DNA of 64,000 nucleotides. It comes from a bacterium. GTDB taxonomy: Bacteria; JAAXHH01. The stretch lies in assembly GCA_965202605.1 (NCBI GenBank), contig OZ241838.1:528883-592882 (forward strand), read 5' to 3'. Numbering within the stretch: the first letter of the stretch is position 1; the number at the start of each line of letters is the position of its first letter. Positions 1 to 64,000 of this stretch are shown here, in pieces. The notes under the pieces were generated by a model, which was given only the letters and a program-made list of their open reading frames with translations, was not told where the DNA came from and did no database searches. Position numbers and translations under genes: made by a program.

Positions 1-1
1 G

Positions 2-244
2 AAACGCCTCCACGAGTCCGGCGTGCCCGTCACCATCAATTCGGACGATCCCCCCCTGTTCAATACCACGCTGACTGGTGAACTGAATCTACTCGTCGAT
101 CCCTGCGGATTTTGCCGGGAGACCATCGACGAGATTCTGCTGAACGCAGTTCGCTTCAGCTTCCTGCCGGAAGAGAAGAAGAGCCGCATGGAAGCGGGTT
201 TTCTGGATGAGTTGCGCTTGCTGAGGGACGAGACCGAAAGCTGA
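2..244 (+). CDS. add: adenosine deaminase family protein, C-terminal fragment (5' end outside window)
   Basis: The frame is open from the window edge. The translation ...GVPVTINSDDPPLFNTTL... carries the conserved SDDP motif of adenosine/AMP deaminases. Stop TGA at 242-244. Confidence 0.75.
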   Translation, partial: KRLHESGVPVTINSDDPPLFNTTLTGELNLLVDPCGFCRETIDEILLNAVRFSFLPEEKKSRMEAGFLDELRLLRDETES

Positions 245-274
245 TTTGAACCCCGAACCGGTTGTCGTCAGACG

Positions 275-1279
275 TCAGACCAGGTGACACGCCGCCCGGT
301 GGCCGTTCCCCTTGTCTTCGAGCACGGGAATCTCGGTCCTGCAGCGGGCTTCGGCCAGCGGACACCGGGGATGAAACGGACACCCCGGGGGCAGGTCCGC
401 CGGATTGGGCACGTCCCCCTTGAGGATGATCCGGTCGCGCCCCAGGGTGGGATCGGGCAGCGGAACCGCCGACAGCAGGGCGGAGGTGTAAGGGTGCAAC
501 GGCTTCGCGTAGAGCTGGTCCCTGGTCGCCGTCTCGACGATCTTGCCGAGATACATGACGGCCACCCGGTCGCTGATATGGCGCACCACGCGCAGATCGT
601 GTGAAATGAACAGGTAGCTGAGCCCGAACCGTTCCTGCAGCACCTTGAGCAGATTGATGATCTGCGCCTGGATCGAGACGTCAAGCGCCGAGACCGGCTC
701 GTCGGCGATTATCAGCTCGGGCCGGACGGCCAGGGCCCGGGCGATGCCGATGCGCTGGCGCTGGCCGCCGCTGAACTCGTGGGGATACCGGCGGGCATGG
801 GCGGGATTGAGCCCCACCGTCTCGAGCAGGTCGGTCACGCGGTCACCGGCCTCCGCGCGGGTGCTCAGGCTGTGAACCGTCAGAGGTTCCCTGAGCAGAG
901 CGCCCACGGTCATGCGCGGGTTGAGCGAACCGTAGGGGTCCTGAAACACGATCTGCATCTGGCGCCGCAGCCGCCTCAGATCGCCTTTCTTCATGGAAAA
1001 GACCGCGTGAGGTCGACGTTCTTCACCCTCTTCCAGGGCGGTATGGAAGGTTGCCGATCCCTCGGACGGATCGATCAGGCGCAGTATCGCCCGGCCTATC
1101 GTGGTCTTGCCGCATCCGCTTTCGCCCACCAGTCCCAGCGTTTCGCCTCGTTCCAGCGTCAGGTCGACGCCGTCGACGGCTTTTATCATCGACCGGTGCC
1201 TGTGCAGCAGTCCGCCTCCCACGGGGAAGTGTTTCTTCAGGCCCTGAACCTGCAACAACATTTCATTCGATACAGTCAT
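275..1279 (-). CDS. peptide/nickel-type ABC transporter ATP-binding protein (OppF/DppF-like)
   Basis: Walker [13 protein letters not shown] signature FSGGQRQR, Walker [12 protein letters not shown], and a C-terminal oligopeptide-transporter extension (CPFHPRCP). The ATG at 1279 follows GGAG; a GTG at 1288 is an alternative start. The gene lies directly downstream of the other ATPase gene. Confidence 0.9.
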
Positions 1280-1292
1280 GCGTCTCACTCCG

Positions 1293-2279
1293 TCAGACCA
1301 TCTCCGCCTGCATAACCCGTTGCCACTCGCTGCATCGGACCACGTGACGGTCCTCCACGCCTAGCAGCGCCTGCGGCCGGCCGCAGGCTTCCACGGCGAA
1401 TTCACATCGCGGCGCGAAGCGGCATCCCGACGGGAAGCTCACCGGATCCGGCACCGTGCCTTCTATGGTCGAAAGTTCCTCCGTACCGGAACTCATGGTA
1501 GGAACGGATGCGAGCAGTCCGCGGGTGTAGGGATGGCGGGGATTTCCGAAAAGCGTCTTCACATCGGCCTGTTCCACTACCTGGCCAGCGTACATGACCA
1601 GTACCTCGTGGGCCATTTCGGCCACGATGCCCAGGTCGTGGGTAATCAGCATCAGTCCCATGCCCAGTTCGTCCTGCAGTCGGCGCAGCACGTCGAGTAT
1701 CTGCGCCTGTATGGTCACATCGAGCGCAGTCGTTGGTTCATCTGCGATCAGCAACTTGGGATCGCATGAGATCGCCATGGCGATCATCGCGCGCTGGCGC
1801 ATGCCTCCGCTGAGCTCATGGGGATAGCTTCCGGCCCGTTCTTCCGGCAGCGGGATGTCCACCAGGTCCAGCAACTCGACGGCCCGTCGCCAGGCGTCCT
1901 TTCGGTCCGCGTCCCGGTGAAGACGGATGGCCTCGGCGATCTGCTCGCCGACAGTAAACACCGGATTGAGCGACGTCATGGGTTCCTGGAAGATCATGGC
2001 GATGTCGTTGCCCCGAATTGCGCGGATCTGGCGGGGCGGGAGCTGCAGCAGGTTCCTGTCCTCGAAAAGGATCTCGCCTCCGGCTATGCGGCCCGGAGGT
2101 TGAGGGATCAATCCCAGTATGGAGTAGGCGGTCATGCTCTTGCCGCAGCCCGACTCTCCCACGATGCCCAGTGTCCTGCCGGCTTCCAGCTCGAAACTGA
2201 CGCCGTCGACCGCCCGCACCACGCCTCCTTCGGTGTCAAAGTAGGTCTTCAGGTCATTTACGCGCAGGATCGTGTTCAC
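1293..2279 (-). CDS. peptide/nickel-type ABC transporter ATP-binding protein (OppD/DppD-like)
   Basis: Walker [10 protein letters not shown], signature LSGGMRQR, Walker [14 protein letters not shown]-terminal CRFAPRC extension. I prefer the GTG at 2279 (GAGAGG upstream). The longer ORF to 2384 would overlap the upstream permease gene. Confidence 0.9.
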
Positions 2280-2334
2280 AAGTCGCCTCTCATGAATCTC
2301 CACTTCCCTTTCTGTAGCGTGTCCACGATGTAAC

Positions 2335-3435
2335 TCATGCACTGCCGCGCTGCCTGGGGTCGAGCGCGTCCCGCAGCCCGTCACCCAGCAGATTGTACAG
2401 GGTTACCGTGATAAAGATAGCGAATCCGGGCACGATCACAAGCCACCATGCCGCGATGTTGCTCCGTGCCCCGGCCAGCAGCGATCCCCAGGTGATGACC
2501 TCGGCGGGCACGCCGATGCCCAGGAAACTCAGTCCGGATTCGGCCAGGATGGCGCCGGCCACGCCGAACGCCGCGGGTATCAGTACGGGCGCGATGGCAT
2601 TGGGCAGGATGTGCACCGCCATGATGCGCAGGTTCGAACAGCCCAGGGCCCGGGCGGCCGCGATGTAGTCGAAGGCCCGGACCTGGAGGAACTGGGACCG
2701 GGTCAGCCGGGCAATGCCCACCCATCCCGTGAATCCGATGATGATCATGATCCAGAACAGGCTCGGCGGGAAGAAGGCCGCCGCGGTGATGATCAGGAAG
2801 AAGGGCGGGATTGCGGCCCAGAGTTCGAATACGCGGGACAGGATCAGGTCCGTCCACCCGCCCAGGTAGCCGGCCAGCGCGCCGAGTCCCACGCCGATGA
2901 GCAGGGATATGCCCACCGAAACCAGCCCGATGGTCAGCGAATACCGCGTGCCGTGGATGAGTCCGGCCAGCACGTCGCGGCCAAGCCGGTCCGTACCGAA
3001 GAAATGGGTGCCTCCCGGCCGCTCGTAACGGACTCCGAGCTGGATCTCGTCCGGCGCGTAGGGAATGATGGGAAACACGGCGTCACTGTAGGCGTACCGC
3101 TTGAAGTTCTTTCGCGTCCGCAACTCCTCCGGCCAGTCCAACAACCCGGTATAAACGGCGTACTGCCTGAAGGCCGGGAAGTAGGTTTCTCCCTCGTAGA
3201 CCATGTAGTACGGCTTGTTGCCGGCGATCAGGTCGGCGGTAAGCGCCAGGACGGCCATGGCCACGAGGACGTACAGGCTGTACAGCGCCGGACGGTTCTT
3301 GCGGAACTCCTTGCGCGTAAGCCGCCAGAAGCTTTCTCCGCCCTCGTTCACTACCGCATCGACCGGCTTACCGTTTACCGTCGATTTTACTTTTTCCGCG
3401 GCCGGGTTCGATCCCACTGTCAATCTCCTAACCAT
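2335..3435 (-). CDS. ABC transporter permease (OppC/DppC-like)
   Basis: Multi-helix membrane protein with an EAA-type loop ([21 protein letters not shown]) and the long N-terminal region typical of OppC. The ATG at 3435 overlaps the stop of the upstream permease gene by 8 nt. Confidence 0.85.
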
Positions 3436-4729
3436 GCAACTGATCGAAGGTAATCCTCGGATCGACCACCTTGAGCAGGATGTCCGCAACCAGGATGCCC
3501 AGGAGCGAAAGCAGGGAGCCGATGGTGAAAATCGCCATGACCATGGGATAGTCCCGGGTCAGCACGGATTCGAACCCGAGCAATCCCATCCCGGGAATGG
3601 TGAATATCGTTTCGACGAATACGGAACCCGCGATCAGCGCCGGCAGCAGTCCTGCGGAGGTGGTTACGATCGGGATCAGGGAGTTGCGGTACACGTGCCG
3701 CAGGATAACGACTTTTTCCGTCAATCCCTTGGCCCGGGCGGTCCGAACGTAATCCTGGCGCAGGTTCTCCAGCATGCTGGTCCGCATGAACCGGGATATG
3801 GTCGCGAAGCTGATGTAGGCGGAGGTCAGCACGGGAAGGAACATGTGGTACATGTGGTCCGTGAGGATCCGCCAGGTGCTCCAGTCGCTGGAGGATTCCA
3901 GCGATTGTATGCCCGAGGCCGGGAACCAGTAGAAGAACTCCCGGTTGCACAGGAAAATGATCAGCAGCATGCCTACCCAGAAGGAGGGCATGGACCAGAG
4001 GACGAAGGTGCCGGTCGTCAGCATCCGGTCCGTGAGGGTATTCTGCCTGACCGCGAGCCAGACCCCGAGCGGCAGCCCGACCAGGTAGGCGATGATGATC
4101 GCGATGATATTGATTTCGAGGGTGACGGGCAACCGCTCCATGATCCGGCCGATCACGGGCTGGTTGTCCTTGAAGGAACGGCCGAAATCCAGCGTAACGA
4201 ATCGATAGCCGGACAGCCTGAAGAGTTCGATCCCCGCGCCCCGGTAACTGTAGTTGCCCTCCGCGCTGAAGGTCCTGCCTTCCCAGAAAGAGGATTGTTC
4301 CAGCTCGCTCGCCTCCCGCGGCGCGCAGTCGCGCACAAGGGCGAGAAACCGTTCCTTCTGGTCCGCTCTGCCCAGTGCTGTCAAAGCCCGGCGTTCCGAC
4401 GCCTCGATCCGTTCCAGCAACCCGTCCGCCAGCAAAGCGCTTCGGTCGAAGGCGTTTATGGACTCGACTTTCAGGAACAGCGCCGTGACCCAGTTGAAGT
4501 ACTGCACGTGGACCGGCCTGTCCAGGCCCAGCTGTCTGCGCAAATCCTCGCGGGTTTTCTCGATATCCCGCTGTCGATCGGAAGCCAGCCCCTCGCCTCC
4601 GGCCACGCCGCCCAGGAACAGGTCCACGGGATCGCCGGGGGCGAGGTGCATGATGAAAAAGGAGATCACCGTGATCCCCACGAGCGTGGGGACCATGAGC
4701 AGCGAACGTTGAAGGATGTAACCGAGCAT
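3428..4729 (-). CDS. ABC transporter permease (OppB/DppB-like) with a large extra loop
   Basis: The N-terminus MLGYILQRSLLMVPTL and the EAA loop ARAKGLTEKVVILRHVYRNSLIPIV are typical of OppB. A segment of roughly 90 residues is inserted after the first conserved periplasmic segment. Confidence 0.85.
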   Translation of the reverse strand: MLGYILQRSLLMVPTLVGITVISFFIMHLAPGDPVDLFLGGVAGGEGLASDRQRDIEKTREDLRRQLGLDRPVHVQYFNWVTALFLKVESINAFDRSALLADGLLERIEASERRALTALGRADQKERFLALVRDCAPREASELEQSSFWEGRTFSAEGNYSYRGAGIELFRLSGYRFVTLDFGRSFKDNQPVIGRIMERLPVTLEINIIAIIIAYLVGLPLGVWLAVRQNTLTDRMLTTGTFVLWSMPSFWVGMLLIIFLCNREFFYWFPASGIQSLESSSDWSTWRILTDHMYHMFLPVLTSAYISFATISRFMRTSMLENLRQDYVRTARAKGLTEKVVILRHVYRNSLIPIVTTSAGLLPALIAGSVFVETIFTIPGMGLLGFESVLTRDYPMVMAIFTIGSLLSLLGILVADILLKVVDPRITFDQLHG

Positions 4730-4775
4730 AGGAGAACGTGGACTCCCGCCGGGTTCTGATCGAAAACGCGGTGCC

Positions 4776-6635
4776 TTACTGGTACATCTGGTCGGCGGGC
4801 TCGACCCACCACTCCTGCGTCACGGCGCCGGCGGGATACCAGTTGACGCCGTGATACCGCCGGCTGTACGCGCTGGCTACCCGTGACTTCCAGAGAAAGG
4901 TATAGGGCTGCTCCTCGTGAAGGATCTCCTGGAATCGGCGGTACATTTCGATCCGCCTGTCCATGTCGAATTCCTTCCGGTAGGCCGTAAGGATCGCATC
5001 CGACTCGTCGTTCCTGAAACTGATGAAGTTGGATCCGTTCCCCTCGATCTGGGACGAGTGCCAGATCTGGTAGGCATCGGGCGGGAAGCGCAGGCCCGTC
5101 CCGCCGGTCCAGCCGAGGGTGACGGCCGCGAAGTCCTTGTTCTTCACCCTTTCCAGGAAGATGGACCAGTCCAGTTCGCGTACCTGGCAGTCGATGCCGA
5201 GGTCTTCCAGGGCGCTCTGCAGGGTCAGCGCTATATCCTTCCTGAGCTGATTGCCCGAGTTTACGAGAAACTCGAAGCGGAAGGGGGTCCTTTCGCCGTC
5301 GATCTCCCTGTCGAGAATCCCGTCGTTGTCGGAGTCCGTCCATCCGGCGTCATTCAGAATCGCCAGGGCCCGGTCGGGATCGAAGGCGTACGGCTGAAGG
5401 TCGTGATTGTACTCGGGACGGAACTTGTGGATTGGACTTTCGACTGTCTCCGCGAGCCCGAAGAGCAGGTTGCGCACCATGGCTTCCCGGTCGGTGAGGT
5501 GGGTCATCGCCTGGCGGACCCGCCGGTCCCGGAAAATGGGATGTTCGTTGTTCCATCCTATGTACGTGTAGCCGCCCGCGTACTGAATGCCCTTCATGAA
5601 TCGGTCCACGAAGCCGGGCGACCAGCTTTTCTCCTTGAACTCCAGCGGCTTCAGGCTGTGGATATCCAGGTTGCCGTTGGTCAGTTCGATGAACGCGGCG
5701 TCCTGGTTGTTTATGATCTTGAAAACGACCTTGTCCATGTGACCGGCGGCGGGAAGTCCGTCTACGTCCCGGCCCCAGTAGTTCTCGTTGCGGCTGAGCA
5801 CGACCCGCTGACCGGTGACCACGTCATCCTCCCAGTCCGCAACGGCATAGGGACCCGAACCGAGCATGAGACGGTTGAAGTCCTGGTTGAAGCGTTCTCC
5901 GAAGAGACGCACCCGGTCCGCGTGTTCCCCTGCTTCCCAGCTGCCGTCTATCAGGCTCGTGATCGGCACCGGGTCCAGCAGTCCGTCCGGGTCGTAGAAG
6001 TGCCTGGGCAGGATGCCGAAACTGCCGAGGAAGAGATCGTTCAGTATATAGGGTTCCCTGCATTCGAAACTGATCTCGTAGTCGCCCAGTTTCCGGACGT
6101 TGACGATGGATGCGTAGTAGTTTCGCAGGTGCGGCGCCCGTACAGTGGGCGTCAGGATGGTCTTGATGCTGAAGAGTACGTCGTCCGCCGTAAGGGGCAC
6201 GTCATCGGCGAACCGGACGTCCTGGCGCAGGGTGAACGTATAGGTGAGATAATCGTCCGACACGACGGGATAGCCCACGGCGATATATCCCCGCTGCGCG
6301 TAAGGTGGATCATAGTCCGGCTCCAGCAGGGACTCGAAGACGTAGATGTGTACCTGGGTAGCGCCCTGGTCGCTGGAAGTATACGGGTTGAAGTTCTCGG
6401 GGTCGGACAGCGCGTGGCGCACCATCCAGTCGCCGAATACGGGATCGTCCATCCCATCGTACTTGAGCGCCGCCTTTTCCGTACCGTCCAGCACGACGAT
6501 ATCCTTCGACTCCGACAGGATCGTCTGGACCCTGTTCCAGGGATCTTCTGTCGTTTCGCCGCCGCCGCAGGCGATCTGAGTGGCGAACAAACAAATTGCA
6601 ACAGTCTTTGCCGCGGTACCGATGGTCTTGTGCAT
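4776..6635 (-). CDS. ABC transporter substrate-binding lipoprotein, family 5 (peptide/nickel)
   Basis: The ATG at 6635 is preceded by GGAGGA. Signal peptide with a lipobox-like LFATQIAC. The protein has the length and overall look of an SBP_bac_5 protein and heads the permease/ATPase operon. The ORF-track extension to 7019 overlaps the neighbouring dehydrogenase gene. Confidence 0.85.
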   Translation of the reverse strand: MHKTIGTAAKTVAICLFATQIACGGGETTEDPWNRVQTILSESKDIVVLDGTEKAALKYDGMDDPVFGDWMVRHALSDPENFNPYTSSDQGATQVHIYVFESLLEPDYDPPYAQRGYIAVGYPVVSDDYLTYTFTLRQDVRFADDVPLTADDVLFSIKTILTPTVRAPHLRNYYASIVNVRKLGDYEISFECREPYILNDLFLGSFGILPRHFYDPDGLLDPVPITSLIDGSWEAGEHADRVRLFGERFNQDFNRLMLGSGPYAVADWEDDVVTGQRVVLSRNENYWGRDVDGLPAAGHMDKVVFKIINNQDAAFIELTNGNLDIHSLKPLEFKEKSWSPGFVDRFMKGIQYAGGYTYIGWNNEHPIFRDRRVRQAMTHLTDREAMVRNLLFGLAETVESPIHKFRPEYNHDLQPYAFDPDRALAILNDAGWTDSDNDGILDREIDGERTPFRFEFLVNSGNQLRKDIALTLQSALEDLGIDCQVRELDWSIFLERVKNKDFAAVTLGWTGGTGLRFPPDAYQIWHSSQIEGNGSNFISFRNDESDAILTAYRKEFDMDRRIEMYRRFQEILHEEQPYTFLWKSRVASAYSRRYHGVNWYPAGAVTQEWWVEPADQMYQ

Positions 6636-6706
6636 ATCTAGGTTCCTCCAAGCGTCTCCGGCGCATGCTGAACCGTCCGCGCGCGTTCCGGCAGACTTCC
6701 GGGCGA

Positions 6707-7696
6707 TTATCTGCCCGGGCCCTTTTCCTCGAAATCGATGACGATCTTGATGCACTCGCCCTTGCGCTTCGTGGCCATTTCGAAGCCTTCCTGTACCCGG
6801 GCGAAAGGCAACTTGTGCGAGATCATTGGCGCGAGATCCACGCGTCCTTCCCCGATCAGTCGCATGGCGCTTTTGAAATCGGTTTGTATATCCGGTCCCA
6901 CGGAAGTCGTAAGCTGCAGGTTTTTCCGGAACAGATCCAGCACGTCGACCGTGAAACGCGGAGTCTTGGGCACGCCGAAGTCGATGAAACGGGCTTTGTG
7001 CCGGGCCAGCTTCACGCACAGGTTGAACGTCTCTTCCACGCCGACGACCTCGATTACCACGTCGGCCATCCGCCCCTCCGTGATTTCGGCAACCGCCTCG
7101 GACGGATCGGTGTGCCGCGTGTTCACCGTATGCGTCGCGCCCATCTCGCGGGCCGCGGCGAGACGGTTGTCGTACTGGTCGATACCGATGATCAGCGCCG
7201 CGCCTAGGTTCCGCATCAAGGTGGTGAACAGCAGCCCCATGGGCCCCTGGCCGACCACGGCGACCTCGGCGTCGAAGAAGTGGCCCAGTTTCCGCAGACA
7301 GCAGATCACGGTACCGAGGGGCTGGGCCATCAACAGCTGCTCCCGGGGCAGTCCCACCGGCAGGGGAGTCACGGAATCGCCGAGTCCAAGGAAGTACTCG
7401 GCCATGGCGCTCGAGCCGGATGGCAGGGCCAGTACGAGATCACCTTCCCCGCATCCATTCGACCACGATTTTTCGATGACCCCGATACTCTCGTGCAGGG
7501 ATACGCCGGGCGGCGCGGGATAGTTTGCCGGGCCTGTAAACAACGGATGGTCGCTTCCGCAGATGGCGGCGTTTACGGTACGCACGAGCACCAGGTCCTT
7601 CAGCCCCTCCGGATTGGTTTTTTCCAGCGCGAGGTCCGGCCGTTCCGCTTCCACGATTTCGATATGTTCCGGCGCGATCACCTGTCCCGCTTTCAT
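6707..7696 (-). CDS. zinc-dependent alcohol/polyol dehydrogenase (MDR family)
   Basis: GroES-like N-domain with the catalytic-zinc region CGSDHPLF. Rossmann motif VAVVGQGPMG. RBS AAAGGAA upstream of the ATG at 7696. Confidence 0.85.
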   Translation of the reverse strand: MKAGQVIAPEHIEIVEAERPDLALEKTNPEGLKDLVLVRTVNAAICGSDHPLFTGPANYPAPPGVSLHESIGVIEKSWSNGCGEGDLVLALPSGSSAMAEYFLGLGDSVTPLPVGLPREQLLMAQPLGTVICCLRKLGHFFDAEVAVVGQGPMGLLFTTLMRNLGAALIIGIDQYDNRLAAAREMGATHTVNTRHTDPSEAVAEITEGRMADVVIEVVGVEETFNLCVKLARHKARFIDFGVPKTPRFTVDVLDLFRKNLQLTTSVGPDIQTDFKSAMRLIGEGRVDLAPMISHKLPFARVQEGFEMATKRKGECIKIVIDFEEKGPGR

Positions 7697-7807
7697 TGGT
7701 ATTCCTTTCTGACGACGGATGCAATAAACCCTGGCAGGCTATCGGTGTGACTGCAAACGGTGTGCCTCGATCAACAGAAACCAGCATGTACGGGCGTGCC
7801 GGGCCAG

Positions 7808-7844
7808 GCGCCCGGTCGAATCCCGCGATACCGGGACCGGGCGC
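7808..7844. other. GC-rich perfect 10-bp hairpin (GCGCCCGGTC ... GACCGGGCGC), possible terminator or REP-like element
   Basis: Inverted repeat read directly from the sequence. It lies between the decayed binding-protein gene and the dehydrogenase gene. No T-tract follows on either strand. Confidence 0.3.
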
Positions 7845-7914
7845 ATCTTCCTGAATTTACCCACACAACGGGTATTGTCAAACCGAAACGGTCAGGGCTG
7901 CACGGGGCGTTCCG

Positions 7915-8843
7915 CTAGCGCCCGGTCTCTCCGATATAGATGTCGAAATAGCCCGTGTTGTTGCCCCAGAAGGGGTATTCGCCGTCCCGATCCTCTTTGA
8001 TGCCTTTGAGCCATGGTTTTCGCAGGGCGGCCTTCTTGCCGTAGTAGAGAAACACGGCGCCCACGTCCTCGGAGAGGCTCCACGTATCCCCTGTGGGGTC
8101 CCGTTGTAATTCGGATCCAGGACGAACTCGAAGCGGGAGCCGTGATCCCAGGCATCCAGCTTGAAGGTCGAATTGGTCACGAACCGGCCGGGTTCAGACC
8201 AACCGGGCCCGTACTTTTCCACCTGCCAGCGAGGCACCGGAACGGACGCGGGAAAGGAGGCGATATAGGGGAGGTAGGGACAGGGCAGGGCGGTTTGAAT
8301 GACCAGCGTGTGGTCATCGACAGCCCGCACGCCGACGGAACCCGCATCCCGTGTCAGTCCCTGGTGAAAGGCTTTCGCCCCTTCGATCTCGTAATAAAAG
8401 GAAGCGTTCCTGTTCGCGCTGGCCGGATCGACCATGCGTTTGAAGGCGTACTCGAAATCATGGGCGGTAACCGGTCTGCCGTCGCTCCACTTCGCGCCCG
8501 TGCGCAGGTGGAAGATCCAGCGCGTGCCATCAGGAGACGACTCCCATCGCTCGGCCGCCGCCGGCATGAGTTCGTTATTGTGGTCCGGCCGCGTGAGGCC
8601 TTCAAACGAAAACACCGCGCCCGTCGCTTCGTAGACGGCGATCCCGATATCCAGCGTGGTGGGCTCAGGGAGGTGAAAGGAATAAACCTGTCGCGCGAGG
8701 GGCGCTGCATCCGGGGGCATGGCCTTGCCAACCGTATTGACAGGCCGCGTGTCAGGCTTCGGAGGCGCGGAATCGTCCTGAGCGACTTGAAAGACAGGTA
8801 GGGCAAAAAAGAGAAGAAGACACAGGAGGAGGCCGGGGTTCAC
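7915..8843 (-). pseudogene. family-5 substrate-binding protein gene with an internal deletion and frameshift
   Basis: The N-terminal ~245 aa (signal peptide, then ...WSDGRPVTAHDFEYAFKRMVDP...VPRWQVEKYG...LDPNYNG) parallels the intact paralog at 58536-60233. Near 8085-8100 the homology jumps to another frame. That frame reads DTWSLSEDVGAVFLYYGKKAALRKPWLKGIKEDRDGE...YIGETGR and stops at 7915-7917. It matches the last ~55 aa of the paralog (…AGAFLFHPVNLELRKPWVKGM…). The central part of the protein is missing. Confidence 0.6.
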
Positions 8844-8903
8844 GCATGCCTCCCCCTGGTCATGTGGGGCTGAACCGCTTTCCCGTGGCTGTACATTACC
8901 GCC

Positions 8904-10100
8904 TTACCCGGCGAAAATGGCGCGGTTCGAAATGCCGGACGGGTAGGACGCTTGCTGGATGCCGCCGATGAACTGGGCGGTGCGGCCCGCCGGTGCCGTG
9001 CCTTCGTACCAGGCGCTGAAGGACGCGTTGAATTCCTGTATCCAGGCCCTGTTCGCGGCCGAGTCCTCGCCGGCGACCACGTAGGCGTTGTTGAAGATGC
9101 CGTCCTCTTTGAGTCCGTTCCCGCCCGCTGCCTTTATGCGCGCGTCCAGCGTGGAAAGCTGCCGGCCGGCGTCGTCACCGCCCACGGCGCTGGTCATGAC
9201 CTCGGTGACGCCGCCGTACTGGATCGACGTCCACGTGCTGAAGCCGTCCTCGATCTGGCCGGAACGCCCTATGTCTACGTCGCCGGATACCACCCGGGGC
9301 TGGGGTTCCACGATGCCGTCAAGGTTCGGGATGCGGGAAACCGGGTAGATCAGCCCGGCCGGCCGGTCGTCGCCGAAATAGTCTTCGAAGACCCGTCGTA
9401 CCGTATCGATTCTTTCCCACGTATTACCGGGTGCGTCGTCGACGGCGACCAGGATTTCCATCCACACCGTCTGTTTCTTGAAGTCGACACCCGCTTCAGC
9501 AAAGGGCTTCAGGTAATGCTCGTCGAGTACGAAGGCTGTTTCCTCGGCCAGGTCGGACCCCAGGGAGGTAATCACCTCGCCGTCGCGGGTATGCATGACC
9601 GAGGCGCCGCTCGGCTGGTGGTCCTGCCAGTACCCATAGTCGATCACCCCGTCACTGATCGTTACGTTTTCTCCGGCCACGGCCTTGATCTGGACCTCGA
9701 AGAGCGCCACGGGGTCCGGGAATCCTTCCGGATGGGTAAACCGCGCCATGCGGTTGGACCGAAGCGGACCACCGGCCACCGCGTCGATCATCGGGGCGTA
9801 AACGGCGTTGTAGTCATCCTTCATCCTGTCGCAGACGTCCCGGTCGCCGGATGGCGTGGTCCACAGCACGTCCGTCTTGTAGACGTCCGACCAGTCGACC
9901 CCGCAGATCACCAGGTTCCTGTTCAGGTTCTCGATAGTACCGAACCACTCGGAACCAATGTCGTTCGGGTACTGCGTGCCGACGTTTCCGCTCGGTTCGA
10001 TGAGACGAAATACCTGGTTGTGGTCGTCCTTGACGATGACTTCCGTGGGGTTGGAAAAAATGGCGATGGGATTATGCCTGACGATGCTGACCTGTGCCAT
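8904..10100 (-). CDS. hypothetical protein (398 aa)
   Basis: ATG at 10100 preceded by AAAGGA, with coding-like composition. It is on the same strand as, and about 200 nt downstream of, the aminotransferase gene. No motif can be assigned with confidence; two segments weakly resemble YjgF/RidA-type modules. Confidence 0.6.
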   Translation of the reverse strand: MAQVSIVRHNPIAIFSNPTEVIVKDDHNQVFRLIEPSGNVGTQYPNDIGSEWFGTIENLNRNLVICGVDWSDVYKTDVLWTTPSGDRDVCDRMKDDYNAVYAPMIDAVAGGPLRSNRMARFTHPEGFPDPVALFEVQIKAVAGENVTISDGVIDYGYWQDHQPSGASVMHTRDGEVITSLGSDLAEETAFVLDEHYLKPFAEAGVDFKKQTVWMEILVAVDDAPGNTWERIDTVRRVFEDYFGDDRPAGLIYPVSRIPNLDGIVEPQPRVVSGDVDIGRSGQIEDGFSTWTSIQYGGVTEVMTSAVGGDDAGRQLSTLDARIKAAGGNGLKEDGIFNNAYVVAGEDSAANRAWIQEFNASFSAWYEGTAPAGRTAQFIGGIQQASYPSGISNRAIFAG

Positions 10101-10301
10101 GCGGTGACGTCCTTTCAAATCGGTGTTGAATGGTGTCAGTGTGCACACTGCGGATGACCGCGAACCGGAAGTCCCCGGTACGTTTGCCGCGAATCCCGAC
10201 GCGGTCGAAAGGGAACCGCGGATCCTCCATCGATTCAAGCCGTAGAAATTAACCCGTTGAGCCGGTGGAAACAAGCGGGAAATGGATCCGGCGCCTGACT
10301 C

Positions 10302-11516
10302 TTATCCCCGGCAGAATCTTGCGAAAACCGCCACGTGGTCGCCGGCGACGTCCTCCTCTTCAGGGAGGCCGGTGATGTTGAGCCGGCAGCGTCCCGGCGT
10401 AAACACCGGATACAGGTGGGCGTCGTAGATCGCCGCCCGGGCCTCGTCACCGACGCGGGGATTGCGGAACAGGCCGGCGTAGCTGTCCGTGAACAGTTCG
10501 GCGAGCGTAGTTCCGGCGGATCTTTCCTTCCACGTGTTCTCCGCCGCGGCAACGCGCCGGAGGATGTCGGCGTGTTCGCGTTCCAGACGCGCGAGATCGT
10601 GGACCAGGGCCGATACAAAGGCCCGCGTAACGGGATGTTCGAAGGACGAGCCCCGGGCACGCGTCACCGTATTGCCCAGCGCCGACAGTTCTTCCGACCG
10701 GGACGTACCGGGCATGTGCACCAGGAGCATCCCGCAGGGGCGGAGCGCGAAGGTACCGAAGGACTTGGTGGGGCTGACGGACACCCAGAAGGGCACGTCG
10801 TTTTCGATGAAGGGCCGGAGCTGGTCGTCGTAACTCATGGCCATGATCTCGTCATACCCGCGTAAATCGAGCGCACGGGCGTACTCGAATCCCGAGTAGG
10901 CCCGGTCCAGCAGCACGGGACGGCCCTTCGCGGCAGCCGCCCGGTTGCGCATGGTCTCCCGGGACTGAACGCGTCCGGTCGTGTTCATGGGACCCGCCTG
11001 GTAGACCCGCAGGAGGTCCGGCGCATCCATGAGGTCGCCTATGGGAAACTCACGGCACGAGATCCTGCTCATCCGGGCGATGGCCTTGTACGCGGGCCAG
11101 GACAGTTCTTCCACGCCGATCGCCCGCAGGCCGGGATACAGCTGCAGGGCCATTTCGACAGCCGTCTTTACCGCCCCGGTGCCGGCGTCCGAGGGAATCA
11201 GCAGCGAGAAGCGGTCCCAGTATTCCTTCGGGATGCGTTGCCAGCGCAGCACGGCCTCCTTCAACGGAGCGGCAAGGGAAGCGGTGCTCATGTATTCGCC
11301 GAGGAGGCTGTTGTCGATTTCGGCCCTGGCATGATCGAGCAGGGTCTCGGAAGTGGGCCATGCCTTGCCCCGCCCGTCCACGACGATACCGATACCGTAG
11401 TTGTACCCTTCGGGATCCTGGTCGCATACGATCTTGGCGATCTGGTTGGCGTCTTTACCCTGGGCGCTCAACGCCTCCGCCGCACGCTGGACGACGGTGC
11501 CGAAAGACGATTTCAT
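10302..11516 (-). CDS. class I aminotransferase, aspartate/aromatic aminotransferase-like (divergent)
   Basis: Counterparts of AspC landmarks are present: YNYGIG near the N-terminus, PMNTTG (NPTG-like), LLDRAYSGF (DxAYQGF-like), SPTKSFG (PLP lysine) and RLNITGL (RINVAG-like). GGAG lies upstream of the ATG at 11516. Confidence 0.75.
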   Translation of the reverse strand: MKSSFGTVVQRAAEALSAQGKDANQIAKIVCDQDPEGYNYGIGIVVDGRGKAWPTSETLLDHARAEIDNSLLGEYMSTASLAAPLKEAVLRWQRIPKEYWDRFSLLIPSDAGTGAVKTAVEMALQLYPGLRAIGVEELSWPAYKAIARMSRISCREFPIGDLMDAPDLLRVYQAGPMNTTGRVQSRETMRNRAAAAKGRPVLLDRAYSGFEYARALDLRGYDEIMAMSYDDQLRPFIENDVPFWVSVSPTKSFGTFALRPCGMLLVHMPGTSRSEELSALGNTVTRARGSSFEHPVTRAFVSALVHDLARLEREHADILRRVAAAENTWKERSAGTTLAELFTDSYAGLFRNPRVGDEARAAIYDAHLYPVFTPGRCRLNITGLPEEEDVAGDHVAVFARFCRG

Positions 11517-11569
11517 GCTCGCTCCGTTTTCGCTGAGAAACGACTATCCGATTGCAGGAAGGAGGGCGC

Positions 11570-12340
11570 TTACAAAAGGTATACGAATACAAACAGCACG
11601 GGCCAAATGAGCACGACGAAGCCCCAGAACATTCCGCCCATGGTCAACCCGTCGTGTTCTTCGCGGGTATACGATCCTCCGCTGAACCTGCGCAACACGT
11701 AGAGCAGCCCCAGGACGGCGATGAAGACGTGCAGGGCGTGCATCCCGATCATTATGTAGAAAGCCGCGCCATAGATGTTCCGGGTGACCGTCAGTCCGAA
11801 ATCGATCAGCCGGACCCATTCCACGCCCTGCACCACAAGGAACAGGATGCCGAGCAGCGTGGCCGCGGTCAGGAGTCGCTTGGCGGACTGCACCCGCCCG
11901 CACCGCAGGGACCGCCATGCGCCGTACATGGCGGCGCCGCTGCCCAGCAGGACCAGGGTGTTGAATAAGGACACCATCACGGGTAGCCGGGGCTGGTCCG
12001 ATGGCGGCCATTCCGGGTATCCCGCCCGCACCACGGCGAACGTGACGATCAGCGTGAGGAAAAGGACGGCTTCGCTGGCGATGAACATCAGCATGCCCAG
12101 CACGCTGGCGCCAGAGGCCGATGGTTCAGCAGATTGGAAGCCAGGTGGTTCGGACGGTCCGTCCCCGCCTCCTCGCCGGCCGTCCCCGCCGTCATTTCCA
12201 CCGCCCCGGTCATCCAAACCGGTATTCCCGCCGCTGAAGCCGGGGAGCCGGGGCCACGCCCGTTCCCGCACTTCAGGCTCGAGCACGTCAGTCCCGGCGC
12301 CCGGTCCCGTTACGACAGACATTCTTACAACTCCCGTCAA
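11570..12340 (-). CDS. heme-copper oxidase subunit III family protein (CoxIII/CtaE-like)
   Basis: Hydrophobic helices with CoxIII-like segments (LMFIASEAVLF, FNTLVLLGSG, GAAFYIMIGMHALHV, WGFVVLIWPVLF). A Gly/Asp/Arg-rich N-terminal stretch makes the true start uncertain. No subunit I or II gene is nearby. Confidence 0.7.
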   Translation of the reverse strand: MTGVVRMSVVTGPGAGTDVLEPEVRERAWPRLPGFSGGNTGLDDRGGGNDGGDGRRGGGDGPSEPPGFQSAEPSASGASVLGMLMFIASEAVLFLTLIVTFAVVRAGYPEWPPSDQPRLPVMVSLFNTLVLLGSGAAMYGAWRSLRCGRVQSAKRLLTAATLLGILFLVVQGVEWVRLIDFGLTVTRNIYGAAFYIMIGMHALHVFIAVLGLLYVLRRFSGGSYTREEHDGLTMGGMFWGFVVLIWPVLFVFVYLL

Positions 12341-12353
12341 CCCCAGGCTCTGT

Positions 12354-13196
12354 TCATCCCAATCGGTAAAAAGCGCTGGCGTTGTCGTGAAACAGCTTGC
12401 GGCGCTCGTCGTCGGATATGTCCTTCACCGCATCGGTGAGGGCGTCGAACCATGCCCTGTACGTGGCCGCGAGCGTGCAAACCGGCCAGTCGCTGCCGTA
12501 CATGACCCGGTCGAAACCGAATACGTCGAGCAGGTGATCGATGTAGGGCCTCAGGTCGTCCCCGGTCCAGTCTGCCTTCGCCCGGGTGACCAGCCCTGAT
12601 ATCTTGCAGACCGTATTGGGAAATCCGGCCAATTGATTCATGTAGTCCGCCCACGGCGCGAATCCATCGCCCGCGACGTCGGGTCCGCCGCAGTGGTTGA
12701 TGGCATGGGTGACATCGGGCGTCGCGCGCACCAGGGTCACCGCGGCGTCGAGCTGCGTGACGTTGGCACAGAGTTCGAAGGTGTATCCGTACCGGGGCAG
12801 GGCTCTGACGCCTTCGATCAGGGACGGCCAGCTGTAAAACCCAGGATCTTCGTGGTGCCAGGCCATGCGCCGGATGCCGACCACCGTGGGATAGTCCGCG
12901 GCCAGCCTGTCCAGCGTTGCTTCACGGTCTTCCGATTCCAGCGGCGCCGTGGCGACGATCGCGCCGATCATGCCGTCCTCGGCGGCGATGCGCACGAGCC
13001 GGTCCACCTCGGCCACCTCCGCGCCCGGCGCGGGATCCGCCTCGATATGGACGGACTTTACGATGTCGATGCCGTCTATGGCCGCCCGGTAGTCTTCCGG
13101 TCCATAACGCTGACGCAGGGCGTCGAACCCCTCGAGCCAGGGATAACTCAGTTCAGCCGTATCCCAGAGATGCTGATGCGCATCGATGATCCGCAA
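12354..13196 (-). CDS. amidohydrolase-2 family metal-dependent hydrolase (lactonase/decarboxylase-type TIM barrel)
   Basis: N-terminal IIDAHQHLWD metal-binding motif. TTG start at 13196 with GGGAGG 5 nt upstream. Confidence 0.85.
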   Translation of the reverse strand: MRIIDAHQHLWDTAELSYPWLEGFDALRQRYGPEDYRAAIDGIDIVKSVHIEADPAPGAEVAEVDRLVRIAAEDGMIGAIVATAPLESEDREATLDRLAADYPTVVGIRRMAWHHEDPGFYSWPSLIEGVRALPRYGYTFELCANVTQLDAAVTLVRATPDVTHAINHCGGPDVAGDGFAPWADYMNQLAGFPNTVCKISGLVTRAKADWTGDDLRPYIDHLLDVFGFDRVMYGSDWPVCTLAATYRAWFDALTDAVKDISDDERRKLFHDNASAFYRLG

Positions 13197-13208
13197 GGTA
13201 ACCTCCCG

Positions 13209-14105
13209 TTATTTCTCGGTACCGGAACTGTTATAGATCGTCTCGATCCAGCGCGCCTCCGATACGAAGTCGCCCGCGTATCCGGCCCAGTCATCTCCCA
13301 GACCAGCCGCCTTGATCTCGTCGAGCGATTTTCCATCCGCCATCATCGCGCGGATCGTATCCGTGGTCGCCACGAGCATATCGTGGTAGGACTGCAGGGC
13401 CGCCCGGTCTCCCAGCGCGCCGTGTCCCGGGATGACGCGGGTATCCGGTCCGATCACCGACAGCACGTGGGCGATGCTACGGATCAGTCCGTCTACCGTA
13501 CCGCCGCTGCGCAGGTCCACAAAGGGGAAGCGTCCGTTGAAGAAGGTGTCTCCCATGTGCACCACGTCCGATCCGGTGAAGTGGACGTAGCTGTCGTTAT
13601 CCGTGTGCGCTTCGGGTAGATGCACCAGCCTGATCTCTTCCCCGTTGAAATGTACCGACACCTCCTCGTCGAAGGTGATCACCGGCCAGCCGTCTTCCAC
13701 CATGGCGGGGATGGTCCGGTCGCCCCGTTGTTCAGGCGTGGATAGCCGTTTCAGGACGTTGGTATGCGCGATAATGGTCGCCTCCAGGCCGAAGATCGGA
13801 TTGCCGCCCACGTGGTCGCCGTGGAAATGGGTGTTCAGGACGAACTTGAGAGATCCCGCGTGCAGGCCGCGAAGGGCCGACTTGATCTTGTCGGCCAGCG
13901 GAGCGTACTGGTCGTCGACGATCAGGATGCCGTCATCCCCGACCGAGACACCGATGTTCCCGCCACTGCCCGTCAGCATGTGGATGTTGCCCGCTACGGG
14001 ATGGGCTTCCACGATCACCTCGTCCCAGTTCTGTTGCCCGTCGGCATTGCGGCAAAACACGGCCAGGACAAGCGTCAACGTCAGATACCCGAGCGCCCTT
14101 TTCAT
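13209..14105 (-). CDS. secreted metallo-beta-lactamase fold hydrolase
   Basis: HxHxDH motif (NTHFHGDHVGGN). N-terminal signal peptide MKRALGYLTLTLVLAVF. ATG at 14105 preceded by AGGGGA. Confidence 0.85.
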   Translation of the reverse strand: MKRALGYLTLTLVLAVFCRNADGQQNWDEVIVEAHPVAGNIHMLTGSGGNIGVSVGDDGILIVDDQYAPLADKIKSALRGLHAGSLKFVLNTHFHGDHVGGNPIFGLEATIIAHTNVLKRLSTPEQRGDRTIPAMVEDGWPVITFDEEVSVHFNGEEIRLVHLPEAHTDNDSYVHFTGSDVVHMGDTFFNGRFPFVDLRSGGTVDGLIRSIAHVLSVIGPDTRVIPGHGALGDRAALQSYHDMLVATTDTIRAMMADGKSLDEIKAAGLGDDWAGYAGDFVSEARWIETIYNSSGTEK

Positions 14106-14241
14106 TTCATTTCCCCTGTTGAACTGTCTCGAATTCGTGTGACGCGGTCCATATCCCATGGGCACGTACTCATGATGATGATCCGCCCACATTACGATAC
14201 GGTCCGGCGGCGGCACTGTCACGGGAATTATGTTAAAAGGA

Positions 14242-14547
14242 TCAACCTGGTCCGCGGGAGAAAACCTCGGCGGTCTTGCATGTTACGAACAGCGCGCCCA
14301 ACATGAGGACCAGGAACAGATACATGGGCCAGGACGGGACGAACCACCACGCCAGCGCGAAGAAGACCGCTCCGATGAACGTGCCGGGCAGCACCATCTT
14401 GTTATAGGCGACCTTGAGCAGGACGAGGACGCACAGCCCGAAGAACCCCTTCAGGACCTGACCCGTCAGGGTGCCCGGCAATTCAAAGAGAGGGATGATA
14501 CATACACAGACGAACGCCAGCAGTACAACGGGAAGCACACGGTTCAT
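14242..14547 (-). CDS. small integral membrane protein, function unknown
   Basis: 101-aa ORF starting at the ATG at 14547, with three to four hydrophobic helices. No recognisable motif. Confidence 0.5.
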   Translation of the reverse strand: MNRVLPVVLLAFVCVCIIPLFELPGTLTGQVLKGFFGLCVLVLLKVAYNKMVLPGTFIGAVFFALAWWFVPSWPMYLFLVLMLGALFVTCKTAEVFSRGPG

Positions 14548-14716
14548 TGGAAGATATTGATGCCATTGCGGAGTTTCGCCACGAAGCCTACCGTACCGCC
14601 CCGAGGCAACATCGGTCGCGCCCCGAGGCAACATGGATTCAACGATCCCACCCTACAGGAAGTCCCGGTACTTGTCAAATGGTCTGCCGCCTCCCGGCGC
14701 TATCCTGTGGACCGGA

Positions 14717-15895
14717 CTAAGGGGCCGATGTCTCTCCATTCCAGTTGGCCGGGAAGGCCTGGTATTCCGTGTACTGATCGGACTGTACGCCGACCCTGTC
14801 TGTATCCGTATCGTTCAATCCGTCGAGCGTAACGGTGGCATCTATGCTGGCCAGATAGTCCAGCAGATCCCACGCAGCCGCGATGTTTACGCCGAAGTTA
14901 TCGAGCGTGTCCACAGACGCCAGGAACTCTTCTTCCTCTTCTTCCTCTTCCTCCTCTTCTTCACCCTCTCCCTCGCCGTCTCCTTCACCCTCGCCTTCTT
15001 CCTCCTCATCCTCCTCGTTGGGCGGCAAGGGAATGCGCTGATTGATCCCCGCGTGATTTACCGCAATGATGAATCCCTGGTGATCGAAGACCGGACTCCC
15101 GCTCGTACCGCCACGGGTCGCAAGGTTGTAGTGGACCAACTGGCCGGTGTTCAGGGGGAATGCTTTAAAGGACTCGTTATAAAACGGCCTGAGTGCGCTG
15201 ATCGTCCCTTCCTTGAAGCTGGCCAAGGGAAGGATGGCGTCGAAAATCGCGGGAAAACCCGGAAAACCCAACGTGCCCACCGGCTGCCCGATACGCAGTT
15301 CGTCGGTGTATTCTCTGGGCAGGAAAGACGGCGTGGCATGAGTAATCGTTCCGTTGATCTCGATCAGCGCGATGTCCGCGGACATCGCCGTATCATCATA
15401 TTCCGGATGGATGATGTACGGCTTCCACAGATAAGTTCCATCGCCGCCAAGCCGTGTACCGGTACGAGCGACGACCAGGATCGGATTCAACGCCGCGACT
15501 TCAGGTTCGGTCGCGAACTCCAGGGCTTTCTTCACGACGTGGGCGTTTGTCCATAGCTTGTCCGAGAAGTAAGCGCTGAACGCAGTCCCGATGTGTCGGA
15601 AACCCTTTTCCGTAAACACGCCGACGATGTAGATGGAATCGTACAGGTTTCCTTGCTCAATGACATCGGCCCAGTTGAGCGTCTCGCCGGGGTCGCCCTT
15701 ATCGCCCTTCTCACCCTTGGCTCCCTGTACGCCTTGTACGCCCTGTACGCCCTGTACGCCCTGTACGCCCTGCGCGCCCTGGACACCCTGGTCACCCCGG
15801 GGACCCAGCGGGCCCTGATCGCCCTTGCAGGCAGCCAGGATCAGGGCAGACGCCAGTACCGTTGAGATCATAGTTGAAACACGCAAGAGACTCAT
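14717..15895 (-). CDS. lipoprotein with collagen-like GXY stalk fused to a trypsin-like serine protease domain with a poly-Glu insertion
   Basis: Signal peptide plus lipobox (ALILAAC), followed by 16 uninterrupted GXY triplets ([21 protein letters not shown]...GDKGDPGET). The S1-type triad context is present: TNAHVV (His), DIALIEI (Asp), GGTSGSPVF (Ser). A ~30-residue E/G/D-rich run is inserted after NHAG. The start at 15895 versus other in-frame Met codons is uncertain. Confidence 0.8.
15725..15778. repeat. 9-bp tandem repeat (CTGTACGCC-like, about 6 units) inside the collagen-like coding region
   Basis: Read directly from the sequence as cTGTACGCC repeated. On the minus strand it encodes the GVQ triplets. 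Confidence 0.9.
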
Positions 15896-16147
15896 CCTTT
15901 CACAGTGGTGTTTACAAAACATAGCGAAACGTAAACTGTTCATTTGTTAAACTGTACGGAGCAATCTACATCGGCGTCACTTTATTGCAAGAATATAACC
16001 TGAGCGCCGCGCATAATCTGTTAGACAGGCGCTACGCCCTGATGGTAGATTGTACAGCGCCTACGGTTCAGTTACGCGTGAGCAATCTGGCCGTCGTGTG
16101 CCGGACGTGACCATGCGATACGGACGTTTAAAACAGAGAGGAACCCG

Positions 16148-17254
16148 ATGCCTCCCCAGGATTACCCCACCTACGGCAGTGTAGGCGTTCGGCCCCTGAT
16201 CAACTGCAAGGGCACGCTGACCATGTACAGCGGATCGGTCATGTTGCCGGAAGTCAGGCGGGCCATGTCCGAAGCATCCAGGAAGTACGTGCATATCGAG
16301 GAACTGATGGAAGGCGTCGGCCGGCGATTGGGCGAAGTCATGAAAGCGGAATTCGGACTCGTGACCAGCGGGTGCGCCGCCGCGCTCTGCCAGGTTACCG
16401 CCGCGTGCGTTGCCGGAACGGACCCGGACAAGATCGCCCGGCTGCCGGACACGTCGGGGATGAAGAACGAAGTCGTTACGCTCAGGACGCACCGCCACAG
16501 CTACGACCACGCCATCCGCATGGTGGGGATCTCGCTCGTGGAGGTCGACGACGAGCCCGGACCGCTGCGGGCCGCCTTCAACGAGCGTACGGCCATGGTC
16601 GCGGTATTCGGCGACCGGGCGGGCGACGGCGCGTTGTCCGTGGCCGAGATTGTCCAAATCGCCCACGACCACGGCGTTCCCGTCTTCGTGGACGCGGCCG
16701 CCGAACGGCCGGATGTGCCGAATCCGTACCTGGCGGACGGCGTGGACGCCGTGGCGTACAGCGGCGGAAAGTGCCTCCGTGGGCCGCAGGCCTCCGGGCT
16801 GGTTCTGGGGCGGCGCGAACTGCTGTGGGCCGCCTTCGCGAACGGTGCGCCGCACCACGCCATCGCGCGCCCCATGAAGGCCGGCAAGGAGGAGATCATG
16901 GGGCTGCTCGCGGCCGTGGAACAGTGGGTGGCGAGAGATCACGAAGCCGAGTGGAAGGCATGGGAAGGGTATCTGCAGACCGTGATCGACGCGGTTGCCC
17001 ATCTTCCGTCCTTACGGACTGCGATCCGGCAGCCGGGAAGGTCCAACGTGGCGCCGGTCCTGCACATCGACTGGGAGACCCGGGCGATCGACATCGATCC
17101 GGACGATGTTGTTTCGAAGCTGTCCGAAGGCGAGCCCCGGATCGAAATGGGCGGGGGCGGCGGCCTGTCCATCATGCCCTATATGATGGAGCCCGGCGAG
17201 GACGCCCTGGTGGCCGCCCGGCTCAGGGAAATCCTGGAACCGCGGGTACGGTGA
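16148..17254 (+). CDS. SelA/DgaE-like PLP-dependent enzyme
   Basis: Fold-type I PLP enzyme. The motif SGGKCLRGPQASG matches the SelA / D-glucosaminate-6-phosphate ammonia-lyase family lysine region. RBS AGAGAGGAA upstream of the ATG. Confidence 0.7.
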   Translation: MPPQDYPTYGSVGVRPLINCKGTLTMYSGSVMLPEVRRAMSEASRKYVHIEELMEGVGRRLGEVMKAEFGLVTSGCAAALCQVTAACVAGTDPDKIARLPDTSGMKNEVVTLRTHRHSYDHAIRMVGISLVEVDDEPGPLRAAFNERTAMVAVFGDRAGDGALSVAEIVQIAHDHGVPVFVDAAAERPDVPNPYLADGVDAVAYSGGKCLRGPQASGLVLGRRELLWAAFANGAPHHAIARPMKAGKEEIMGLLAAVEQWVARDHEAEWKAWEGYLQTVIDAVAHLPSLRTAIRQPGRSNVAPVLHIDWETRAIDIDPDDVVSKLSEGEPRIEMGGGGGLSIMPYMMEPGEDALVAARLREILEPRVR

Positions 17255-17334
17255 AACCGGGGAGGACACCATGAAAGAGAAGATCGAAAGCGTCGCGCGG
17301 AAGTTGAGCGACGAATCATTTTCCCGATGAAGCC

Positions 17335-18498
17335 ATGAAAATCACGGACGTCCGCACGTTTCTCATGAACGCCTCGCCGCCGGGGCAGACCACCTGGCGC
17401 CAATGGCTCTTCGTGAAAGTACATACCGACGAAGGGATATACGGTGTGGGCGAGTGCTGGGGCTGGCCGCGCGTGGTCGAAACGGCCATACACGATCTCG
17501 AACCCCTTGTTATCGGCGAAGATCCGTTCCACGTCGAACGCCTGTGGCAGAAGATGTTCGCGGCGGTCATGGGCCACGGCATGACGGGGGTGGTCGGAAG
17601 CGGGGCCATGACCGGCATCGAGATGGCCCTGTGGGACATCAAGGGAAAGGCCCTGGACACGCCCGTCTGGAACCTGCTGGGCGGAAAGATGCGGGACCGC
17701 GTCCGGCTCTACGGCCATGCCTTCGACATGGAACGGGCCCACGAACTGGTCGAGCGCGGTTTTACCGGACTCAAGTTGTTCGGGTGGAAGGACTGCGTCT
17801 CCCGCGTCGAGGCGCTGCGGAACGCGTTCGGACCCGACGTCGACCTGATGGTGGACGCGGGTGGCGGTCCGTGGCAGACCCCCCGGGACGCCATCGCGCT
17901 CGGCAGGCGCCTGGAGCCCTATGCCCTGCTGTTCTACGAAGACCCGGTGCCGTCGCTGGATATCGAGGCCGCGGCGAGGGTTTCGGAGGCCGTGAACATC
18001 CCGATCGCCATGGGTGAGAGCCATCCCGGCGTCTACGCCCTGGCTCCCCTGATCGAACGGGAAATCATCGACGTGGCCCAGCCCGACACGGGACGCTTCG
18101 GCGGCCTTTCGCAAATGAAGAAGCTTGCGGCCATCGCCGAGAGCCACTCCGTCATGATGGCGCCCCACGACGGCTCCCTCGGGCCTGTGGCGGAGATGGC
18201 GGCCGTGCACCTGATCGCTACCATTCCGAATTTCCTGGTCCAGGAGCATCTGGCCTGCGACGTTCCCCAGCGGTACGAGGTCATGAGCGGTCAGCCTCGC
18301 ATCGAAGACGGCCATATCATCGTCCCGGATTCGCCGGGCCTGGGGGTAGACATCGACGAGGACGTGATCGCACGCCATCCGCCCGAAGGGCACGGCATGC
18401 CGGTGGACGAGGACGCCTCCGGATACGACTTTCAGTACGTCGCCGCCCACGGGAAGCGGGCGCGTTGGCTGGAAGGCGCCGGGAAGGAATGGAGCTAG
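17335..18498 (+). CDS. enolase-superfamily enzyme (mandelate racemase/muconate lactonizing family, acid-sugar dehydratase-like)
   Basis: N-terminal MKITDVRTF...VKVHTDEGIYGVGE capping domain, followed by a barrel domain with acidic metal-ligand positions (DAGG, YEDP, MGES). Confidence 0.9.
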   Translation: MKITDVRTFLMNASPPGQTTWRQWLFVKVHTDEGIYGVGECWGWPRVVETAIHDLEPLVIGEDPFHVERLWQKMFAAVMGHGMTGVVGSGAMTGIEMALWDIKGKALDTPVWNLLGGKMRDRVRLYGHAFDMERAHELVERGFTGLKLFGWKDCVSRVEALRNAFGPDVDLMVDAGGGPWQTPRDAIALGRRLEPYALLFYEDPVPSLDIEAAARVSEAVNIPIAMGESHPGVYALAPLIEREIIDVAQPDTGRFGGLSQMKKLAAIAESHSVMMAPHDGSLGPVAEMAAVHLIATIPNFLVQEHLACDVPQRYEVMSGQPRIEDGHIIVPDSPGLGVDIDEDVIARHPPEGHGMPVDEDASGYDFQYVAAHGKRARWLEGAGKEWS

Positions 18499-19460
18499 TT
18501 CCCGACGGGTTCACTGATGTGTCCGAACAGCCGCCTGATACGATTCACGTGCATTTCGGGGAGAGGCCCCTTGGCGATGCCGTGGATGTTCTGCTCGATC
18601 TTGTTCAGCGTAACCGCGCTGCACACGGCGGTGGTGACGCCCTCGGTGTAAACGACGAACCGGTAGGCCGCTTCGACCAGCGTTTCGATTTCGGGGTCCT
18701 CGAGCAGGAAGTCGTAAGGCGCGTTGGGATCGATGGATTCGTCCAGCAGCTCCCGGCGCTGCAGGTCTTCTATCGTCTCCCTGAGACGCATCGGATCCTT
18801 GAAGATGTTCCGGACCGAGAAGATGTTCATGACCCCCACGTCGTGTTCCCTGCAGTAGGGGAAGACCGTGTGACGCGCGGATTGGTTGAGCATGCTGTAG
18901 GCGATCATGATGACGTCCAGCTTCCCGGTCGGCACCGACGCTCGCAGCCATTCATGGGCGCCGTCGGTCAACGCGGTTTCGCTGGATCCGAGGAATCGGA
19001 TCTTACCCTGTTCGCAAAGGCGTTCGAGCACGGGAAACTGCTCGTTGATCATGTAGTCGAAATCGGCCTTCTCCGTCGCGGCGATCAACGCCACGTCGAT
19101 GGCGTCGATCCCGAGGCGGCGCAGGCTGGTCTCGATAGATTCCGTGATGTGCTCGCGCGTCATCAGGATCGGACCGCGTTCCTCGTCGAATTGCGAGAGA
19201 ACGACCCTGGTGGCAATGTGGAATCGGTCACGGGGGATACCTTTAAAGGCCCGTCCGAGAATCGCCTCGGCTTCAAGGTAGCCCGGAGAAGTATCGAAGA
19301 GATTTATGCCCAGATCCAGGACCCCATGGACGAGCCGGCGCATGTCAGTTTCAGTGAGCGGGGGATCACTGGACTGTCCCAGCCGATTATAGCCGCCGGA
19401 TCCCATGCTCAGCGTCGAAACGTTCAGTCCGGTGCGGCCAAGGGGACGGTATGAAACCAT
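18495..19460 (-). CDS. aldo/keto reductase
   Basis: Typical AKR N-terminus YRPLGRTGLNVSTLSMGS and an (alpha/beta)8 layout. Its stop codon overlaps the stop of the convergent upstream gene within the tetranucleotide CTAG. Confidence 0.9.
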   Translation of the reverse strand: MVSYRPLGRTGLNVSTLSMGSGGYNRLGQSSDPPLTETDMRRLVHGVLDLGINLFDTSPGYLEAEAILGRAFKGIPRDRFHIATRVVLSQFDEERGPILMTREHITESIETSLRRLGIDAIDVALIAATEKADFDYMINEQFPVLERLCEQGKIRFLGSSETALTDGAHEWLRASVPTGKLDVIMIAYSMLNQSARHTVFPYCREHDVGVMNIFSVRNIFKDPMRLRETIEDLQRRELLDESIDPNAPYDFLLEDPEIETLVEAAYRFVVYTEGVTTAVCSAVTLNKIEQNIHGIAKGPLPEMHVNRIRRLFGHISEPVGN

Positions 19461-19558
19461 AACAGCTCCTGCAGGCGTCGGGCGTGACGAGAATCGCCTT
19501 TACAAAATGGTGCGCTTTGAATATCGATCTTGCAGCAGACTCGAACTTCATGAACCAT

Positions 19559-19680
19559 GTTCATTGACCCGCATCATGCGTTCATTGACTCATTTAAGCG
19601 TTCATTGACTCACTTAAGCGTTCATTGACCCGCATCATGCGTTCATTGACTCACTTAAGCGTTCATTGACTCACATTAAA
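19559..19680. repeat. six tandem 20/21-bp direct repeats, organised as 2 x 61 bp (units A-B-B, A-B-B')
   Basis: Units begin at 19559, 19580, 19600, 19620, 19641 and 19661, and all start with GTTCATTGAC. Variant A is GTTCATTGACCCGCATCATGC. Variant B is GTTCATTGACTCAYTTAAGC. The array ends 14 nt before the ATG of the PhyH gene. Confidence 0.95.
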
Positions 19681-19694
19681 AGGAAGGAAAGGGC

Positions 19695-20525
19695 ATGTCA
19701 ACCGTCGAAGATCTCGTCAAGCGGATCAAAATCGAGGGCTGGTGTGTTGTAGACGGCGTGATACCACCCGATCAGGTGGAGGAGGTCCGCGACAGCTTGA
19801 TCGCCACGGCAGATGGCCGGCCCGAGGACCTGGTAAACGGCCGTCATGCAATCCGCGGGCTCATCGCCTATGACCAGGCGATCGCCCCGTACCTTTCCGA
19901 TGATCGGATCATGGGCGTCACAGAAGCGTTTTTCGGCAAGCACGTCCGCATTTCCATGACCACGGGCGTCATCCTCCACCCCGGATATCCCCGGACGGAC
20001 GATCCGGGCGGAGGTCTTCACGCGGACTGGCCCTTCGGACAGGGCTACGACTATCGCATCCCGGCGCCCTATCCCGACGCGCCGCTGCTGCTTACGAGCC
20101 TCTGGATGCTTACGCCCTTTACCAGAAAGAACGGTGGTACGGTGCTGGTGCCCGGAAGCCACAAGGCGGGCAACAATCCGACGGGCGACAGCAGCCTGGT
20201 GCCAGGAACGAGCCACCCGTCGGAGATCCAGGCCGAAGGGAATCCGGGAAGCGTGCTGCTCTTCGACAGCCGTACCTGGCACATAAATGGACACAACGAC
20301 AGCGACGAGACCCGCATGGCCGTCATCGCCCGGTATGCGGCGTGGTGGTTCAACCTCAACCCGCTGATTCCCGGTCTGTCGGACTTCGAACGCGATGCGG
20401 CCAACCGGGGATTCCGGCCGGATGACGTAGTGCCGCTGACCCCTGAGCAATATGACGCGCTGCCTGAACGCACCAGGCCCTTGTTCCATCATATCGTCCT
20501 GGGACAGAAAGTGCTCCCGTCGTGA
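19695..20525 (+). CDS. phytanoyl-CoA dioxygenase (PhyH) family Fe(II)/2-oxoglutarate oxygenase
   Basis: HxD...H facial-triad context (LHADWPF ... TWHINGHN). Strong RBS AAGGAAGGAAAGGG. Confidence 0.85.
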   Translation: MSTVEDLVKRIKIEGWCVVDGVIPPDQVEEVRDSLIATADGRPEDLVNGRHAIRGLIAYDQAIAPYLSDDRIMGVTEAFFGKHVRISMTTGVILHPGYPRTDDPGGGLHADWPFGQGYDYRIPAPYPDAPLLLTSLWMLTPFTRKNGGTVLVPGSHKAGNNPTGDSSLVPGTSHPSEIQAEGNPGSVLLFDSRTWHINGHNDSDETRMAVIARYAAWWFNLNPLIPGLSDFERDAANRGFRPDDVVPLTPEQYDALPERTRPLFHHIVLGQKVLPS

Positions 20526-20607
20526 TCACGATCGGCCTCCGCGATTCCGGATACCGGCTGTCCGGGCAGGAATCTGAACCTGCCGTTGACAGGGCCAGGA
20601 ACCTCCG

Positions 20608-22071
20608 ATGACTCAGCGCAACCGCCCCAACGTCGTACTCATCTGCGCCGACCAGCTTCGCGGCGACACCCTCGGCATCGCGGGTCATCCCGTGGTCCAC
20701 ACCCCCGGCATCGACGCCCTTGCCCATACCGGACACTACTTCCCCCGCGCAGTCTCGGAGGTGCCCTCCTGCGTGGGCGCCCGCCGGACGCTCTTCAGCG
20801 GACAGTGGCCCACGACCCATGGCATGGTCGGTTTCGACGACATGGCGCCGTGGGACGAGCCGGACACGCTCTGCCGGGTGTTCCAGCGCAACGGCTACAA
20901 GACTTACTGTATCGGCAAAAGACACGTCTACCCCCAGGACGCACCCTACGGCTTCGACCGGATCATCTCCCACGAGGAAGGCCGGTTCCTCTCCAGCGGA
21001 TATCGCGACGACTACATCGACTGGCTTGCCGATCAGGGATGGGGCGACTTCGGCCTGTTTAACGCGGGGGTGACCAACAACGGGTACTCGGCGCGTCCCT
21101 GCGTTTTTCCAGAGGAGTTCCACGTGACCACGTGGACGGCCACGCAGGCCATACGCGTCATGGACGAACACGTCCGGTATCACGGCCGGGACGTTCCCTT
21201 CTTCCTGTTCGTGTCCTTCAGCAAGCCCCACCCTCCCTGGGATCCACCCGCGTTCTTCTACGAGCGGTACGCCCGCGATCCCGACGTTCCCGGTCCGGCC
21301 ATAGGCGATCCGTCCCGCTACGTGGGTGGACGCATGTCCTTCGTCAAGGCCCACGGCCCGTTCCCGGAAGCGGAGTATCTTCCTCTTTCGCCCAAAAACG
21401 TCCGGCGGGCGCGGGCGGGTTACTACGGCTGCATCGACCACGTGGACTCCCAGGTCACGCGGTTCACCTATCACATGTGGCGCATGCTCCAGCTGCGCAA
21501 TCTCGTTTTCGCCTTCGTCGGCGACCACGGCGACATGTTGGGCGATCACCACTACTGGGCCAAGTCCTACGGGTACGAAGGTTCGATCCGCGTGCCCTTC
21601 GTCCTTAGCTTCCCCGCGCAGATGGATCTCCCCGCTGGCCGACGTTATCCCGATACGACCGTGGGCCTGGCCGACCTGATGCCCACGCTGCTCGACGTAT
21701 GCGGTCTGCCTGCGCCAGGCCGCATGGACGGCCGTTCACTCATGCCGCTCGTGCGAGGCGAGACAGACCGGCTGGACCGGGGGGCCCTGCACGCCGAGCA
21801 CCTCGAATTCGGCCATTACCTGGTCGACCACGGGAAGAAGTTCATCTGGCACTACCGGACCGGGCAATTCGAGTACTACGACCTCCGGGAAGATCCGCTC
21901 GAGTGCCGGAACCTCTACGGGGATGATCATCCAGGGGCCAGGGCCCTTCGCGAGCAGTTGCGGGACCTGATCGTTGAGCAGGGCCGGGAGAAGGACTTCA
22001 TGCGCGACGGCGAACTGAGCAACGAAGTCGCGCAAAGCCACACGCACAAGTTTCCACCCTATGCCGTGTAG
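20608..22071 (+). CDS. sulfatase family protein with non-canonical CxGxR active-site motif
   Basis: N-terminal PNVVLICADQLRGD...TPGIDALA layout of type I sulfatases. The signature position reads SCVGARRTLFSGQ rather than C-x-P-x-R. Confidence 0.85.
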   Translation: MTQRNRPNVVLICADQLRGDTLGIAGHPVVHTPGIDALAHTGHYFPRAVSEVPSCVGARRTLFSGQWPTTHGMVGFDDMAPWDEPDTLCRVFQRNGYKTYCIGKRHVYPQDAPYGFDRIISHEEGRFLSSGYRDDYIDWLADQGWGDFGLFNAGVTNNGYSARPCVFPEEFHVTTWTATQAIRVMDEHVRYHGRDVPFFLFVSFSKPHPPWDPPAFFYERYARDPDVPGPAIGDPSRYVGGRMSFVKAHGPFPEAEYLPLSPKNVRRARAGYYGCIDHVDSQVTRFTYHMWRMLQLRNLVFAFVGDHGDMLGDHHYWAKSYGYEGSIRVPFVLSFPAQMDLPAGRRYPDTTVGLADLMPTLLDVCGLPAPGRMDGRSLMPLVRGETDRLDRGALHAEHLEFGHYLVDHGKKFIWHYRTGQFEYYDLREDPLECRNLYGDDHPGARALREQLRDLIVEQGREKDFMRDGELSNEVAQSHTHKFPPYAV

Positions 22072-22210
22072 GGGGAGACGCCCTCTCCAGCGGGCCCGGC
22101 CCCTCGGGGTTCTGGACCCATCGGCCTGCATGGATTGCCGGCCGGCCTCCCGCGGGCTTTAAGAGTCTTCTCTCTTCCACGCCTTTGCTGGACCGATCGT
22201 GAGGAGCAGC

Positions 22211-23212
22211 ATGGAAAAACCGTTCAAGACCACCTATGACCGCAAAGGCCTGCGCCCCCGGTTTCCCGAGTCGATTCCGCCCGAAAAAACCCGCGACAAG
22301 CTGCTGGAACTCTTCGGCATGGCGGAAATCCCCGGGCAGGTCGATTTCTCCACAGGTGATTCGCGGGAGGAAGACGACGTCCGGCTCACGCGTCTTACAT
22401 ATGCCAATTCTCACGGCGAGACGGTCCCGGCCATCCTGATCGAGCCCCTGCACCATCCGGCCGAATACCTCCCTGGCGTGGTCTGCGTGCCGGGGACGGG
22501 CGGGTCGGCCGAGCGCATGGCCCTCGAACGGTTCTACAAGGACGGTCCGAATGAGCCGCCGCTCTATGGCTGGGCCCGGGAACTGGCGCGGAGAGGCTAC
22601 GTCACCCTCGCCATCTCGCCCAAGGGCTGCCACGGCCGGGGCACGAACGAGGTTTCCTGGTACATCGAACTCAAGCACCTGCTCGCCTACGGCATTTCGC
22701 AGATGGGGCTCCTCGTGGAGGAAGCGCTTCGGGGCGTCCGCGTGCTCGAGGCCCAGGACCGGATCGGAAACAACAAGGTGGGACTGACCGGCATGTCCCT
22801 GGGCGGGAACGCGACGTGGTACGCCATGGCCTGCGCCCCGTGGCTCGCGGCGGGCGTGCCCATTTGCGGCGGCGTAGGACAATTGGAAAGCGTCATACGG
22901 GGCGGCGACCTGTACCGGCACAGCGCCTACTTCTACGTGCCCCACATGCTCCGCTACTTCGACCATCCGGAGATTGTCGCGAACTGCATCGCGCCCCGTC
23001 CCTTCATGATGGTGGCCCCCACGTCGGACGAGGACATGCCGAAGTCCGGTGTCGATGAACTCATACGCGTGGTGGCGCCGGTATACCGCGACGCCGGTGC
23101 AGGTGAGTGTTTTCGCGTATACCAGCCCGAAGGCAACCACGTATTCCGGTTCGAGTACTTCGAATGGATGGTGGACTGGTTCGACCGGTTTCTGAAGGAT
23201 GAAGCCGCGTAG
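22211..23212 (+). CDS. alpha/beta hydrolase (dienelactone hydrolase / acetyl-xylan-esterase-like)
   Basis: Nucleophile elbow GLTGMSLGGN. ATG at 22211 is preceded by GAGGAG (the ORF track starts at a GTG at 22199). Confidence 0.75.
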   Translation: MEKPFKTTYDRKGLRPRFPESIPPEKTRDKLLELFGMAEIPGQVDFSTGDSREEDDVRLTRLTYANSHGETVPAILIEPLHHPAEYLPGVVCVPGTGGSAERMALERFYKDGPNEPPLYGWARELARRGYVTLAISPKGCHGRGTNEVSWYIELKHLLAYGISQMGLLVEEALRGVRVLEAQDRIGNNKVGLTGMSLGGNATWYAMACAPWLAAGVPICGGVGQLESVIRGGDLYRHSAYFYVPHMLRYFDHPEIVANCIAPRPFMMVAPTSDEDMPKSGVDELIRVVAPVYRDAGAGECFRVYQPEGNHVFRFEYFEWMVDWFDRFLKDEAA

Positions 23213-23215
23213 TGG

Positions 23216-23330
23216 GCGATGACCGGGCTGTGCGGAGCGGATGCGATGACCGGGCGGAGCGGAACGGAAGGGATAGCCGGCTGTGCGGAGCGGATGCGAT
23301 GACCGGGCGGAGCGGAAACGATGGCGCTTG
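23216..23330. repeat. GC-rich intergenic direct repeats (41/42-nt unit x2 with nested GCGATGACCGGG and GAGCGGAA motifs)
   Basis: The copies at 23223-23264 and 23277-23317 differ by one G. GCGATGACCGGG occurs at 23216, 23243 and 23296. GAGCGGAA-type words recur five times. Confidence 0.9.
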
Positions 23331-23399
23331 GAGCGGAATCCAGGCGATTTCAAGGGGGATTACCCTTGACGATGGCCGGAAACCGGCCTTATTGTTCAT

Positions 23400-24647
23400 G
23401 TGTTCCCAACCACAATTTCCACGCGGGATGAAATCGTGAGCGAATCCGTCAAGGACTCCAACGGACAGGTTGAATCCTCCAGACCGGCTGAATCTGCCGG
23501 CCGGCCCGGACGGCCTGGCCAGCCTGGACGGCCCGAAGCGCCCGTGCCGCCCGAAATCGTCGGTCCGGACCCCGCCGCGCTGACCGACGAGGAGGTGCTG
23601 ACCGAGGGACCCGAGTACAACGCGCCGCTCCCGAAGAAGCGCGTGAAGTGGTACCGCTGCCGCGTGACCCGTGAACAGCTGGCCAGCCTGAACCGGCGCA
23701 GCGATTTCCTCGGATTCGTCCAGACCCTGGGCTATCTCGCCGTACTCGCCGCGGGGGCCGGGATCGCCATCTACTCTTCCCTTAACTGGCCCTGGTACGT
23801 AACCGCCCTGCTGGTGTTCGTCAACGGGCATTTCTGGCATTTCCTGGTAAACGGGTTTCACGAACTGGTCCACGATTCCGTCTTCAGGACCCGCTGGCTT
23901 AACCGGTTCTTCCTCCGCGTCTATTCCTTCCTGGGGTGGCATAGCCATCACCACTTCTGGGCAAGCCATACCGAACATCACAAGTACACGCTCCATCATC
24001 CCGACGACCAGGAGGTGGTCCTGCCCGCGAAGTTCGACCTGCGGAACATGTGGAAGTGGTCGATCGTCAACTACCGCTACCCCTACGACCTTATCAAAGG
24101 CAGGCTGGCGGCCGTCGCGGGGAAGATCCCGGGTGACCGATGGACGCAGGAGCTCTTTCCGGAGAGCGATCCGGAGCGGCGCCGCGCCTATACCAACTGG
24201 GAACGGATCATGTTCACCGGGCACGTGCTGATCGCGGGCGTATCGCTGGTGTACGGCCTCTGGGTCGTTCCCCTGGTCATCACCTTCCCCAAGATGTTCG
24301 GCTCATGGCTTCAGTTCCTGTGCAACGCCACGCAGCACGTGGGCCTTCAGGACGAGGTTCCCGACTACAGACTGTGCTGCAGGACGTTCTATATCAACCC
24401 CGTCCTGCAGTTCCTGTACTGGCACATGAACTACCATACCGAGCATCACATGTACGCCGCGGTGCCCTGCTACAGGCTGGGCAGGCTGCACCGGCTCATC
24501 AGGCACGAGATGCCCTATTGCACCAGCGGACTTTGGGAGACCTGGAAGCAGATCATCCAGATCATGGACCGCCAGGAAGAAGACCCCGACTACCAGTTCA
24601 TCGCCCAGCTCCCGGCTGATTCCCCCGCACAGCGGAATACCGCGTGA
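23400..24647 (+). CDS. membrane fatty-acid-desaturase family protein
   Basis: Three His boxes (HELVHD, HHHFWASHTEHH, HTEHHMY) and hydrophobic helices. Pro/Gly-rich N-terminal extension. The GTG start at 23400 is uncertain; an in-frame GTG at 23436 is also possible. Confidence 0.8.
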   Translation: MFPTTISTRDEIVSESVKDSNGQVESSRPAESAGRPGRPGQPGRPEAPVPPEIVGPDPAALTDEEVLTEGPEYNAPLPKKRVKWYRCRVTREQLASLNRRSDFLGFVQTLGYLAVLAAGAGIAIYSSLNWPWYVTALLVFVNGHFWHFLVNGFHELVHDSVFRTRWLNRFFLRVYSFLGWHSHHHFWASHTEHHKYTLHHPDDQEVVLPAKFDLRNMWKWSIVNYRYPYDLIKGRLAAVAGKIPGDRWTQELFPESDPERRRAYTNWERIMFTGHVLIAGVSLVYGLWVVPLVITFPKMFGSWLQFLCNATQHVGLQDEVPDYRLCCRTFYINPVLQFLYWHMNYHTEHHMYAAVPCYRLGRLHRLIRHEMPYCTSGLWETWKQIIQIMDRQEEDPDYQFIAQLPADSPAQRNTA

Positions 24648-25771
24648 AAATCACAGCCATCAAACTGTTCGTCCTCGAAGACCCTGACCAGCCGCAGTAT
24701 TACCATTTGTTGAAACGGGTCCCGGGTCTGAGGCGCACGCAGTATACCCACGGCAGCAAATCCCATTCCAAGGGCGGCAACCTGCGCCAGCACTTCATCC
24801 GGGTCGAGACCGACGAAGGCATCGAAGGCACGTGCACGACCACGATGGACCGGGAGCAGGTGGAGATCCTGCGGACCCAGGTTATGGGCAGGGACCCGCT
24901 GAACCGCGAGGAACTGTTCCAGCTGCTTCACAAGGGCACGCGCTGGCTGTACCAGAAACCGGGCTGGTTCGGGGACTTCGACAACTGCCTGTGGGACATC
25001 GCGGGCAAGAAGGCGGGCCTGCCGGTCTACGCCCTGATCGGCCGGGTCAGAGACCGGTTCCCGGCCTACCTGACCGGGGGCGACTCGGATATCGAGACCT
25101 ACCTGCGGATGATTCAGGAGGGAAAGGAATTCGGCGTAAACGCCTATAAATTCCACACCTATAAGGGCGGGAAAGCGGACATTCCCATATTCCGCGAGGT
25201 GCGCCGGATCGTCGGCCCCGACTACCTGCTCCTGAACGACCCGGTCTGCTCCTACACGCTCCAGGAAGCCATCGAGGTGGGGCGGGTCATGGAGGAACTG
25301 GACTTCGTCTGGCTGGAAGAGCCGATGCACGAACAGAAAGAGCACCAGTACCGGATACTGTGCGAGGAGTTGACCATACCGGTTATGGGGAACGAAACAC
25401 TGATGCACGACCTGGGCATTTCGACCCAGCGGCTGATGTCCGGGGCAACCGACCTGCTGCGCGCCAACGCCCGCTTCGGGACCACGCAGGTGCTGAAAAT
25501 GGCTCATTTCGCCGAGATGTACGACACCAACGTCGAGATGAACGCCGAAGGGGGCCTCTTCGGGCTCGTCCATGCCCATCTGGGATGCTGTATAGACAAT
25601 ACGGGCTTTTATGAAACAGGCGGCAACGGTTTCGTAGACACGGCCAGCACCTGGGGCATGGTCAACAAACCGCTGATCGCGGACGGCCATATCGTTCCGC
25701 CCGACGGTCCGGGCTGGGGCGCGGAGTGGGACACGGACCGCTTCGAGGCCATGACCGTGGCCGTGTATTGA
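24644..25771 (+). CDS. enolase-superfamily enzyme (mandelate racemase/muconate lactonizing family)
   Basis: MKITAIKLFVLEDP...RVETDEGIEGTCTT capping domain plus a barrel with LNDP, WLEEP and MGNE metal-ligand contexts. The GTG start overlaps the desaturase stop by 4 nt (GTGA). Confidence 0.85.
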   Translation: MKITAIKLFVLEDPDQPQYYHLLKRVPGLRRTQYTHGSKSHSKGGNLRQHFIRVETDEGIEGTCTTTMDREQVEILRTQVMGRDPLNREELFQLLHKGTRWLYQKPGWFGDFDNCLWDIAGKKAGLPVYALIGRVRDRFPAYLTGGDSDIETYLRMIQEGKEFGVNAYKFHTYKGGKADIPIFREVRRIVGPDYLLLNDPVCSYTLQEAIEVGRVMEELDFVWLEEPMHEQKEHQYRILCEELTIPVMGNETLMHDLGISTQRLMSGATDLLRANARFGTTQVLKMAHFAEMYDTNVEMNAEGGLFGLVHAHLGCCIDNTGFYETGGNGFVDTASTWGMVNKPLIADGHIVPPDGPGWGAEWDTDRFEAMTVAVY

Positions 25772-25781
25772 CGGCTCCCTC

Positions 25782-26255
25782 CTATATATCCAGGTCGACG
25801 ATTTCCCCGTCAATACTCGTTGAAGATACTTCGAGCCGGGCGACCGTTACGGGCAGGCCGAAGCGCCGCGGTCCGGCGCTCCCCGGATTGACGTACCACA
25901 CCCCGTCGCCGCGTTGTTCCAGCACCGGCTGGTGGGAATGGCCGAAAACCACGACATCGACGCCCGCGGCGACCGGATCAACGCCCAGGTCCTCGATGTC
26001 GTGCACGACGTAGATCGATCTTCCGGCAACCTCGATCAGTTCGCAAGCCGGCAGCCGCGTCGCCCAGGACTGGTAGTCGGTATTGCCCCGAACTACTGTT
26101 ACCGGGGCGATCGAACCAAGCGCATCCAGTATATCCTCGCCGCCCACGTCCCCGCCGTGAATGATCCGTTCAACTCCTTCCAGGGCGGCCAGGGCCTCCG
26201 GTCGCAACAGGCGGTGGGTATCAGAGATTACCCCGATCTTGACCGTCTGGCTCAT
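25782..26255 (-). CDS. YfcE/MJ0936-type metallophosphoesterase
   Basis: Motifs GVISDTH, HGGDV, GNTD and GHSH appear in the canonical order. I prefer the ATG at 26255 over the upstream extension. Confidence 0.8.
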   Translation of the reverse strand: MSQTVKIGVISDTHRLLRPEALAALEGVERIIHGGDVGGEDILDALGSIAPVTVVRGNTDYQSWATRLPACELIEVAGRSIYVVHDIEDLGVDPVAAGVDVVVFGHSHQPVLEQRGDGVWYVNPGSAGPRRFGLPVTVARLEVSSTSIDGEIVDLDI

Positions 26256-26307
26256 GGAACGAACGGACTCATGGTATGCTTCGGTTGGCGCACCACGCAT
26301 CCCGGGG

Positions 26308-26760
26308 CTAAGCCTGTTCTTTCATTCTTCCCGGCATCAGGCTGTACTTGCCTGGGCCGCTGAACCACAGGGCTATGTATACGGCCGCCAGTTCCATGGC
26401 GTGCGACGCGCCGCCGAGTCCCGAACCCGGATCGTCCGCGGGCAGTGACAGGTGACGCAGCATGGCCATGAGCATGGTGAGCGCGAGCAGCGTCGCCGCG
26501 GGACGGAAGAAAAGCCCGAGGATCAGGAGGATCGAGCAGACGAACTCCGCGAACCCGGCCATGAAGCCCCAGAACGCCGGGAGAAAGCTGATGCCGATCA
26601 GTTCCATGTTGCCGCCGATGGCGGCCCAGCGCTCGGGATTGGATATCTTCCCCCAGCCGTGAAACGCCGCCATGCTGAAGCCGATCACGACGCGGATGAT
26701 GAGCAGACCGAGGTCGGTCATGCCGAGGTTGTTTGTGAGGAAGGAAAGTAACCTATTCAT
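26308..26760 (-). CDS. DoxX family membrane protein
   Basis: 150 aa with four helices and a DoxX-like N-terminus (DLGLLIIRVVIGFSMAAFHGWGK). ATG at 26760. Confidence 0.8.
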   Translation of the reverse strand: MNRLLSFLTNNLGMTDLGLLIIRVVIGFSMAAFHGWGKISNPERWAAIGGNMELIGISFLPAFWGFMAGFAEFVCSILLILGLFFRPAATLLALTMLMAMLRHLSLPADDPGSGLGGASHAMELAAVYIALWFSGPGKYSLMPGRMKEQA

Positions 26761-26925
26761 AACAGATTCCTTTTGGATTGGTGAAGGTCGACACGCGATG
26801 ACATTGATATCACGCAACGAATGACTGCACTGATCACGGGCCGATGTACCACCGGTTTCATTTAACCGAGGCAAACCGCTCAGACCGGATCTCCCGGTGG
26901 TGAAAGACTCACCACACGCCGTCCG

Positions 26926-27924
26926 TCAAGTCCATGACACCTCCCGCGATTCGCCGCCGGGTCCGGCCCGGAGGATGGTGTCCGCAACGGCGATGGCCTT
27001 GATAGCCTCGGTGCCCGGCGAAAGGCACGTGACGTCTCCGCGGACACAGGATAGAAAATGCTCGGCCTGACAGGTGTACATGTCGGGCTCGGATTTCGAT
27101 TTGATCAGCGTCTGCTCACCCTCCCGGTCCGTGAAACAGCAGTACTGATGAGGCACGTCGTCTTCCGGTTCCGGCAAGTCGCCGGTACCGAATTGAATGA
27201 AGCCTTTCGGCCCGATGACGTCGTGCAGTCCGTTCCCCCGCGCCGCCCAGCTCCACGACATGAGCAACTGGTTTCCGTTTCGGTATCGGACAATGGCGGA
27301 ACAGGTGTCCAGGGCGGTCGATTCCGGATCCAGATTGACCGAACTGGACAAGACGCTTTCCGGATCTCCGAAGAGGAAATTCGCAAAATCGTAGTTGTGG
27401 ACGGCGCCGTCCATGAGGGGGCCGCCGCCCATATCGTGGTCCATGTACCATCTGCCCGGTCCGAAACCGGCCATGGCGTTGCGCCAGAGTATGGGAGCAC
27501 CCAGTTTTCCCGATGCCACACAGGCGCCCCAGGACTTCCAGTAAGGGTCGAAGCGGCGGCAGTGGGCGACCATGAGGACGGTGTTCCGGCGATCCGCCTC
27601 ATCGTTCAATCTCTTGCATTCCTCCACCGTACGGGCCATGGGTTTCTCCACAAGCACGGGAATGCCGGCGGCCAGTGCGGTCGATACCGCGGCGTAATGC
27701 AGGCCGGTGGGCACGGCGACCACGACGGCGTCTACCTCGCCGCTGTCGACAAGGGCTTCGGCGGAATCGAACAGCCGCGTATTCGGGAAGCTCCCCGCAA
27801 ATCTCTCCCGCATCTCCGGGGATGGGTCCGCGGCCGCAGCCAGTTGACAACCATCCACGCCGTCGAAGGCCCTGGCCTGGTGCGACCCCATTCCGCCTAG
27901 TCCAATAGAACCCACCCGGATCAT
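26926..27924 (-). CDS. Gfo/Idh/MocA family oxidoreductase
   Basis: N-terminal Rossmann motif IRVGSIGLGGMG, the EKP motif (VLVEKPMA), and a C-terminal alpha/beta domain. Confidence 0.9.
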   Translation of the reverse strand: MIRVGSIGLGGMGSHQARAFDGVDGCQLAAAADPSPEMRERFAGSFPNTRLFDSAEALVDSGEVDAVVVAVPTGLHYAAVSTALAAGIPVLVEKPMARTVEECKRLNDEADRRNTVLMVAHCRRFDPYWKSWGACVASGKLGAPILWRNAMAGFGPGRWYMDHDMGGGPLMDGAVHNYDFANFLFGDPESVLSSSVNLDPESTALDTCSAIVRYRNGNQLLMSWSWAARGNGLHDVIGPKGFIQFGTGDLPEPEDDVPHQYCCFTDREGEQTLIKSKSEPDMYTCQAEHFLSCVRGDVTCLSPGTEAIKAIAVADTILRAGPGGESREVSWT

Positions 27925-28187
27925 GATCTGTCCTTTCGTGGAATGCCTGGAGAAACAACCGGGCGTTCGCGATTGCCGCTGATTCAGATTCCACAGCCCA
28001 TGGCGGAATTCGTCAGCAGGGCATATTCGTCAATTATGAAACATAGCGGAGGAAATGCTTGTCCAAAATAGTAGGTGATTTAACTTGAAAGTTGTCAAGT
28101 TCTCTTGCCGATAGCGTATTTCGAATCGCAGCGTTGCAGCACGTACCTGTCCTGCAAGCAGCCCTCAACAAACCGGGAGAGCAAAGC

Positions 28188-28511
28188 ATGTCCATTGAAT
28201 CGGAAATCCGCGAAGCGAACCTGGCAAAAAAGGATCTGACGAACGAGGAACAATTGCAGTTCGATTTGCAGTTCGCAACCCGGCGAAAAGACCCCAGAAC
28301 CGCCCTCGCTGTCAGTATCATCGGCGGTTCGCTCGGAATTGACCGGTTTTTTATTGGTGACATTGGCCTCGGCATAGCCAAGTTACTGACCCTCGGCGGG
28401 TTCTTCATCTGGACGATCATCGACTGGTTCCTGATCATGGACGCGACCCGGGCCAATAATAACCAACTCATGCGCCAGGTCCATGACAGTATTGTTCAGT
28501 CGAGAGCGTGA
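28188..28511 (+). CDS. TM2 domain-containing membrane protein
   Basis: GIDRFFIGD motif between two hydrophobic helices. ATG at 28188 preceded by GGGAGAG. Confidence 0.8.
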   Translation: MSIESEIREANLAKKDLTNEEQLQFDLQFATRRKDPRTALAVSIIGGSLGIDRFFIGDIGLGIAKLLTLGGFFIWTIIDWFLIMDATRANNNQLMRQVHDSIVQSRA

Positions 28512-28585
28512 CGTGCACGACTGATTCGGCCTTTTCAGTTCGATAGCTGAAGCCGCGCCGGCCGCATCGGAAGCCGGCTCAATAC

Positions 28586-28975
28586 TCACCAGGTCTCCGA
28601 TGCCTCCGAAGCTTTTGGATCCGGTCCGAATCGGTTGTCGCCTTCGGTGCCCCTTATAATTAAAAACACCAGCAGCACAATTACGCCAACCAGTGGAATC
28701 AACGCGATGAGGACCCACCAGCCGCTGCGGTCCGTGTCGTGGAGGCGTCTTATGATCACCCCGAGATAGGGTAGGATGATGGCAATATAGTAGAGTGTGC
28801 TGAGAAACCCAAGGTCATCGCCGTCTATTTCGAAAGTCCACCCCATAAACTCGTCAATCACCGCGAGAAATATGGAAACGATAGCGGAGATAAGAAAAAA
28901 GAACCAGTATTCCTTTCTTCTCGCCCTCCCGCTGAAAACCGCATACTTCCTCAGCACTTCGATGTACCAATGCAT
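28586..28975 (-). CDS. DUF805 (YhaH/YhaI-like) inner membrane protein
   Basis: RARRKEYW and RRLHDTDRSGWW motifs and a C-terminal GxxGxNRFGP tail. RBS AGGAGGGAA upstream of the ATG at 28975. Confidence 0.8.
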   Translation of the reverse strand: MHWYIEVLRKYAVFSGRARRKEYWFFFLISAIVSIFLAVIDEFMGWTFEIDGDDLGFLSTLYYIAIILPYLGVIIRRLHDTDRSGWWVLIALIPLVGVIVLLVFLIIRGTEGDNRFGPDPKASEASETW

Positions 28976-29042
28976 ATTCCCTCCTGTCCCGGAGCGCAGT
29001 AAATCTCCAGGTACGATGACCACGGGTTTCAGGCAGGTTTAA

Positions 29043-30164
29043 TCACTGCCACAACGGTTCCCCGGCCTCCATCTGCGATGCCAGAAACGCCTCGTTCAAT
29101 TCAACGCCCAAACCCGGTGCCTCCGTCAGCACCACGTGCCCGTCCTGGATGACCGATTCATCCGTGGCAAGCACGTCGTCCCAGGTCGGGTCGTCGAAGC
29201 GGTGGTATTCCAGCACGAGGAAATTCGGCACGCTCGCGCAGACGTGGGCGTCCCCGACCGTGCTCAGCGCGCTGGAGTTGTTGTGGGGGGCGAAGGGCAC
29301 GTAGTATATCTCGGCCATGTTGGCGATCTTGCGACATTCCGACAGGCCGCCGCATTTCGAGATGTCCGGCATGATGATGTCGGCCGCCTGCTGCTGCAGC
29401 AGATCCCGGAAGCCATGGCGGAGATAGAGGTTCTCCCCGACGCAGATCGGCGTGCCGGTCGCATGGGTGATCTTCGCCAGGGCGTCGATGTTCTCGGGCG
29501 GAACCGGTTCCTCGAGCCAGAGCAGGTTAAGGGGTTCGACCTCCTGGGCGATCTTCATCCCGGCGGTGGCGTCATACCGGCCGTGAAGGTCAATGGCCAG
29601 GTCCAGGGACGGACCGATCCCTTCGCGAATCGCGAAGGCCTGGTCCACGAGGGACTTCAATTCATCGGGCGTCACGGACCAGTTCCACGGATCCAGCTTG
29701 TGGGGGTTCTCCGCGTCGTCGAGGTCGAACTTGATCGCCGTGAAACCCCGTTCCTTCACCTCGGCGGCGCGTTCGTTGTAGTCGTAGTGCGCGCTGTCCA
29801 CGTACAGACGCACCCGGTCCCGGAACTTGCCTCCCAGGAGCCGGTAGACCGGTACGCCCTGTGCCTTGCCGGCCAGGTCCCAGAGGGCGATCTCAATGCC
29901 GGTAAGCGCCGATATGGCCGGGCCGCCCGCGCCTCCCATGAAGATGTACCTGCGACGAATCAGTTCAAAACAGGCGTCCACGTCTCTCGGATCCATGCCG
30001 ATGATCATCTTCGCCATGTGCCGGGTCGACTCCCGCCATCCGCGGTCGATGTGACTGGCCTCTCCAGTGCCGTACACCCCTTCGTCCGTATGTACGCGGA
30101 CGTAGTGGTAGGTATACCCGGATGGTACGGTCACTTCGGCGGTTTTAATATCGGTGATCTTCAT
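29043..30164 (-). CDS. enolase-superfamily enzyme (mandelate racemase/muconate lactonizing family, acid-sugar dehydratase-like)
   Basis: MKITDIKTAEV...VRVHTDEGVYGTGEAS capping domain. Metal-ligand contexts IDLHG, WLEEP and VGEN. RBS AGGAGC. Confidence 0.9.
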   Translation of the reverse strand: MKITDIKTAEVTVPSGYTYHYVRVHTDEGVYGTGEASHIDRGWRESTRHMAKMIIGMDPRDVDACFELIRRRYIFMGGAGGPAISALTGIEIALWDLAGKAQGVPVYRLLGGKFRDRVRLYVDSAHYDYNERAAEVKERGFTAIKFDLDDAENPHKLDPWNWSVTPDELKSLVDQAFAIREGIGPSLDLAIDLHGRYDATAGMKIAQEVEPLNLLWLEEPVPPENIDALAKITHATGTPICVGENLYLRHGFRDLLQQQAADIIMPDISKCGGLSECRKIANMAEIYYVPFAPHNNSSALSTVGDAHVCASVPNFLVLEYHRFDDPTWDDVLATDESVIQDGHVVLTEAPGLGVELNEAFLASQMEAGEPLWQ

Positions 30165-30271
30165 TCATGCTCCTGTTCTGATTAAGTAATATACAGCGGA
30201 ACCGGTCTGCTTTGAGACGCCCTTGTCGGGAGACCAGACCGTCGCGCACGACAACGCATACCCGTTCAGTC

Positions 30272-30311
30272 GGCAATCCGGACCGCTTTCAGGCAATCCG
30301 GACCGCTTTCA
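30272..30311. repeat. perfect 20-bp tandem duplication spanning the stop codon of the NHL gene
   Basis: GGCAATCCGGACCGCTTTCA occurs at 30272-30291 and again at 30292-30311. Confidence 0.95.
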
Positions 30312-32472
30312 ATCGATTATTGAAGTGATCGCTGACGAGCAGGACATCCTCACCGTAGAAACACAGGCCATGGGGCTGATTCAACGGCGCTTCCCGCGCC
30401 GCCGCGGGTCCGTCGTTATCGCCGTAGTTCCCGCTTCCGACAACCGTCTCAAGGCGTCCGTTCTCCGCGATGCGCCGCACCCGGTTGTTGCCCGTGTCGG
30501 AAAAGTACACCCGCCCCCGCGCGTCCAGGGCCAGGCCACGGGGAACGGAGATCGCGGCGCCTGACGCGTTGGCGCCGTCCGGGGAAAAGCCCGCCTGGCC
30601 TGTCCCCGCTACGGTTGAAATGATCCCGGTATCGCCATCCACCCGCCGGATCACATGGTATCGGTCGTCCGCGAAGTAGAGATGTCCTGAACCATCCACC
30701 CTTATGGCCGTCGGCGAACCGATCCGCGCCCGGATCGCCGGACCGCCGTCTCCAGAGCAACCCTGCAGGCCGATGCCCGCCACCGTGGTGATAATGCCGG
30801 TCCCGGCGTCGATTCTCCTGATGCGCCCGCAGCCGGCGTCGCCGATGTAGACGTCGTCGTCTGGTCCGTGGGTCACCGCAAGGACGTGCATCAGGCACGC
30901 GCCCAGGGCCGGCCCGCCGTCGCCCCTGTCCCACTGAAAGGCCGCGCCGGCCAGATTGTGGATTACACCATCCTGATCCACGCGCCGCACGTGGCCGTGC
31001 CGCGTGTCGGCAATGACGATTCTCCCCGCACGGTCCACCGAGACGTCGTGGGGATTCCCCAGGTGGGCGTCGACGGCCGGTCCGCCGTCGCCGCCGTAGG
31101 CCCGGGCACCAGTGCCGGCGATCGTCCGGATCACGCCGGTTCCCGGATCGATCGCCCGTACGCGCTGGTTCCACACGTCCGCGATATAGATCGTGCCGTC
31201 GGGGCCGACCGACAGGCCGCCGGGTCCGTTCAGGAATCCCGCGGCCGCGACCTCGCCGTCATGTACGCTCGTACCACCGAGCACGGTAGTGACAATCCCT
31301 GTACTGCCGTCGCATCGCCGCAGCCGTCCGGAGCAGTCGCCCCAGAACACCGTGCCGTCCGGCTCGGCATAGATCCCCGCTTCCACGGAATTGCACCGCG
31401 TGACGACACCCGGCAGGCCTTCTTCGCCGAAGCCCGGTTCGCCGGTGCCCGCAAGCGTGCGGACGATGCCCGTCTCCCGCTCCACCTTCCGGACCCGGAA
31501 GCCGTACTTCTCGCCGACGTAGAGATTGTCGCGGGCGTCCAGGCAGATGGCGTCCGGCATGAGCGTGCTTGCTTCCACGGCCGGCCCGCCGTCGCCGTTG
31601 GAGGCGCGCTGCCCGTTTCCCAGGACCGTGTCGATGATCCCGGTTTTCATATCGACCTTCCGGACGCGGTCGTTGGAATTGTCGCACACGTACAGGTCGC
31701 CAAGCGAATCGAAGGCGAGGTGCTCGGGGTGATTGAACCCCGCGTCGCGGGCCGGTCCGCCGTCGCCATGGTATCCACCCAGACTCAGGCCGGGGCCCGA
31801 GTACGGCCGGCTTTCTCCCCGTTCGGAGGGGTAATGTCGCGCGTGATGGCCGAAGACCGTCTCGACGATGCCGGTCTTCGCGTCAACGCGACGGATGTTG
31901 TTCGTCCACTCGCTGGAAAGGTACACGTTGCCGCCTTCGTCCACGGCCACGCCGCAGGTGCAGTCCAGTTCCGCGTCGAGCGCCGGCCCTCCGTCGCCGC
32001 CCCGGCCGACCCGGCCGTTGCCCGCGACGCGGGTGACGACGCCGGACTCGTAATCGATTCGACGGATAGTGAAATTGCCCAGGTCGGAAAGATACAGGTT
32101 TCCGTGCCGGTCCTGGTACAGGTCGTGGGGATGGCGAAACCGCGCTTCGGCGGCCGGTCCGCCGTCGCCCGAGTCTCCCGCGATCCCGTCGCCGGCGAAG
32201 GCATGCAGGATCCCCTCGCGGTCAATCCGCCATATGCGATGCCACTGGTAGTCGATTACGATCAGGTCGCCGTCGGGCCGGCGGACCACGCCCATGGGCC
32301 AACCCGCGTCCGCCTCCTTCGCCGGAATGCCGGCGCGCTGGCCCACGCCGGCCAGGACCAGGGTTTCTCCGGCGGGCAGGTACTTTAGTCTTTCTGCAAT
32401 ACGCATGCGAGAACGGAGTACTCCGGCGCTTGCTCTGCGTACCTGGACGGCGGACGACAGAGATCCGCTCAC
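30289..32472 (-). CDS. large NHL-repeat beta-propeller protein (about 11-12 blades)
   Basis: Periodic GDGGPA...A.f..P.gv..D..G..y.aD blades recur through the whole ORF. No obvious signal peptide. The start is uncertain; an in-frame ATG at 32406 is also possible. Confidence 0.8.
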   Translation of the reverse strand: MSGSLSSAVQVRRASAGVLRSRMRIAERLKYLPAGETLVLAGVGQRAGIPAKEADAGWPMGVVRRPDGDLIVIDYQWHRIWRIDREGILHAFAGDGIAGDSGDGGPAAEARFRHPHDLYQDRHGNLYLSDLGNFTIRRIDYESGVVTRVAGNGRVGRGGDGGPALDAELDCTCGVAVDEGGNVYLSSEWTNNIRRVDAKTGIVETVFGHHARHYPSERGESRPYSGPGLSLGGYHGDGGPARDAGFNHPEHLAFDSLGDLYVCDNSNDRVRKVDMKTGIIDTVLGNGQRASNGDGGPAVEASTLMPDAICLDARDNLYVGEKYGFRVRKVERETGIVRTLAGTGEPGFGEEGLPGVVTRCNSVEAGIYAEPDGTVFWGDCSGRLRRCDGSTGIVTTVLGGTSVHDGEVAAAGFLNGPGGLSVGPDGTIYIADVWNQRVRAIDPGTGVIRTIAGTGARAYGGDGGPAVDAHLGNPHDVSVDRAGRIVIADTRHGHVRRVDQDGVIHNLAGAAFQWDRGDGGPALGACLMHVLAVTHGPDDDVYIGDAGCGRIRRIDAGTGIITTVAGIGLQGCSGDGGPAIRARIGSPTAIRVDGSGHLYFADDRYHVIRRVDGDTGIISTVAGTGQAGFSPDGANASGAAISVPRGLALDARGRVYFSDTGNNRVRRIAENGRLETVVGSGNYGDNDGPAAAREAPLNQPHGLCFYGEDVLLVSDHFNNRLKAVRIA

Positions 32473-32694
32473 CAGGTGTTCTCATTCCGGGCAAAGGACG
32501 TGTAAACCGGCGGCGCCGGCAGGCAGCCGCCGAGTCATGATGGTACAGATTCCACCCATGCATGGCAACCGTTAAATGCAAATTGACACCGGCTCCGTGA
32601 CCGGTTAACATACCTCGCCGCACGACCGCACGGGCAACCCTTCCGGACATCCCTGGTCCGGGCGCTTTCGTAACGTTCCTGACGCCCCGATTTG

Positions 32695-33924
32695 ATGGAG
32701 AACATCCTGCTCATGAACTACGATTTCGACCAGATCATCAACCGCAACGGAACCAATTCGTACAAGTGGGACTATGTGAAACGGGACGGCGGCATCGTTC
32801 CGTGGGACGAGACCGACGCCAGCCGTCACGAAAGACCCGTGCTTCCGCTCTGGGTGGCGGACATGGACTTTCCGTGCCCGCAGCCCGTTGTCGACGCGGT
32901 GACCGAAATCGCCCGCATGGGCATTTACGGATACGCCTTCCCGCCGCCGTCCTACTACGACTCCGTGGTGAGATGGATGAAGCGCCGCCATGACTGGATC
33001 GTCGATCCCGGCACCATCTGCTTCACCCCGGGCATCGTACCCGCCCTGCACTTTCTGGTCTCCGCCTACACGAAGCCGGGCGACAAGGTGCTGGTGCAGC
33101 CGCCGGTGTACTACCCCTTCTTCAACGCCATCGAGAACCTGCAGACCCGGCCGGCGTTGAATCCGCTGCGCTACGAGGACGGCCGGTACTACATGGATTT
33201 CGACGACCTGGAAGCCAAATGCGCCGATCCCGAGGTGAAACTGGCCATCCTCTGCAGCCCGCACAACCCGGTCGGCCGGGTCTGGTCCGCGGAAGAACTG
33301 CGGCGGTTCGGCCGGGTCTGCATGGACAACGACGTGCTGGTCGTCTCCGACGAAATCCACTGCGACCTCATACTCGGAAGCCACACCTTTACGGCGTACG
33401 CCACGCTTGGACCGGAATACGAGGAACGGTCGATCATCTGCACCTCCCCCAGCAAGACCTTCAACCTCGCCGCCCTGCAGGCGTCGAACATGATGATCCC
33501 CGATCCCGACATGCGGGAAGCCTTTCGGCAGACCGTCCGCAGCGCCGGTATCTTCACCCTCAACCCCTTCGGCATCGCGGCCGTCGAAGCCGCCTATGAC
33601 CACGGAGAGGAATGGCTGGAGCAGTTGCTGGACTACCTGGAAGGCAACTTCCGCTTTCTCGCGTCCTTCTTCCGGGAGCGCCTGCCCCGGATAAAGGTCA
33701 TCGAAACCGAAGGTACCTATCTCGTCTGGGTAGACTTCACGAGCCTGGGCTTGGAAAAAGACGCCCTCCAGCGCCTTATGATGGAGGAGGCGCGCGTCTT
33801 TCTCGATGAGGGGTACATCTTCGGCCCCGAGGGCGAGGGTTTCGAGCGGATCAACATCGCCTGTCCCCGGTCGATCCTCGCCGAGGCGCTGGAGCGGATC
33901 GAGGCGGCGGTGAAGGGGTTGTAA
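32695..33924 (+). CDS. PatB/MalY-type PLP-dependent C-S lyase (class I/II aminotransferase fold)
   Basis: N-terminal YDFDQIINRNGTNSYKWD and the PLP-lysine context SPSKTFNLAAL. An ATG at 32713 is an alternative start. Confidence 0.85.
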   Translation: MENILLMNYDFDQIINRNGTNSYKWDYVKRDGGIVPWDETDASRHERPVLPLWVADMDFPCPQPVVDAVTEIARMGIYGYAFPPPSYYDSVVRWMKRRHDWIVDPGTICFTPGIVPALHFLVSAYTKPGDKVLVQPPVYYPFFNAIENLQTRPALNPLRYEDGRYYMDFDDLEAKCADPEVKLAILCSPHNPVGRVWSAEELRRFGRVCMDNDVLVVSDEIHCDLILGSHTFTAYATLGPEYEERSIICTSPSKTFNLAALQASNMMIPDPDMREAFRQTVRSAGIFTLNPFGIAAVEAAYDHGEEWLEQLLDYLEGNFRFLASFFRERLPRIKVIETEGTYLVWVDFTSLGLEKDALQRLMMEEARVFLDEGYIFGPEGEGFERINIACPRSILAEALERIEAAVKGL

Positions 33925-34177
33925 GACGTTGGATTTTGTTGTTTGAAACTTACTAATCTTGAATTTACAATACTGCATTCAGGTCTTAGAAGTGGATATT
34001 GTATCTCAAGTTTAGACGATTTCAAAGTGAATACATAGTGTATCTTACCATTAACGCGGACTTTAGTTTCGAGAATCCAATCTCCTTTTCGACTGAAGAA
34101 CATAAGACATAGAATAAACGCTACAGCGCAATCTCAGACTTTTTAAAGTGCTATCGGGTTTAAAAAGGGTTAGTCCG

Positions 34178-35356
34178 ATGCCATTCATCCAACGCATTCG
34201 CTTGGGCGGCCTGCTGTCGTTTCCTCCGGATATGGAGTTTTTCGAATTACGCCCCCTGAATGTCCTGATAGGTCCGAACGCATCAGGAAAATCCAACTTC
34301 ATAGAGGTGTTGGAACTCTTACACGCCCTTCCGGTGGATTTTTCCGCTGCGGTCCGGGACGGTGGCGGTGCAGAGGAATGGCTTTGGAAGGGCGATCATC
34401 CACCCGCCCCCGCGGCAATAGTAGTGGAAACCGGTCCGGGCATGGAAACCGGTCGTCCGTTGAGATATCGCCTGTCGTTTACCGCTGTGGGCCAGCGGGT
34501 CCAAATCCTCGACGAGGCCATCGAAGAGGCGCATACTCGGCAGGGATTCGAACCATACTTCTACTACACGTTTCAACAAGGACGCCCGGTGATCAATGTA
34601 CGGGCCCCAGGCGGACAAGTATCCGAGAGGCAGGTACAGTGGGATAATCCTTCGCTGGATCAGTCCGTTCTTGCCCAAAGAAAGGACGCTTATCATTATC
34701 CGGAACTTTACTGGCTTGGTTTGCGATTTCAGTCAATCCAGACGTTCCGGGAATGGACGTTTGGCCGTTATGGCTCGCTTCGATGGCCGCAACGCGCCGA
34801 TCTTCCGGAAAACTGGCTGCTTCCCGACTCCAGTAATCTCGCCATGGTTCTCAACTACATAGAGCATAACTCCGGCCTGGTCTTCAATGAACATCTGAAA
34901 CGGTTCTTCCCCCGATTCGAACGCATGTCCACGTCGATCTCGGGAGGCACCGTGCAGTTCTACCTGCACGAATCCGGCTTCGGCAGCCCAATCCCCGCAA
35001 CGCGGCTGTCCGATGGCACCATCAGATTCATCGCGCTGCTGGCAACTCTGCTTACCCCGACGCCTCCATCGCTGGTATGTATCGAGGAACCTGAACTCGG
35101 ACTGCATCCCGACGTGATGGCGTTGCTTGCCGACCTGCTGGTTGAAGCATCCGGCCGGATGCAACTCGTGGTCACTACGCATTCCGATGCCCTGGTGTCG
35201 GCGCTGACCAATCAACCAGAGGCCATCGTCGCCTGTGAACGCCCCGGGGCCGCCACCGAATTGCGTCGCCTCGACGCGACACGCCTGGCCGGTTGGCTTG
35301 ACAAGTATCAACTCGGCGATCTGTGGCGCATGGGCGAGATAGGGGCAAACCAGTGA
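34178..35356 (+). CDS. AAA_21/COG4637-like ABC-type ATPase (SMC/RecF-like head)
   Basis: Walker A GPNASGKSN (34271-34297), signature-like RLSDGTIRF, Walker B LVCIEEPELGLHP, H-loop VVTTHS. Lower GC than the flanks. ATG at 34178 after an AT-rich spacer. Confidence 0.8.
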   Translation: MPFIQRIRLGGLLSFPPDMEFFELRPLNVLIGPNASGKSNFIEVLELLHALPVDFSAAVRDGGGAEEWLWKGDHPPAPAAIVVETGPGMETGRPLRYRLSFTAVGQRVQILDEAIEEAHTRQGFEPYFYYTFQQGRPVINVRAPGGQVSERQVQWDNPSLDQSVLAQRKDAYHYPELYWLGLRFQSIQTFREWTFGRYGSLRWPQRADLPENWLLPDSSNLAMVLNYIEHNSGLVFNEHLKRFFPRFERMSTSISGGTVQFYLHESGFGSPIPATRLSDGTIRFIALLATLLTPTPPSLVCIEEPELGLHPDVMALLADLLVEASGRMQLVVTTHSDALVSALTNQPEAIVACERPGAATELRRLDATRLAGWLDKYQLGDLWRMGEIGANQ

Positions 35357-35532
35357 GGAGGATCAGCATCTACCTTGAAGGCGGAGGCGATACTGCCGGA
35401 TCCAGGGCGGCGCTCCGCACCAGACACGCGAGCGACCTCTTACGACGGATCGACGCCGGAAGTGTAAGGGGACGATGCCGTCACTGCCGGCTGCTGTTTG
35501 AGAGACTCGGGCAACTGGTCGACGCGGCTTGA
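35353..35532 (+). pseudogene. truncated DUF4276-like partner of the ATPase (59-codon stub)
   Basis: The start overlaps the ATPase stop (GTGA). The translation begins RRISIYLEGGGDTAGSRAALR, which I recall as the N-terminal signature of the small proteins that follow COG4637 ATPases. The ORF ends after 59 codons, 9 nt from the stop of the convergent Fic gene. No continuation is seen in the other frames. Confidence 0.45.
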
Positions 35533-35541
35533 GTTCCACCA

Positions 35542-37158
35542 TCACGCGTTTTTGTCCCGTATAGACCGGCGGTCCACCTCTACCATAAAACAACGACAGA
35601 TTGTTTCGACTGTATAGTCAATGTCAGGGTCTGCGTTATTCAGTTCGGAATAGGGTATGGATCGGCTTAAACCCGGAACCAACTCAGTATCGAGCATTAC
35701 TTCAAATCCTAACGTCCCAATGCCCAGTTTCCACGCGATAGACATTTTCAAATCAAATCCCTGATTCCGTACGCCATTGTATCCGTTGAAACTATATTGT
35801 ACTCCAAACTCGATTCGCTGTTTATTGCTTAATGTGAAGCCTGGCTTTAAGATGTACTCGTCCTTTATCGAACCCCACCCTTTTGCATCAAGCACACTAC
35901 CACCAGAAACTTTTCTGCGCTCGCTCGTCCTCACGTAGTGTTGGCCCGAGTAGCTGTTAAACAGTTCGGATCCGTACCGTTCGCAAAGTCCGTCCAGTTT
36001 TTCGATTATCGGACTGACGAACCGAAAGTACGCCAGATCCAACACCTCAACGTCCGACGGGTTGGGCGCCGGTCCCTTCTTGCTTCTGATGAAGAGTTCC
36101 ATCTCTTTGTCGATATCTTCGGACTCACGAATCGATTCGCCCTTCGCGGCCCGAATCCCCAGGTCCAGCGACCATATCACGTTATCCAACATGAACCGGG
36201 CAAGCGGCAGTATGTGACCTGTATCGGCGTTTTGAAGTCCGCTGATGTAGCGGTCTCTTTCTACGCTTTTGATGACGATTGGGGGGAGGTCATTCCGAAG
36301 CAGCACGTAGTTTGCGATCAGTCTTGCCGTTCTTCCGTTCCCGTCATCAAACGGGTGGATGCGAAGGAATCCATGGTGTGATTCCGCCAGAAACATGGGC
36401 AATGGATACGCCTCCCTTGCCAGGTCGCGTCGGAAATCGCGGATCCATTGCGCCATCAACAGGGGTGTTTCTTCCGGTTCGGCGAATCGATACAACTCCC
36501 CCGTTGCGGTTCGCACGTGATTCGGTTGCGTTTTGTATTGACCCGGGATAATGCGCTTTCTCGTCGGTTGGCCGGCTGGCGTGATCGCGGTTTGCCAGAA
36601 CGGTTCCTTGAGGAGGATCTTGTTCAGATCCCTGACGTCCCCCTCCGTCAGTACCTGATCGTCGCCAGCGAGACGCCGCGTGTGTTCGATCGCGACGTTG
36701 TGCGCCTTCATCTCTTCATAATCCCTTAACGGATGACCTCCGCTGGTGCGATCATGAAGGAGCAGCAACTCCGTCTCCTGATAAGTAAGCGTGTTGCCTT
36801 CGATGTGATTGCTGTGGTAGTTCCACTCCATTCTTAGTTTGGACCAGAGTCGTTCATCGTCTTCGTTCCGCGTCTCCCTGCGTCGATCATTCCATTCTGA
36901 AACCATCCTGTCCAGATCCGCCAGACGTTCAAACAACCGGACGTATTCAAGGGAAAGGTCCGGGACGTCGATAGCGTGCGAACGGGATTCAGCGATCCAG
37001 TCCGCGATACGATTTCTGACTTCGAACTCCGCAGAGAGGACAGGGAGTGCGTCGGACTCCACGGCATATCGTCCATATTTCGGATGCTCGACGATTACAC
37101 GGTCCCTATCTTCGACGATCTCGGCCAATTCTCCCGTGACAGGACAGTTACGTTTCAC
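35542..37158 (-). CDS. Fic family protein (putative AMPylase) with an N-terminal auto-inhibitory motif and an extra C-terminal domain
   Basis: Fic core motif HPFDDGNGRTARL (36301-36357). Inhibitory-helix motif S-N-H-I-E-G (36793-36813). About 95 aa before and about 190 aa after the Fic fold have no recognisable motif. GTG start with AGGGAG upstream. GC is lower than background. Confidence 0.85.
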   Translation of the reverse strand: MKRNCPVTGELAEIVEDRDRVIVEHPKYGRYAVESDALPVLSAEFEVRNRIADWIAESRSHAIDVPDLSLEYVRLFERLADLDRMVSEWNDRRRETRNEDDERLWSKLRMEWNYHSNHIEGNTLTYQETELLLLHDRTSGGHPLRDYEEMKAHNVAIEHTRRLAGDDQVLTEGDVRDLNKILLKEPFWQTAITPAGQPTRKRIIPGQYKTQPNHVRTATGELYRFAEPEETPLLMAQWIRDFRRDLAREAYPLPMFLAESHHGFLRIHPFDDGNGRTARLIANYVLLRNDLPPIVIKSVERDRYISGLQNADTGHILPLARFMLDNVIWSLDLGIRAAKGESIRESEDIDKEMELFIRSKKGPAPNPSDVEVLDLAYFRFVSPIIEKLDGLCERYGSELFNSYSGQHYVRTSERRKVSGGSVLDAKGWGSIKDEYILKPGFTLSNKQRIEFGVQYSFNGYNGVRNQGFDLKMSIAWKLGIGTLGFEVMLDTELVPGLSRSIPYSELNNADPDIDYTVETICRCFMVEVDRRSIRDKNA

Positions 37159-37287
37159 CAGATCGACTCCCTGCGGCGAAGAACCAACATAAACCCCACG
37201 CTCATGATTCCGATCTCTTTTAGATAACCCACCGGCTTTCAGATAAGCAAGCTCGTTTTCCAGTCTGTCGGACGCTCCGTAATACGC

Positions 37288-38760
37288 CTAATTCCCATTC
37301 CTTTCCTGCCGCACTGTATCTCGCCTCCCCGCCCAACTCACGCACACCCCCACGATCACGTTGAGCGCCAGGCCCAGCACGCCGGCGTGCCATCCCCAGA
37401 CCTTGCCCAGGCCCGCGAGGGTCAACCCGGCCGCCAGCAACGTGCCCGCGGCCATGCCCGCGGCCGCCCCTTTCGCGTTGAATCGCGGCCAGAGCACCCC
37501 CAGCACGAACAGCGGCGCGGTCTGGATCAGCACCTCCATTTTAAGCTCTATGAGTCCCCACAGGGTAAGGTCCGGGGTCAGCGCGATGAGGACCAGGATG
37601 GCCATGATGGCCCAGGAAAGGCGCTTCCCCCACGCGGTAAGGCGCGCTTCAGGGAGCGATCCCATCCGGAAACTGCCCAGGACATCCTTGACGAGCAGGG
37701 AGGAGAGGCTGAGCAGGACGGAGTCGGCAGTCGACATGATCGCCGCGACGATGCCGGTGAGTACAAGCACGGTCATGACGTACAGCCAGAGGGATTCCGC
37801 GGCCCATGCGCCGAGCAGCCGGGGCATCACCTGGTCGGTGGCGACGCCTTCCAGGCCCGTCAGCTGGGGGATGGCCAGGATGCCTACCAGGACCACGGCC
37901 GAGATGGTGACCAGGGGCATGAAGGCCATGAGGGTGAACGACCGTTTCAGGCTATGGGCGCTCCGGGCCGCGAAGATGCGCTGGACCGCCTGGGGATAGA
38001 CGGCGGCGGCGAAGCCCACGAGCAGGATCGTGCTGATCCACGTGCGGATCGTGTCTCCTCCCGGGAGCGCGGCCTTCGCCGGTTGATGGGCGATGATCCA
38101 GGCCGTTGCCTCCCCCAGCCGGTCACTGCCCGCGACAACGGCGGCCAGCATCCCGAGCAGACCCGCGAAGAGGAGCAGGCCCTGGATGCAGTCGGTCCAG
38201 GCCACGGCCTGCATGCCGCCGAGGGTCTCGTAGAACAGGATGATGACGCCCAGGACCACCACGCCCGCCCAGAATGGGAGGGCCCCGCCGGAAAGACCGG
38301 AAACGATGTGCCCCACGGCCAGGAGCTGCGCGAGCAGGTAGTTGGCGATGGCGACCACGAACAGTACACCGGCGAAGAGGGTCAGGCGGGTGGATCCGAA
38401 CCGGTGGGTGATCCAGTCGCCGGGCGTCACGAAGTGCCACTGGCGGGACGCGCTGTAGAGCGGCGGCGCGAACAGCAGGTAGGCCACCACGATGGACATC
38501 ATGAACCCGATGCTCATGATCCACGCGTAGCCCAGCCTGTAGGCCTCGCCGGGATAGCCGATAAGCGTGTTGCCGCTGTACTGGGTCGCGTAAAGCGTGA
38601 AGAAGAGGACCAGCGCGCCCAGGTTCTTGCCCGCCAGGTAGAAGGACGACATGGAGTTGTCCCGGCGGCGGGCCCGGGCCACGTATCCCAGGACGATCAT
38701 GAGGGCGAGGTACGCGGCCAGGAACAGGAGCGCGCCGGGGCCGTAGGGCTGGTCCGCCAT
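37288..38760 (-). CDS. sodium:solute symporter (SSF) family transporter
   Basis: 490 aa, about 13 hydrophobic helices, with SSF-like N-terminal region (YLAGKNLGALVLFFTLYATQYSG). Confidence 0.9.
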   Translation of the reverse strand: MADQPYGPGALLFLAAYLALMIVLGYVARARRRDNSMSSFYLAGKNLGALVLFFTLYATQYSGNTLIGYPGEAYRLGYAWIMSIGFMMSIVVAYLLFAPPLYSASRQWHFVTPGDWITHRFGSTRLTLFAGVLFVVAIANYLLAQLLAVGHIVSGLSGGALPFWAGVVVLGVIILFYETLGGMQAVAWTDCIQGLLLFAGLLGMLAAVVAGSDRLGEATAWIIAHQPAKAALPGGDTIRTWISTILLVGFAAAVYPQAVQRIFAARSAHSLKRSFTLMAFMPLVTISAVVLVGILAIPQLTGLEGVATDQVMPRLLGAWAAESLWLYVMTVLVLTGIVAAIMSTADSVLLSLSSLLVKDVLGSFRMGSLPEARLTAWGKRLSWAIMAILVLIALTPDLTLWGLIELKMEVLIQTAPLFVLGVLWPRFNAKGAAAGMAAGTLLAAGLTLAGLGKVWGWHAGVLGLALNVIVGVCVSWAGRRDTVRQERNGN

Positions 38761-38763
38761 GGG

Positions 38764-38982
38764 CTAGCCGTCCTCCCGCCAGAACCTGTGGATCACGAAG
38801 GCGGTGAAGCACGCGATGGCCAGGCAGACGCCCAGGCAGATCACGACCCAGTACGGCACGCCGATCCACACGGGGACAGGGTCGATTTCCGGAAGGTACC
38901 AGGGAATGGACAGGGCGAACAGGGCCAGGTAAACGGCCCAGATCCACCTGGGAAACCGGTGAACGGAAACGGAAGGGCTCAT
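38764..38982 (-). CDS. small two-helix membrane protein (DUF3311-like symporter accessory subunit)
   Basis: 72-aa ORF ending 3 nt before the symporter start. It has two hydrophobic helices. This position is typical of the small subunit found with SSF transporters. Confidence 0.6.
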   Translation of the reverse strand: MSPSVSVHRFPRWIWAVYLALFALSIPWYLPEIDPVPVWIGVPYWVVICLGVCLAIACFTAFVIHRFWREDG

Positions 38983-38998
38983 GTAAGGACCCGGTTTT

Positions 38999-39847
38999 TC
39001 ACACGCGGACGTACTTGTGCACGAGGTTCTCCACGCCCACCTCGCCCACGTAGATGTCGCCGTGGCGGTCGACCCAGACGCTGTGGGCGCCGTGGGCACG
39101 ATCGATCGGCCCGCCCCTGACGACCCACTGGGCGATGAGCCTGCCGTCCATGTTCATGATGGTGACCCCGCCGCCCTCGCCCAGGAAGACCGTATCCTCG
39201 TCATCGACGAACAGGCCGCAGGGCGCGGGCCGCCCGGGCCATTCCGCGAGGAAGCCGCCCTCCGAATCGAAGACCTGTATCCGGTTGTTCGTCTCCCGGT
39301 CGGCCACGAGCAGGCGGCCGTCGGACGCGGGGAATATGTTGTGGGGGAGGGTGAACTGGCCGGGCGCCGTACCCTTGCCTCCCCAGGTGTGGACCAGGTC
39401 TCCCGAAGGCGTCATCCGGTGCACGTAGCATTGCCCGTAACCGTCGGAGACGTAGAGATCGCCGGAAGCCCCCTTGACGACGCGCGTCGGCATGTTGAAT
39501 GGTTTGCCCGGTTCGCCTGTCCGGTTCGGCTCGCCCAGCGTCTGCAGCAGCGTGCCGTCGGTCGAAAACACCCGGACGGTATGGTCTTTGCAGTCCGGAA
39601 TGAAGATCCGGTCCTCCCCGTCGATCCAGATCTCGTGGGGCAGGGCCAGTATGTCGTGACCCCATTCGTTCAACAGGCGGCCGTCCCGGTCGTAGACCAC
39701 CACGGCGGGATGCGGCTCCCGATCGACGACGTAGACCCGGTCCCGTGAATCCACGGCCACCGCCGTGGCGATGCCCAGCGTCCGCTCGGAACCCCATCCC
39801 GGCACCTTCTCGTAACAGTAATCTCCCGATCCCCAGATCATTTGCAC
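38999..39847 (-). CDS. six-bladed NHL-repeat protein (peptidyl-alpha-hydroxyglycine lyase-like)
   Basis: Repeated D..g.iyV.D..n.Ri..f blades (YVVDRE, FIPDCK, YVSDGY, LVADRE, FLGEGG, YVGEVG). An ATG at 39841 is an alternative start. Confidence 0.8.
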   Translation of the reverse strand: MQMIWGSGDYCYEKVPGWGSERTLGIATAVAVDSRDRVYVVDREPHPAVVVYDRDGRLLNEWGHDILALPHEIWIDGEDRIFIPDCKDHTVRVFSTDGTLLQTLGEPNRTGEPGKPFNMPTRVVKGASGDLYVSDGYGQCYVHRMTPSGDLVHTWGGKGTAPGQFTLPHNIFPASDGRLLVADRETNNRIQVFDSEGGFLAEWPGRPAPCGLFVDDEDTVFLGEGGGVTIMNMDGRLIAQWVVRGGPIDRAHGAHSVWVDRHGDIYVGEVGVENLVHKYVRV

Positions 39848-40091
39848 GTCCTCTCGAGAAACGAATCAGGGTTTGGCGTTCATCCCGTCCCGATCCAGTC
39901 CAACCTGGCACTAACCGGCATGGACAAACGGGTTTCATCGCGACCGTACTTCGTGTATATTCTCACGACCGATCCGGCAGTACCTGTGTTCCTGGAATCA
40001 CCTGCCTGGTTACAGTTGCCAGTACGCGGCCGGACCCCTCACGTCAGCGTCGACTGTCCGGTTTCAACTTGCAGATGACAGGAGCCATCTC

Positions 40092-40874
40092 ATGGGCGTA
40101 CTCGACAGCTTTTCACTAACAGGCCGCATCGCCGTGGTCACGGGCGGGGCGGGTCCGCAGTTCGGCAGCAGCATCTCCGAAGCCCTGGCCGAAGCGGGGG
40201 CGACCGTGGTCGTCGCTTCCAGGGACCTTGACAACAACCGGCGGTTCGTCGCCGGACTGAACGAACAGGGTCTCGATGCCCACCCCGAAGCACTCGACAT
40301 CACGAACACCGCATCGATCGACAATCTGAAACAACGCGTCATGGACCGTTTCGGCCGCGTGGACGTCCTGGTCAACAGCGCGGTGGTCGGCCGGGGCGGC
40401 GGATTCGACGAGCAGACCCCCGACTACTGGGCTGCCAGCGCCCAGGGGAACATGGTGGGGCTCTTCGCCCTGTGCAAGGCCTTCGTGCCGGTCATGGCCG
40501 GCCAGGGAGGCGGCAGCGTCATCAATATTTCAAGTATCTACGGCGTCGTCGCCAACGATCCGGGCCTGTACGAGGAGACCGGGATGAAGCAACCCCCGGA
40601 TTACACCTTTGTCAAGGGCGGCATGATCAATTTCACCCGGTACATCGCGAACTACTACGGTAAGCAGGGCGTACGGGCCAACTGCGTCTGTCCGGGCGGC
40701 TACTACAACGAACAGCCCGGACCGTTCGTGCAACGGTACGAGCACCGCGTGCCGCTCGGACGCATGCTGGACAACGAGGACCTCAAGGGCGCGGTCGTCT
40801 TTCTGGCCTCCGATGCGTCCAGGTACGTCACCGGGGTCTCGTTGATGGTCGACGGCGGCTGGACCGCGCTCTAA
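40092..40874 (+). CDS. short-chain dehydrogenase/reductase (SDR)
   Basis: Cofactor motif VVTGGAGPQFGSS and catalytic Y-T-F-V-K (YxxxK). RBS AGGAG. Confidence 0.9.
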   Translation: MGVLDSFSLTGRIAVVTGGAGPQFGSSISEALAEAGATVVVASRDLDNNRRFVAGLNEQGLDAHPEALDITNTASIDNLKQRVMDRFGRVDVLVNSAVVGRGGGFDEQTPDYWAASAQGNMVGLFALCKAFVPVMAGQGGGSVINISSIYGVVANDPGLYEETGMKQPPDYTFVKGGMINFTRYIANYYGKQGVRANCVCPGGYYNEQPGPFVQRYEHRVPLGRMLDNEDLKGAVVFLASDASRYVTGVSLMVDGGWTAL

Positions 40875-40954
40875 TGGTTCGTCTTTCAAGCAGGAGGCAG
40901 CCGCTCGCCCGGTAACGGTTCGGCGCTCCCCGCCACGGCGCCGTTCAGGACGGC

Positions 40955-41659
40955 TCATTGCTCCGGATCGACGATCGATTTGTCCTGGGGATGATAGTCG
41001 ATCGCCCGGCGGCCGTGGTCCAGGTCGTACATCCGCCAGGTACTGTCGGACACGCCGAAGACGACCTCGAACCGGATGCCGGGGTGAATGACCGCCCGTT
41101 CGAACACCCTGACGGCGTCCCCGTGGCTCAGGTGATGGGGATGGCCGGGCAGGTCCCGCTGCTTCTGGAAGTTGCCGATGCGCACGCACACGACTTCCAT
41201 GTCGAACCGCACCGCGTACATGTAGCCCAGGCTTTCCCCGAAGACTTTGCTGATGGAATAATAGCTCTCCGGCCTCGGGGTCATGTCGATCGTGCGGAAG
41301 ACGTCCTGCGGATAAGGCGCAAGCAGTCCGGCGCGGCTCGCGAAAGCGACGCGGCGCACGCCGTTGCGGCTGGCCGCTTCGAAGAGCGTGTAGGTCCCGA
41401 TGAAGTTGGCGTGCAGGATCTCCTCCCACGACGCGCCGCCGGACGGGTTGCCGGCCAGGTGGATCACCGCGTCCATGCCTTCCGTGGCACGAAGCACCGC
41501 GTCCATGTCGGTGATGTCGCCGACGACTTCGTCTTCCAGTCCGGGAGTCGGTACCCGGTCGAAGCCGCGGAGGGGATAACGGTCCTTAAGCCCGTTTACG
41601 ATGGTCGAGCCGATGACGCCGGCGGACCCGGTGACGAGTATTCGAGGTGTTTCGTTCAT
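40955..41659 (-). CDS. NAD-dependent epimerase/dehydratase family protein (short form)
   Basis: ILVTGSAGVIGS Rossmann motif and YSISK (YxxxK). The ATG overlaps the stop of the upstream enolase-superfamily gene (ATGA). Confidence 0.85.
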   Translation of the reverse strand: MNETPRILVTGSAGVIGSTIVNGLKDRYPLRGFDRVPTPGLEDEVVGDITDMDAVLRATEGMDAVIHLAGNPSGGASWEEILHANFIGTYTLFEAASRNGVRRVAFASRAGLLAPYPQDVFRTIDMTPRPESYYSISKVFGESLGYMYAVRFDMEVVCVRIGNFQKQRDLPGHPHHLSHGDAVRVFERAVIHPGIRFEVVFGVSDSTWRMYDLDHGRRAIDYHPQDKSIVDPEQ

Positions 41660-42882
41660 TCCGACTCCTTGCGCATGAATGGTCCGTGCCGTTCGATCCA
41701 GTCGCAGGTCTCCTGCCAGGACGCGCTGCCGTCCTCTTCCCAGATCTCCAGCCGCACGCCGCGGATGTTGCCCTCCGGAAAACCCGTCAGGCGGCCGACC
41801 GGAGGATAGCCGATGGTATGGTAGACGTTGCCGCTCGGCAGGATCAACTTGCCGATATGCCTTGGGATTTCGGTCTTCGGATTCCCCGCGATGCGCACCA
41901 GTTCCGCCTCGTCCACATCGACGCCGAGTCCGGGGCCTTCCGGCACCGGCGAGCTGCCGTCCGCCACCTCGATCCGTCCGCCGGTGACGTCCTCGCCGTA
42001 CTGGTCGTCCAGGTTGACTGAATGTATCACGTTGGGGATCACCGCGCCCAGGTGGAGCGCCATGGCCTTGCTGAGCGTCCCGCCGGTCAACTGGATCACG
42101 GTGGACACATTCGCCTCGGCGCAGGCGAAGCCCCGCTTCAGGCTCATGCCGATGCCGTGCTCGCCGACCATGTAGGCGTCGGCGCATCCGAGCGTAATCT
42201 CCGGTCCGCCACCAAGCTGCGGCACATGCATGAGCAGCGGGATCGACGTCTTCTCCCGCAGGCGGCGCCACCCGTCCACGTCGCGCCAGACCAGGGGGTC
42301 TTCGATCACGCCGACGACGGGCGACTTCTCCAGGTGTTCGACGATTCTCGTCACGTCGGCCGCCGACCGGTTGTGGTTGAAATCGTAGTGCATCAGGAAT
42401 CCGGGCGGCGCGACCGCCTCCACGGCGCTGTTCTGTTCGAAGACGTCGAAGTACGCGCAGGTGTGCATCTTGAATCTCATGTACCCCTCGTCCGAAGCGC
42501 GCACTACCTCGGCGGCCAGTTCTTCGGGAGAAGAAGGGCGCGTCCAGGCTGCAACGGTTACCCGGTCGCGGACCTTCTGTCCCATGAGCCTGTAGGCCGG
42601 TATTTCGAGGTGCTTTCCCATGAGATCGTAGAACGCGCCCATGAGACCCACCGGAAGATCGGCGTTGACGTGGTCGAAGGGGCTGCTGCCCGTCAACCGG
42701 TCTACGTCCCTGATGTCTATCGTGACGTGTCCCCGGCTTTCTCCGTATCCGACCACGCCGTTGTCCGCGGTCACTTTGAAGATCGTTTGCGTGTCAATGC
42801 CCCGGAACTGGACCTTCTGGTCAACGTTTCGCTCCGCCAGCCTGGGGTTGATGTGCGTAATCGCGATATCGGTGATTTTCAT
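41656..42882 (-). CDS. enolase-superfamily enzyme (mandelate racemase/muconate lactonizing family)
   Basis: N-terminal MKITDIAITHINP...VTADNGVVGYGES capping domain plus a barrel domain. Translationally coupled to the downstream epimerase gene. Confidence 0.85.
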   Translation of the reverse strand: MKITDIAITHINPRLAERNVDQKVQFRGIDTQTIFKVTADNGVVGYGESRGHVTIDIRDVDRLTGSSPFDHVNADLPVGLMGAFYDLMGKHLEIPAYRLMGQKVRDRVTVAAWTRPSSPEELAAEVVRASDEGYMRFKMHTCAYFDVFEQNSAVEAVAPPGFLMHYDFNHNRSAADVTRIVEHLEKSPVVGVIEDPLVWRDVDGWRRLREKTSIPLLMHVPQLGGGPEITLGCADAYMVGEHGIGMSLKRGFACAEANVSTVIQLTGGTLSKAMALHLGAVIPNVIHSVNLDDQYGEDVTGGRIEVADGSSPVPEGPGLGVDVDEAELVRIAGNPKTEIPRHIGKLILPSGNVYHTIGYPPVGRLTGFPEGNIRGVRLEIWEEDGSASWQETCDWIERHGPFMRKESE

Positions 42883-42973
42883 GGGTTTCTCTTTACGGCT
42901 ACGATGGATGAAATCATGACCGCCCTTACCAGAACTGAAGGGCCTCGCGCGTCAATCGGGTCCCCGCTGGTGC

Positions 42974-43846
42974 TCAGGCGTTCGCCAGCGACCTCGGGGC
43001 CCCCTCCTGGTTGACCCCGTCCCGCACGGTGGGTGCGATGGGCCAGTTCTGTCCCCCTCGCTTCACGTACTCGTCCTCGATACCGCACAGCCAGGTGAAC
43101 ATCCGCGCGGCGGCCAGCGCCCCCTGGAACTGTTCGAATACGCCGGCCGGTGGATTGAAGTCGATCGTGTTGAAATCGATATCGTCCTGCCTCACCCAGT
43201 CCCGCACGGGCGGCGTGGTCCGCCAGTAGTTGTATTTGAGCAGGTTGCGGTACGCGCTCCCGCCCCGGGGGCCCGAGGTGGCCCGCGACCGTCGGTGCCA
43301 GATCCCGTAGACGGTAAGGAAGATCGTCCCCGCCGGGGCGGCCGTAGACACGGTACCCCGGATGGAACCCAGGTGGGCCATCATGGGCGCCTTGTTCCGC
43401 ATGAAATGGGAGCCGGGCAGCACGACGGTCGGCCCCATGTCTTCGGTGCATTCCTCGGGGTAGTAGAACACCTGGAGGTACTCCAGCGCGGGGGTATAGA
43501 TCGTGCCGCCGTCCCGGTGCCAGTTCTGCGGCTTGTCGAAGGGCAGCGGCCCCCGGTGATTGCTGATGATGAGCGGCAGGGTGAAGTCCCGTCCCAGGAG
43601 CGACCGGACGGCGCCCGCGGCTTCCGGGTTCATGAGCACGCCGTCCGCGAAGAACGACTCCCCCACGATGGGCGTGGGCTCGTAGGTGCTGTCTTCGCGT
43701 TCCAGGTAGTCGACGACCCGTTCGTTGATCTCTTTCGGTACGACTTCCGGCAGCACCAGGTAGCCGTTCCTGCAGAAATCGATCACCTCGCGGTCCGTAA
43801 GTGTCGGCGCGCAGTCCATCTTCTTGCCGTAGGGTGCCGATGCCAT
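42974..43846 (-). CDS. phytanoyl-CoA dioxygenase (PhyH) family oxygenase
   Basis: N-terminal FCRNGYLVLPEVV, HxD context NWHRDGG, and a distal His in GIWHRRS. ATG at 43846 with GGAG upstream, 2 nt after the stop of the upstream small gene. Confidence 0.8.
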   Translation of the reverse strand: MASAPYGKKMDCAPTLTDREVIDFCRNGYLVLPEVVPKEINERVVDYLEREDSTYEPTPIVGESFFADGVLMNPEAAGAVRSLLGRDFTLPLIISNHRGPLPFDKPQNWHRDGGTIYTPALEYLQVFYYPEECTEDMGPTVVLPGSHFMRNKAPMMAHLGSIRGTVSTAAPAGTIFLTVYGIWHRRSRATSGPRGGSAYRNLLKYNYWRTTPPVRDWVRQDDIDFNTIDFNPPAGVFEQFQGALAAARMFTWLCGIEDEYVKRGGQNWPIAPTVRDGVNQEGAPRSLANA

Positions 43847-43848
43847 GC

Positions 43849-44232
43849 TTATCTCCACCTCTCCAGGACGAATTCGTAACCCAGGCCGTAGTTGTCCTGT
43901 TCGTTCATGGCCAGGGACGTTTCCGGGAACTTGATGATGCGCCAACCGTCGTCCAGTGCCTCCTTGATCGACCGGTACCGGAAATCGCCGTTATCGTCGA
44001 GACCGTCAGAGTCCGCCCCGTCCTCGTAGATGCTGATGCCGACCACGGCCGAGTGGGGGTTGGTCGTAGGGGCGTGCAGGTAGAGCAGGCTCTGTTTCAG
44101 TTCTGCCGAGGCGTCCCGCGCCGTACTGACCTCTCGCGCCAGCCCCAGCGCCAGGTCGATGTCTTCGACAGTGAGTTCGTCGTCTTCGAACCGTTGCCTG
44201 ATACGTTTCAACTGTGCCGTCAGGTTTTCCAT
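43849..44232 (-). CDS. hypothetical acidic protein (127 aa)
   Basis: ORF tightly coupled to the downstream PhyH gene. No recognisable motif. Confidence 0.5.
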   Translation of the reverse strand: MENLTAQLKRIRQRFEDDELTVEDIDLALGLAREVSTARDASAELKQSLLYLHAPTTNPHSAVVGISIYEDGADSDGLDDNGDFRYRSIKEALDDGWRIIKFPETSLAMNEQDNYGLGYEFVLERWR

Positions 44233-44282
44233 CTATTCATCCTCGGGCTGGAGGGACCGGCTACAAGGCGGCCCGGACCTGT

Positions 44283-44454
44283 TGCGACCGCGGCCCGGCA
44301 TGAAACCTCAACACTGGGCCCCAGGTGCACGCGACGACCTGTGGGCACTGATCCGGGGCTGCGACCGCGGCCCGGCATGAAACCTCAACACTGGAGAAAC
44401 CGTCGCGAATCTCGACCCGGGAGAAAGCGTCGTGAATCTCGACTCGGGAGAATC
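44283..44454. repeat. intergenic repeats: a 35-nt unit x2 (44283-44317, 44360-44394) followed by a 27-nt tandem x2 (44401-44454)
   Basis: TGCGACCGCGGCCCGGCATGAAACCTCAACACTGG is duplicated exactly. CGTCGCGAATCTCGACCCGGGAGAAAG is followed by CGTCGTGAATCTCGACTCGGGAGAATC. Confidence 0.95.
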
Positions 44455-44504
44455 TTGACCAAACATAATTGGACGGCCTGCCTGTGAAAAGAAGAAATCC
44501 GCTG

Positions 44505-45440
44505 TCAGCGCCGCGCCGCGCTGATCATGAGCAGCAGCATGCACTCGGCACAGACCAGCAACGTGGCCAGCGTGAGATGCATTACCTGGGCGGGTCTCGG
44601 CAGATCTCCGTAAGCCAGTGTGATGCCAATCAGGATCTGAAGCACGATACCGGCCAGGATGAACCGGGCGACCGGCATCAGCCGGCTGTCCGCCGCATGC
44701 CGCCTCACCGACCTGAAAACCAGCGCGCCCGCCAGTAGCACCAGCCACGAAGACAACCGGTGCACGTGGTCCACTAAACCCACCTGGGACAGCCATTCCC
44801 CGCGGGGCAGGCCGCCGGCGTCCTTGATGAAGGGGTCGATCCCTTCGCGCACCTGCGTACCGAGGAGCAACTGCAGGATGGTTGCCGCAAGGAGCGCGAA
44901 TCCCAGCCGCCGCAGCGTGACGCGCGCTTCAGGAGTCAGTTCGACCCGGATCCGCTGTTCCAGGGACTGAAAGGTTACGTAAAGCAGGGCGCACAACAGG
45001 ATCACGGCCAGGGCCATATGGAGGGTGATGATCCCGGGTTGCAGGCCGGACCTGACCACCTGTCCGCCCAGCCAGCCCTGGAAGACGACCAGCGCGAAAC
45101 AAAGACCCGCGCAGTAGAAGAGCACCGGTCGGGTGTTTCGATATCGAAAGGAACGCAGGAAGGTGACGAACACGAGTATCCCGATCGCCACGCCCACGAG
45201 ACGATTGGCGTATTCGATCCACATTTTCAGCGGGTTGAATTCGGCGGGATCGTATCCCTTTTCGTGAAGGTAATCCAGGTCCAGGTCTTCGACGCTCGAC
45301 GGGGGCAGCCAGGATCCCCAGCATCTGGGCCAGTCGGGACAGCCCAGACCGGCCCCGGTGATCCGAACCAGGCTGCCTACGGAAATCAGCAGGACCGTAG
45401 CCGCGAGGGTCGCCACGGCTGTTTTCTGGAAGGCGTTCAT
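44505..45440 (-). CDS. ctaA: heme A synthase (COX15/CtaA family)
   Basis: N-terminal VRITGAGLGCPDWPRCWG motif and eight hydrophobic helices with conserved His positions. Confidence 0.85.
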   Translation of the reverse strand: MNAFQKTAVATLAATVLLISVGSLVRITGAGLGCPDWPRCWGSWLPPSSVEDLDLDYLHEKGYDPAEFNPLKMWIEYANRLVGVAIGILVFVTFLRSFRYRNTRPVLFYCAGLCFALVVFQGWLGGQVVRSGLQPGIITLHMALAVILLCALLYVTFQSLEQRIRVELTPEARVTLRRLGFALLAATILQLLLGTQVREGIDPFIKDAGGLPRGEWLSQVGLVDHVHRLSSWLVLLAGALVFRSVRRHAADSRLMPVARFILAGIVLQILIGITLAYGDLPRPAQVMHLTLATLLVCAECMLLLMISAARR

Positions 45441-45579
45441 GATAGGCCATCATAGACCTATGCGCCTTTTTCGGCAAGGGATATCGCCGGGTTGGCCCAG
45501 GGACCCGGGGAAGGTTTTGTAGTTGCCATTTCAGCTGCTTCGATGTATCTTGACCGGAGCAATACGAGACGGTTTTCAT

Positions 45580-45652
<73 letters not shown>

Positions 45653-45680
45653 TTCCCCGCTACAGACCTCTTGCTATCGC

Positions 45681-45709
45681 GGCGCCGTGCAGCATGCTGT
45701 CTCGGCGCC
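45681..45709 (+). terminator. GC-rich hairpin downstream of tRNA-Trp (GGCGCCG-N15-CGGCGCC)
   Basis: A perfect 7-bp stem read from the sequence, 29 nt after the tRNA 3' end, followed by TTG only (weak T-tract). Confidence 0.3.
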
Positions 45710-45728
45710 TTGCAGGAACGGATGGACC

Positions 45729-46094
45729 ATGTCGTTTTTTGAAGTGGAAACCTGGGTGCCGAAGCCCGACAGGAAGGTCGATCATGACGAAATGATCCGC
45801 ACCTGGTTCACCTTCGTGGAAAGCCACAGGGACGACCTTTTCCCCGAATGGCGGTCAGCCCGGTACTTCCGCGAAGTAGCGCGCAACACCGGGCAGCCCA
45901 CGGGTCGCTACGTCATGGTGTTCGAGTACGTGTCCCACGAAGGATTCCTCGCCTACAAGGAACGGCGGAAAGACTGGTCCGGCCCTTACGCGGAATACAA
46001 GAAGGTGGACCCCTACCAGTTCTTCGACCTGGACTCCGTCACCGAGACCTGCTGGATGCCGGAAGAGCAGGACCGATGGCTCGATTTCACCTGA
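45729..46094 (+). CDS. hypothetical protein (121 aa)
   Basis: ORF starting at the ATG at 45729 with coding-like composition. No motif assigned. Confidence 0.55.
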   Translation: MSFFEVETWVPKPDRKVDHDEMIRTWFTFVESHRDDLFPEWRSARYFREVARNTGQPTGRYVMVFEYVSHEGFLAYKERRKDWSGPYAEYKKVDPYQFFDLDSVTETCWMPEEQDRWLDFT

Positions 46095-46140
46095 GGAGCA
46101 GGACCGGTATTTCGATTTCATCTGAGGACCGCGACATACT

Positions 46141-46941
46141 ATGAATAACCATGCGAACAATGCGGACCACGCGGATCACGCGGACCAGTTCATTCTTACC
46201 CCCTTTTTTCTGGACCGCTATGACCCGGCGCTCCTCGATCTCGCGCGGGACGACTGGATCGTAAACAGTCCCGACTTGCACGGCGGCGACGAAATGTCCC
46301 GGACGCTGTGCGTGCATCGACCCCTGGCCGAACGGGTCGCCGAAGCCGCGGCGGCCGGACGGCGGCCGGTCAGCGTCGCGGGAGACTGCTGCGCGACGAT
46401 TCCGGTCATGGCCGGGCTGCAGCGCGCCGGCATCCACCCGGTTTTCCTGTGGCTCGACGCCCATGGCGACTTCAACACCTGGGAGACCACGCCGAGCGGA
46501 TTCCTGGGCGGCATGCCGCTGGCCATGATGGTCGGCCTGGGCGAGCAGACCATGATCGAGAACGTGGGCATGGATACGTTTCCCGACGCGGATGTCGTTC
46601 TGTCGGACGGGCGGGACCTGGACCCCGGCGAGCGAAAACTGGTCGAAGCCTCCCGGATGACGCATCTGCCCGACCCGATGGACCTGGTGGACTGCGACCT
46701 GTCCGGCCGGCCGGTCTACATCCACTTCGACACCGACCTGCTCGATCCCTCCGAAGCCCCGGCCATGGGCTACCCGGCTCCGGGCGGACCTGCCGCAGGC
46801 GACCTCGCCAGGGTCTTCCGGCACTTCGCGGAACACTGCGACATTGCCGCCCTGTCCATTTCCACGTGGCGTTCCAACATGGACGAAGACGGCCGCAGCA
46901 AGTCCGTGTGCATGGGACTCTTCGACATCCTTACCGGCTGA
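46141..46941 (+). CDS. arginase/agmatinase/formiminoglutamase family ureohydrolase
   Basis: Mn-binding motifs LDAHGDFN (DxHxD) and HFDTDLLD (DxD) in the canonical order. Confidence 0.8.
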   Translation: MNNHANNADHADHADQFILTPFFLDRYDPALLDLARDDWIVNSPDLHGGDEMSRTLCVHRPLAERVAEAAAAGRRPVSVAGDCCATIPVMAGLQRAGIHPVFLWLDAHGDFNTWETTPSGFLGGMPLAMMVGLGEQTMIENVGMDTFPDADVVLSDGRDLDPGERKLVEASRMTHLPDPMDLVDCDLSGRPVYIHFDTDLLDPSEAPAMGYPAPGGPAAGDLARVFRHFAEHCDIAALSISTWRSNMDEDGRSKSVCMGLFDILTG

Positions 46942-46956
46942 CTGGCGAGTCCTGCC

Positions 46957-48168
46957 GTGTCTTCCACCGATACCATCTTCAAAGAACTGATCGTCATCGA
47001 GGCCGCCAACGTACTGGCCGGCCCGGCCGTGGGCATGTTCTTCGCGGAACTGGGCGCCACGGTGATCAAGGTGGAGAACATAAAAACCGGCGGCGACACG
47101 ACCCGACACTGGAAACTGCCTTCGGAAGACCGGGACGGAGACGTCTCCGCCTATTTCTCTTCGGTGAACTGGGGCAAGCGCTCTGTCGGGGTGGATTTTT
47201 CGATACCCGAAGGATATGCGGTCCTGCAGGACCTGGTGCGGTGCGCCGACGTGTTTCTGCAGAGTTTCAAATCCGGTGACGCCGAGAAGTTCAGGCTCGA
47301 CTACCCGGCCTTGCGCAGCCTCAACGACCGGCTCATCTACGCCGACATTACCGCCTTTGGCGAAGAAGACGAGCGGCCGGGGTTCGACGCCGTGTTGCAG
47401 GCGGAAACGGGTTTCACGGGCATGAACGGCACCGAAGACAGCGGACCCGTCAAGATGCCGGTGGCCCTCATCGACCTGCTCCTGGCCCACCAGTTGAAAG
47501 AAGCCCTGCTGATCGCCCTCATCGAACGGATGCAAACCGGTCGGGGATCTTACAATACGGTCTCGTTGTTCCATGCCGGGGTCGCATCGCTCGCCAACCA
47601 GGCGGCGAACTACCTGGTCGCCGGTTCCATTCCGGCCCGCGCCGGCTCCGACCATCCGAACATCGCGCCATACGGGACGATTTACAGGACGCTGAACGGA
47701 GAGCCCGTCGTGCTGGCCGTCGGCACGGACAGCCAGTTCGCGGCGCTGTGCGAAGTGCTGGACATGCCGGAGGCGGCGAAGGACGAGCGGTTCGGCACGA
47801 ACCGGCAACGGGTCGTCCACCGCGACGCGCTGAATACGCTGCTGGCCCACCGAATAGGTCAACTGGAAAGGGCGTCCCTGCTGGCCGCGCTACAGTCCCG
47901 GAAAGTGCCGGCTGGCGCGGTCCGGCGGCTGGACGAGGTGCTTGAACACGAATCCACGGCACCATTGCAGCTTCATGGGAAGCGAAGGGACGGCGCTTCG
48001 ATCGGCGGATTGCGCACGATCGCCTTCGATAGCGACGCCGTATCGCCGCCGCCGGGTCTGAACGCGCCACCGGAATTCAACCGGGACCGCCAGTACGTGC
48101 TATCGGAATTGCTGGGCTATACGGAGGAGCGAATCGAAGGGTTAAAAAAGGCAGGCGCGGTCCTGTAG
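46957..48168 (+). CDS. family III CoA-transferase (CaiB/BaiF-like)
   Basis: N-terminal VIEAANVLAGPAVGMFFAELGATVIKVE and length typical of the family. GTG start. Confidence 0.9.
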   Translation: MSSTDTIFKELIVIEAANVLAGPAVGMFFAELGATVIKVENIKTGGDTTRHWKLPSEDRDGDVSAYFSSVNWGKRSVGVDFSIPEGYAVLQDLVRCADVFLQSFKSGDAEKFRLDYPALRSLNDRLIYADITAFGEEDERPGFDAVLQAETGFTGMNGTEDSGPVKMPVALIDLLLAHQLKEALLIALIERMQTGRGSYNTVSLFHAGVASLANQAANYLVAGSIPARAGSDHPNIAPYGTIYRTLNGEPVVLAVGTDSQFAALCEVLDMPEAAKDERFGTNRQRVVHRDALNTLLAHRIGQLERASLLAALQSRKVPAGAVRRLDEVLEHESTAPLQLHGKRRDGASIGGLRTIAFDSDAVSPPPGLNAPPEFNRDRQYVLSELLGYTEERIEGLKKAGAVL

Positions 48169-48231
48169 TCCAATCGCGTGAAGGGCGTGTAACGGAGCGG
48201 TTTCGGCCTGTCCTTCCGTGCTCGGCCTGCG

Positions 48232-48275
48232 CGTTTCAGGTGTAAGCGGCAACCGTTTCAGATGTAAGCGGAGAC
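48232..48275. repeat. 22-bp tandem repeat x2 (CGTTTCAGRTGTAAGCGGMRAC)
   Basis: Read directly at 48232-48253 and 48254-48275. A degenerate third copy (GTGTAACGGAGCGGTTTC) lies near 48187. Confidence 0.85.
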
Positions 48276-48417
48276 CGGTCCAACCGCCGGATTTTGATTG
48301 CCGGTACAGGGCAAAATACCGTATATTAACGCGTGTTTAAGGCGTGAGGGCCCGAAGCACACCGCGCACTGTCATGTCATAATCCATTCTGCGCCTCGGA
48401 ATACACAGGGAAACTGG

Positions 48418-49041
48418 ATGGACATCGATATCGCAGCCTACTGCGCGCGCATCGGAGTCAGCGGTCCGTTGCGGCCGACGGCGGTGACACTGCGTCGCCT
48501 GCACCGTGCGCATATGCTGGCCGTGCCCTTCGAGAACCTTGACATCCATTGGGGCCGCCCGATTGTGCTGGAGGAAGCGCGGCTCTTCGAGAAGCTCGTG
48601 ACACAGGGCCGCGGCGGATTCTGTTACGAGCAGAATGGCCTGTTTGCAGCGGTGCTGCGCGAAATCGGCTTCACGGTCGACCTGCTGGAGGCGCGCGCTG
48701 GCGCGAAACCCTGGGAGGACAGCCTCCCCTGGGACCACCTGACGCTGCAGGTCACACTGAAGGAACGCTGGCTGGCGGACGTGGGCTTTGGCGACGGTTT
48801 CCGCGAGCCGCTGTTGCTGGACGAGGGGGGACCACAGGTGCGCGCGGATGGCATCTGGCGTGTGCAACACGACGGCTGCGAGGGCCTGCATTCGAGCCGC
48901 ACGGCGGCCGGTGACTGGCAAATCGAGTATCGCTTCCGGCTGCGGCCGCGTCAGCTGGCGGACTTTACGCCCGGTTGCGAACATCACCAGCACTCGCCGG
49001 AGTCCCATTTTACGCGGGAGCGCTTCGGAATCGAACCCTGA
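48418..49041 (+). CDS. arylamine N-acetyltransferase (NAT), apparently short at the C-terminus
   Basis: Catalytic triad contexts RGGFCYEQN (Cys), WDHLTLQV (His) and LADVGFGD (Asp). The ORF stops at 207 aa, without the usual third domain. Confidence 0.75.
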   Translation: MDIDIAAYCARIGVSGPLRPTAVTLRRLHRAHMLAVPFENLDIHWGRPIVLEEARLFEKLVTQGRGGFCYEQNGLFAAVLREIGFTVDLLEARAGAKPWEDSLPWDHLTLQVTLKERWLADVGFGDGFREPLLLDEGGPQVRADGIWRVQHDGCEGLHSSRTAAGDWQIEYRFRLRPRQLADFTPGCEHHQHSPESHFTRERFGIEP

Positions 49042-49185
49042 ACCAGGACCAGGCGACGCGCCGGCTGCGGATGGGCCGGACGCGTTCGCGTTCCCGTATT
49101 CATGGTCATTTCCAGTGTAACTGTACCACGAGCGGAAGTGCCGGGACTTGACAGCCACGCGTGACCAACGAAATGCAAAAGGAAT

Positions 49186-49578
49186 ATGAGCGAGTTAATC
49201 ATTGTAGGCGACCGGGTACTCGTCGAGCAGCATGACGGGGAACAACTCACCCATTCCGGACTGTATCTTCCCGCCACGGTGACGGAGAAGGAAAAGGTGG
49301 GTACCGGGCGAGTGATTCGTGTGGGGCCGGGACACCTGATGCCCAATCCCGACTACACCGAGGGGGATCCGATCACGAAATCGACGGGATCGGTGCGTTA
49401 CCTGCCCCTGCAGGCCCAGCCCGGCGATTTTGCCTTCTATCTGCGCAAAGAGTCCATTGAGATCAATTACCAGGAGAAAACCTACATGATCGTACCGCAC
49501 AACGCCATTCTGGCGCTTGTGAGGTCTGATGGAGACAACCTGCTCCAGGGTCTCGAGGACCTGCTCGGTGAAGAATAA
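49186..49578 (+). CDS. GroES/Cpn10-like protein with an insertion
   Basis: GDRVLVE...SGLYLP...GRVIRVGPG matches the Cpn10 pattern, but a ~35-residue insertion follows. RBS AAAAGGAA. No groEL is adjacent. Confidence 0.6.
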   Translation: MSELIIVGDRVLVEQHDGEQLTHSGLYLPATVTEKEKVGTGRVIRVGPGHLMPNPDYTEGDPITKSTGSVRYLPLQAQPGDFAFYLRKESIEINYQEKTYMIVPHNAILALVRSDGDNLLQGLEDLLGEE

Positions 49579-49682
49579 GACCGGGAGACGATGCCCTGCT
49601 CCGGGCGAAGTACCGATGCCTGAAATCTGAACACATAGCTGATCTGCATCTCATCATCAAACAGAGAGAAGGAGCAAGACTA

Positions 49683-50390
49683 ATGAACAGAACGGCAGCC
49701 TACCCGGCCCAACGCGCGATCCCGGTCGCGCAACTCGGCGTCGACGCGCGCGGCGCCTTCATCACACGAACTTATACTCACCTGCTGGGAGCGATCCTTG
49801 CGTTTGCCCTGATCGAAATCTACCTGTTTCAGACCGGAATGGCCGAGTCGATCGCCCGCGTGCTGTTGAGCGGCTCCTGGCTGATCGTGCTTGGCGGTTT
49901 CATGATCCTGAGCTGGATCGCGACCCATTTCGCCCACAACGCGACGTCCACGGCCGGCCAGTACGGCGCGCTGGGCCTGTTCGTCGTCGGCGAAGCCATC
50001 ATCTTCACGCCACTGCTCTACCTCGCCGATGCCATGGCGCCGGGCGTGATCAACAGTGCCGCCACGGTAACGCTCCTTGGCTTTCTCGGGCTGACGATCG
50101 TCGCCTTTCACACCCGGAAGGACTTCTCCTTCCTCGGCGGGCTGCTGCGGTGGGGATTCATCTGCGCCCTCGTGCTGATCGCGGCCAGCGTGCTGTTCGG
50201 CTTCCATCTCGGGACGATCTTTACCGTCGCGATGATTGTACTCGCGGGCGGAGCGATCCTCTATGATACGTCGAACGTGCTGCACCACTATCCGGAAGAC
50301 CGCCACGTAGGCGCGGCATTACAACTCTTCGCTTCCGTGGCGCTGTTGTTCTGGTACATTCTGCAGTTCTTCCTGTCGTCGAGAGACTGA
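49683..50390 (+). CDS. Bax inhibitor-1/YccA family membrane protein
   Basis: Seven helices and a family-typical N-terminus (FITRTYTHLLGAILAFALIE). RBS GAAGGAG. Confidence 0.85.
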   Translation: MNRTAAYPAQRAIPVAQLGVDARGAFITRTYTHLLGAILAFALIEIYLFQTGMAESIARVLLSGSWLIVLGGFMILSWIATHFAHNATSTAGQYGALGLFVVGEAIIFTPLLYLADAMAPGVINSAATVTLLGFLGLTIVAFHTRKDFSFLGGLLRWGFICALVLIAASVLFGFHLGTIFTVAMIVLAGGAILYDTSNVLHHYPEDRHVGAALQLFASVALLFWYILQFFLSSRD

Positions 50391-50414
50391 AACGCCTGGA
50401 CAGGCCGCGCGGCA

Positions 50415-51119
50415 ATGAGTACCAGCGCGTCCGAGGTATGGAAACGGCGTTCGGCCGTCGCGCAACGGGATTTACATCGACCGGTTCAACATAGGCGAAC
50501 GGAGAAAACAGAGGCGCCCGTGCACCCCAGAATAAAGACCGTAGGCCGGGAAATCCTGTCCTTCGGGATCATCGCGCTGATCCTGCTGGCGGCCCGGTCG
50601 ACGCTGGCCGACCACTATACCGTACCGTCCGGTTCCATGGAGTACACGCTCCTGCCGGGCGACCGGATCTTCGTGGCCAAGTACACCTACGGATTCCGCG
50701 TTCCCTTTACGGACTGGAAACTGACCGGGGGCAGCGACGTGGAACGGGGGGAGGTGGTGGTGTTCGATTCGCCCGTGGAGGACATCCGCCTCGTAAAGCG
50801 GATTGTCGCGGTGGGCGGCGATACGGTTTCCATCCGCAGCGGACAGGTTTCCATCAACGGCGCGCCGATGGGGTCTGTTACGGACATGCGCGAAGAATTC
50901 TACGGTGAACGCCGGGTTCGTTTGAATCTGAGTTACAGCGGGGGGGAGGACTTCGGCCCCGCGGCCATTCCCCCGGGTTTTCTCCTGGCCATAGGAGACG
51001 CCCGGGGGAACAGCAAGGATGGACGCACCTTCGGGTTCATTTCAGAGGATGCGGTTTACGGCAGGGCTGTCGCCGTCTACTACCGGAGCGGCGATGGCCT
51101 TTGCTGGCTGAAACTCTGA
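50415..51119 (+). CDS. lepB: signal peptidase I
   Basis: Catalytic Ser box PSGSMEYTL, Lys box VKRIVAVGGDTV, and box E GDARGNSKDGR. An in-frame GTG at 50520 (after AGAGG) is a plausible alternative start. Confidence 0.85.
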   Translation: MSTSASEVWKRRSAVAQRDLHRPVQHRRTEKTEAPVHPRIKTVGREILSFGIIALILLAARSTLADHYTVPSGSMEYTLLPGDRIFVAKYTYGFRVPFTDWKLTGGSDVERGEVVVFDSPVEDIRLVKRIVAVGGDTVSIRSGQVSINGAPMGSVTDMREEFYGERRVRLNLSYSGGEDFGPAAIPPGFLLAIGDARGNSKDGRTFGFISEDAVYGRAVAVYYRSGDGLCWLKL

Positions 51120-51132
51120 TTGGGCGAGGGGC

Positions 51133-53496
51133 CTACCTCGTCTCCGTCTTCGTATCCTGCGCTTCCTTTTCCCGCTCTTCCGCCCTCTTCTGCCGTTGCA
51201 TCGGGTTTTCCGGCGCCTGGCGGCGCTGCTTGAACAGCTGGAACCGCGTGGGCTTCGACTGCGGCGGCCACACGTTGTTGCTCAGGTCCGTGTCCGCGGT
51301 CTCCAGGTAGGGATCGAGCGTGATCCTCTCCACCGGCTGGTCCATGACGAAGACCTTGGTTACACGGTCGTCGCGGAGCCGCCAGATCTCCGTGGGAATG
51401 TGCTGTACTTCCCTGGTGCCGTCCTCGAACTCGAACTCCAGGATCACCGGCATGACCAGGCCGCCGACATTTTCGAAGGTCAGCTCGTAGAAGTGTTTGC
51501 CGCTTTCCAGCAGGGCGAGGTCCTCGGCGTCCAGGTTCTTCACGTAGTTGTCGTACTCCTCGCGGTCGAGGATGGACACTTCGAAAGGATCGTACTTGTT
51601 GTAGAAATCGACCAGCGTCGAATCCTGCCGCACCATCGGGTCCGGTATGTCGGACTGGTTGCGCGTGTAGCTGATCCCCCTGTTTTCCTCCGCCCTGTTC
51701 GTCCGGCCGATCTCCTTTTCCACGTCCGGGTTCCGCGTGTTGATCTGGAACCATTTCACCTCGCCCAACCCGAGGTCCACGTGGTCCGTGCTGTAGAACC
51801 AGCCCCGCCAGAACCAGTCCAGGTCCACCGCGGAGGCGTCTTCCATGCTGCGGAAGAAATCTTCAGGAGAAGGATGCTTGAACATCCAGCGCTGGGAATA
51901 GCTGCGGAAGGCATGGTCGAAGAGCTCCCGCCCCATGATGGTTTCCCGCAGGATATTCAGCGCGGTGGCCGGTTTCCCGTAGGCGTTGGGGCCAAGCTGG
52001 AACACGGACTCCGAGTTGGTCATGATGGGCGAGATCCGTCCGGGGTCGCCTTTCATGTAGTCGACGATCCGGTGGGCGGGACCGCGGCGGGAAGGATACT
52101 CGGTATCCCACTCCTGTTCGGCCAGGTACTGGAGAAAGGTGTTCAGTCCCTCGTCCATCCAGGTCCACTGCCGTTCGTCCGAATTGACGATCATGGGGAA
52201 ATAGTTGTGCCCGACTTCGTGGATGATCACGCTGATCATGCCGTACTTGGTCCGCTCGCTGTAGGTGCCGTCCTTTTCCGGCCGGCCGCCGTTGAAGCAG
52301 ATCATCGGATATTCCATGCCGATGCGGTTCGTATGTACGGAAATGGACGTGGGATAGGGATAGTGGAAGGTGTATTTCGAATAGACGTCCATCGTATGGG
52401 CCACCACCTTGGTGGAGTACCGTTCCCAGAGCGGGTTGCCTTCCTTGGGATAAAAGGACATGGCCATGACTTTCTGCGGTCCGGACTGCACTTCCATGGC
52501 GTCCCAGATGAACTTGCGGGAACTGGCGAAGGCGAAATCCCGGACGTTGTCTCCGTGGAACACCCAGGTCTTCTTTTCGGTCGCCCTGCCTTTTTCCGCT
52601 TCGATGGCTTCCGCTTCCGTGACGATCAGGACGGGTTCGTCGGCGTCCCGCGACCGGGCGAACCTTGCCTGCTGTTCGGCGGTCAGCACTTCCTTCGTGT
52701 TCTGAAGCACGCCCGTGGCCGCGACGATGTGATCGGCGGGAACGGTGATACTGACCTTGTAGTCTCCGAAGGGCAGGGCGAACTCGCCGCGGCCGAGGAA
52801 CTGCTTGTGCTGCCAGCCTTCGACCTCGTTGTACACCGCCATGCGGGGAAAGAACTGGGCGATGGCGTACAGGTAGTTGTCGTCTTCCTCGAAGTATTCG
52901 TAGCCCGAACGGCCGCCGATTTTCATCCGGTCGTTGATGTTGTACCACCACTTGATCTTGAAGGTGAAGGATCTGCCCGGACGGAGCGGTTCGGGCACGT
53001 CCACGCGCAACATCGTCTTGTTGATGGTGTGGGGAAGGGGATTGTCGCGCCGGTCCCGCACCCACTCGATCTTGAACCCGCCGTCGAAGTCGTTCAGCAG
53101 GCGCTGCAACTGGGCGAAGCTCATCCGCCCCGAAACCCGGCTGCCGGCGATTTTACGCGTGTCCGAGTCCCTGGCCCGCACGTTCTGATCGAGCTGCACC
53201 CAGAGGTAGGCCAGTTCGTCGGGCGAGTTGTTGTGGTAGGTGATGACCTCGGTGCCGTGAAGCCGCTGCGTCTCGTCGTCCAGTTCGATCCGCATCTCGT
53301 AATCCGCCTCGTTCTGCCAGTACTGGTGGCCCGGCGCCCCGGACGCCGTCCGGTATACGTTCGGCGTAGGGGCTTCCTGCTTGATCTGGCGGAACTTGCT
53401 TCGGTTTATCGTCTCGGGACCCTTCTGGGCGGTAGCGGTGGCTGTGGCGCACGTGACGGACAATGCGCATAGAAAGTACAGAAGGCGCTTAGCCAT
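51133..53496 (-). CDS. secreted M1 family metallopeptidase (aminopeptidase N-like)
   Basis: HEVGHNYF-x-WMDEGLNTF (HExxH-x18-E) and a GMEYP exopeptidase-motif variant. Signal peptide MAKRLLYFLCALSV. ATG at 53496 after AGGAGA. Confidence 0.9.
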   Translation of the reverse strand: MAKRLLYFLCALSVTCATATATAQKGPETINRSKFRQIKQEAPTPNVYRTASGAPGHQYWQNEADYEMRIELDDETQRLHGTEVITYHNNSPDELAYLWVQLDQNVRARDSDTRKIAGSRVSGRMSFAQLQRLLNDFDGGFKIEWVRDRRDNPLPHTINKTMLRVDVPEPLRPGRSFTFKIKWWYNINDRMKIGGRSGYEYFEEDDNYLYAIAQFFPRMAVYNEVEGWQHKQFLGRGEFALPFGDYKVSITVPADHIVAATGVLQNTKEVLTAEQQARFARSRDADEPVLIVTEAEAIEAEKGRATEKKTWVFHGDNVRDFAFASSRKFIWDAMEVQSGPQKVMAMSFYPKEGNPLWERYSTKVVAHTMDVYSKYTFHYPYPTSISVHTNRIGMEYPMICFNGGRPEKDGTYSERTKYGMISVIIHEVGHNYFPMIVNSDERQWTWMDEGLNTFLQYLAEQEWDTEYPSRRGPAHRIVDYMKGDPGRISPIMTNSESVFQLGPNAYGKPATALNILRETIMGRELFDHAFRSYSQRWMFKHPSPEDFFRSMEDASAVDLDWFWRGWFYSTDHVDLGLGEVKWFQINTRNPDVEKEIGRTNRAEENRGISYTRNQSDIPDPMVRQDSTLVDFYNKYDPFEVSILDREEYDNYVKNLDAEDLALLESGKHFYELTFENVGGLVMPVILEFEFEDGTREVQHIPTEIWRLRDDRVTKVFVMDQPVERITLDPYLETADTDLSNNVWPPQSKPTRFQLFKQRRQAPENPMQRQKRAEEREKEAQDTKTETR

Positions 53497-53693
53497 GGAT
53501 CGGTCTCCTGGTATTGATCTTCCGTCGGTCATCGATGTTGTACGTAATAAACATGTATGGATAATGAATAAGGGGAATATACGATTTGGCGGGAGTCGTG
53601 TAAAGAACCATCCGAGGCGCGGATGTCGCCCGTCAATATACGGCCGCGTAGTCCAGTCCACAAGAACCGGCCGCCCTGCGTTTTTGCGCGGGC

Positions 53694-53722
53694 TTGACAG
53701 GAGCGGCCCGCGGATGTAACCT
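53694..53722 (+). promoter_or_regulatory. possible sigma70-type promoter (TTGACA-N17-TAACCT)
   Basis: Hexamers read by eye, 74 nt upstream of the ATG at 53796, in the divergent intergenic region. Confidence 0.3.
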
Positions 53723-53795
53723 GAAACGACCGCCGGTCCGGCCTCGGACCATTGCCGCCACGGAAGTACCGCGGGTACCGTTCACGGAAGAACCG

Positions 53796-54320
53796 ATGAG
53801 ATCGCAAGGCTTCTGGCTAATCCTGGCGAGTGTCCTGCTGATGTCCGCGGCGCAGAACGCGGGCGCCATGCGAAAAGCGGCCCACCCGTTTTACATCAGC
53901 GTCTGCCAGGTCGATCACAACCCCGATACAGAGGCGCTGGAGGTTTCTTTCCGCATCTTCACGGACGACCTGGAACAGGCCCTCGAATCGATGGGAACGG
54001 ACCGGCTGCGCCTGGGTACGGAACGAGAGGCCGAAAAGGCGGATCTCTACATAAGCCGTTATCTCGCGCGCCACGTGGAATTCGAGATAAACGGCCGCCG
54101 CGTCAGCGCCGCCTTTCTCGGGAAGGAAGTGGATTCGGACGCGACGTGGTGTTACGTGGAGGTCGAGAACGTCCCTCTTCTGAAAACGATGGCCATGACA
54201 AATACGCTGCTCCTGGAGTCTTTTGAGGACCAGGTCAATCTCGTCCACGTCCACGCCGCCGGCCAGAAGAGGAGCCTGGTGTTCGACGGGCAACAGATCA
54301 GGCAGACGCTGGACTTCTGA
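53796..54320 (+). CDS. secreted protein, DUF6702-like (commonly next to M1 peptidases)
   Basis: Signal peptide followed by HPFYISVCQVDHNPDTEALEVSFRIFTDDLE, which I recall as the DUF6702 N-terminal pattern. Divergent from the M1 peptidase gene. Confidence 0.55.
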   Translation: MRSQGFWLILASVLLMSAAQNAGAMRKAAHPFYISVCQVDHNPDTEALEVSFRIFTDDLEQALESMGTDRLRLGTEREAEKADLYISRYLARHVEFEINGRRVSAAFLGKEVDSDATWCYVEVENVPLLKTMAMTNTLLLESFEDQVNLVHVHAAGQKRSLVFDGQQIRQTLDF

Positions 54321-54397
54321 GGCGTATGCGCGTCTCCGTCATTCTGGCCAAGGCCTTTGTCCCTGTCACCCGGGCTCACAGCCTTCGTTCCCGAACC

Positions 54398-54910
54398 ATG
54401 TCCAAGCACACGCGAAATGCGGCCCCCATCGTCGATCTGAAAGCGTTCCCGGACCTGAGATCCGACCTGGGCACCATCGTCGCCACCTCCGGCGGGTACG
54501 ATCCGCTCCATCCCGGCCACGTCTCCTGCCTGCTGGAGTCGGCCGGCCATGGCGACACCCTGGTCGTCATCGTCAACGGAGACGGCTTTCTTCGCCGCAA
54601 GAAGGGCAAGTCCTTCATGGACCTCAAGGCCCGTTGCCAGGTCGTCTCCTGCATTCGTGCCGTGGACTATGTCGTTCCCTTTGAAATTGAAGACGACGAT
54701 ACGGTCTGCGAGGCCCTGAGGGTGATCCGGCCCCACGTGTTCACCAAGGGCGGAGACCGGACCGACATGTCCAATATCCCCGAGTGGCGTGTCTGTACGG
54801 AACTCGGAATCGAAGTGATACCGGGGGTGGGGATGGACAAGGCCTGGAGCAGTTCCGACTACCTGGACTCGTGGGGACGATTCTGGGCCGGTCGCGCGGA
54901 CCGCAGGTAG
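54398..54910 (+). CDS. cytidylyl/adenylyltransferase family protein (HldE domain II / TagD-like)
   Basis: Nucleotidyltransferase motif SGGYDPLHPGHV (HxGH) and VIVNGD. An ATG at 54326 is the alternative longer start. Confidence 0.75.
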   Translation: MSKHTRNAAPIVDLKAFPDLRSDLGTIVATSGGYDPLHPGHVSCLLESAGHGDTLVVIVNGDGFLRRKKGKSFMDLKARCQVVSCIRAVDYVVPFEIEDDDTVCEALRVIRPHVFTKGGDRTDMSNIPEWRVCTELGIEVIPGVGMDKAWSSSDYLDSWGRFWAGRADRR

Positions 54911-55065
54911 TGCCGGAACGCTGCATTTGCTGCTTGTCCCGCGTCCTGTGCCGTCATAATATACCGAATGCGGGAAAGTGGTCGGGGCCAAGCGATAATC
55001 TCACAGGCGATTTACCGTTCGGGACAGGGTAACAACCCGGTGTTCCGGATGGTCCGGAGGAGAAA

Positions 55066-56169
55066 ATGACCAGCAGATACCGCGCCGCCGTGATCGGTCT
55101 CGGCCGTATGGGCAGCACCTTCGACGACGAAATCGACCAGGGCGGATCGATCTTTCTGCCGTACTGCCACGCGCCTTCCTATCACGCCGCGTCGGACGTG
55201 GAACTTATCGCCGGTGCGGATCCCCACGACGAGCAGCGTGCCATATTCGGCAAACGCTGGGGCATTGAAGACGGCCACCTGTACGCCGATTACGGGGAGA
55301 TGCTCGAAAGTGAACGCCCCGATCTGCTCAGCGTCTGCACCACCGCCCGGATCCGTTCAAAGATCGTCCAGGACGCTGCCCGGGCAGGCGTGAAAGCCAT
55401 TTGGGCCGAGAAGCCCATCGCCTTGACCCTGGCCGAGGCGGACGCCATGGTGGAAACCTGCGCGGACCACGGCGTCGCCCTGGCCATAAACTGCGCCCGG
55501 CGGTGGCATCCGTTCTTTTCCCACGCGAAGACCATGATCGAAGAAGGCGAACTCGGCGAGATCGTCCAGGTGACGGGCTACGGCCAGTGTGGCCTCTCCC
55601 ACAACGGCAGCCACCTCATCGATATCGTCCGATATATGGCGGGCGGAAGGGTTGAGTGGGTGTACGGCGAGATGGAATCCGACGAGGCCGCGGCGGGCGA
55701 TAGGGATCTGATGGGCAACGGATACCTGGCCTTCGACAACGGAGTCAGGGCCTATGTCCGGGGCATGCCCTGCGGGATTGCGAACTGGGAAATCGACGTC
55801 CTGGGCACGGAGGGCCGTTTCCGCTCGATCGCGAATGGCCAGGACGCCGAACTGGTGAAGTTGCATCCCGGCGGTCCGCGCGGCAGGGGCGTGCCGGCCC
55901 GTATGCCCTTCCCCTGGCCCGCCAGGTACCCGGCCATGGGGCTGGCCATCGTCGCGGACCTGATTTCGGCCATTGAAAACGGCCATCCGCCGAAATGTTC
56001 AGGAATGGACGGACACGAGGCCCTGGAAGTGGCCGTCGCCCTCCGCGAATCGCACCGCAGCGGTGGAAAGAAGGTTGATCTGCCCCTGGAAGACCGCGGC
56101 CTGGGCATCCTTTCCGCCGAGATACACCAGGACGACATACCGGCGCGGGTCCGGCGCCTGCACGGTTAA
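55066..56169 (+). CDS. Gfo/Idh/MocA family oxidoreductase
   Basis: YRAAVIGLGRMGS Rossmann motif and the EKP motif (IWAEKPIA). RBS GGAGGAG. Confidence 0.9.
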   Translation: MTSRYRAAVIGLGRMGSTFDDEIDQGGSIFLPYCHAPSYHAASDVELIAGADPHDEQRAIFGKRWGIEDGHLYADYGEMLESERPDLLSVCTTARIRSKIVQDAARAGVKAIWAEKPIALTLAEADAMVETCADHGVALAINCARRWHPFFSHAKTMIEEGELGEIVQVTGYGQCGLSHNGSHLIDIVRYMAGGRVEWVYGEMESDEAAAGDRDLMGNGYLAFDNGVRAYVRGMPCGIANWEIDVLGTEGRFRSIANGQDAELVKLHPGGPRGRGVPARMPFPWPARYPAMGLAIVADLISAIENGHPPKCSGMDGHEALEVAVALRESHRSGGKKVDLPLEDRGLGILSAEIHQDDIPARVRRLHG

Positions 56170-56229
56170 CGCGCCGCCGGTACCGCCGTAATCGAGCAGG
56201 ATTGAGTAGAGATTAAGCAGGGAGACCGC

Positions 56230-56994
56230 ATGAAGCTCGGGTTCGTGACCTACCAGATCGGCAAGGACTGGGACGTACCGGCCATCATAAACGTGTGCGG
56301 CAGGACGGGTTTCACGGGGGTGGAACTCCGAACGACCCACGCCCACGGCGTGGAAGCCTCGCTCAGTGCGGGTGAACGCGGCGAGGTCAGGCGACGGTTC
56401 GAGGACGGCGGCGTGGATCTGGTGGGACTGGGCACTGCCTTCGAGTACCATTCGGTCGATCCCGCGGAGGTCCGGGCAAACGTGGACGGGACCTTCGAAT
56501 ACGCGAAGCTGGCGGCCGACCTCGGCTGTCCGGGCGTCAAGGTGCGCCCGAACGGACTGCAGACCGAAAAGGGCATTCCGGAAGAAGCCACCCTCGAACA
56601 GATCGGAAGGGCCGTCGGGGAGTGCGCGGAAGCGGCCGCCGGTCTCGGCGTGCAGATCCGGGTCGAGGTACACGGCCGGGACACCCAGGAGCCGCGGCGC
56701 ATGCGGGCCATCATGGATCACGCGGACCATCCCAATGCGCGCATATGCTGGAACTCGAATTTCGGCGAAGTGGTGGACGGTTCCATCGAGGCCAACTACC
56801 GGCTGCTGAGCCGCAAGATCAGCCTGGTGCACATCACCGAGATCTACCGGACCGAGTATCCCTGGCGGGAACTGTTCCGCCTGCTCAAAGACGACGGCTA
56901 CGACGGGTACACGCTCGCGGAAATCGGCCACAGCCCCGAACCCGAACGGCTGATGGGATACTACCGGGCCCTGTGGGAAGCTTACCAGGCATGA
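56230..56994 (+). CDS. sugar phosphate isomerase/epimerase (xylose-isomerase-like TIM barrel)
   Basis: Family-typical layout with GFTGVELR, VEVHG and a C-terminal ...YTLAEI segment. RBS GGGAGA. Confidence 0.85.
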   Translation: MKLGFVTYQIGKDWDVPAIINVCGRTGFTGVELRTTHAHGVEASLSAGERGEVRRRFEDGGVDLVGLGTAFEYHSVDPAEVRANVDGTFEYAKLAADLGCPGVKVRPNGLQTEKGIPEEATLEQIGRAVGECAEAAAGLGVQIRVEVHGRDTQEPRRMRAIMDHADHPNARICWNSNFGEVVDGSIEANYRLLSRKISLVHITEIYRTEYPWRELFRLLKDDGYDGYTLAEIGHSPEPERLMGYYRALWEAYQA

Positions 56995-57024
56995 CGGCGG
57001 TCGATGCGTTTGCCGAGAATAAGC

Positions 57025-57096
57025 GCGGGAACCGGCCGCTCAGCGGGAACCGGCCGCTCAGCGGGAACCGGCCGCTCAGCGGGAACCGGCCGCTGC
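57025..57096. repeat. 18-bp tandem repeat x4 (GCGGGAACCGGCCGCTCA)
   Basis: Three exact copies plus a fourth ending in GC, between the isomerase stop and the aminotransferase start. Each junction can form a small hairpin, AGCGG-N7-CCGCT. Confidence 0.95.
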
Positions 57097-57136
57097 CGGT
57101 CCATTCGAAGGACATCTGAAAGGGATAGCCACACAA

Positions 57137-58462
57137 ATGACAACGGCACAGAAAACCTCTCCGGCGTCTGTCTATCGCAGCCGGACGCCAGCGTCCCACG
57201 AAGCGTTCAAACGCTCGGGTGAAGTCATGCCCGGCGTCGCCAAGGGCGCCTACTACTACGCGCCGTACCCGGTCACCATCGCGCGGGCCGAAGGCTGCCA
57301 CCTGTACGACGTGGACGGAAACCGGTACGTGGATTTCGCCAATCACCACACGACGCAGATCCTGGGGCACAACCATCCCGCCGTAGTCCGGGCCGTGGAG
57401 CGGCAGTTCGGGCGGGGCATCGCCGTGGCCGGCCCCATGGGAACGGAGACCGCATTGGCGGAGGCGCTGTGCCGCAGGGTGGAATCCCTCGACATGATCC
57501 GGTTCTGCAACTCCGGGACGGAGGCGACGCTGCACGCGATCCGGCTGGTCCGGGAGTACACGGGCCGGCACGTCATCGCCAAGTTCGAAGGCGGGTACCA
57601 CGGCAGCCACGACGCCGTGGAGATAAGCACTTCGCCCGACCCGGCGAAGGCGGGACCCGCGGACCGCCCGGTACCCGTGGCCAGCGCCGGGGGCATGCCC
57701 CCCAACGCCACCGACAACGTCGTCATTCTTCCCTTCGACGACGAAGCGGCCGTAGAAGCGATTATCGAGGAAAACAGGGATGAGCTGGCGGCCGTGATCC
57801 TCGATCCGAAGACGGGCGTCATCCCCCAGCGTCTGGACTTCGTGAGGGCGGTGCGCGAGATCACAGCCAAATACGGGGTGCTCCTGATCCTGGACGAAAT
57901 CGTGGGATTCCGCGCGGCACCGGGTGGTGTCCAGTCCCAGTGCGGCATCCTGCCCGACCTGAGCACCTACGGAAAGATCGTGGGCGGCGGTTTTCCCGTA
58001 GGGGCTTTCGGAGGGCGGCGGGAACTCATGTCCCTGCTGGACCCCAACCGGGGCAGGGTGCGGGTGTTCCAGAGCGGTTCTTTCAGCGCCCACCCGGTCG
58101 CCATGGCCGCGGGTCACGCCATGCTTGAAGTGCTGACGCCGGATGTATACGAACGGATGGACCGCCTCACCGATCGCCTGGTGAAAGGCCTCGAGGGCGT
58201 GTTTGCCCGCACCGGCACCGTGGCGGCCGCGGTCGCGTCCGGCTCGACGTTCAGTATCTACTTCACGCGGGGGCCGGTCAGGACCTACCGCGCCGTGGCG
58301 GCGGCGGACAAGGGTCCCGTATCCGATGTCTACCTGTCCCTGCTGAACCGGGGTTATTACCTGTCGAACGGCCTCGCCATGAACTGCCTCTCGGCGGCCA
58401 TGGACGAGTCGCATATCGACGGCCTTGTAGCGGCCATGGCCGAGGCGCTGGAAGAAAACTGA
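57137..58462 (+). CDS. class III aminotransferase (glutamate-1-semialdehyde 2,1-aminomutase-like)
   Basis: GSA-AM-like motifs FCNSGTEAT, LILDEIVGFR and the PLP-lysine context TYGKIVGGGFP. Confidence 0.9.
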   Translation: MTTAQKTSPASVYRSRTPASHEAFKRSGEVMPGVAKGAYYYAPYPVTIARAEGCHLYDVDGNRYVDFANHHTTQILGHNHPAVVRAVERQFGRGIAVAGPMGTETALAEALCRRVESLDMIRFCNSGTEATLHAIRLVREYTGRHVIAKFEGGYHGSHDAVEISTSPDPAKAGPADRPVPVASAGGMPPNATDNVVILPFDDEAAVEAIIEENRDELAAVILDPKTGVIPQRLDFVRAVREITAKYGVLLILDEIVGFRAAPGGVQSQCGILPDLSTYGKIVGGGFPVGAFGGRRELMSLLDPNRGRVRVFQSGSFSAHPVAMAAGHAMLEVLTPDVYERMDRLTDRLVKGLEGVFARTGTVAAAVASGSTFSIYFTRGPVRTYRAVAAADKGPVSDVYLSLLNRGYYLSNGLAMNCLSAAMDESHIDGLVAAMAEALEEN

Positions 58463-58535
58463 CGCCCTGGCCGGGTCCTGCCGGTCCGTCTTCACTGAAC
58501 TCCACCCAAAGACTATTCAATACAGGAACAAAACC

Positions 58536-60233
58536 ATGTCCCACGCTTTGAAGTGCGCTGCCAGGTGCGCTGCCAGGTGCGCATCCGTCATGCCGCCCGT
58601 CATGATCGGATCGGTTGCCGTCATCTTTCTGATCCCCCTGCTGATTTCGGCGCAAAGCGGAGGTTCCGAGGAATCCGCCGCCCGGCCTCTGCCCCCGGAC
58701 GCTTCCCCCCGGGATCAGCAGGTCTTCAGGTACATGAGTCCGGAACCGCGCACGCTCGATTCCGCCATAAACGACTATGACACGGAAGATACCATCATTC
58801 CCTTCGAGCCCCTGCTCCGGCGCGATCCGAACTGGAATCCCGAGCCGGCTGCCGCCGACGGCTACGAGTCATCCCCGGACGGCAAGACCTGGACCTTCCA
58901 CCTGCGCGAAGGCGCGCGGTGGAGCGACGGCCGGCCCGTCACGGCCCATGACTTCGTATATTCCTTCCGGCGCATGCTGGACCCGCAGGAGGCGAACCCG
59001 TACGGGTTCTTCTACCACGATTTCAAGAACGCAAGGCCCATCAACCGCGGAGAAATCAAGGACCTGACCCAGTTGGGCGTCCGCGCCGCCGACGATCTCA
59101 CGCTGGTCGTCGAGACGGAGAAATCGGCCCCGTACCTGCCCTATATCGTATCTTACGGGAACGCTCTGCCCGTACCCCCATGGCAGGTTGAAAAGTACGA
59201 AAGGAAATGGACCCGTCTCGAAAACATCGTCTCCAATTCGGGCTTCAAAGTGTCGGAATGGGTCACGGGCAGTCATATGACCTTCGTCCCGGACCCCATG
59301 TACAACGGTCCCCACAAGCCCTACCTGGAGAAGGTCATCCATCCCTTCCGCAACGCGGCGGTCGCCACGGTCCTCGCCTACGAAAACAACGAGGTGGACC
59401 GCGAACTCGTCGACGTGACCGACATGCCGAGAATCATGGCGGATCCCGAACTCGCGCCGGACCTGGTCAAGGTGGCGGCCAGGGCATCGTGGTATCTCTT
59501 CTTCCGCACCCGCCAGCCGCCCTTCGACGACGTACGGGTCCGGGAAGCCTTCACCCGGGCGATCGACCGGGAAGTCATCACCAGAATCCTGCTGGGCGAT
59601 ACGGCCGTGCCCGCCTATTCCATGATCCCGCCCGAATTCGCGGAATACAACGGTCCGGCCATGAAGCCCTACCAGGCCTACGATCCCGCAAGGGCCCGTG
59701 AGCTCATCCGGGAAGCCGGATATCCGCGGGGCAGAGGATTCCCCCGCCAGGAGATGTGGCTGCGGGCGCCCAATCCCACGATCAAGCGGATCAGCGAGGC
59801 CATCATGGCCATGTTGAAGGAGCACATCGGGGTCGATATCACCATCCGGAGCGCCGACCGTACCATGTATATGAACAACATGTACAACTGGCGCATGAAC
59901 CTGGGCCTGATCGTGTTCTACGCCGACTATCTCGACCCGCGCAACATGCTCGACATGATCTGGCACTCGCAGCCGCAGGGGTACGGCCGGTCGGACTGGA
60001 CGAATGCGGAATTCGACCGCCTGGTGGAGCAGGCGGCCTCGGAACTGGACAGGCAAAAGCGCCGCGCGCTATACGCGGAAGCGGAAGAGATCATGGTGGC
60101 CGACTACGCCGGCGCCTTTCTGTTCCACCCCGTGAACCTGGAGCTCAGGAAACCCTGGGTGAAGGGGATGACGGAAAATCCGGACGGCACCGTCGGGGCC
60201 ATGGACTATACGCGAGTCTACATCGCCCGTTGA
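58536..60233 (+). CDS. ABC transporter substrate-binding protein, family 5 (orphan, intact)
   Basis: Signal peptide followed by SBP_bac_5 landmarks (WSDGRPVTAHDFVYSFRRMLDP ... RKPWVKGM). No permease genes are adjacent. Confidence 0.9.
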   Translation: MSHALKCAARCAARCASVMPPVMIGSVAVIFLIPLLISAQSGGSEESAARPLPPDASPRDQQVFRYMSPEPRTLDSAINDYDTEDTIIPFEPLLRRDPNWNPEPAAADGYESSPDGKTWTFHLREGARWSDGRPVTAHDFVYSFRRMLDPQEANPYGFFYHDFKNARPINRGEIKDLTQLGVRAADDLTLVVETEKSAPYLPYIVSYGNALPVPPWQVEKYERKWTRLENIVSNSGFKVSEWVTGSHMTFVPDPMYNGPHKPYLEKVIHPFRNAAVATVLAYENNEVDRELVDVTDMPRIMADPELAPDLVKVAARASWYLFFRTRQPPFDDVRVREAFTRAIDREVITRILLGDTAVPAYSMIPPEFAEYNGPAMKPYQAYDPARARELIREAGYPRGRGFPRQEMWLRAPNPTIKRISEAIMAMLKEHIGVDITIRSADRTMYMNNMYNWRMNLGLIVFYADYLDPRNMLDMIWHSQPQGYGRSDWTNAEFDRLVEQAASELDRQKRRALYAEAEEIMVADYAGAFLFHPVNLELRKPWVKGMTENPDGTVGAMDYTRVYIAR

Positions 60234-60303
60234 CGATCTTTCGCGGGAAACACGTCTTGACGCCGTGCCGAACGTGCCATATCGCCGTCGCAGGGAAACG
60301 CAA

Positions 60304-60339
60304 AAAGCCTCCGCCTGAATCAATAACAGCGGAGGCTTT
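60304..60339. terminator. bidirectional rho-independent terminator between convergent genes
   Basis: An 11-bp perfect stem AAAGCCTCCGC / GCGGAGGCTTT with a 14-nt loop. It is followed by a T-run on the minus strand (…GGCTTTTTG) and by TTTCTGTT on the plus strand. Confidence 0.6.
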
Positions 60340-60383
60340 CTGTTGCGTTGTAATACTGCGAAATCCGTCGTTCCCGACGCTGC

Positions 60384-60977
60384 TTACCGGATCGCGTCCT
60401 TCATCTGTGCGACGATGTCTCTGATCGACTTGGCGTTCCTGGCCCGGGGGGCCAGCCTCAGGTAGTTCTCATAGGATCTGATCGCGTTGGGATAGTCTTC
60501 CCGGGTCTGGTACAGGATACCCAGGTTGTAGTGCCAGTTCGCCTTGCTGCCGTTGATCCGGATAGCCGCCTGGTATGAGCGAATGGCGTTCCTGGTGCTC
60601 TTGATCTTCCGGTAGGCGCCGCCCAGCGCGGCGTGGGCATCGGCGTACTTGGCGTCGAGTTGCGTGGCCTTCTGGTAAGATTTGATTGCGTTGGACGTCT
60701 GGCGCGCCTTTTCCTGGGACAGCCCCAGGTTGTAGAAGGCTTCCTTGTAATCTTCCTTCAACTCGACGGCCTTTTGAAAGGCAGTGATGGCGTCCGAATA
60801 CTGTCCCGCCTTGTAGTACGCGATGCCGAGATTGTAATGACGCGGGGGGTCGTCCGGCATGGCGTCGACTTTTGCCTTCGCATCCGCGATCGTCTGGGCC
60901 TGCGCCACCGGGGCGGCCATGAGCGCAGCCAGAATCGTAAAAGCGGCAAGACGGTTCAGCTTCCTGATGCGTGTCAT
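60384..60977 (-). CDS. secreted tetratricopeptide-repeat protein
   Basis: Signal peptide (AAFTILAALMAAPVAQA) followed by five consecutive 34-aa TPR units (…YNLGIAYYKAGQYSDAITAFQKAVEL…). RBS GGAGGA. Confidence 0.85.
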   Translation of the reverse strand: MTRIRKLNRLAAFTILAALMAAPVAQAQTIADAKAKVDAMPDDPPRHYNLGIAYYKAGQYSDAITAFQKAVELKEDYKEAFYNLGLSQEKARQTSNAIKSYQKATQLDAKYADAHAALGGAYRKIKSTRNAIRSYQAAIRINGSKANWHYNLGILYQTREDYPNAIRSYENYLRLAPRARNAKSIRDIVAQMKDAIR

Positions 60978-61155
60978 CCTGATTCCTCCGTTGGATAACC
61001 TGGAACAAATGGGCACTGAGTATTAGTGGACAATCGGGATTTCTAAGCGTATATTAAGTCCAGATTAAACATGATATGGTAATTTCGTGTGAAATGCAAG
61101 TCATATTCTCAACTATCCGCGGAAGACATGGAAACAGAAGATCGAGGAGCCATCG

Positions 61156-61704
61156 ATGTCACGGTACACGGTTGATGATTTTCTTGGCGATGCCCGGGAA
61201 ATCGTGCGAAAACACGGCATCGGGGACGGGCTGGAGGCGATCAGGGAAAACACCGAGCGTCTGCTCCGCCAGTCCGACTTGCTGGAAACCTACGTGGACA
61301 TGGGCGAATACAGGGGCCATACCGTGATCGGCCACGATCCCGAAACCGATATCCACGTCATCGTCCATGGCGGTCGAAAAGGCGGCACTTCCCCGCCCCA
61401 CGACCACGGCCCCTGCAGTGTGATCTATGGAAACTACACGGGCCATACGCTAATGCGCCGGTGGCGGCGGCTGGACGACGGCGGGTCCGAGGGGCAGGCC
61501 CGTCTCGAAGTGGCCAGGGAATACACCGTCGGCGCGGGTGAGGCGACCGCCTTCGCACAAGGGGATATCCACTCCATCGACTATCCCGACGGCGCTTTCT
61601 TCGTCCGGGTGACCGTGGGGGACGTGGAAAAACAGAAAACCCGCCGTTTCGATCTCGAACGGGGGATCGTGGAGATCGACGACCGGGCGGCTCGGGCGGA
61701 ATAG
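61156..61704 (+). CDS. cupin-fold protein (cysteine-dioxygenase-like)
   Basis: Metal motif PHDHGPCSVIY and a distal His in GDIHSI, on a beta-rich ORF. RBS GAGGAG. Confidence 0.6.
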   Translation: MSRYTVDDFLGDAREIVRKHGIGDGLEAIRENTERLLRQSDLLETYVDMGEYRGHTVIGHDPETDIHVIVHGGRKGGTSPPHDHGPCSVIYGNYTGHTLMRRWRRLDDGGSEGQARLEVAREYTVGAGEATAFAQGDIHSIDYPDGAFFVRVTVGDVEKQKTRRFDLERGIVEIDDRAARAE

Positions 61705-61783
61705 TGGACCACGATCCGCCGATTCACGGTCTGTACCGGAATGAAACCAGATTCGGACCACCTGTTTCAAGCGCTCCCTGCCG

Positions 61784-62737
61784 ATGTCCGTTCTTGAAAA
61801 CAGCGCGAAACGACCCCCGGTAAAACCCACCGAGATCGTTCCCCCGGACCGGCTGAGTGTGTTGCTCCGGCGACGTAACCTGCCGGGTCTTGTCTTCCTC
61901 GCGGGGCACGGGTTGGCCACGCTGCTCACCGGGTACCTGGTGTCGCTTGCCCTGGGAACATGGTGGCTGGCACCGGCTCTGCTGGCCCATGGCGCTGTCG
62001 TGGTGCACTGGTTCGCGCCCTTCCATGAATGCTCCCACGGAACGGCCTTCAGGAGCGCGGCGATGAACCGGATCGTCGGCTGGATCACCGGCACGGGGCT
62101 GTTTCTCATCCCCGCGTACTTCCGCTACGAGCACCTCGCCCATCACTCTTACACGCAGATCACGGGAGACGATCCCGAGATGATCCCCATGGCGGAACGC
62201 CTGGGAGGCTATCTCTGGTACGCGACGGGCCTTCCCTATTTCTACAGCAACCTGACCACCCTGGTTCGGATGCTATTCGGGAGGTTCAACGCGGTCGAAC
62301 GGAAGTTTCTTCCCGGGCGGGCACTTGGAAACGTGGTGATGGAGGCCTGGAGCATGGTCCTGGCGTACGGGGCGCTGGCGGCGGCGTCGATCTGGTTCGA
62401 CACGACGGCGGTGCTCCTGTACTGGCTGGCGCCCCGTTTCCTGGGCGAACCCGTCATGCGCCTCATACGCATGTCCGAGCACACGGGCTGCCCCCGGGTG
62501 CGCCATATCCTGCTCAACACGCGGACCGTGCTGACCAACCCCCTGGTCCGATGGTTGAACTGGAACAACGCGTACCACGCCGAGCACCACGCCATACCCA
62601 CCGTGCCCTTCCACGCCCTGGGCGACCTGCACCGGATCATGGGCCCCCATTTCGAAGAAGTGCGTCCGGGATACGTGAATACGCAGTTGCACCTGATGGC
62701 AAACGGAAGGAAGAACAGCGCCGCGCGGAACGACTGA
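61784..62737 (+). CDS. membrane fatty-acid-desaturase family protein
   Basis: His boxes HECSH, EHLAHH and YHAEHH, with four hydrophobic helices. Confidence 0.8.
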   Translation: MSVLENSAKRPPVKPTEIVPPDRLSVLLRRRNLPGLVFLAGHGLATLLTGYLVSLALGTWWLAPALLAHGAVVVHWFAPFHECSHGTAFRSAAMNRIVGWITGTGLFLIPAYFRYEHLAHHSYTQITGDDPEMIPMAERLGGYLWYATGLPYFYSNLTTLVRMLFGRFNAVERKFLPGRALGNVVMEAWSMVLAYGALAAASIWFDTTAVLLYWLAPRFLGEPVMRLIRMSEHTGCPRVRHILLNTRTVLTNPLVRWLNWNNAYHAEHHAIPTVPFHALGDLHRIMGPHFEEVRPGYVNTQLHLMANGRKNSAARND

Positions 62738-62750
62738 CCGGCGTTCGGTC

Positions 62751-63140
62751 TCAGGCGGTATCCTGTGCGTCGTCCCTGGGGGGCACGACGCACAGGAACC
62801 CGAGCGGTTCCTCGCCGACGCTCTCGAACTGGTGCTGTTCGTTGGGGGCGATGTATACCACGTCGCCCGGTCCGACGTCGTGCACGTCCCACCCGATGAG
62901 GACCTTCGCCCGGCCCCGCAGTATGTAGATACCGTGGTCGTGGGGGTGGCGGTCGAAGGAGGACTGGCCGCCCGGCTCGATTTCGAAGTAGCGCATGGAG
63001 AAATTGCCGGCGCCGTCGTCGGGACCGATCACCACCCGGACCGACCCGCCTACGGCGCCGCCCTTGGTGTAGGGCACCATCTCCACGTCCGACCAGTCGT
63101 TTGCGCCATTCTGGCCGCGGTGTTTGTGTACTACGCCCAT
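62751..63140 (-). CDS. cupin domain protein
   Basis: 129 aa with the cupin motifs SFDRHPHDHGIYILRG and GDVVYIAPNEQHQF. Confidence 0.75.
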   Translation of the reverse strand: MGVVHKHRGQNGANDWSDVEMVPYTKGGAVGGSVRVVIGPDDGAGNFSMRYFEIEPGGQSSFDRHPHDHGIYILRGRAKVLIGWDVHDVGPGDVVYIAPNEQHQFESVGEEPLGFLCVVPPRDDAQDTA

Positions 63141-63148
63141 GGCAAGCC

Positions 63149-63259
63149 TTTCGTAGCGACCTCCGCTTCACGCGTCCGCATCCGTTTTCGTAGCGACCTC
63201 CGCTTCACGCGTCCGCATCCGTTTTCGCGGCGACCTACGCTTCACCCGGCGACACCCGC
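63149..63259. repeat. 37-bp tandem repeat x3 (two exact copies, the third degenerate)
   Basis: TTTCGTAGCGACCTCCGCTTCACGCGTCCGCATCCGT occurs at 63149 and 63186. A diverged copy starts near 63223. Confidence 0.9.
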
Positions 63260-63279
63260 TTCACGCTTGAGATAAAGGA

Positions 63280-64000
63280 TTACATGAAGTTGCGCACGCC
63301 GCTGCCATGCAGTTCCGATATGCGTTCGGCGTCCGGGCGGTCGAATCCGATGGACACGAGTTCGCGCACGCGCTTCCGGTGCATTTCTTCATAAAGACCC
63401 ATCACCGCGTCCCGGCCCCGGGCCAGTTGCTCCGGATGCGATCCGCCGCCGGCCAGCGTCATCATGGCCTTCAGCACGAAGGGACTGGAACCCGAGGCCT
63501 GCTGCAGGAACAGGGTCCGTTCCTCGGCCGCCCGCATCAGGTCGTCCTTTATCGATGGATCCTGTTCGATGTGATAGGCGAAATGGGATATGCCGTACCC
63601 CACGTGCCGGCCCTCGTCCTGGCGCGCCAGCTTGAAGGTCCGGGCGGTCACCGGATCGGGCGCGACCTGCTCCAGGAACATCAGGAGTTCCATGAAGGTC
63701 CCCTCGCCCAGGACGTGCATCAGGAAGGAACCGTTCGAATAGTCGTCCTGCGCAAGCAGGCTGCGCAGGGACCACTCCGTCGCGGCGGAGACGTACTGCA
63801 GGCCGCCGCCGTTGGCGAGGGCCCGCTTGGTGAAGACCTCCGCGTGCCTGGCCTCGTCCATGACCTGCGTGGCCAGGAAGAGGACCACTTCGGAAAACTG
63901 GGGGTCGATCCGGTTCATGAACTTGGCCGGCAGGTACATGGCCAGGTATTCGTTCTGTATCAGGAAGGTCAGGACCTGGCACACGGCCTGCTCCAGGTCG
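63280..64000 (-). CDS. ferritin-like di-iron oxygenase (AurF-like), 5' end outside the window
   Basis: Two E-x-x-H motifs (DEARHAEVF and QDEGRHVGYG) in an all-helical ORF that stays open to the window edge. Stop TAA at 63280-63282. Confidence 0.6.
   Translation of the reverse strand, partial: DLEQAVCQVLTFLIQNEYLAMYLPAKFMNRIDPQFSEVVLFLATQVMDEARHAEVFTKRALANGGGLQYVSAATEWSLRSLLAQDDYSNGSFLMHVLGEGTFMELLMFLEQVAPDPVTARTFKLARQDEGRHVGYGISHFAYHIEQDPSIKDDLMRAAEERTLFLQQASGSSPFVLKAMMTLAGGGSHPEQLARGRDAVMGLYEEMHRKRVRELVSIGFDRPDAERISELHGSGVRNFM

Follow-up and report, generated by a model that had tools for sequence, protein, structure and literature searches.

The locus at positions 34,178–35,532 of the window, by which we mean the whole 64-kb stretch of DNA analysed, is very likely a decayed example of the two-gene HEC-01 type of candidate anti-phage module, in which an ABC ATPase is translationally coupled to a small DUF4276 protein. 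HEC-01 (Hma-embedded candidate 01) is catalogued in PADLOC-DB v2 (Payne et al., bioRxiv 10.1101/2024.01.29.577857). The representative that Payne et al. tested gave no protection (bioRxiv 10.1101/2024.01.29.577857), and a representative was later reported to protect E. coli B against one or more of T7, T5 and T4 (bioRxiv 10.1101/2024.09.26.614923); the defence role of the family thus rests on context and one later positive report. An earlier note on this DNA, made from the sequence alone, had taken the ATPase–DUF4276 pairing to be without described function, a view that gives way to the catalogued HEC-01 and its one representative reported as protective.

The ATPase gene and the remnant of its partner

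The features of the two genes are as follows.

34178–35356, plus strand: HEC-01A-type ABC ATPase gene, 392 aa, intact (profile matches, conserved columns, dN/dS)
34271–34294, plus strand: ATPase Walker A, GPNASGKS, aa 32–39
35006–35020, plus strand: ATPase signature, LSDGT, aa 277–281
35078–35095, plus strand: ATPase Walker B, CIEEPE, aa 301–306
35174–35185, plus strand: ATPase H-loop, TTHS, aa 333–336
35353–35532, plus strand: 59-codon remnant ("stub") of the HEC-01B/DUF4276 partner (HEC-01B profile; homology in DNA and protein to both ends of intact 211-aa partners)
35353–35418, plus strand: N-terminal remnant, partner codons 1–22, aligning to L001 7176–7241, with strand β1 and the invariant Glu of the I-Y-x-E-G-G-G motif
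35419–35424, plus strand: deletion junction, with ~456 nt (152 codons, partner residues 23–174) gone and the frame kept
35425–35532, plus strand: C-terminal remnant, partner residues ~175–211 (HASDLL...RCxHCxxLF helices) with the native stop, aligning to L001 7704–7811

The ATPase gene starts with ATG at 34178 (alternative GTG at 34148) and stops with TGA at 35354–35356. Its product matches the PADLOC HEC-01A profile PDLC04177 end to end (E = 1.9e-151, residues 3–391 on profile positions 4–391 of 393), as well as Pfam AAA_21 (3.1e-36) and AAA_15 (2.8e-15). It preserves 137 of 138 near-invariant family columns, and its catalytic motifs are all intact, which bears out the complete ABC-type head that the earlier note had read from GPNASGKS, LSDGT, CIEEPE and TTHS. 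A housekeeping SMC/RecF/RecN identity is out, as SMC_N scored 30.1 bits (cutoff 40), confined to the N-terminal 45 residues, and RecF 18.8 against a cutoff of 172; the proposed placement among accessory AAA_21 ATPases therefore holds. Protein P0246 is 100% identical to the window ATPase, and exact-sequence look-ups of the ATPase (two start variants), the stub and the Fic protein encoded next to it matched no record. Two ORFs antisense to the ATPase gene (minus strand, 34733–35311 and 34319–34696) were rejected as genes on conservation, at 66–82% identity versus 88–92% in the sense frame. Long antisense ORFs are usual in GC-rich DNA.

The stub ORF, which begins VRRISIYLEGGGD, runs from a GTG at 35353 that overlaps the ATPase stop codon (GTGA) to a TGA at 35530–35532. 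An NTGA overlap joins ATPase and partner genes in 33 of 34 related loci and is thus a family feature. The stub matches the PADLOC HEC-01B profile at E = 3.6e-7 (2.4e-65 for the partners of relatives), so the translationally coupled DUF4276 partner proposed earlier is supported, and the coordinates agree with its reported length of 59 codons and with the 9 nt between its stop and that of the convergent Fic gene. Pfam DUF4276 matches the stub at E 0.11 and 13.1 bits (cutoff 30.2) and passes for the relatives' partners at 75 bits. Of the profile searches that had been proposed, AAA_21 and AAA_15 thus match the ATPase, and DUF4276 matches the stub weakly. The family had been recognized from an N-terminal signature; the family was right, but the weak Pfam match sits at the C-terminal end of the profile (positions 161–191 of 192).

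An in-frame internal deletion that retained the native start and stop was mapped by blastn and tblastn against four relatives (L001–L004). The stub's 3′-terminal 108 nt, stop codon included, align to the final 108 nt of intact partner genes, with 86% identity to L001. At the breakpoints, as located in relatives, no direct repeats longer than 2–3 nt were seen. The earlier description of the partner as cut is therefore right as to decay and wrong as to a 3′ truncation, since both ends of the gene were kept and residues 23–174 are missing. With residues 1–22 and ~175–211 in place of an adjacent full-length HEC-01B, the window locus is a degenerate HEC-01 member.

In relatives, the module lies in a defence context. 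The intact pair of L001 lies directly downstream of HmaC, beside HmaB/HmaC, and that of L002 lies beside Avs2. In L117, a genome that shares the deletion, the pair is directly downstream of HmaC, and two further HEC-01-type pairs, one with an intact partner, lie 4–8 kb upstream; these belong to other HEC-01 subfamilies (27% identity to the window ATPase). The window locus thus resembles HEC-01 in an ATPase that matches HEC-01A throughout and in a stub and relatives' partners that match the cognate HEC-01B; it differs in the residues missing from its B gene, in its Fic neighbour and in its surroundings, as no Hma genes were found within the 64 kb. The Fic gene (PDC-S04/SoFic-like) is the only defence-type neighbour of the module in the window.

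A shared junction within an accessory islet

The window's junction sequence recurs unchanged, within an open 59-codon ORF, in two further assemblies, L117 (ENA ERZ25068511; 96.3% identity to the window over 9.3 kb) and L118 (Logan SRR33343634; 97.3% identity). Both were reached through the protein cluster route and come from other samples and pipelines than the window. The deletion is real and common to at least three genomes. The surroundings of the module comprise the following.

33925–37287, no strand: low-GC accessory islet with ATPase, stub and Fic genes (GC 0.39–0.63 inside versus ~0.65 in the flanks)
32692–33924, plus strand: housekeeping aminotransferase gene, left flank
37288–38760, minus strand: sodium:solute symporter gene, right flank
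33943–33971, plus strand: TTGAAA-17-TACAAT, a promoter-like site in the AT-rich spacer that precedes the ATPase gene (consensus scan, 10 of 12 matches; pattern match only)
35542–37158, minus strand: convergent Fic-domain gene, 538 aa (Pfam Fic 1.7e-15; PADLOC PDC-S04 3.1e-33, SoFic 4e-22)
36796–36813, minus strand: S-x-x-x-E-G inhibitory-helix-type motif of Fic
36331–36357, minus strand: HPFDDGNGR active-site motif of Fic
35430–35914, no strand: patch highly divergent from near-identical relatives, covering the 3′ remnant of the stub and the last ~124 Fic codons

L002–L004 carry the same left flank gene as the window, with other cargo between that gene and the ATPase gene. Neither flanking repeats, direct or inverted, nor a tRNA or integrase were found at the islet, and no convincing terminator was found between the stub and Fic, whose stop lies at 35542–35544. 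Homologues of Fic lie downstream of HEC-01 in L010, L033 and L117, and ATPase–Fic adjacency is seen in the window, L117, L118, L010 and L033, and most HEC-01 loci are without Fic. Fic is a neighbour of the ATPase and stub, and its membership in the module is only putative. In the 9.3-kb alignment with L117, the divergent patch holds 137 differences versus 0–13 per 150 nt in most other bins; Fic residues 415–538 are ~50% identical between the two and residues 1–414 are 99% identical. Many of these positions differ between L118 and the window as well. As judged from these alignments, the 3′ part of the stub sits in a recombined patch.

Two other origins of the short ORF can be weighed against this internal deletion. 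It might be an artefact of a region that was collapsed or mis-joined in the source assembly, as could be suspected of one clean deletion in metagenome-derived sequence; likewise, the exact junction and strain-specific strings are absent from GTDB representative genomes and JGI metagenome contigs. Against this, L117 and L118 share not only the junction but also the 186-nt spacing from ATPase stop to Fic stop, at 3.7% and 2.7% divergence from the window in the aligned stretch. As the same junction occurs in two independent assemblies, misassembly, a concern raised earlier, is excluded, and we give the artefact next to no credence. The earlier note had also considered that the Fic cassette replaced the effector end of the partner, i.e. 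a 3′-end truncation possibly caused by insertion of that cassette. The stub does end only 9 nt from the Fic stop, and Fic does lie within the low-GC islet, but the supposedly replaced end is still present, what is missing is internal, and L033 has an intact 214-aa partner beside a homologous convergent Fic gene. A replacement origin is thus already refuted by the blastn and tblastn alignments to relatives, and its probability would be negligible.

Predicted fold of the intact partner and related systems

The intact partner is a predicted Toprim-like nuclease. The AF2 model of partner P0001 (pLDDT 92.4) has strands β1 to β4 at residues 3–10, 42–49, 69–76 and 111–114, with E9 at the end of β1 and D76/E78 directly after β3. 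The conserved Glu at the end of β1 that is expected of Toprim domains is E9, which shows no variation across the 21 and the 34 sequences of alignments A2 and A3 and persists in the stub; the DxD-type acidic motif after β3 is D76-x-E78 in intact partners, and this region is wholly absent from the stub. The protein that the model matches best in fold, in BFVD, is RloB-like (probability 0.99, E 1.5e-2, TM 0.46). Against the PDB, Foldseek had no match at E ≤ 0.001, and none of its top 50 was a Toprim structure. A Pfam scan of 34 partners at E ≤ 10 gave DUF4276 and weak zinc-ribbon noise at the C-terminal CxxC, with no Toprim-family match, and a PDB sequence profile search with the partner alignment gave only a chance match, UBR2 at E 0.64. 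The Toprim assignment here therefore rests on motif layout, the RloB-like match and the literature, in which DUF4276, a family homologous to Mad4, and RloB are jointly placed in the Toprim superfamily as new members (PMC12065111), and in which Payne et al. class HEC-01B as Toprim (bioRxiv 10.1101/2024.01.29.577857).

The deletion takes away strands β2–β4 and the conserved LLVDxE and HLM..ME.W..AD motifs, leaving the β1 Glu motif and the C-terminal helices. Because the DxE and H..ME.W..AD motifs are gone, the predicted nuclease of the window partner is very probably dead. The 59-aa product would be unable to form the Toprim-like fold or a metal site, which would leave the module without an effector.

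The architectural parallel to PARIS, AbiL and OLD-type systems drawn in the earlier note holds, and the ATPase has PADLOC matches to AriA, AbiLi and Old/GajA. PARIS (the AriA ABC ATPase with the DUF4435 Toprim nuclease AriB) shares the two-gene architecture of an ABC ATPase with a separate small Toprim-type effector, and of the solved structures AriA is the closest in sequence (8ux9/8v45, E = 6e-4). However, the partner here is a DUF4276 and not a DUF4435 protein, no DUF4435 match being found by Pfam in the stub or the relatives' partners, and the AriA match (1.1e-34) is far weaker than that to HEC-01A. The match to AbiLi of AbiL (AbiLi/AbiLii) stands at 2.8e-21; in AbiL and RloA/RloB-type pairs the partner is RloB, versus DUF4276 in HEC-01, and the RloB-like match of the intact partner model, despite being its best, is weak. 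MADS pairs an AAA/ABC ATPase, Mad3, with the DUF4276 homologue Mad4 (PMC12065111). NCBIfam MAD3 matches the window ATPase at 2.8e-21, but 76.2 bits against a curated cutoff of 420 show that it is not an equivalog, and genes for a methylase or other MADS components are absent. OLD and Gabija GajA (class 1 and 2 OLD nucleases) share the logic of ABC ATPase plus Toprim nuclease (Old and GajA matches ~1e-11), yet there the two are fused in one polypeptide, whereas HEC-01 has separate genes and the similarity is limited to the C-terminal lobe of the ATPase.

The PARIS ATPase scaffold holds its nuclease and frees it on a trigger (PMC11464382). By analogy with PARIS, and probably AbiL, the ATPase of intact HEC-01 copies probably acts on the nuclease by holding or licensing it, with release or activation in response to a phage cue; nucleic-acid cleavage and abortive infection would follow.

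Decay pattern and possible residual function

In 8 of 34 related species, too, the partner has been lost and the ATPase is intact, by differing lesions: out-of-frame, N-terminal, C-terminal or complete deletions in the other species. The reverse, loss of the ATPase with the partner kept, was seen at one of 74 loci among the best 80 of 376 partner hits. The asymmetry gives a Fisher p = 3.6e-4 on overlapping samples, with kinship ignored; all 36 ATPase hits were compared with the best 80 of 376 partner hits, two sets that were selected differently. Many of the surveyed genomes are long-read MAGs, and the lesions among the eight are deletions or absences, with no single frameshifts.

Comparison with L117, which shares the deletion, revealed 21 synonymous and 9 non-synonymous differences in the ATPase gene (dN/dS 0.135, p = 2.5e-7), similar to the dN/dS of 0.10 for a housekeeping neighbour. 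Assuming vertical descent, the ATPase has been under purifying selection since the deletion. For the stub, dN/dS against L001–L004 (0.12–0.23) is uninformative: the same segments, compared among intact partners, give much the same figure (0.21), and only 57 codons are usable. Partner loss in 8 of 34 species, the single reverse case and the selection on the ATPase fit an effector whose presence without its ATPase would be costly or toxic, or else an ATPase that would have a use of its own. We tentatively propose, as a suggestion more likely wrong than right, that HEC-01 is toxin–antitoxin-like with a constrained decay order: the ATPase would restrain a toxic nuclease and could thus be lost only second, or the orphan ATPase would act independently of the partner, possibly with the adjacent Fic; in a further variant, the in-frame 59-aa remnant would persist as an ATPase-binding peptide.

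What function may persist at the window locus can be considered in this light. The ATPase may still work, with an HEC-01B paralogue in trans or in a partner-independent role, possibly with Fic. We regard this as unlikely but worth entertaining, given its dN/dS since the deletion, its intact catalytic motifs and the orphan ATPases of eight other species, which deviate no more at conserved columns than paired ones do. The additional pairs upstream in L117 could offer a paralogue, and the recurrent adjacency to Fic could offer a companion. However, the window has no second DUF4276 or Hma gene, and the L117 pairs are of different HEC-01 subfamilies, so cross-talk with this ATPase is not expected; Fic, for its part, is absent at most HEC-01 loci and convergent, hence not co-transcribed with the ATPase. 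Considerably less probable is a functional 59-aa fusion peptide in which, for example, the ATPase-binding ends of the partner were kept as a regulator. In its favour, the deletion preserves the frame, all three genomes that carry it retain the ORF with its coupled GTG start and its stop, and differences in the 3′ part of the stub are mostly synonymous (8 versus 5 non-synonymous, p = 0.007). Yet chance alone keeps the frame in a third of deletions, and at <4% divergence an ORF of 59 codons is expected to stay open. Since the 3′ part lies in the recombined patch, the pattern of its substitutions may stem from selection that acted in donors whose partner was intact. Moreover, the differing partner lesions of other species mean that no common mini-form is preserved, and a lone β1 strand with three helices would be unlikely to fold.

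Taken alone, the window locus is a single decayed example of an already catalogued candidate defence module, which automated annotation would rightly call incomplete; the asymmetric decay pattern lends modest interest to this otherwise known-type member. Its main value is as a natural experiment, in which one dated lesion in three genomes makes selection on the ATPase measurable after effector loss, and that selection is still purifying. One-sided decay is repeated in related species through independent lesions, and matched alleles are ready: L001 and L002 supply intact ones, and the window, L117 and L118 supply deleted ones. For a system of disputed defence activity, this yields a testable hypothesis: that the effector may be toxic or costly and restrained by its ATPase.

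Islet genes and family assignment

The module lies in a low-GC islet of three ORFs, laid out as follows:

32692-33924 (+), aminotransferase gene, left flank of the islet
33925-37287, low-GC islet with three ORFs (GC 0.39-0.63 vs ~0.65 outside)
34178-35356 (+), ORF 1, ATPase, 392 aa
35353-35532 (+), ORF 2, the stub, 59 codons, GTG start at 35353, TGA stop at 35530-35532
35542-37158 (-), convergent Fic gene, 538 aa
37288-38760 (-), sodium:solute symporter gene, right flank of the islet

The earlier note described this ORF layout correctly in every particular: the GTG start of the stub sits inside the GTGA that holds the ATPase stop, the stub and Fic stops are 9 nt apart, and all ABC ATPase motifs were found in ORF 1 where the note had placed them. 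An exact 12-nt direct repeat (TGGAAACCGGTC) with 18 nt spacing in the variable insert region of the ATPase (34425-34454) is probably trivial. NHL-repeat proteins are encoded on either side of the region (30289-32472 and 38999-39847, both on the minus strand), and the many long overlapping antisense ORFs in the GC-rich DNA around these genes are very likely spurious.

The ATPase matches AAA_21 (3.1e-36) and AAA_15 (2.8e-15) in Pfam but scores under the cutoffs of SMC_N and RecF; it is therefore an accessory protein and not a housekeeping SMC/RecF/RecN one. The PADLOC model PDLC04177 covers it end to end (E = 1.9e-151) as HEC-01A, the ATPase of the candidate anti-phage pair HEC-01, whose second gene, HEC-01B, encodes a DUF4276 partner. 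The belief that the ATPase-DUF4276 pairing was undescribed was thus wrong, while the architecture call and the analogy to PARIS, AbiL and OLD were sound, with AriA (1.1e-34), AbiLi (2.8e-21), mad3, Old and GajA matching well behind HEC-01A. AriA of PARIS is the sole solved relative of the ATPase by sequence (E = 6e-4), yet its PADLOC score is far below that of HEC-01A. Tested for partner similarity, the 59-aa stub matched the cognate HEC-01B model (E = 3.6e-7, PADLOC), with residues 23-55 mapping to profile positions 167-199 of 202, and weakly matched the C-terminal end of Pfam DUF4276, a first sign that it is not merely shortened. Overall, the locus is a degenerate member of the known candidate system HEC-01.

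The deletion in the partner gene

Scanning with the ATPase, one genome per species, gave 36 loci, mostly in Latescibacterota, Vicinamibacterales, Binatia and Spirochaetia MAGs. In the four closest (L001-L004; 88-92% ATPase protein identity by tblastn), the partner has 211 aa, starts on the ATPase stop and passes both DUF4276 (Pfam, 75 bits) and HEC-01B (2.4e-65). Using blastn, window 34150-35418 corresponds to 5975-7241 of L001, and 35425-35532 to 7704-7811, through the last base of the partner stop codon, with six junction bases (35419-35424) between them; tblastn resolves the stub into partner residues 1-22 and 174/175-211 with the frame kept. Because the stub aligns to both ends of the intact partner, ~456 nt (152 codons) were lost internally and in frame. 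In the relatives, the sequences at the breakpoints share no direct repeat above 2-3 nt. On these alignments, the gene lost an internal segment in frame, which refutes truncation of the partner; replacement of the effector end by Fic is likewise refuted, since the last partner codons and the native stop are still there.

A protein search returned an ATPase (P0121) 98% identical to that of the window, and its contig (L117; ENA ERZ25068511, 39 kb) matches window 34041-43354 at 96.3% identity, with an identical junction and the 59-codon ORF open; Fic and the symporter gene follow on the right as in the window. A second contig (L118; Logan SRR33343634, 2.1 kb), reached through the cluster member P0248, matches 33769-35719 gap-free at 97.3%, including the window's left flank; its junction is identical too, and its stub ORF is open. 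As three assemblies from different samples share the junction, misassembly of the window at the stub is excluded.

Two partner alignments, with 21 and 34 sequences, revealed three conserved blocks: I-Y-x-E-G-G-G with invariant E9, L-L-V-D-x-E carrying D76 and E78, and H-L-M-x-x-x-M-E-x-W-x-x-A-D, with Y-H-K-x-x-H-A...R-C-x-H-C-x-x-L-F C-terminal to them. A confident AlphaFold2 model of an intact partner (P0001, pLDDT 92.4) has a beta-alpha-beta-alpha-beta core (beta1 3-10, beta2 42-49, beta3 69-76, beta4 111-114) in which beta1 ends with E9 and D76/E78 follow beta3. PMC12065111, which pairs the RloB family with DUF4276, describes this layout for Toprim domains and for DUF4276 in particular; Payne et al. 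(bioRxiv 10.1101/2024.01.29.577857) also place HEC-01B in Toprim. Foldseek of the model against the PDB returned no Toprim chain and no significant match, Pfam and PDB profile searches with the partners gave no Toprim support, and the top-ranked BFVD entry was RloB-like (probability 0.99, E 1.5e-2, TM 0.46). These tests support the Toprim assignment less well than do motif layout and literature. All that the stub retains is beta1, including E9, and the three C-terminal helices; with beta2-beta4 and both other acidic blocks gone, we infer that its product is incapable of nuclease activity. DUF4276 partners carry a conserved CxxC (RCxHC; window 35473-35484) in the region of their last helix, with weak Pfam matches to zinc-ribbon and Rad50 zinc-hook; having two cysteines only, it may play a role in dimerisation.

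Genomic context and the Fic neighbour

In L001 the HEC-01 pair immediately follows HmaB and HmaC; it is preceded by an Avs2 gene (E = 0) in L002 and, in both L003 and L004, by a gene for a TPR protein of 984 aa; upstream in L117 are HmaC and two further HEC-01-type pairs, one with an intact partner. The expected proximity to defence genes was borne out qualitatively (L001, L002, L117), and none of these Hma, Avs2, TPR or extra HEC-01 genes occurs in the 64-kb window. Since L002-L004 keep the window's aminotransferase flank but differ in cargo, the aminotransferase-ATPase interval is a hotspot with exchangeable cargo. The comparison covered window 33922-34177, L002 1348-5887, L003 2306-5986 and L117 1-7865: the interval has no cargo in the window and L118, Avs2 occupies it in L002 and the TPR gene in L003/L004. 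In L001 and L117, for which the retrieved stretch does not reach the aminotransferase, HmaC immediately precedes the ATPase. In the closest long relative of the window, L117, three HEC-01-type pairs (242-7769) stand in a row around HmaC (one mad3/mad4-like, one intact PDLC04182/PDLC04205, and the deleted pair), with a DUF433 gene between the second pair and HmaC.

The module thus occupies variable defence-type contexts in relatives, in qualitative agreement with the guilt-by-embedding discovery of HEC-01 by Payne et al. Experiments on HEC-01 defence give a mixed picture: a representative gave no protection in that study, and one is reported in a later study to protect E. coli B against one or more of T7, T5 and T4 (bioRxiv 10.1101/2024.09.26.614923).

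The window Fic protein has an HPFDDGNGR motif and an upstream S-x-x-x-E-G of the inhibitory-helix type, and matches PDC-S04 and SoFic (PADLOC). Convergent homologues lie downstream of HEC-01 in L010, L033, L117 and L118, and because L033 has an intact partner, the two are compatible. The L010 homologue (9608-11213) is split into two ORFs; the 338-aa homologue of L033 (8121-9137) corresponds only to residues 1 to ~346 of the window Fic.

Within 35430-35914, 137 differences separate the window from L117 (~24% nucleotide divergence vs 1-2% around), a patch covering Fic residues ~415-538 and the 3' remnant of the stub; Fic residues 415-538 are ~50% identical and residues 1-414 99%. Inside the patch, L118, which elsewhere hardly differs from the window, departs from it at many of the positions where L117 does. 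This pattern suggests that recombination recently brought in a divergent allele of the Fic C-terminus, probably in the lineage of the window. The left edge of the patch lies at most ~10 nt from the deletion junction; one possibility is that exchange with an intact-partner donor reaches leftwards only as far as homology.

One-sided partner loss and selection on the ATPase

Of the loci from the ATPase scan, 34 have an uninterrupted ATPase; in eight of these the partner is broken or absent, each differently, and a mere frameshift accounts for none (0/8).

Partner remains in the eight loci
L006: residues 1-69 and 165-204, out of frame
L010: residues 1-155
L012: residues 1-41
L023: residues 114-204 only
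L025: about 13 residues
L028: residues 1-24
L015: nothing; an unrelated 409-aa ORF follows the ATPase
L018: nothing; a HicB-like ORF follows the ATPase

These losses beside intact ATPases are independent and differently shaped. When the partner served as query instead, 74 loci among the best 80 of 376 had a full-length partner and enough flank for judgement; the ATPase directly upstream is intact in 73 of them and frameshifted in one. Partner loss (8/34) versus ATPase loss (1/74) gives a Fisher p of 3.6e-4 for sets that overlap, were differently selected and are compared with kinship ignored. Orphan ATPases deviate no more at conserved columns than paired ones.

Differences between the window and L117 were taken as post-dating the deletion because both carry it. 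In the ATPase, 21 changes are synonymous and 9 non-synonymous (dN/dS 0.135; binomial p = 2.5e-7 against neutrality), with dS (0.076) close to that of the neighbouring symporter (dS 0.070, dN/dS 0.10). Substitutions in the stub are uninterpretable, as its 3' part lies inside the recombined patch. Judged by this dN/dS, the orphan ATPase has been maintained by selection, at least until recently. The remaining interest of the locus is this recurrent, one-sided loss of the effector, with the ATPase retained under selection.
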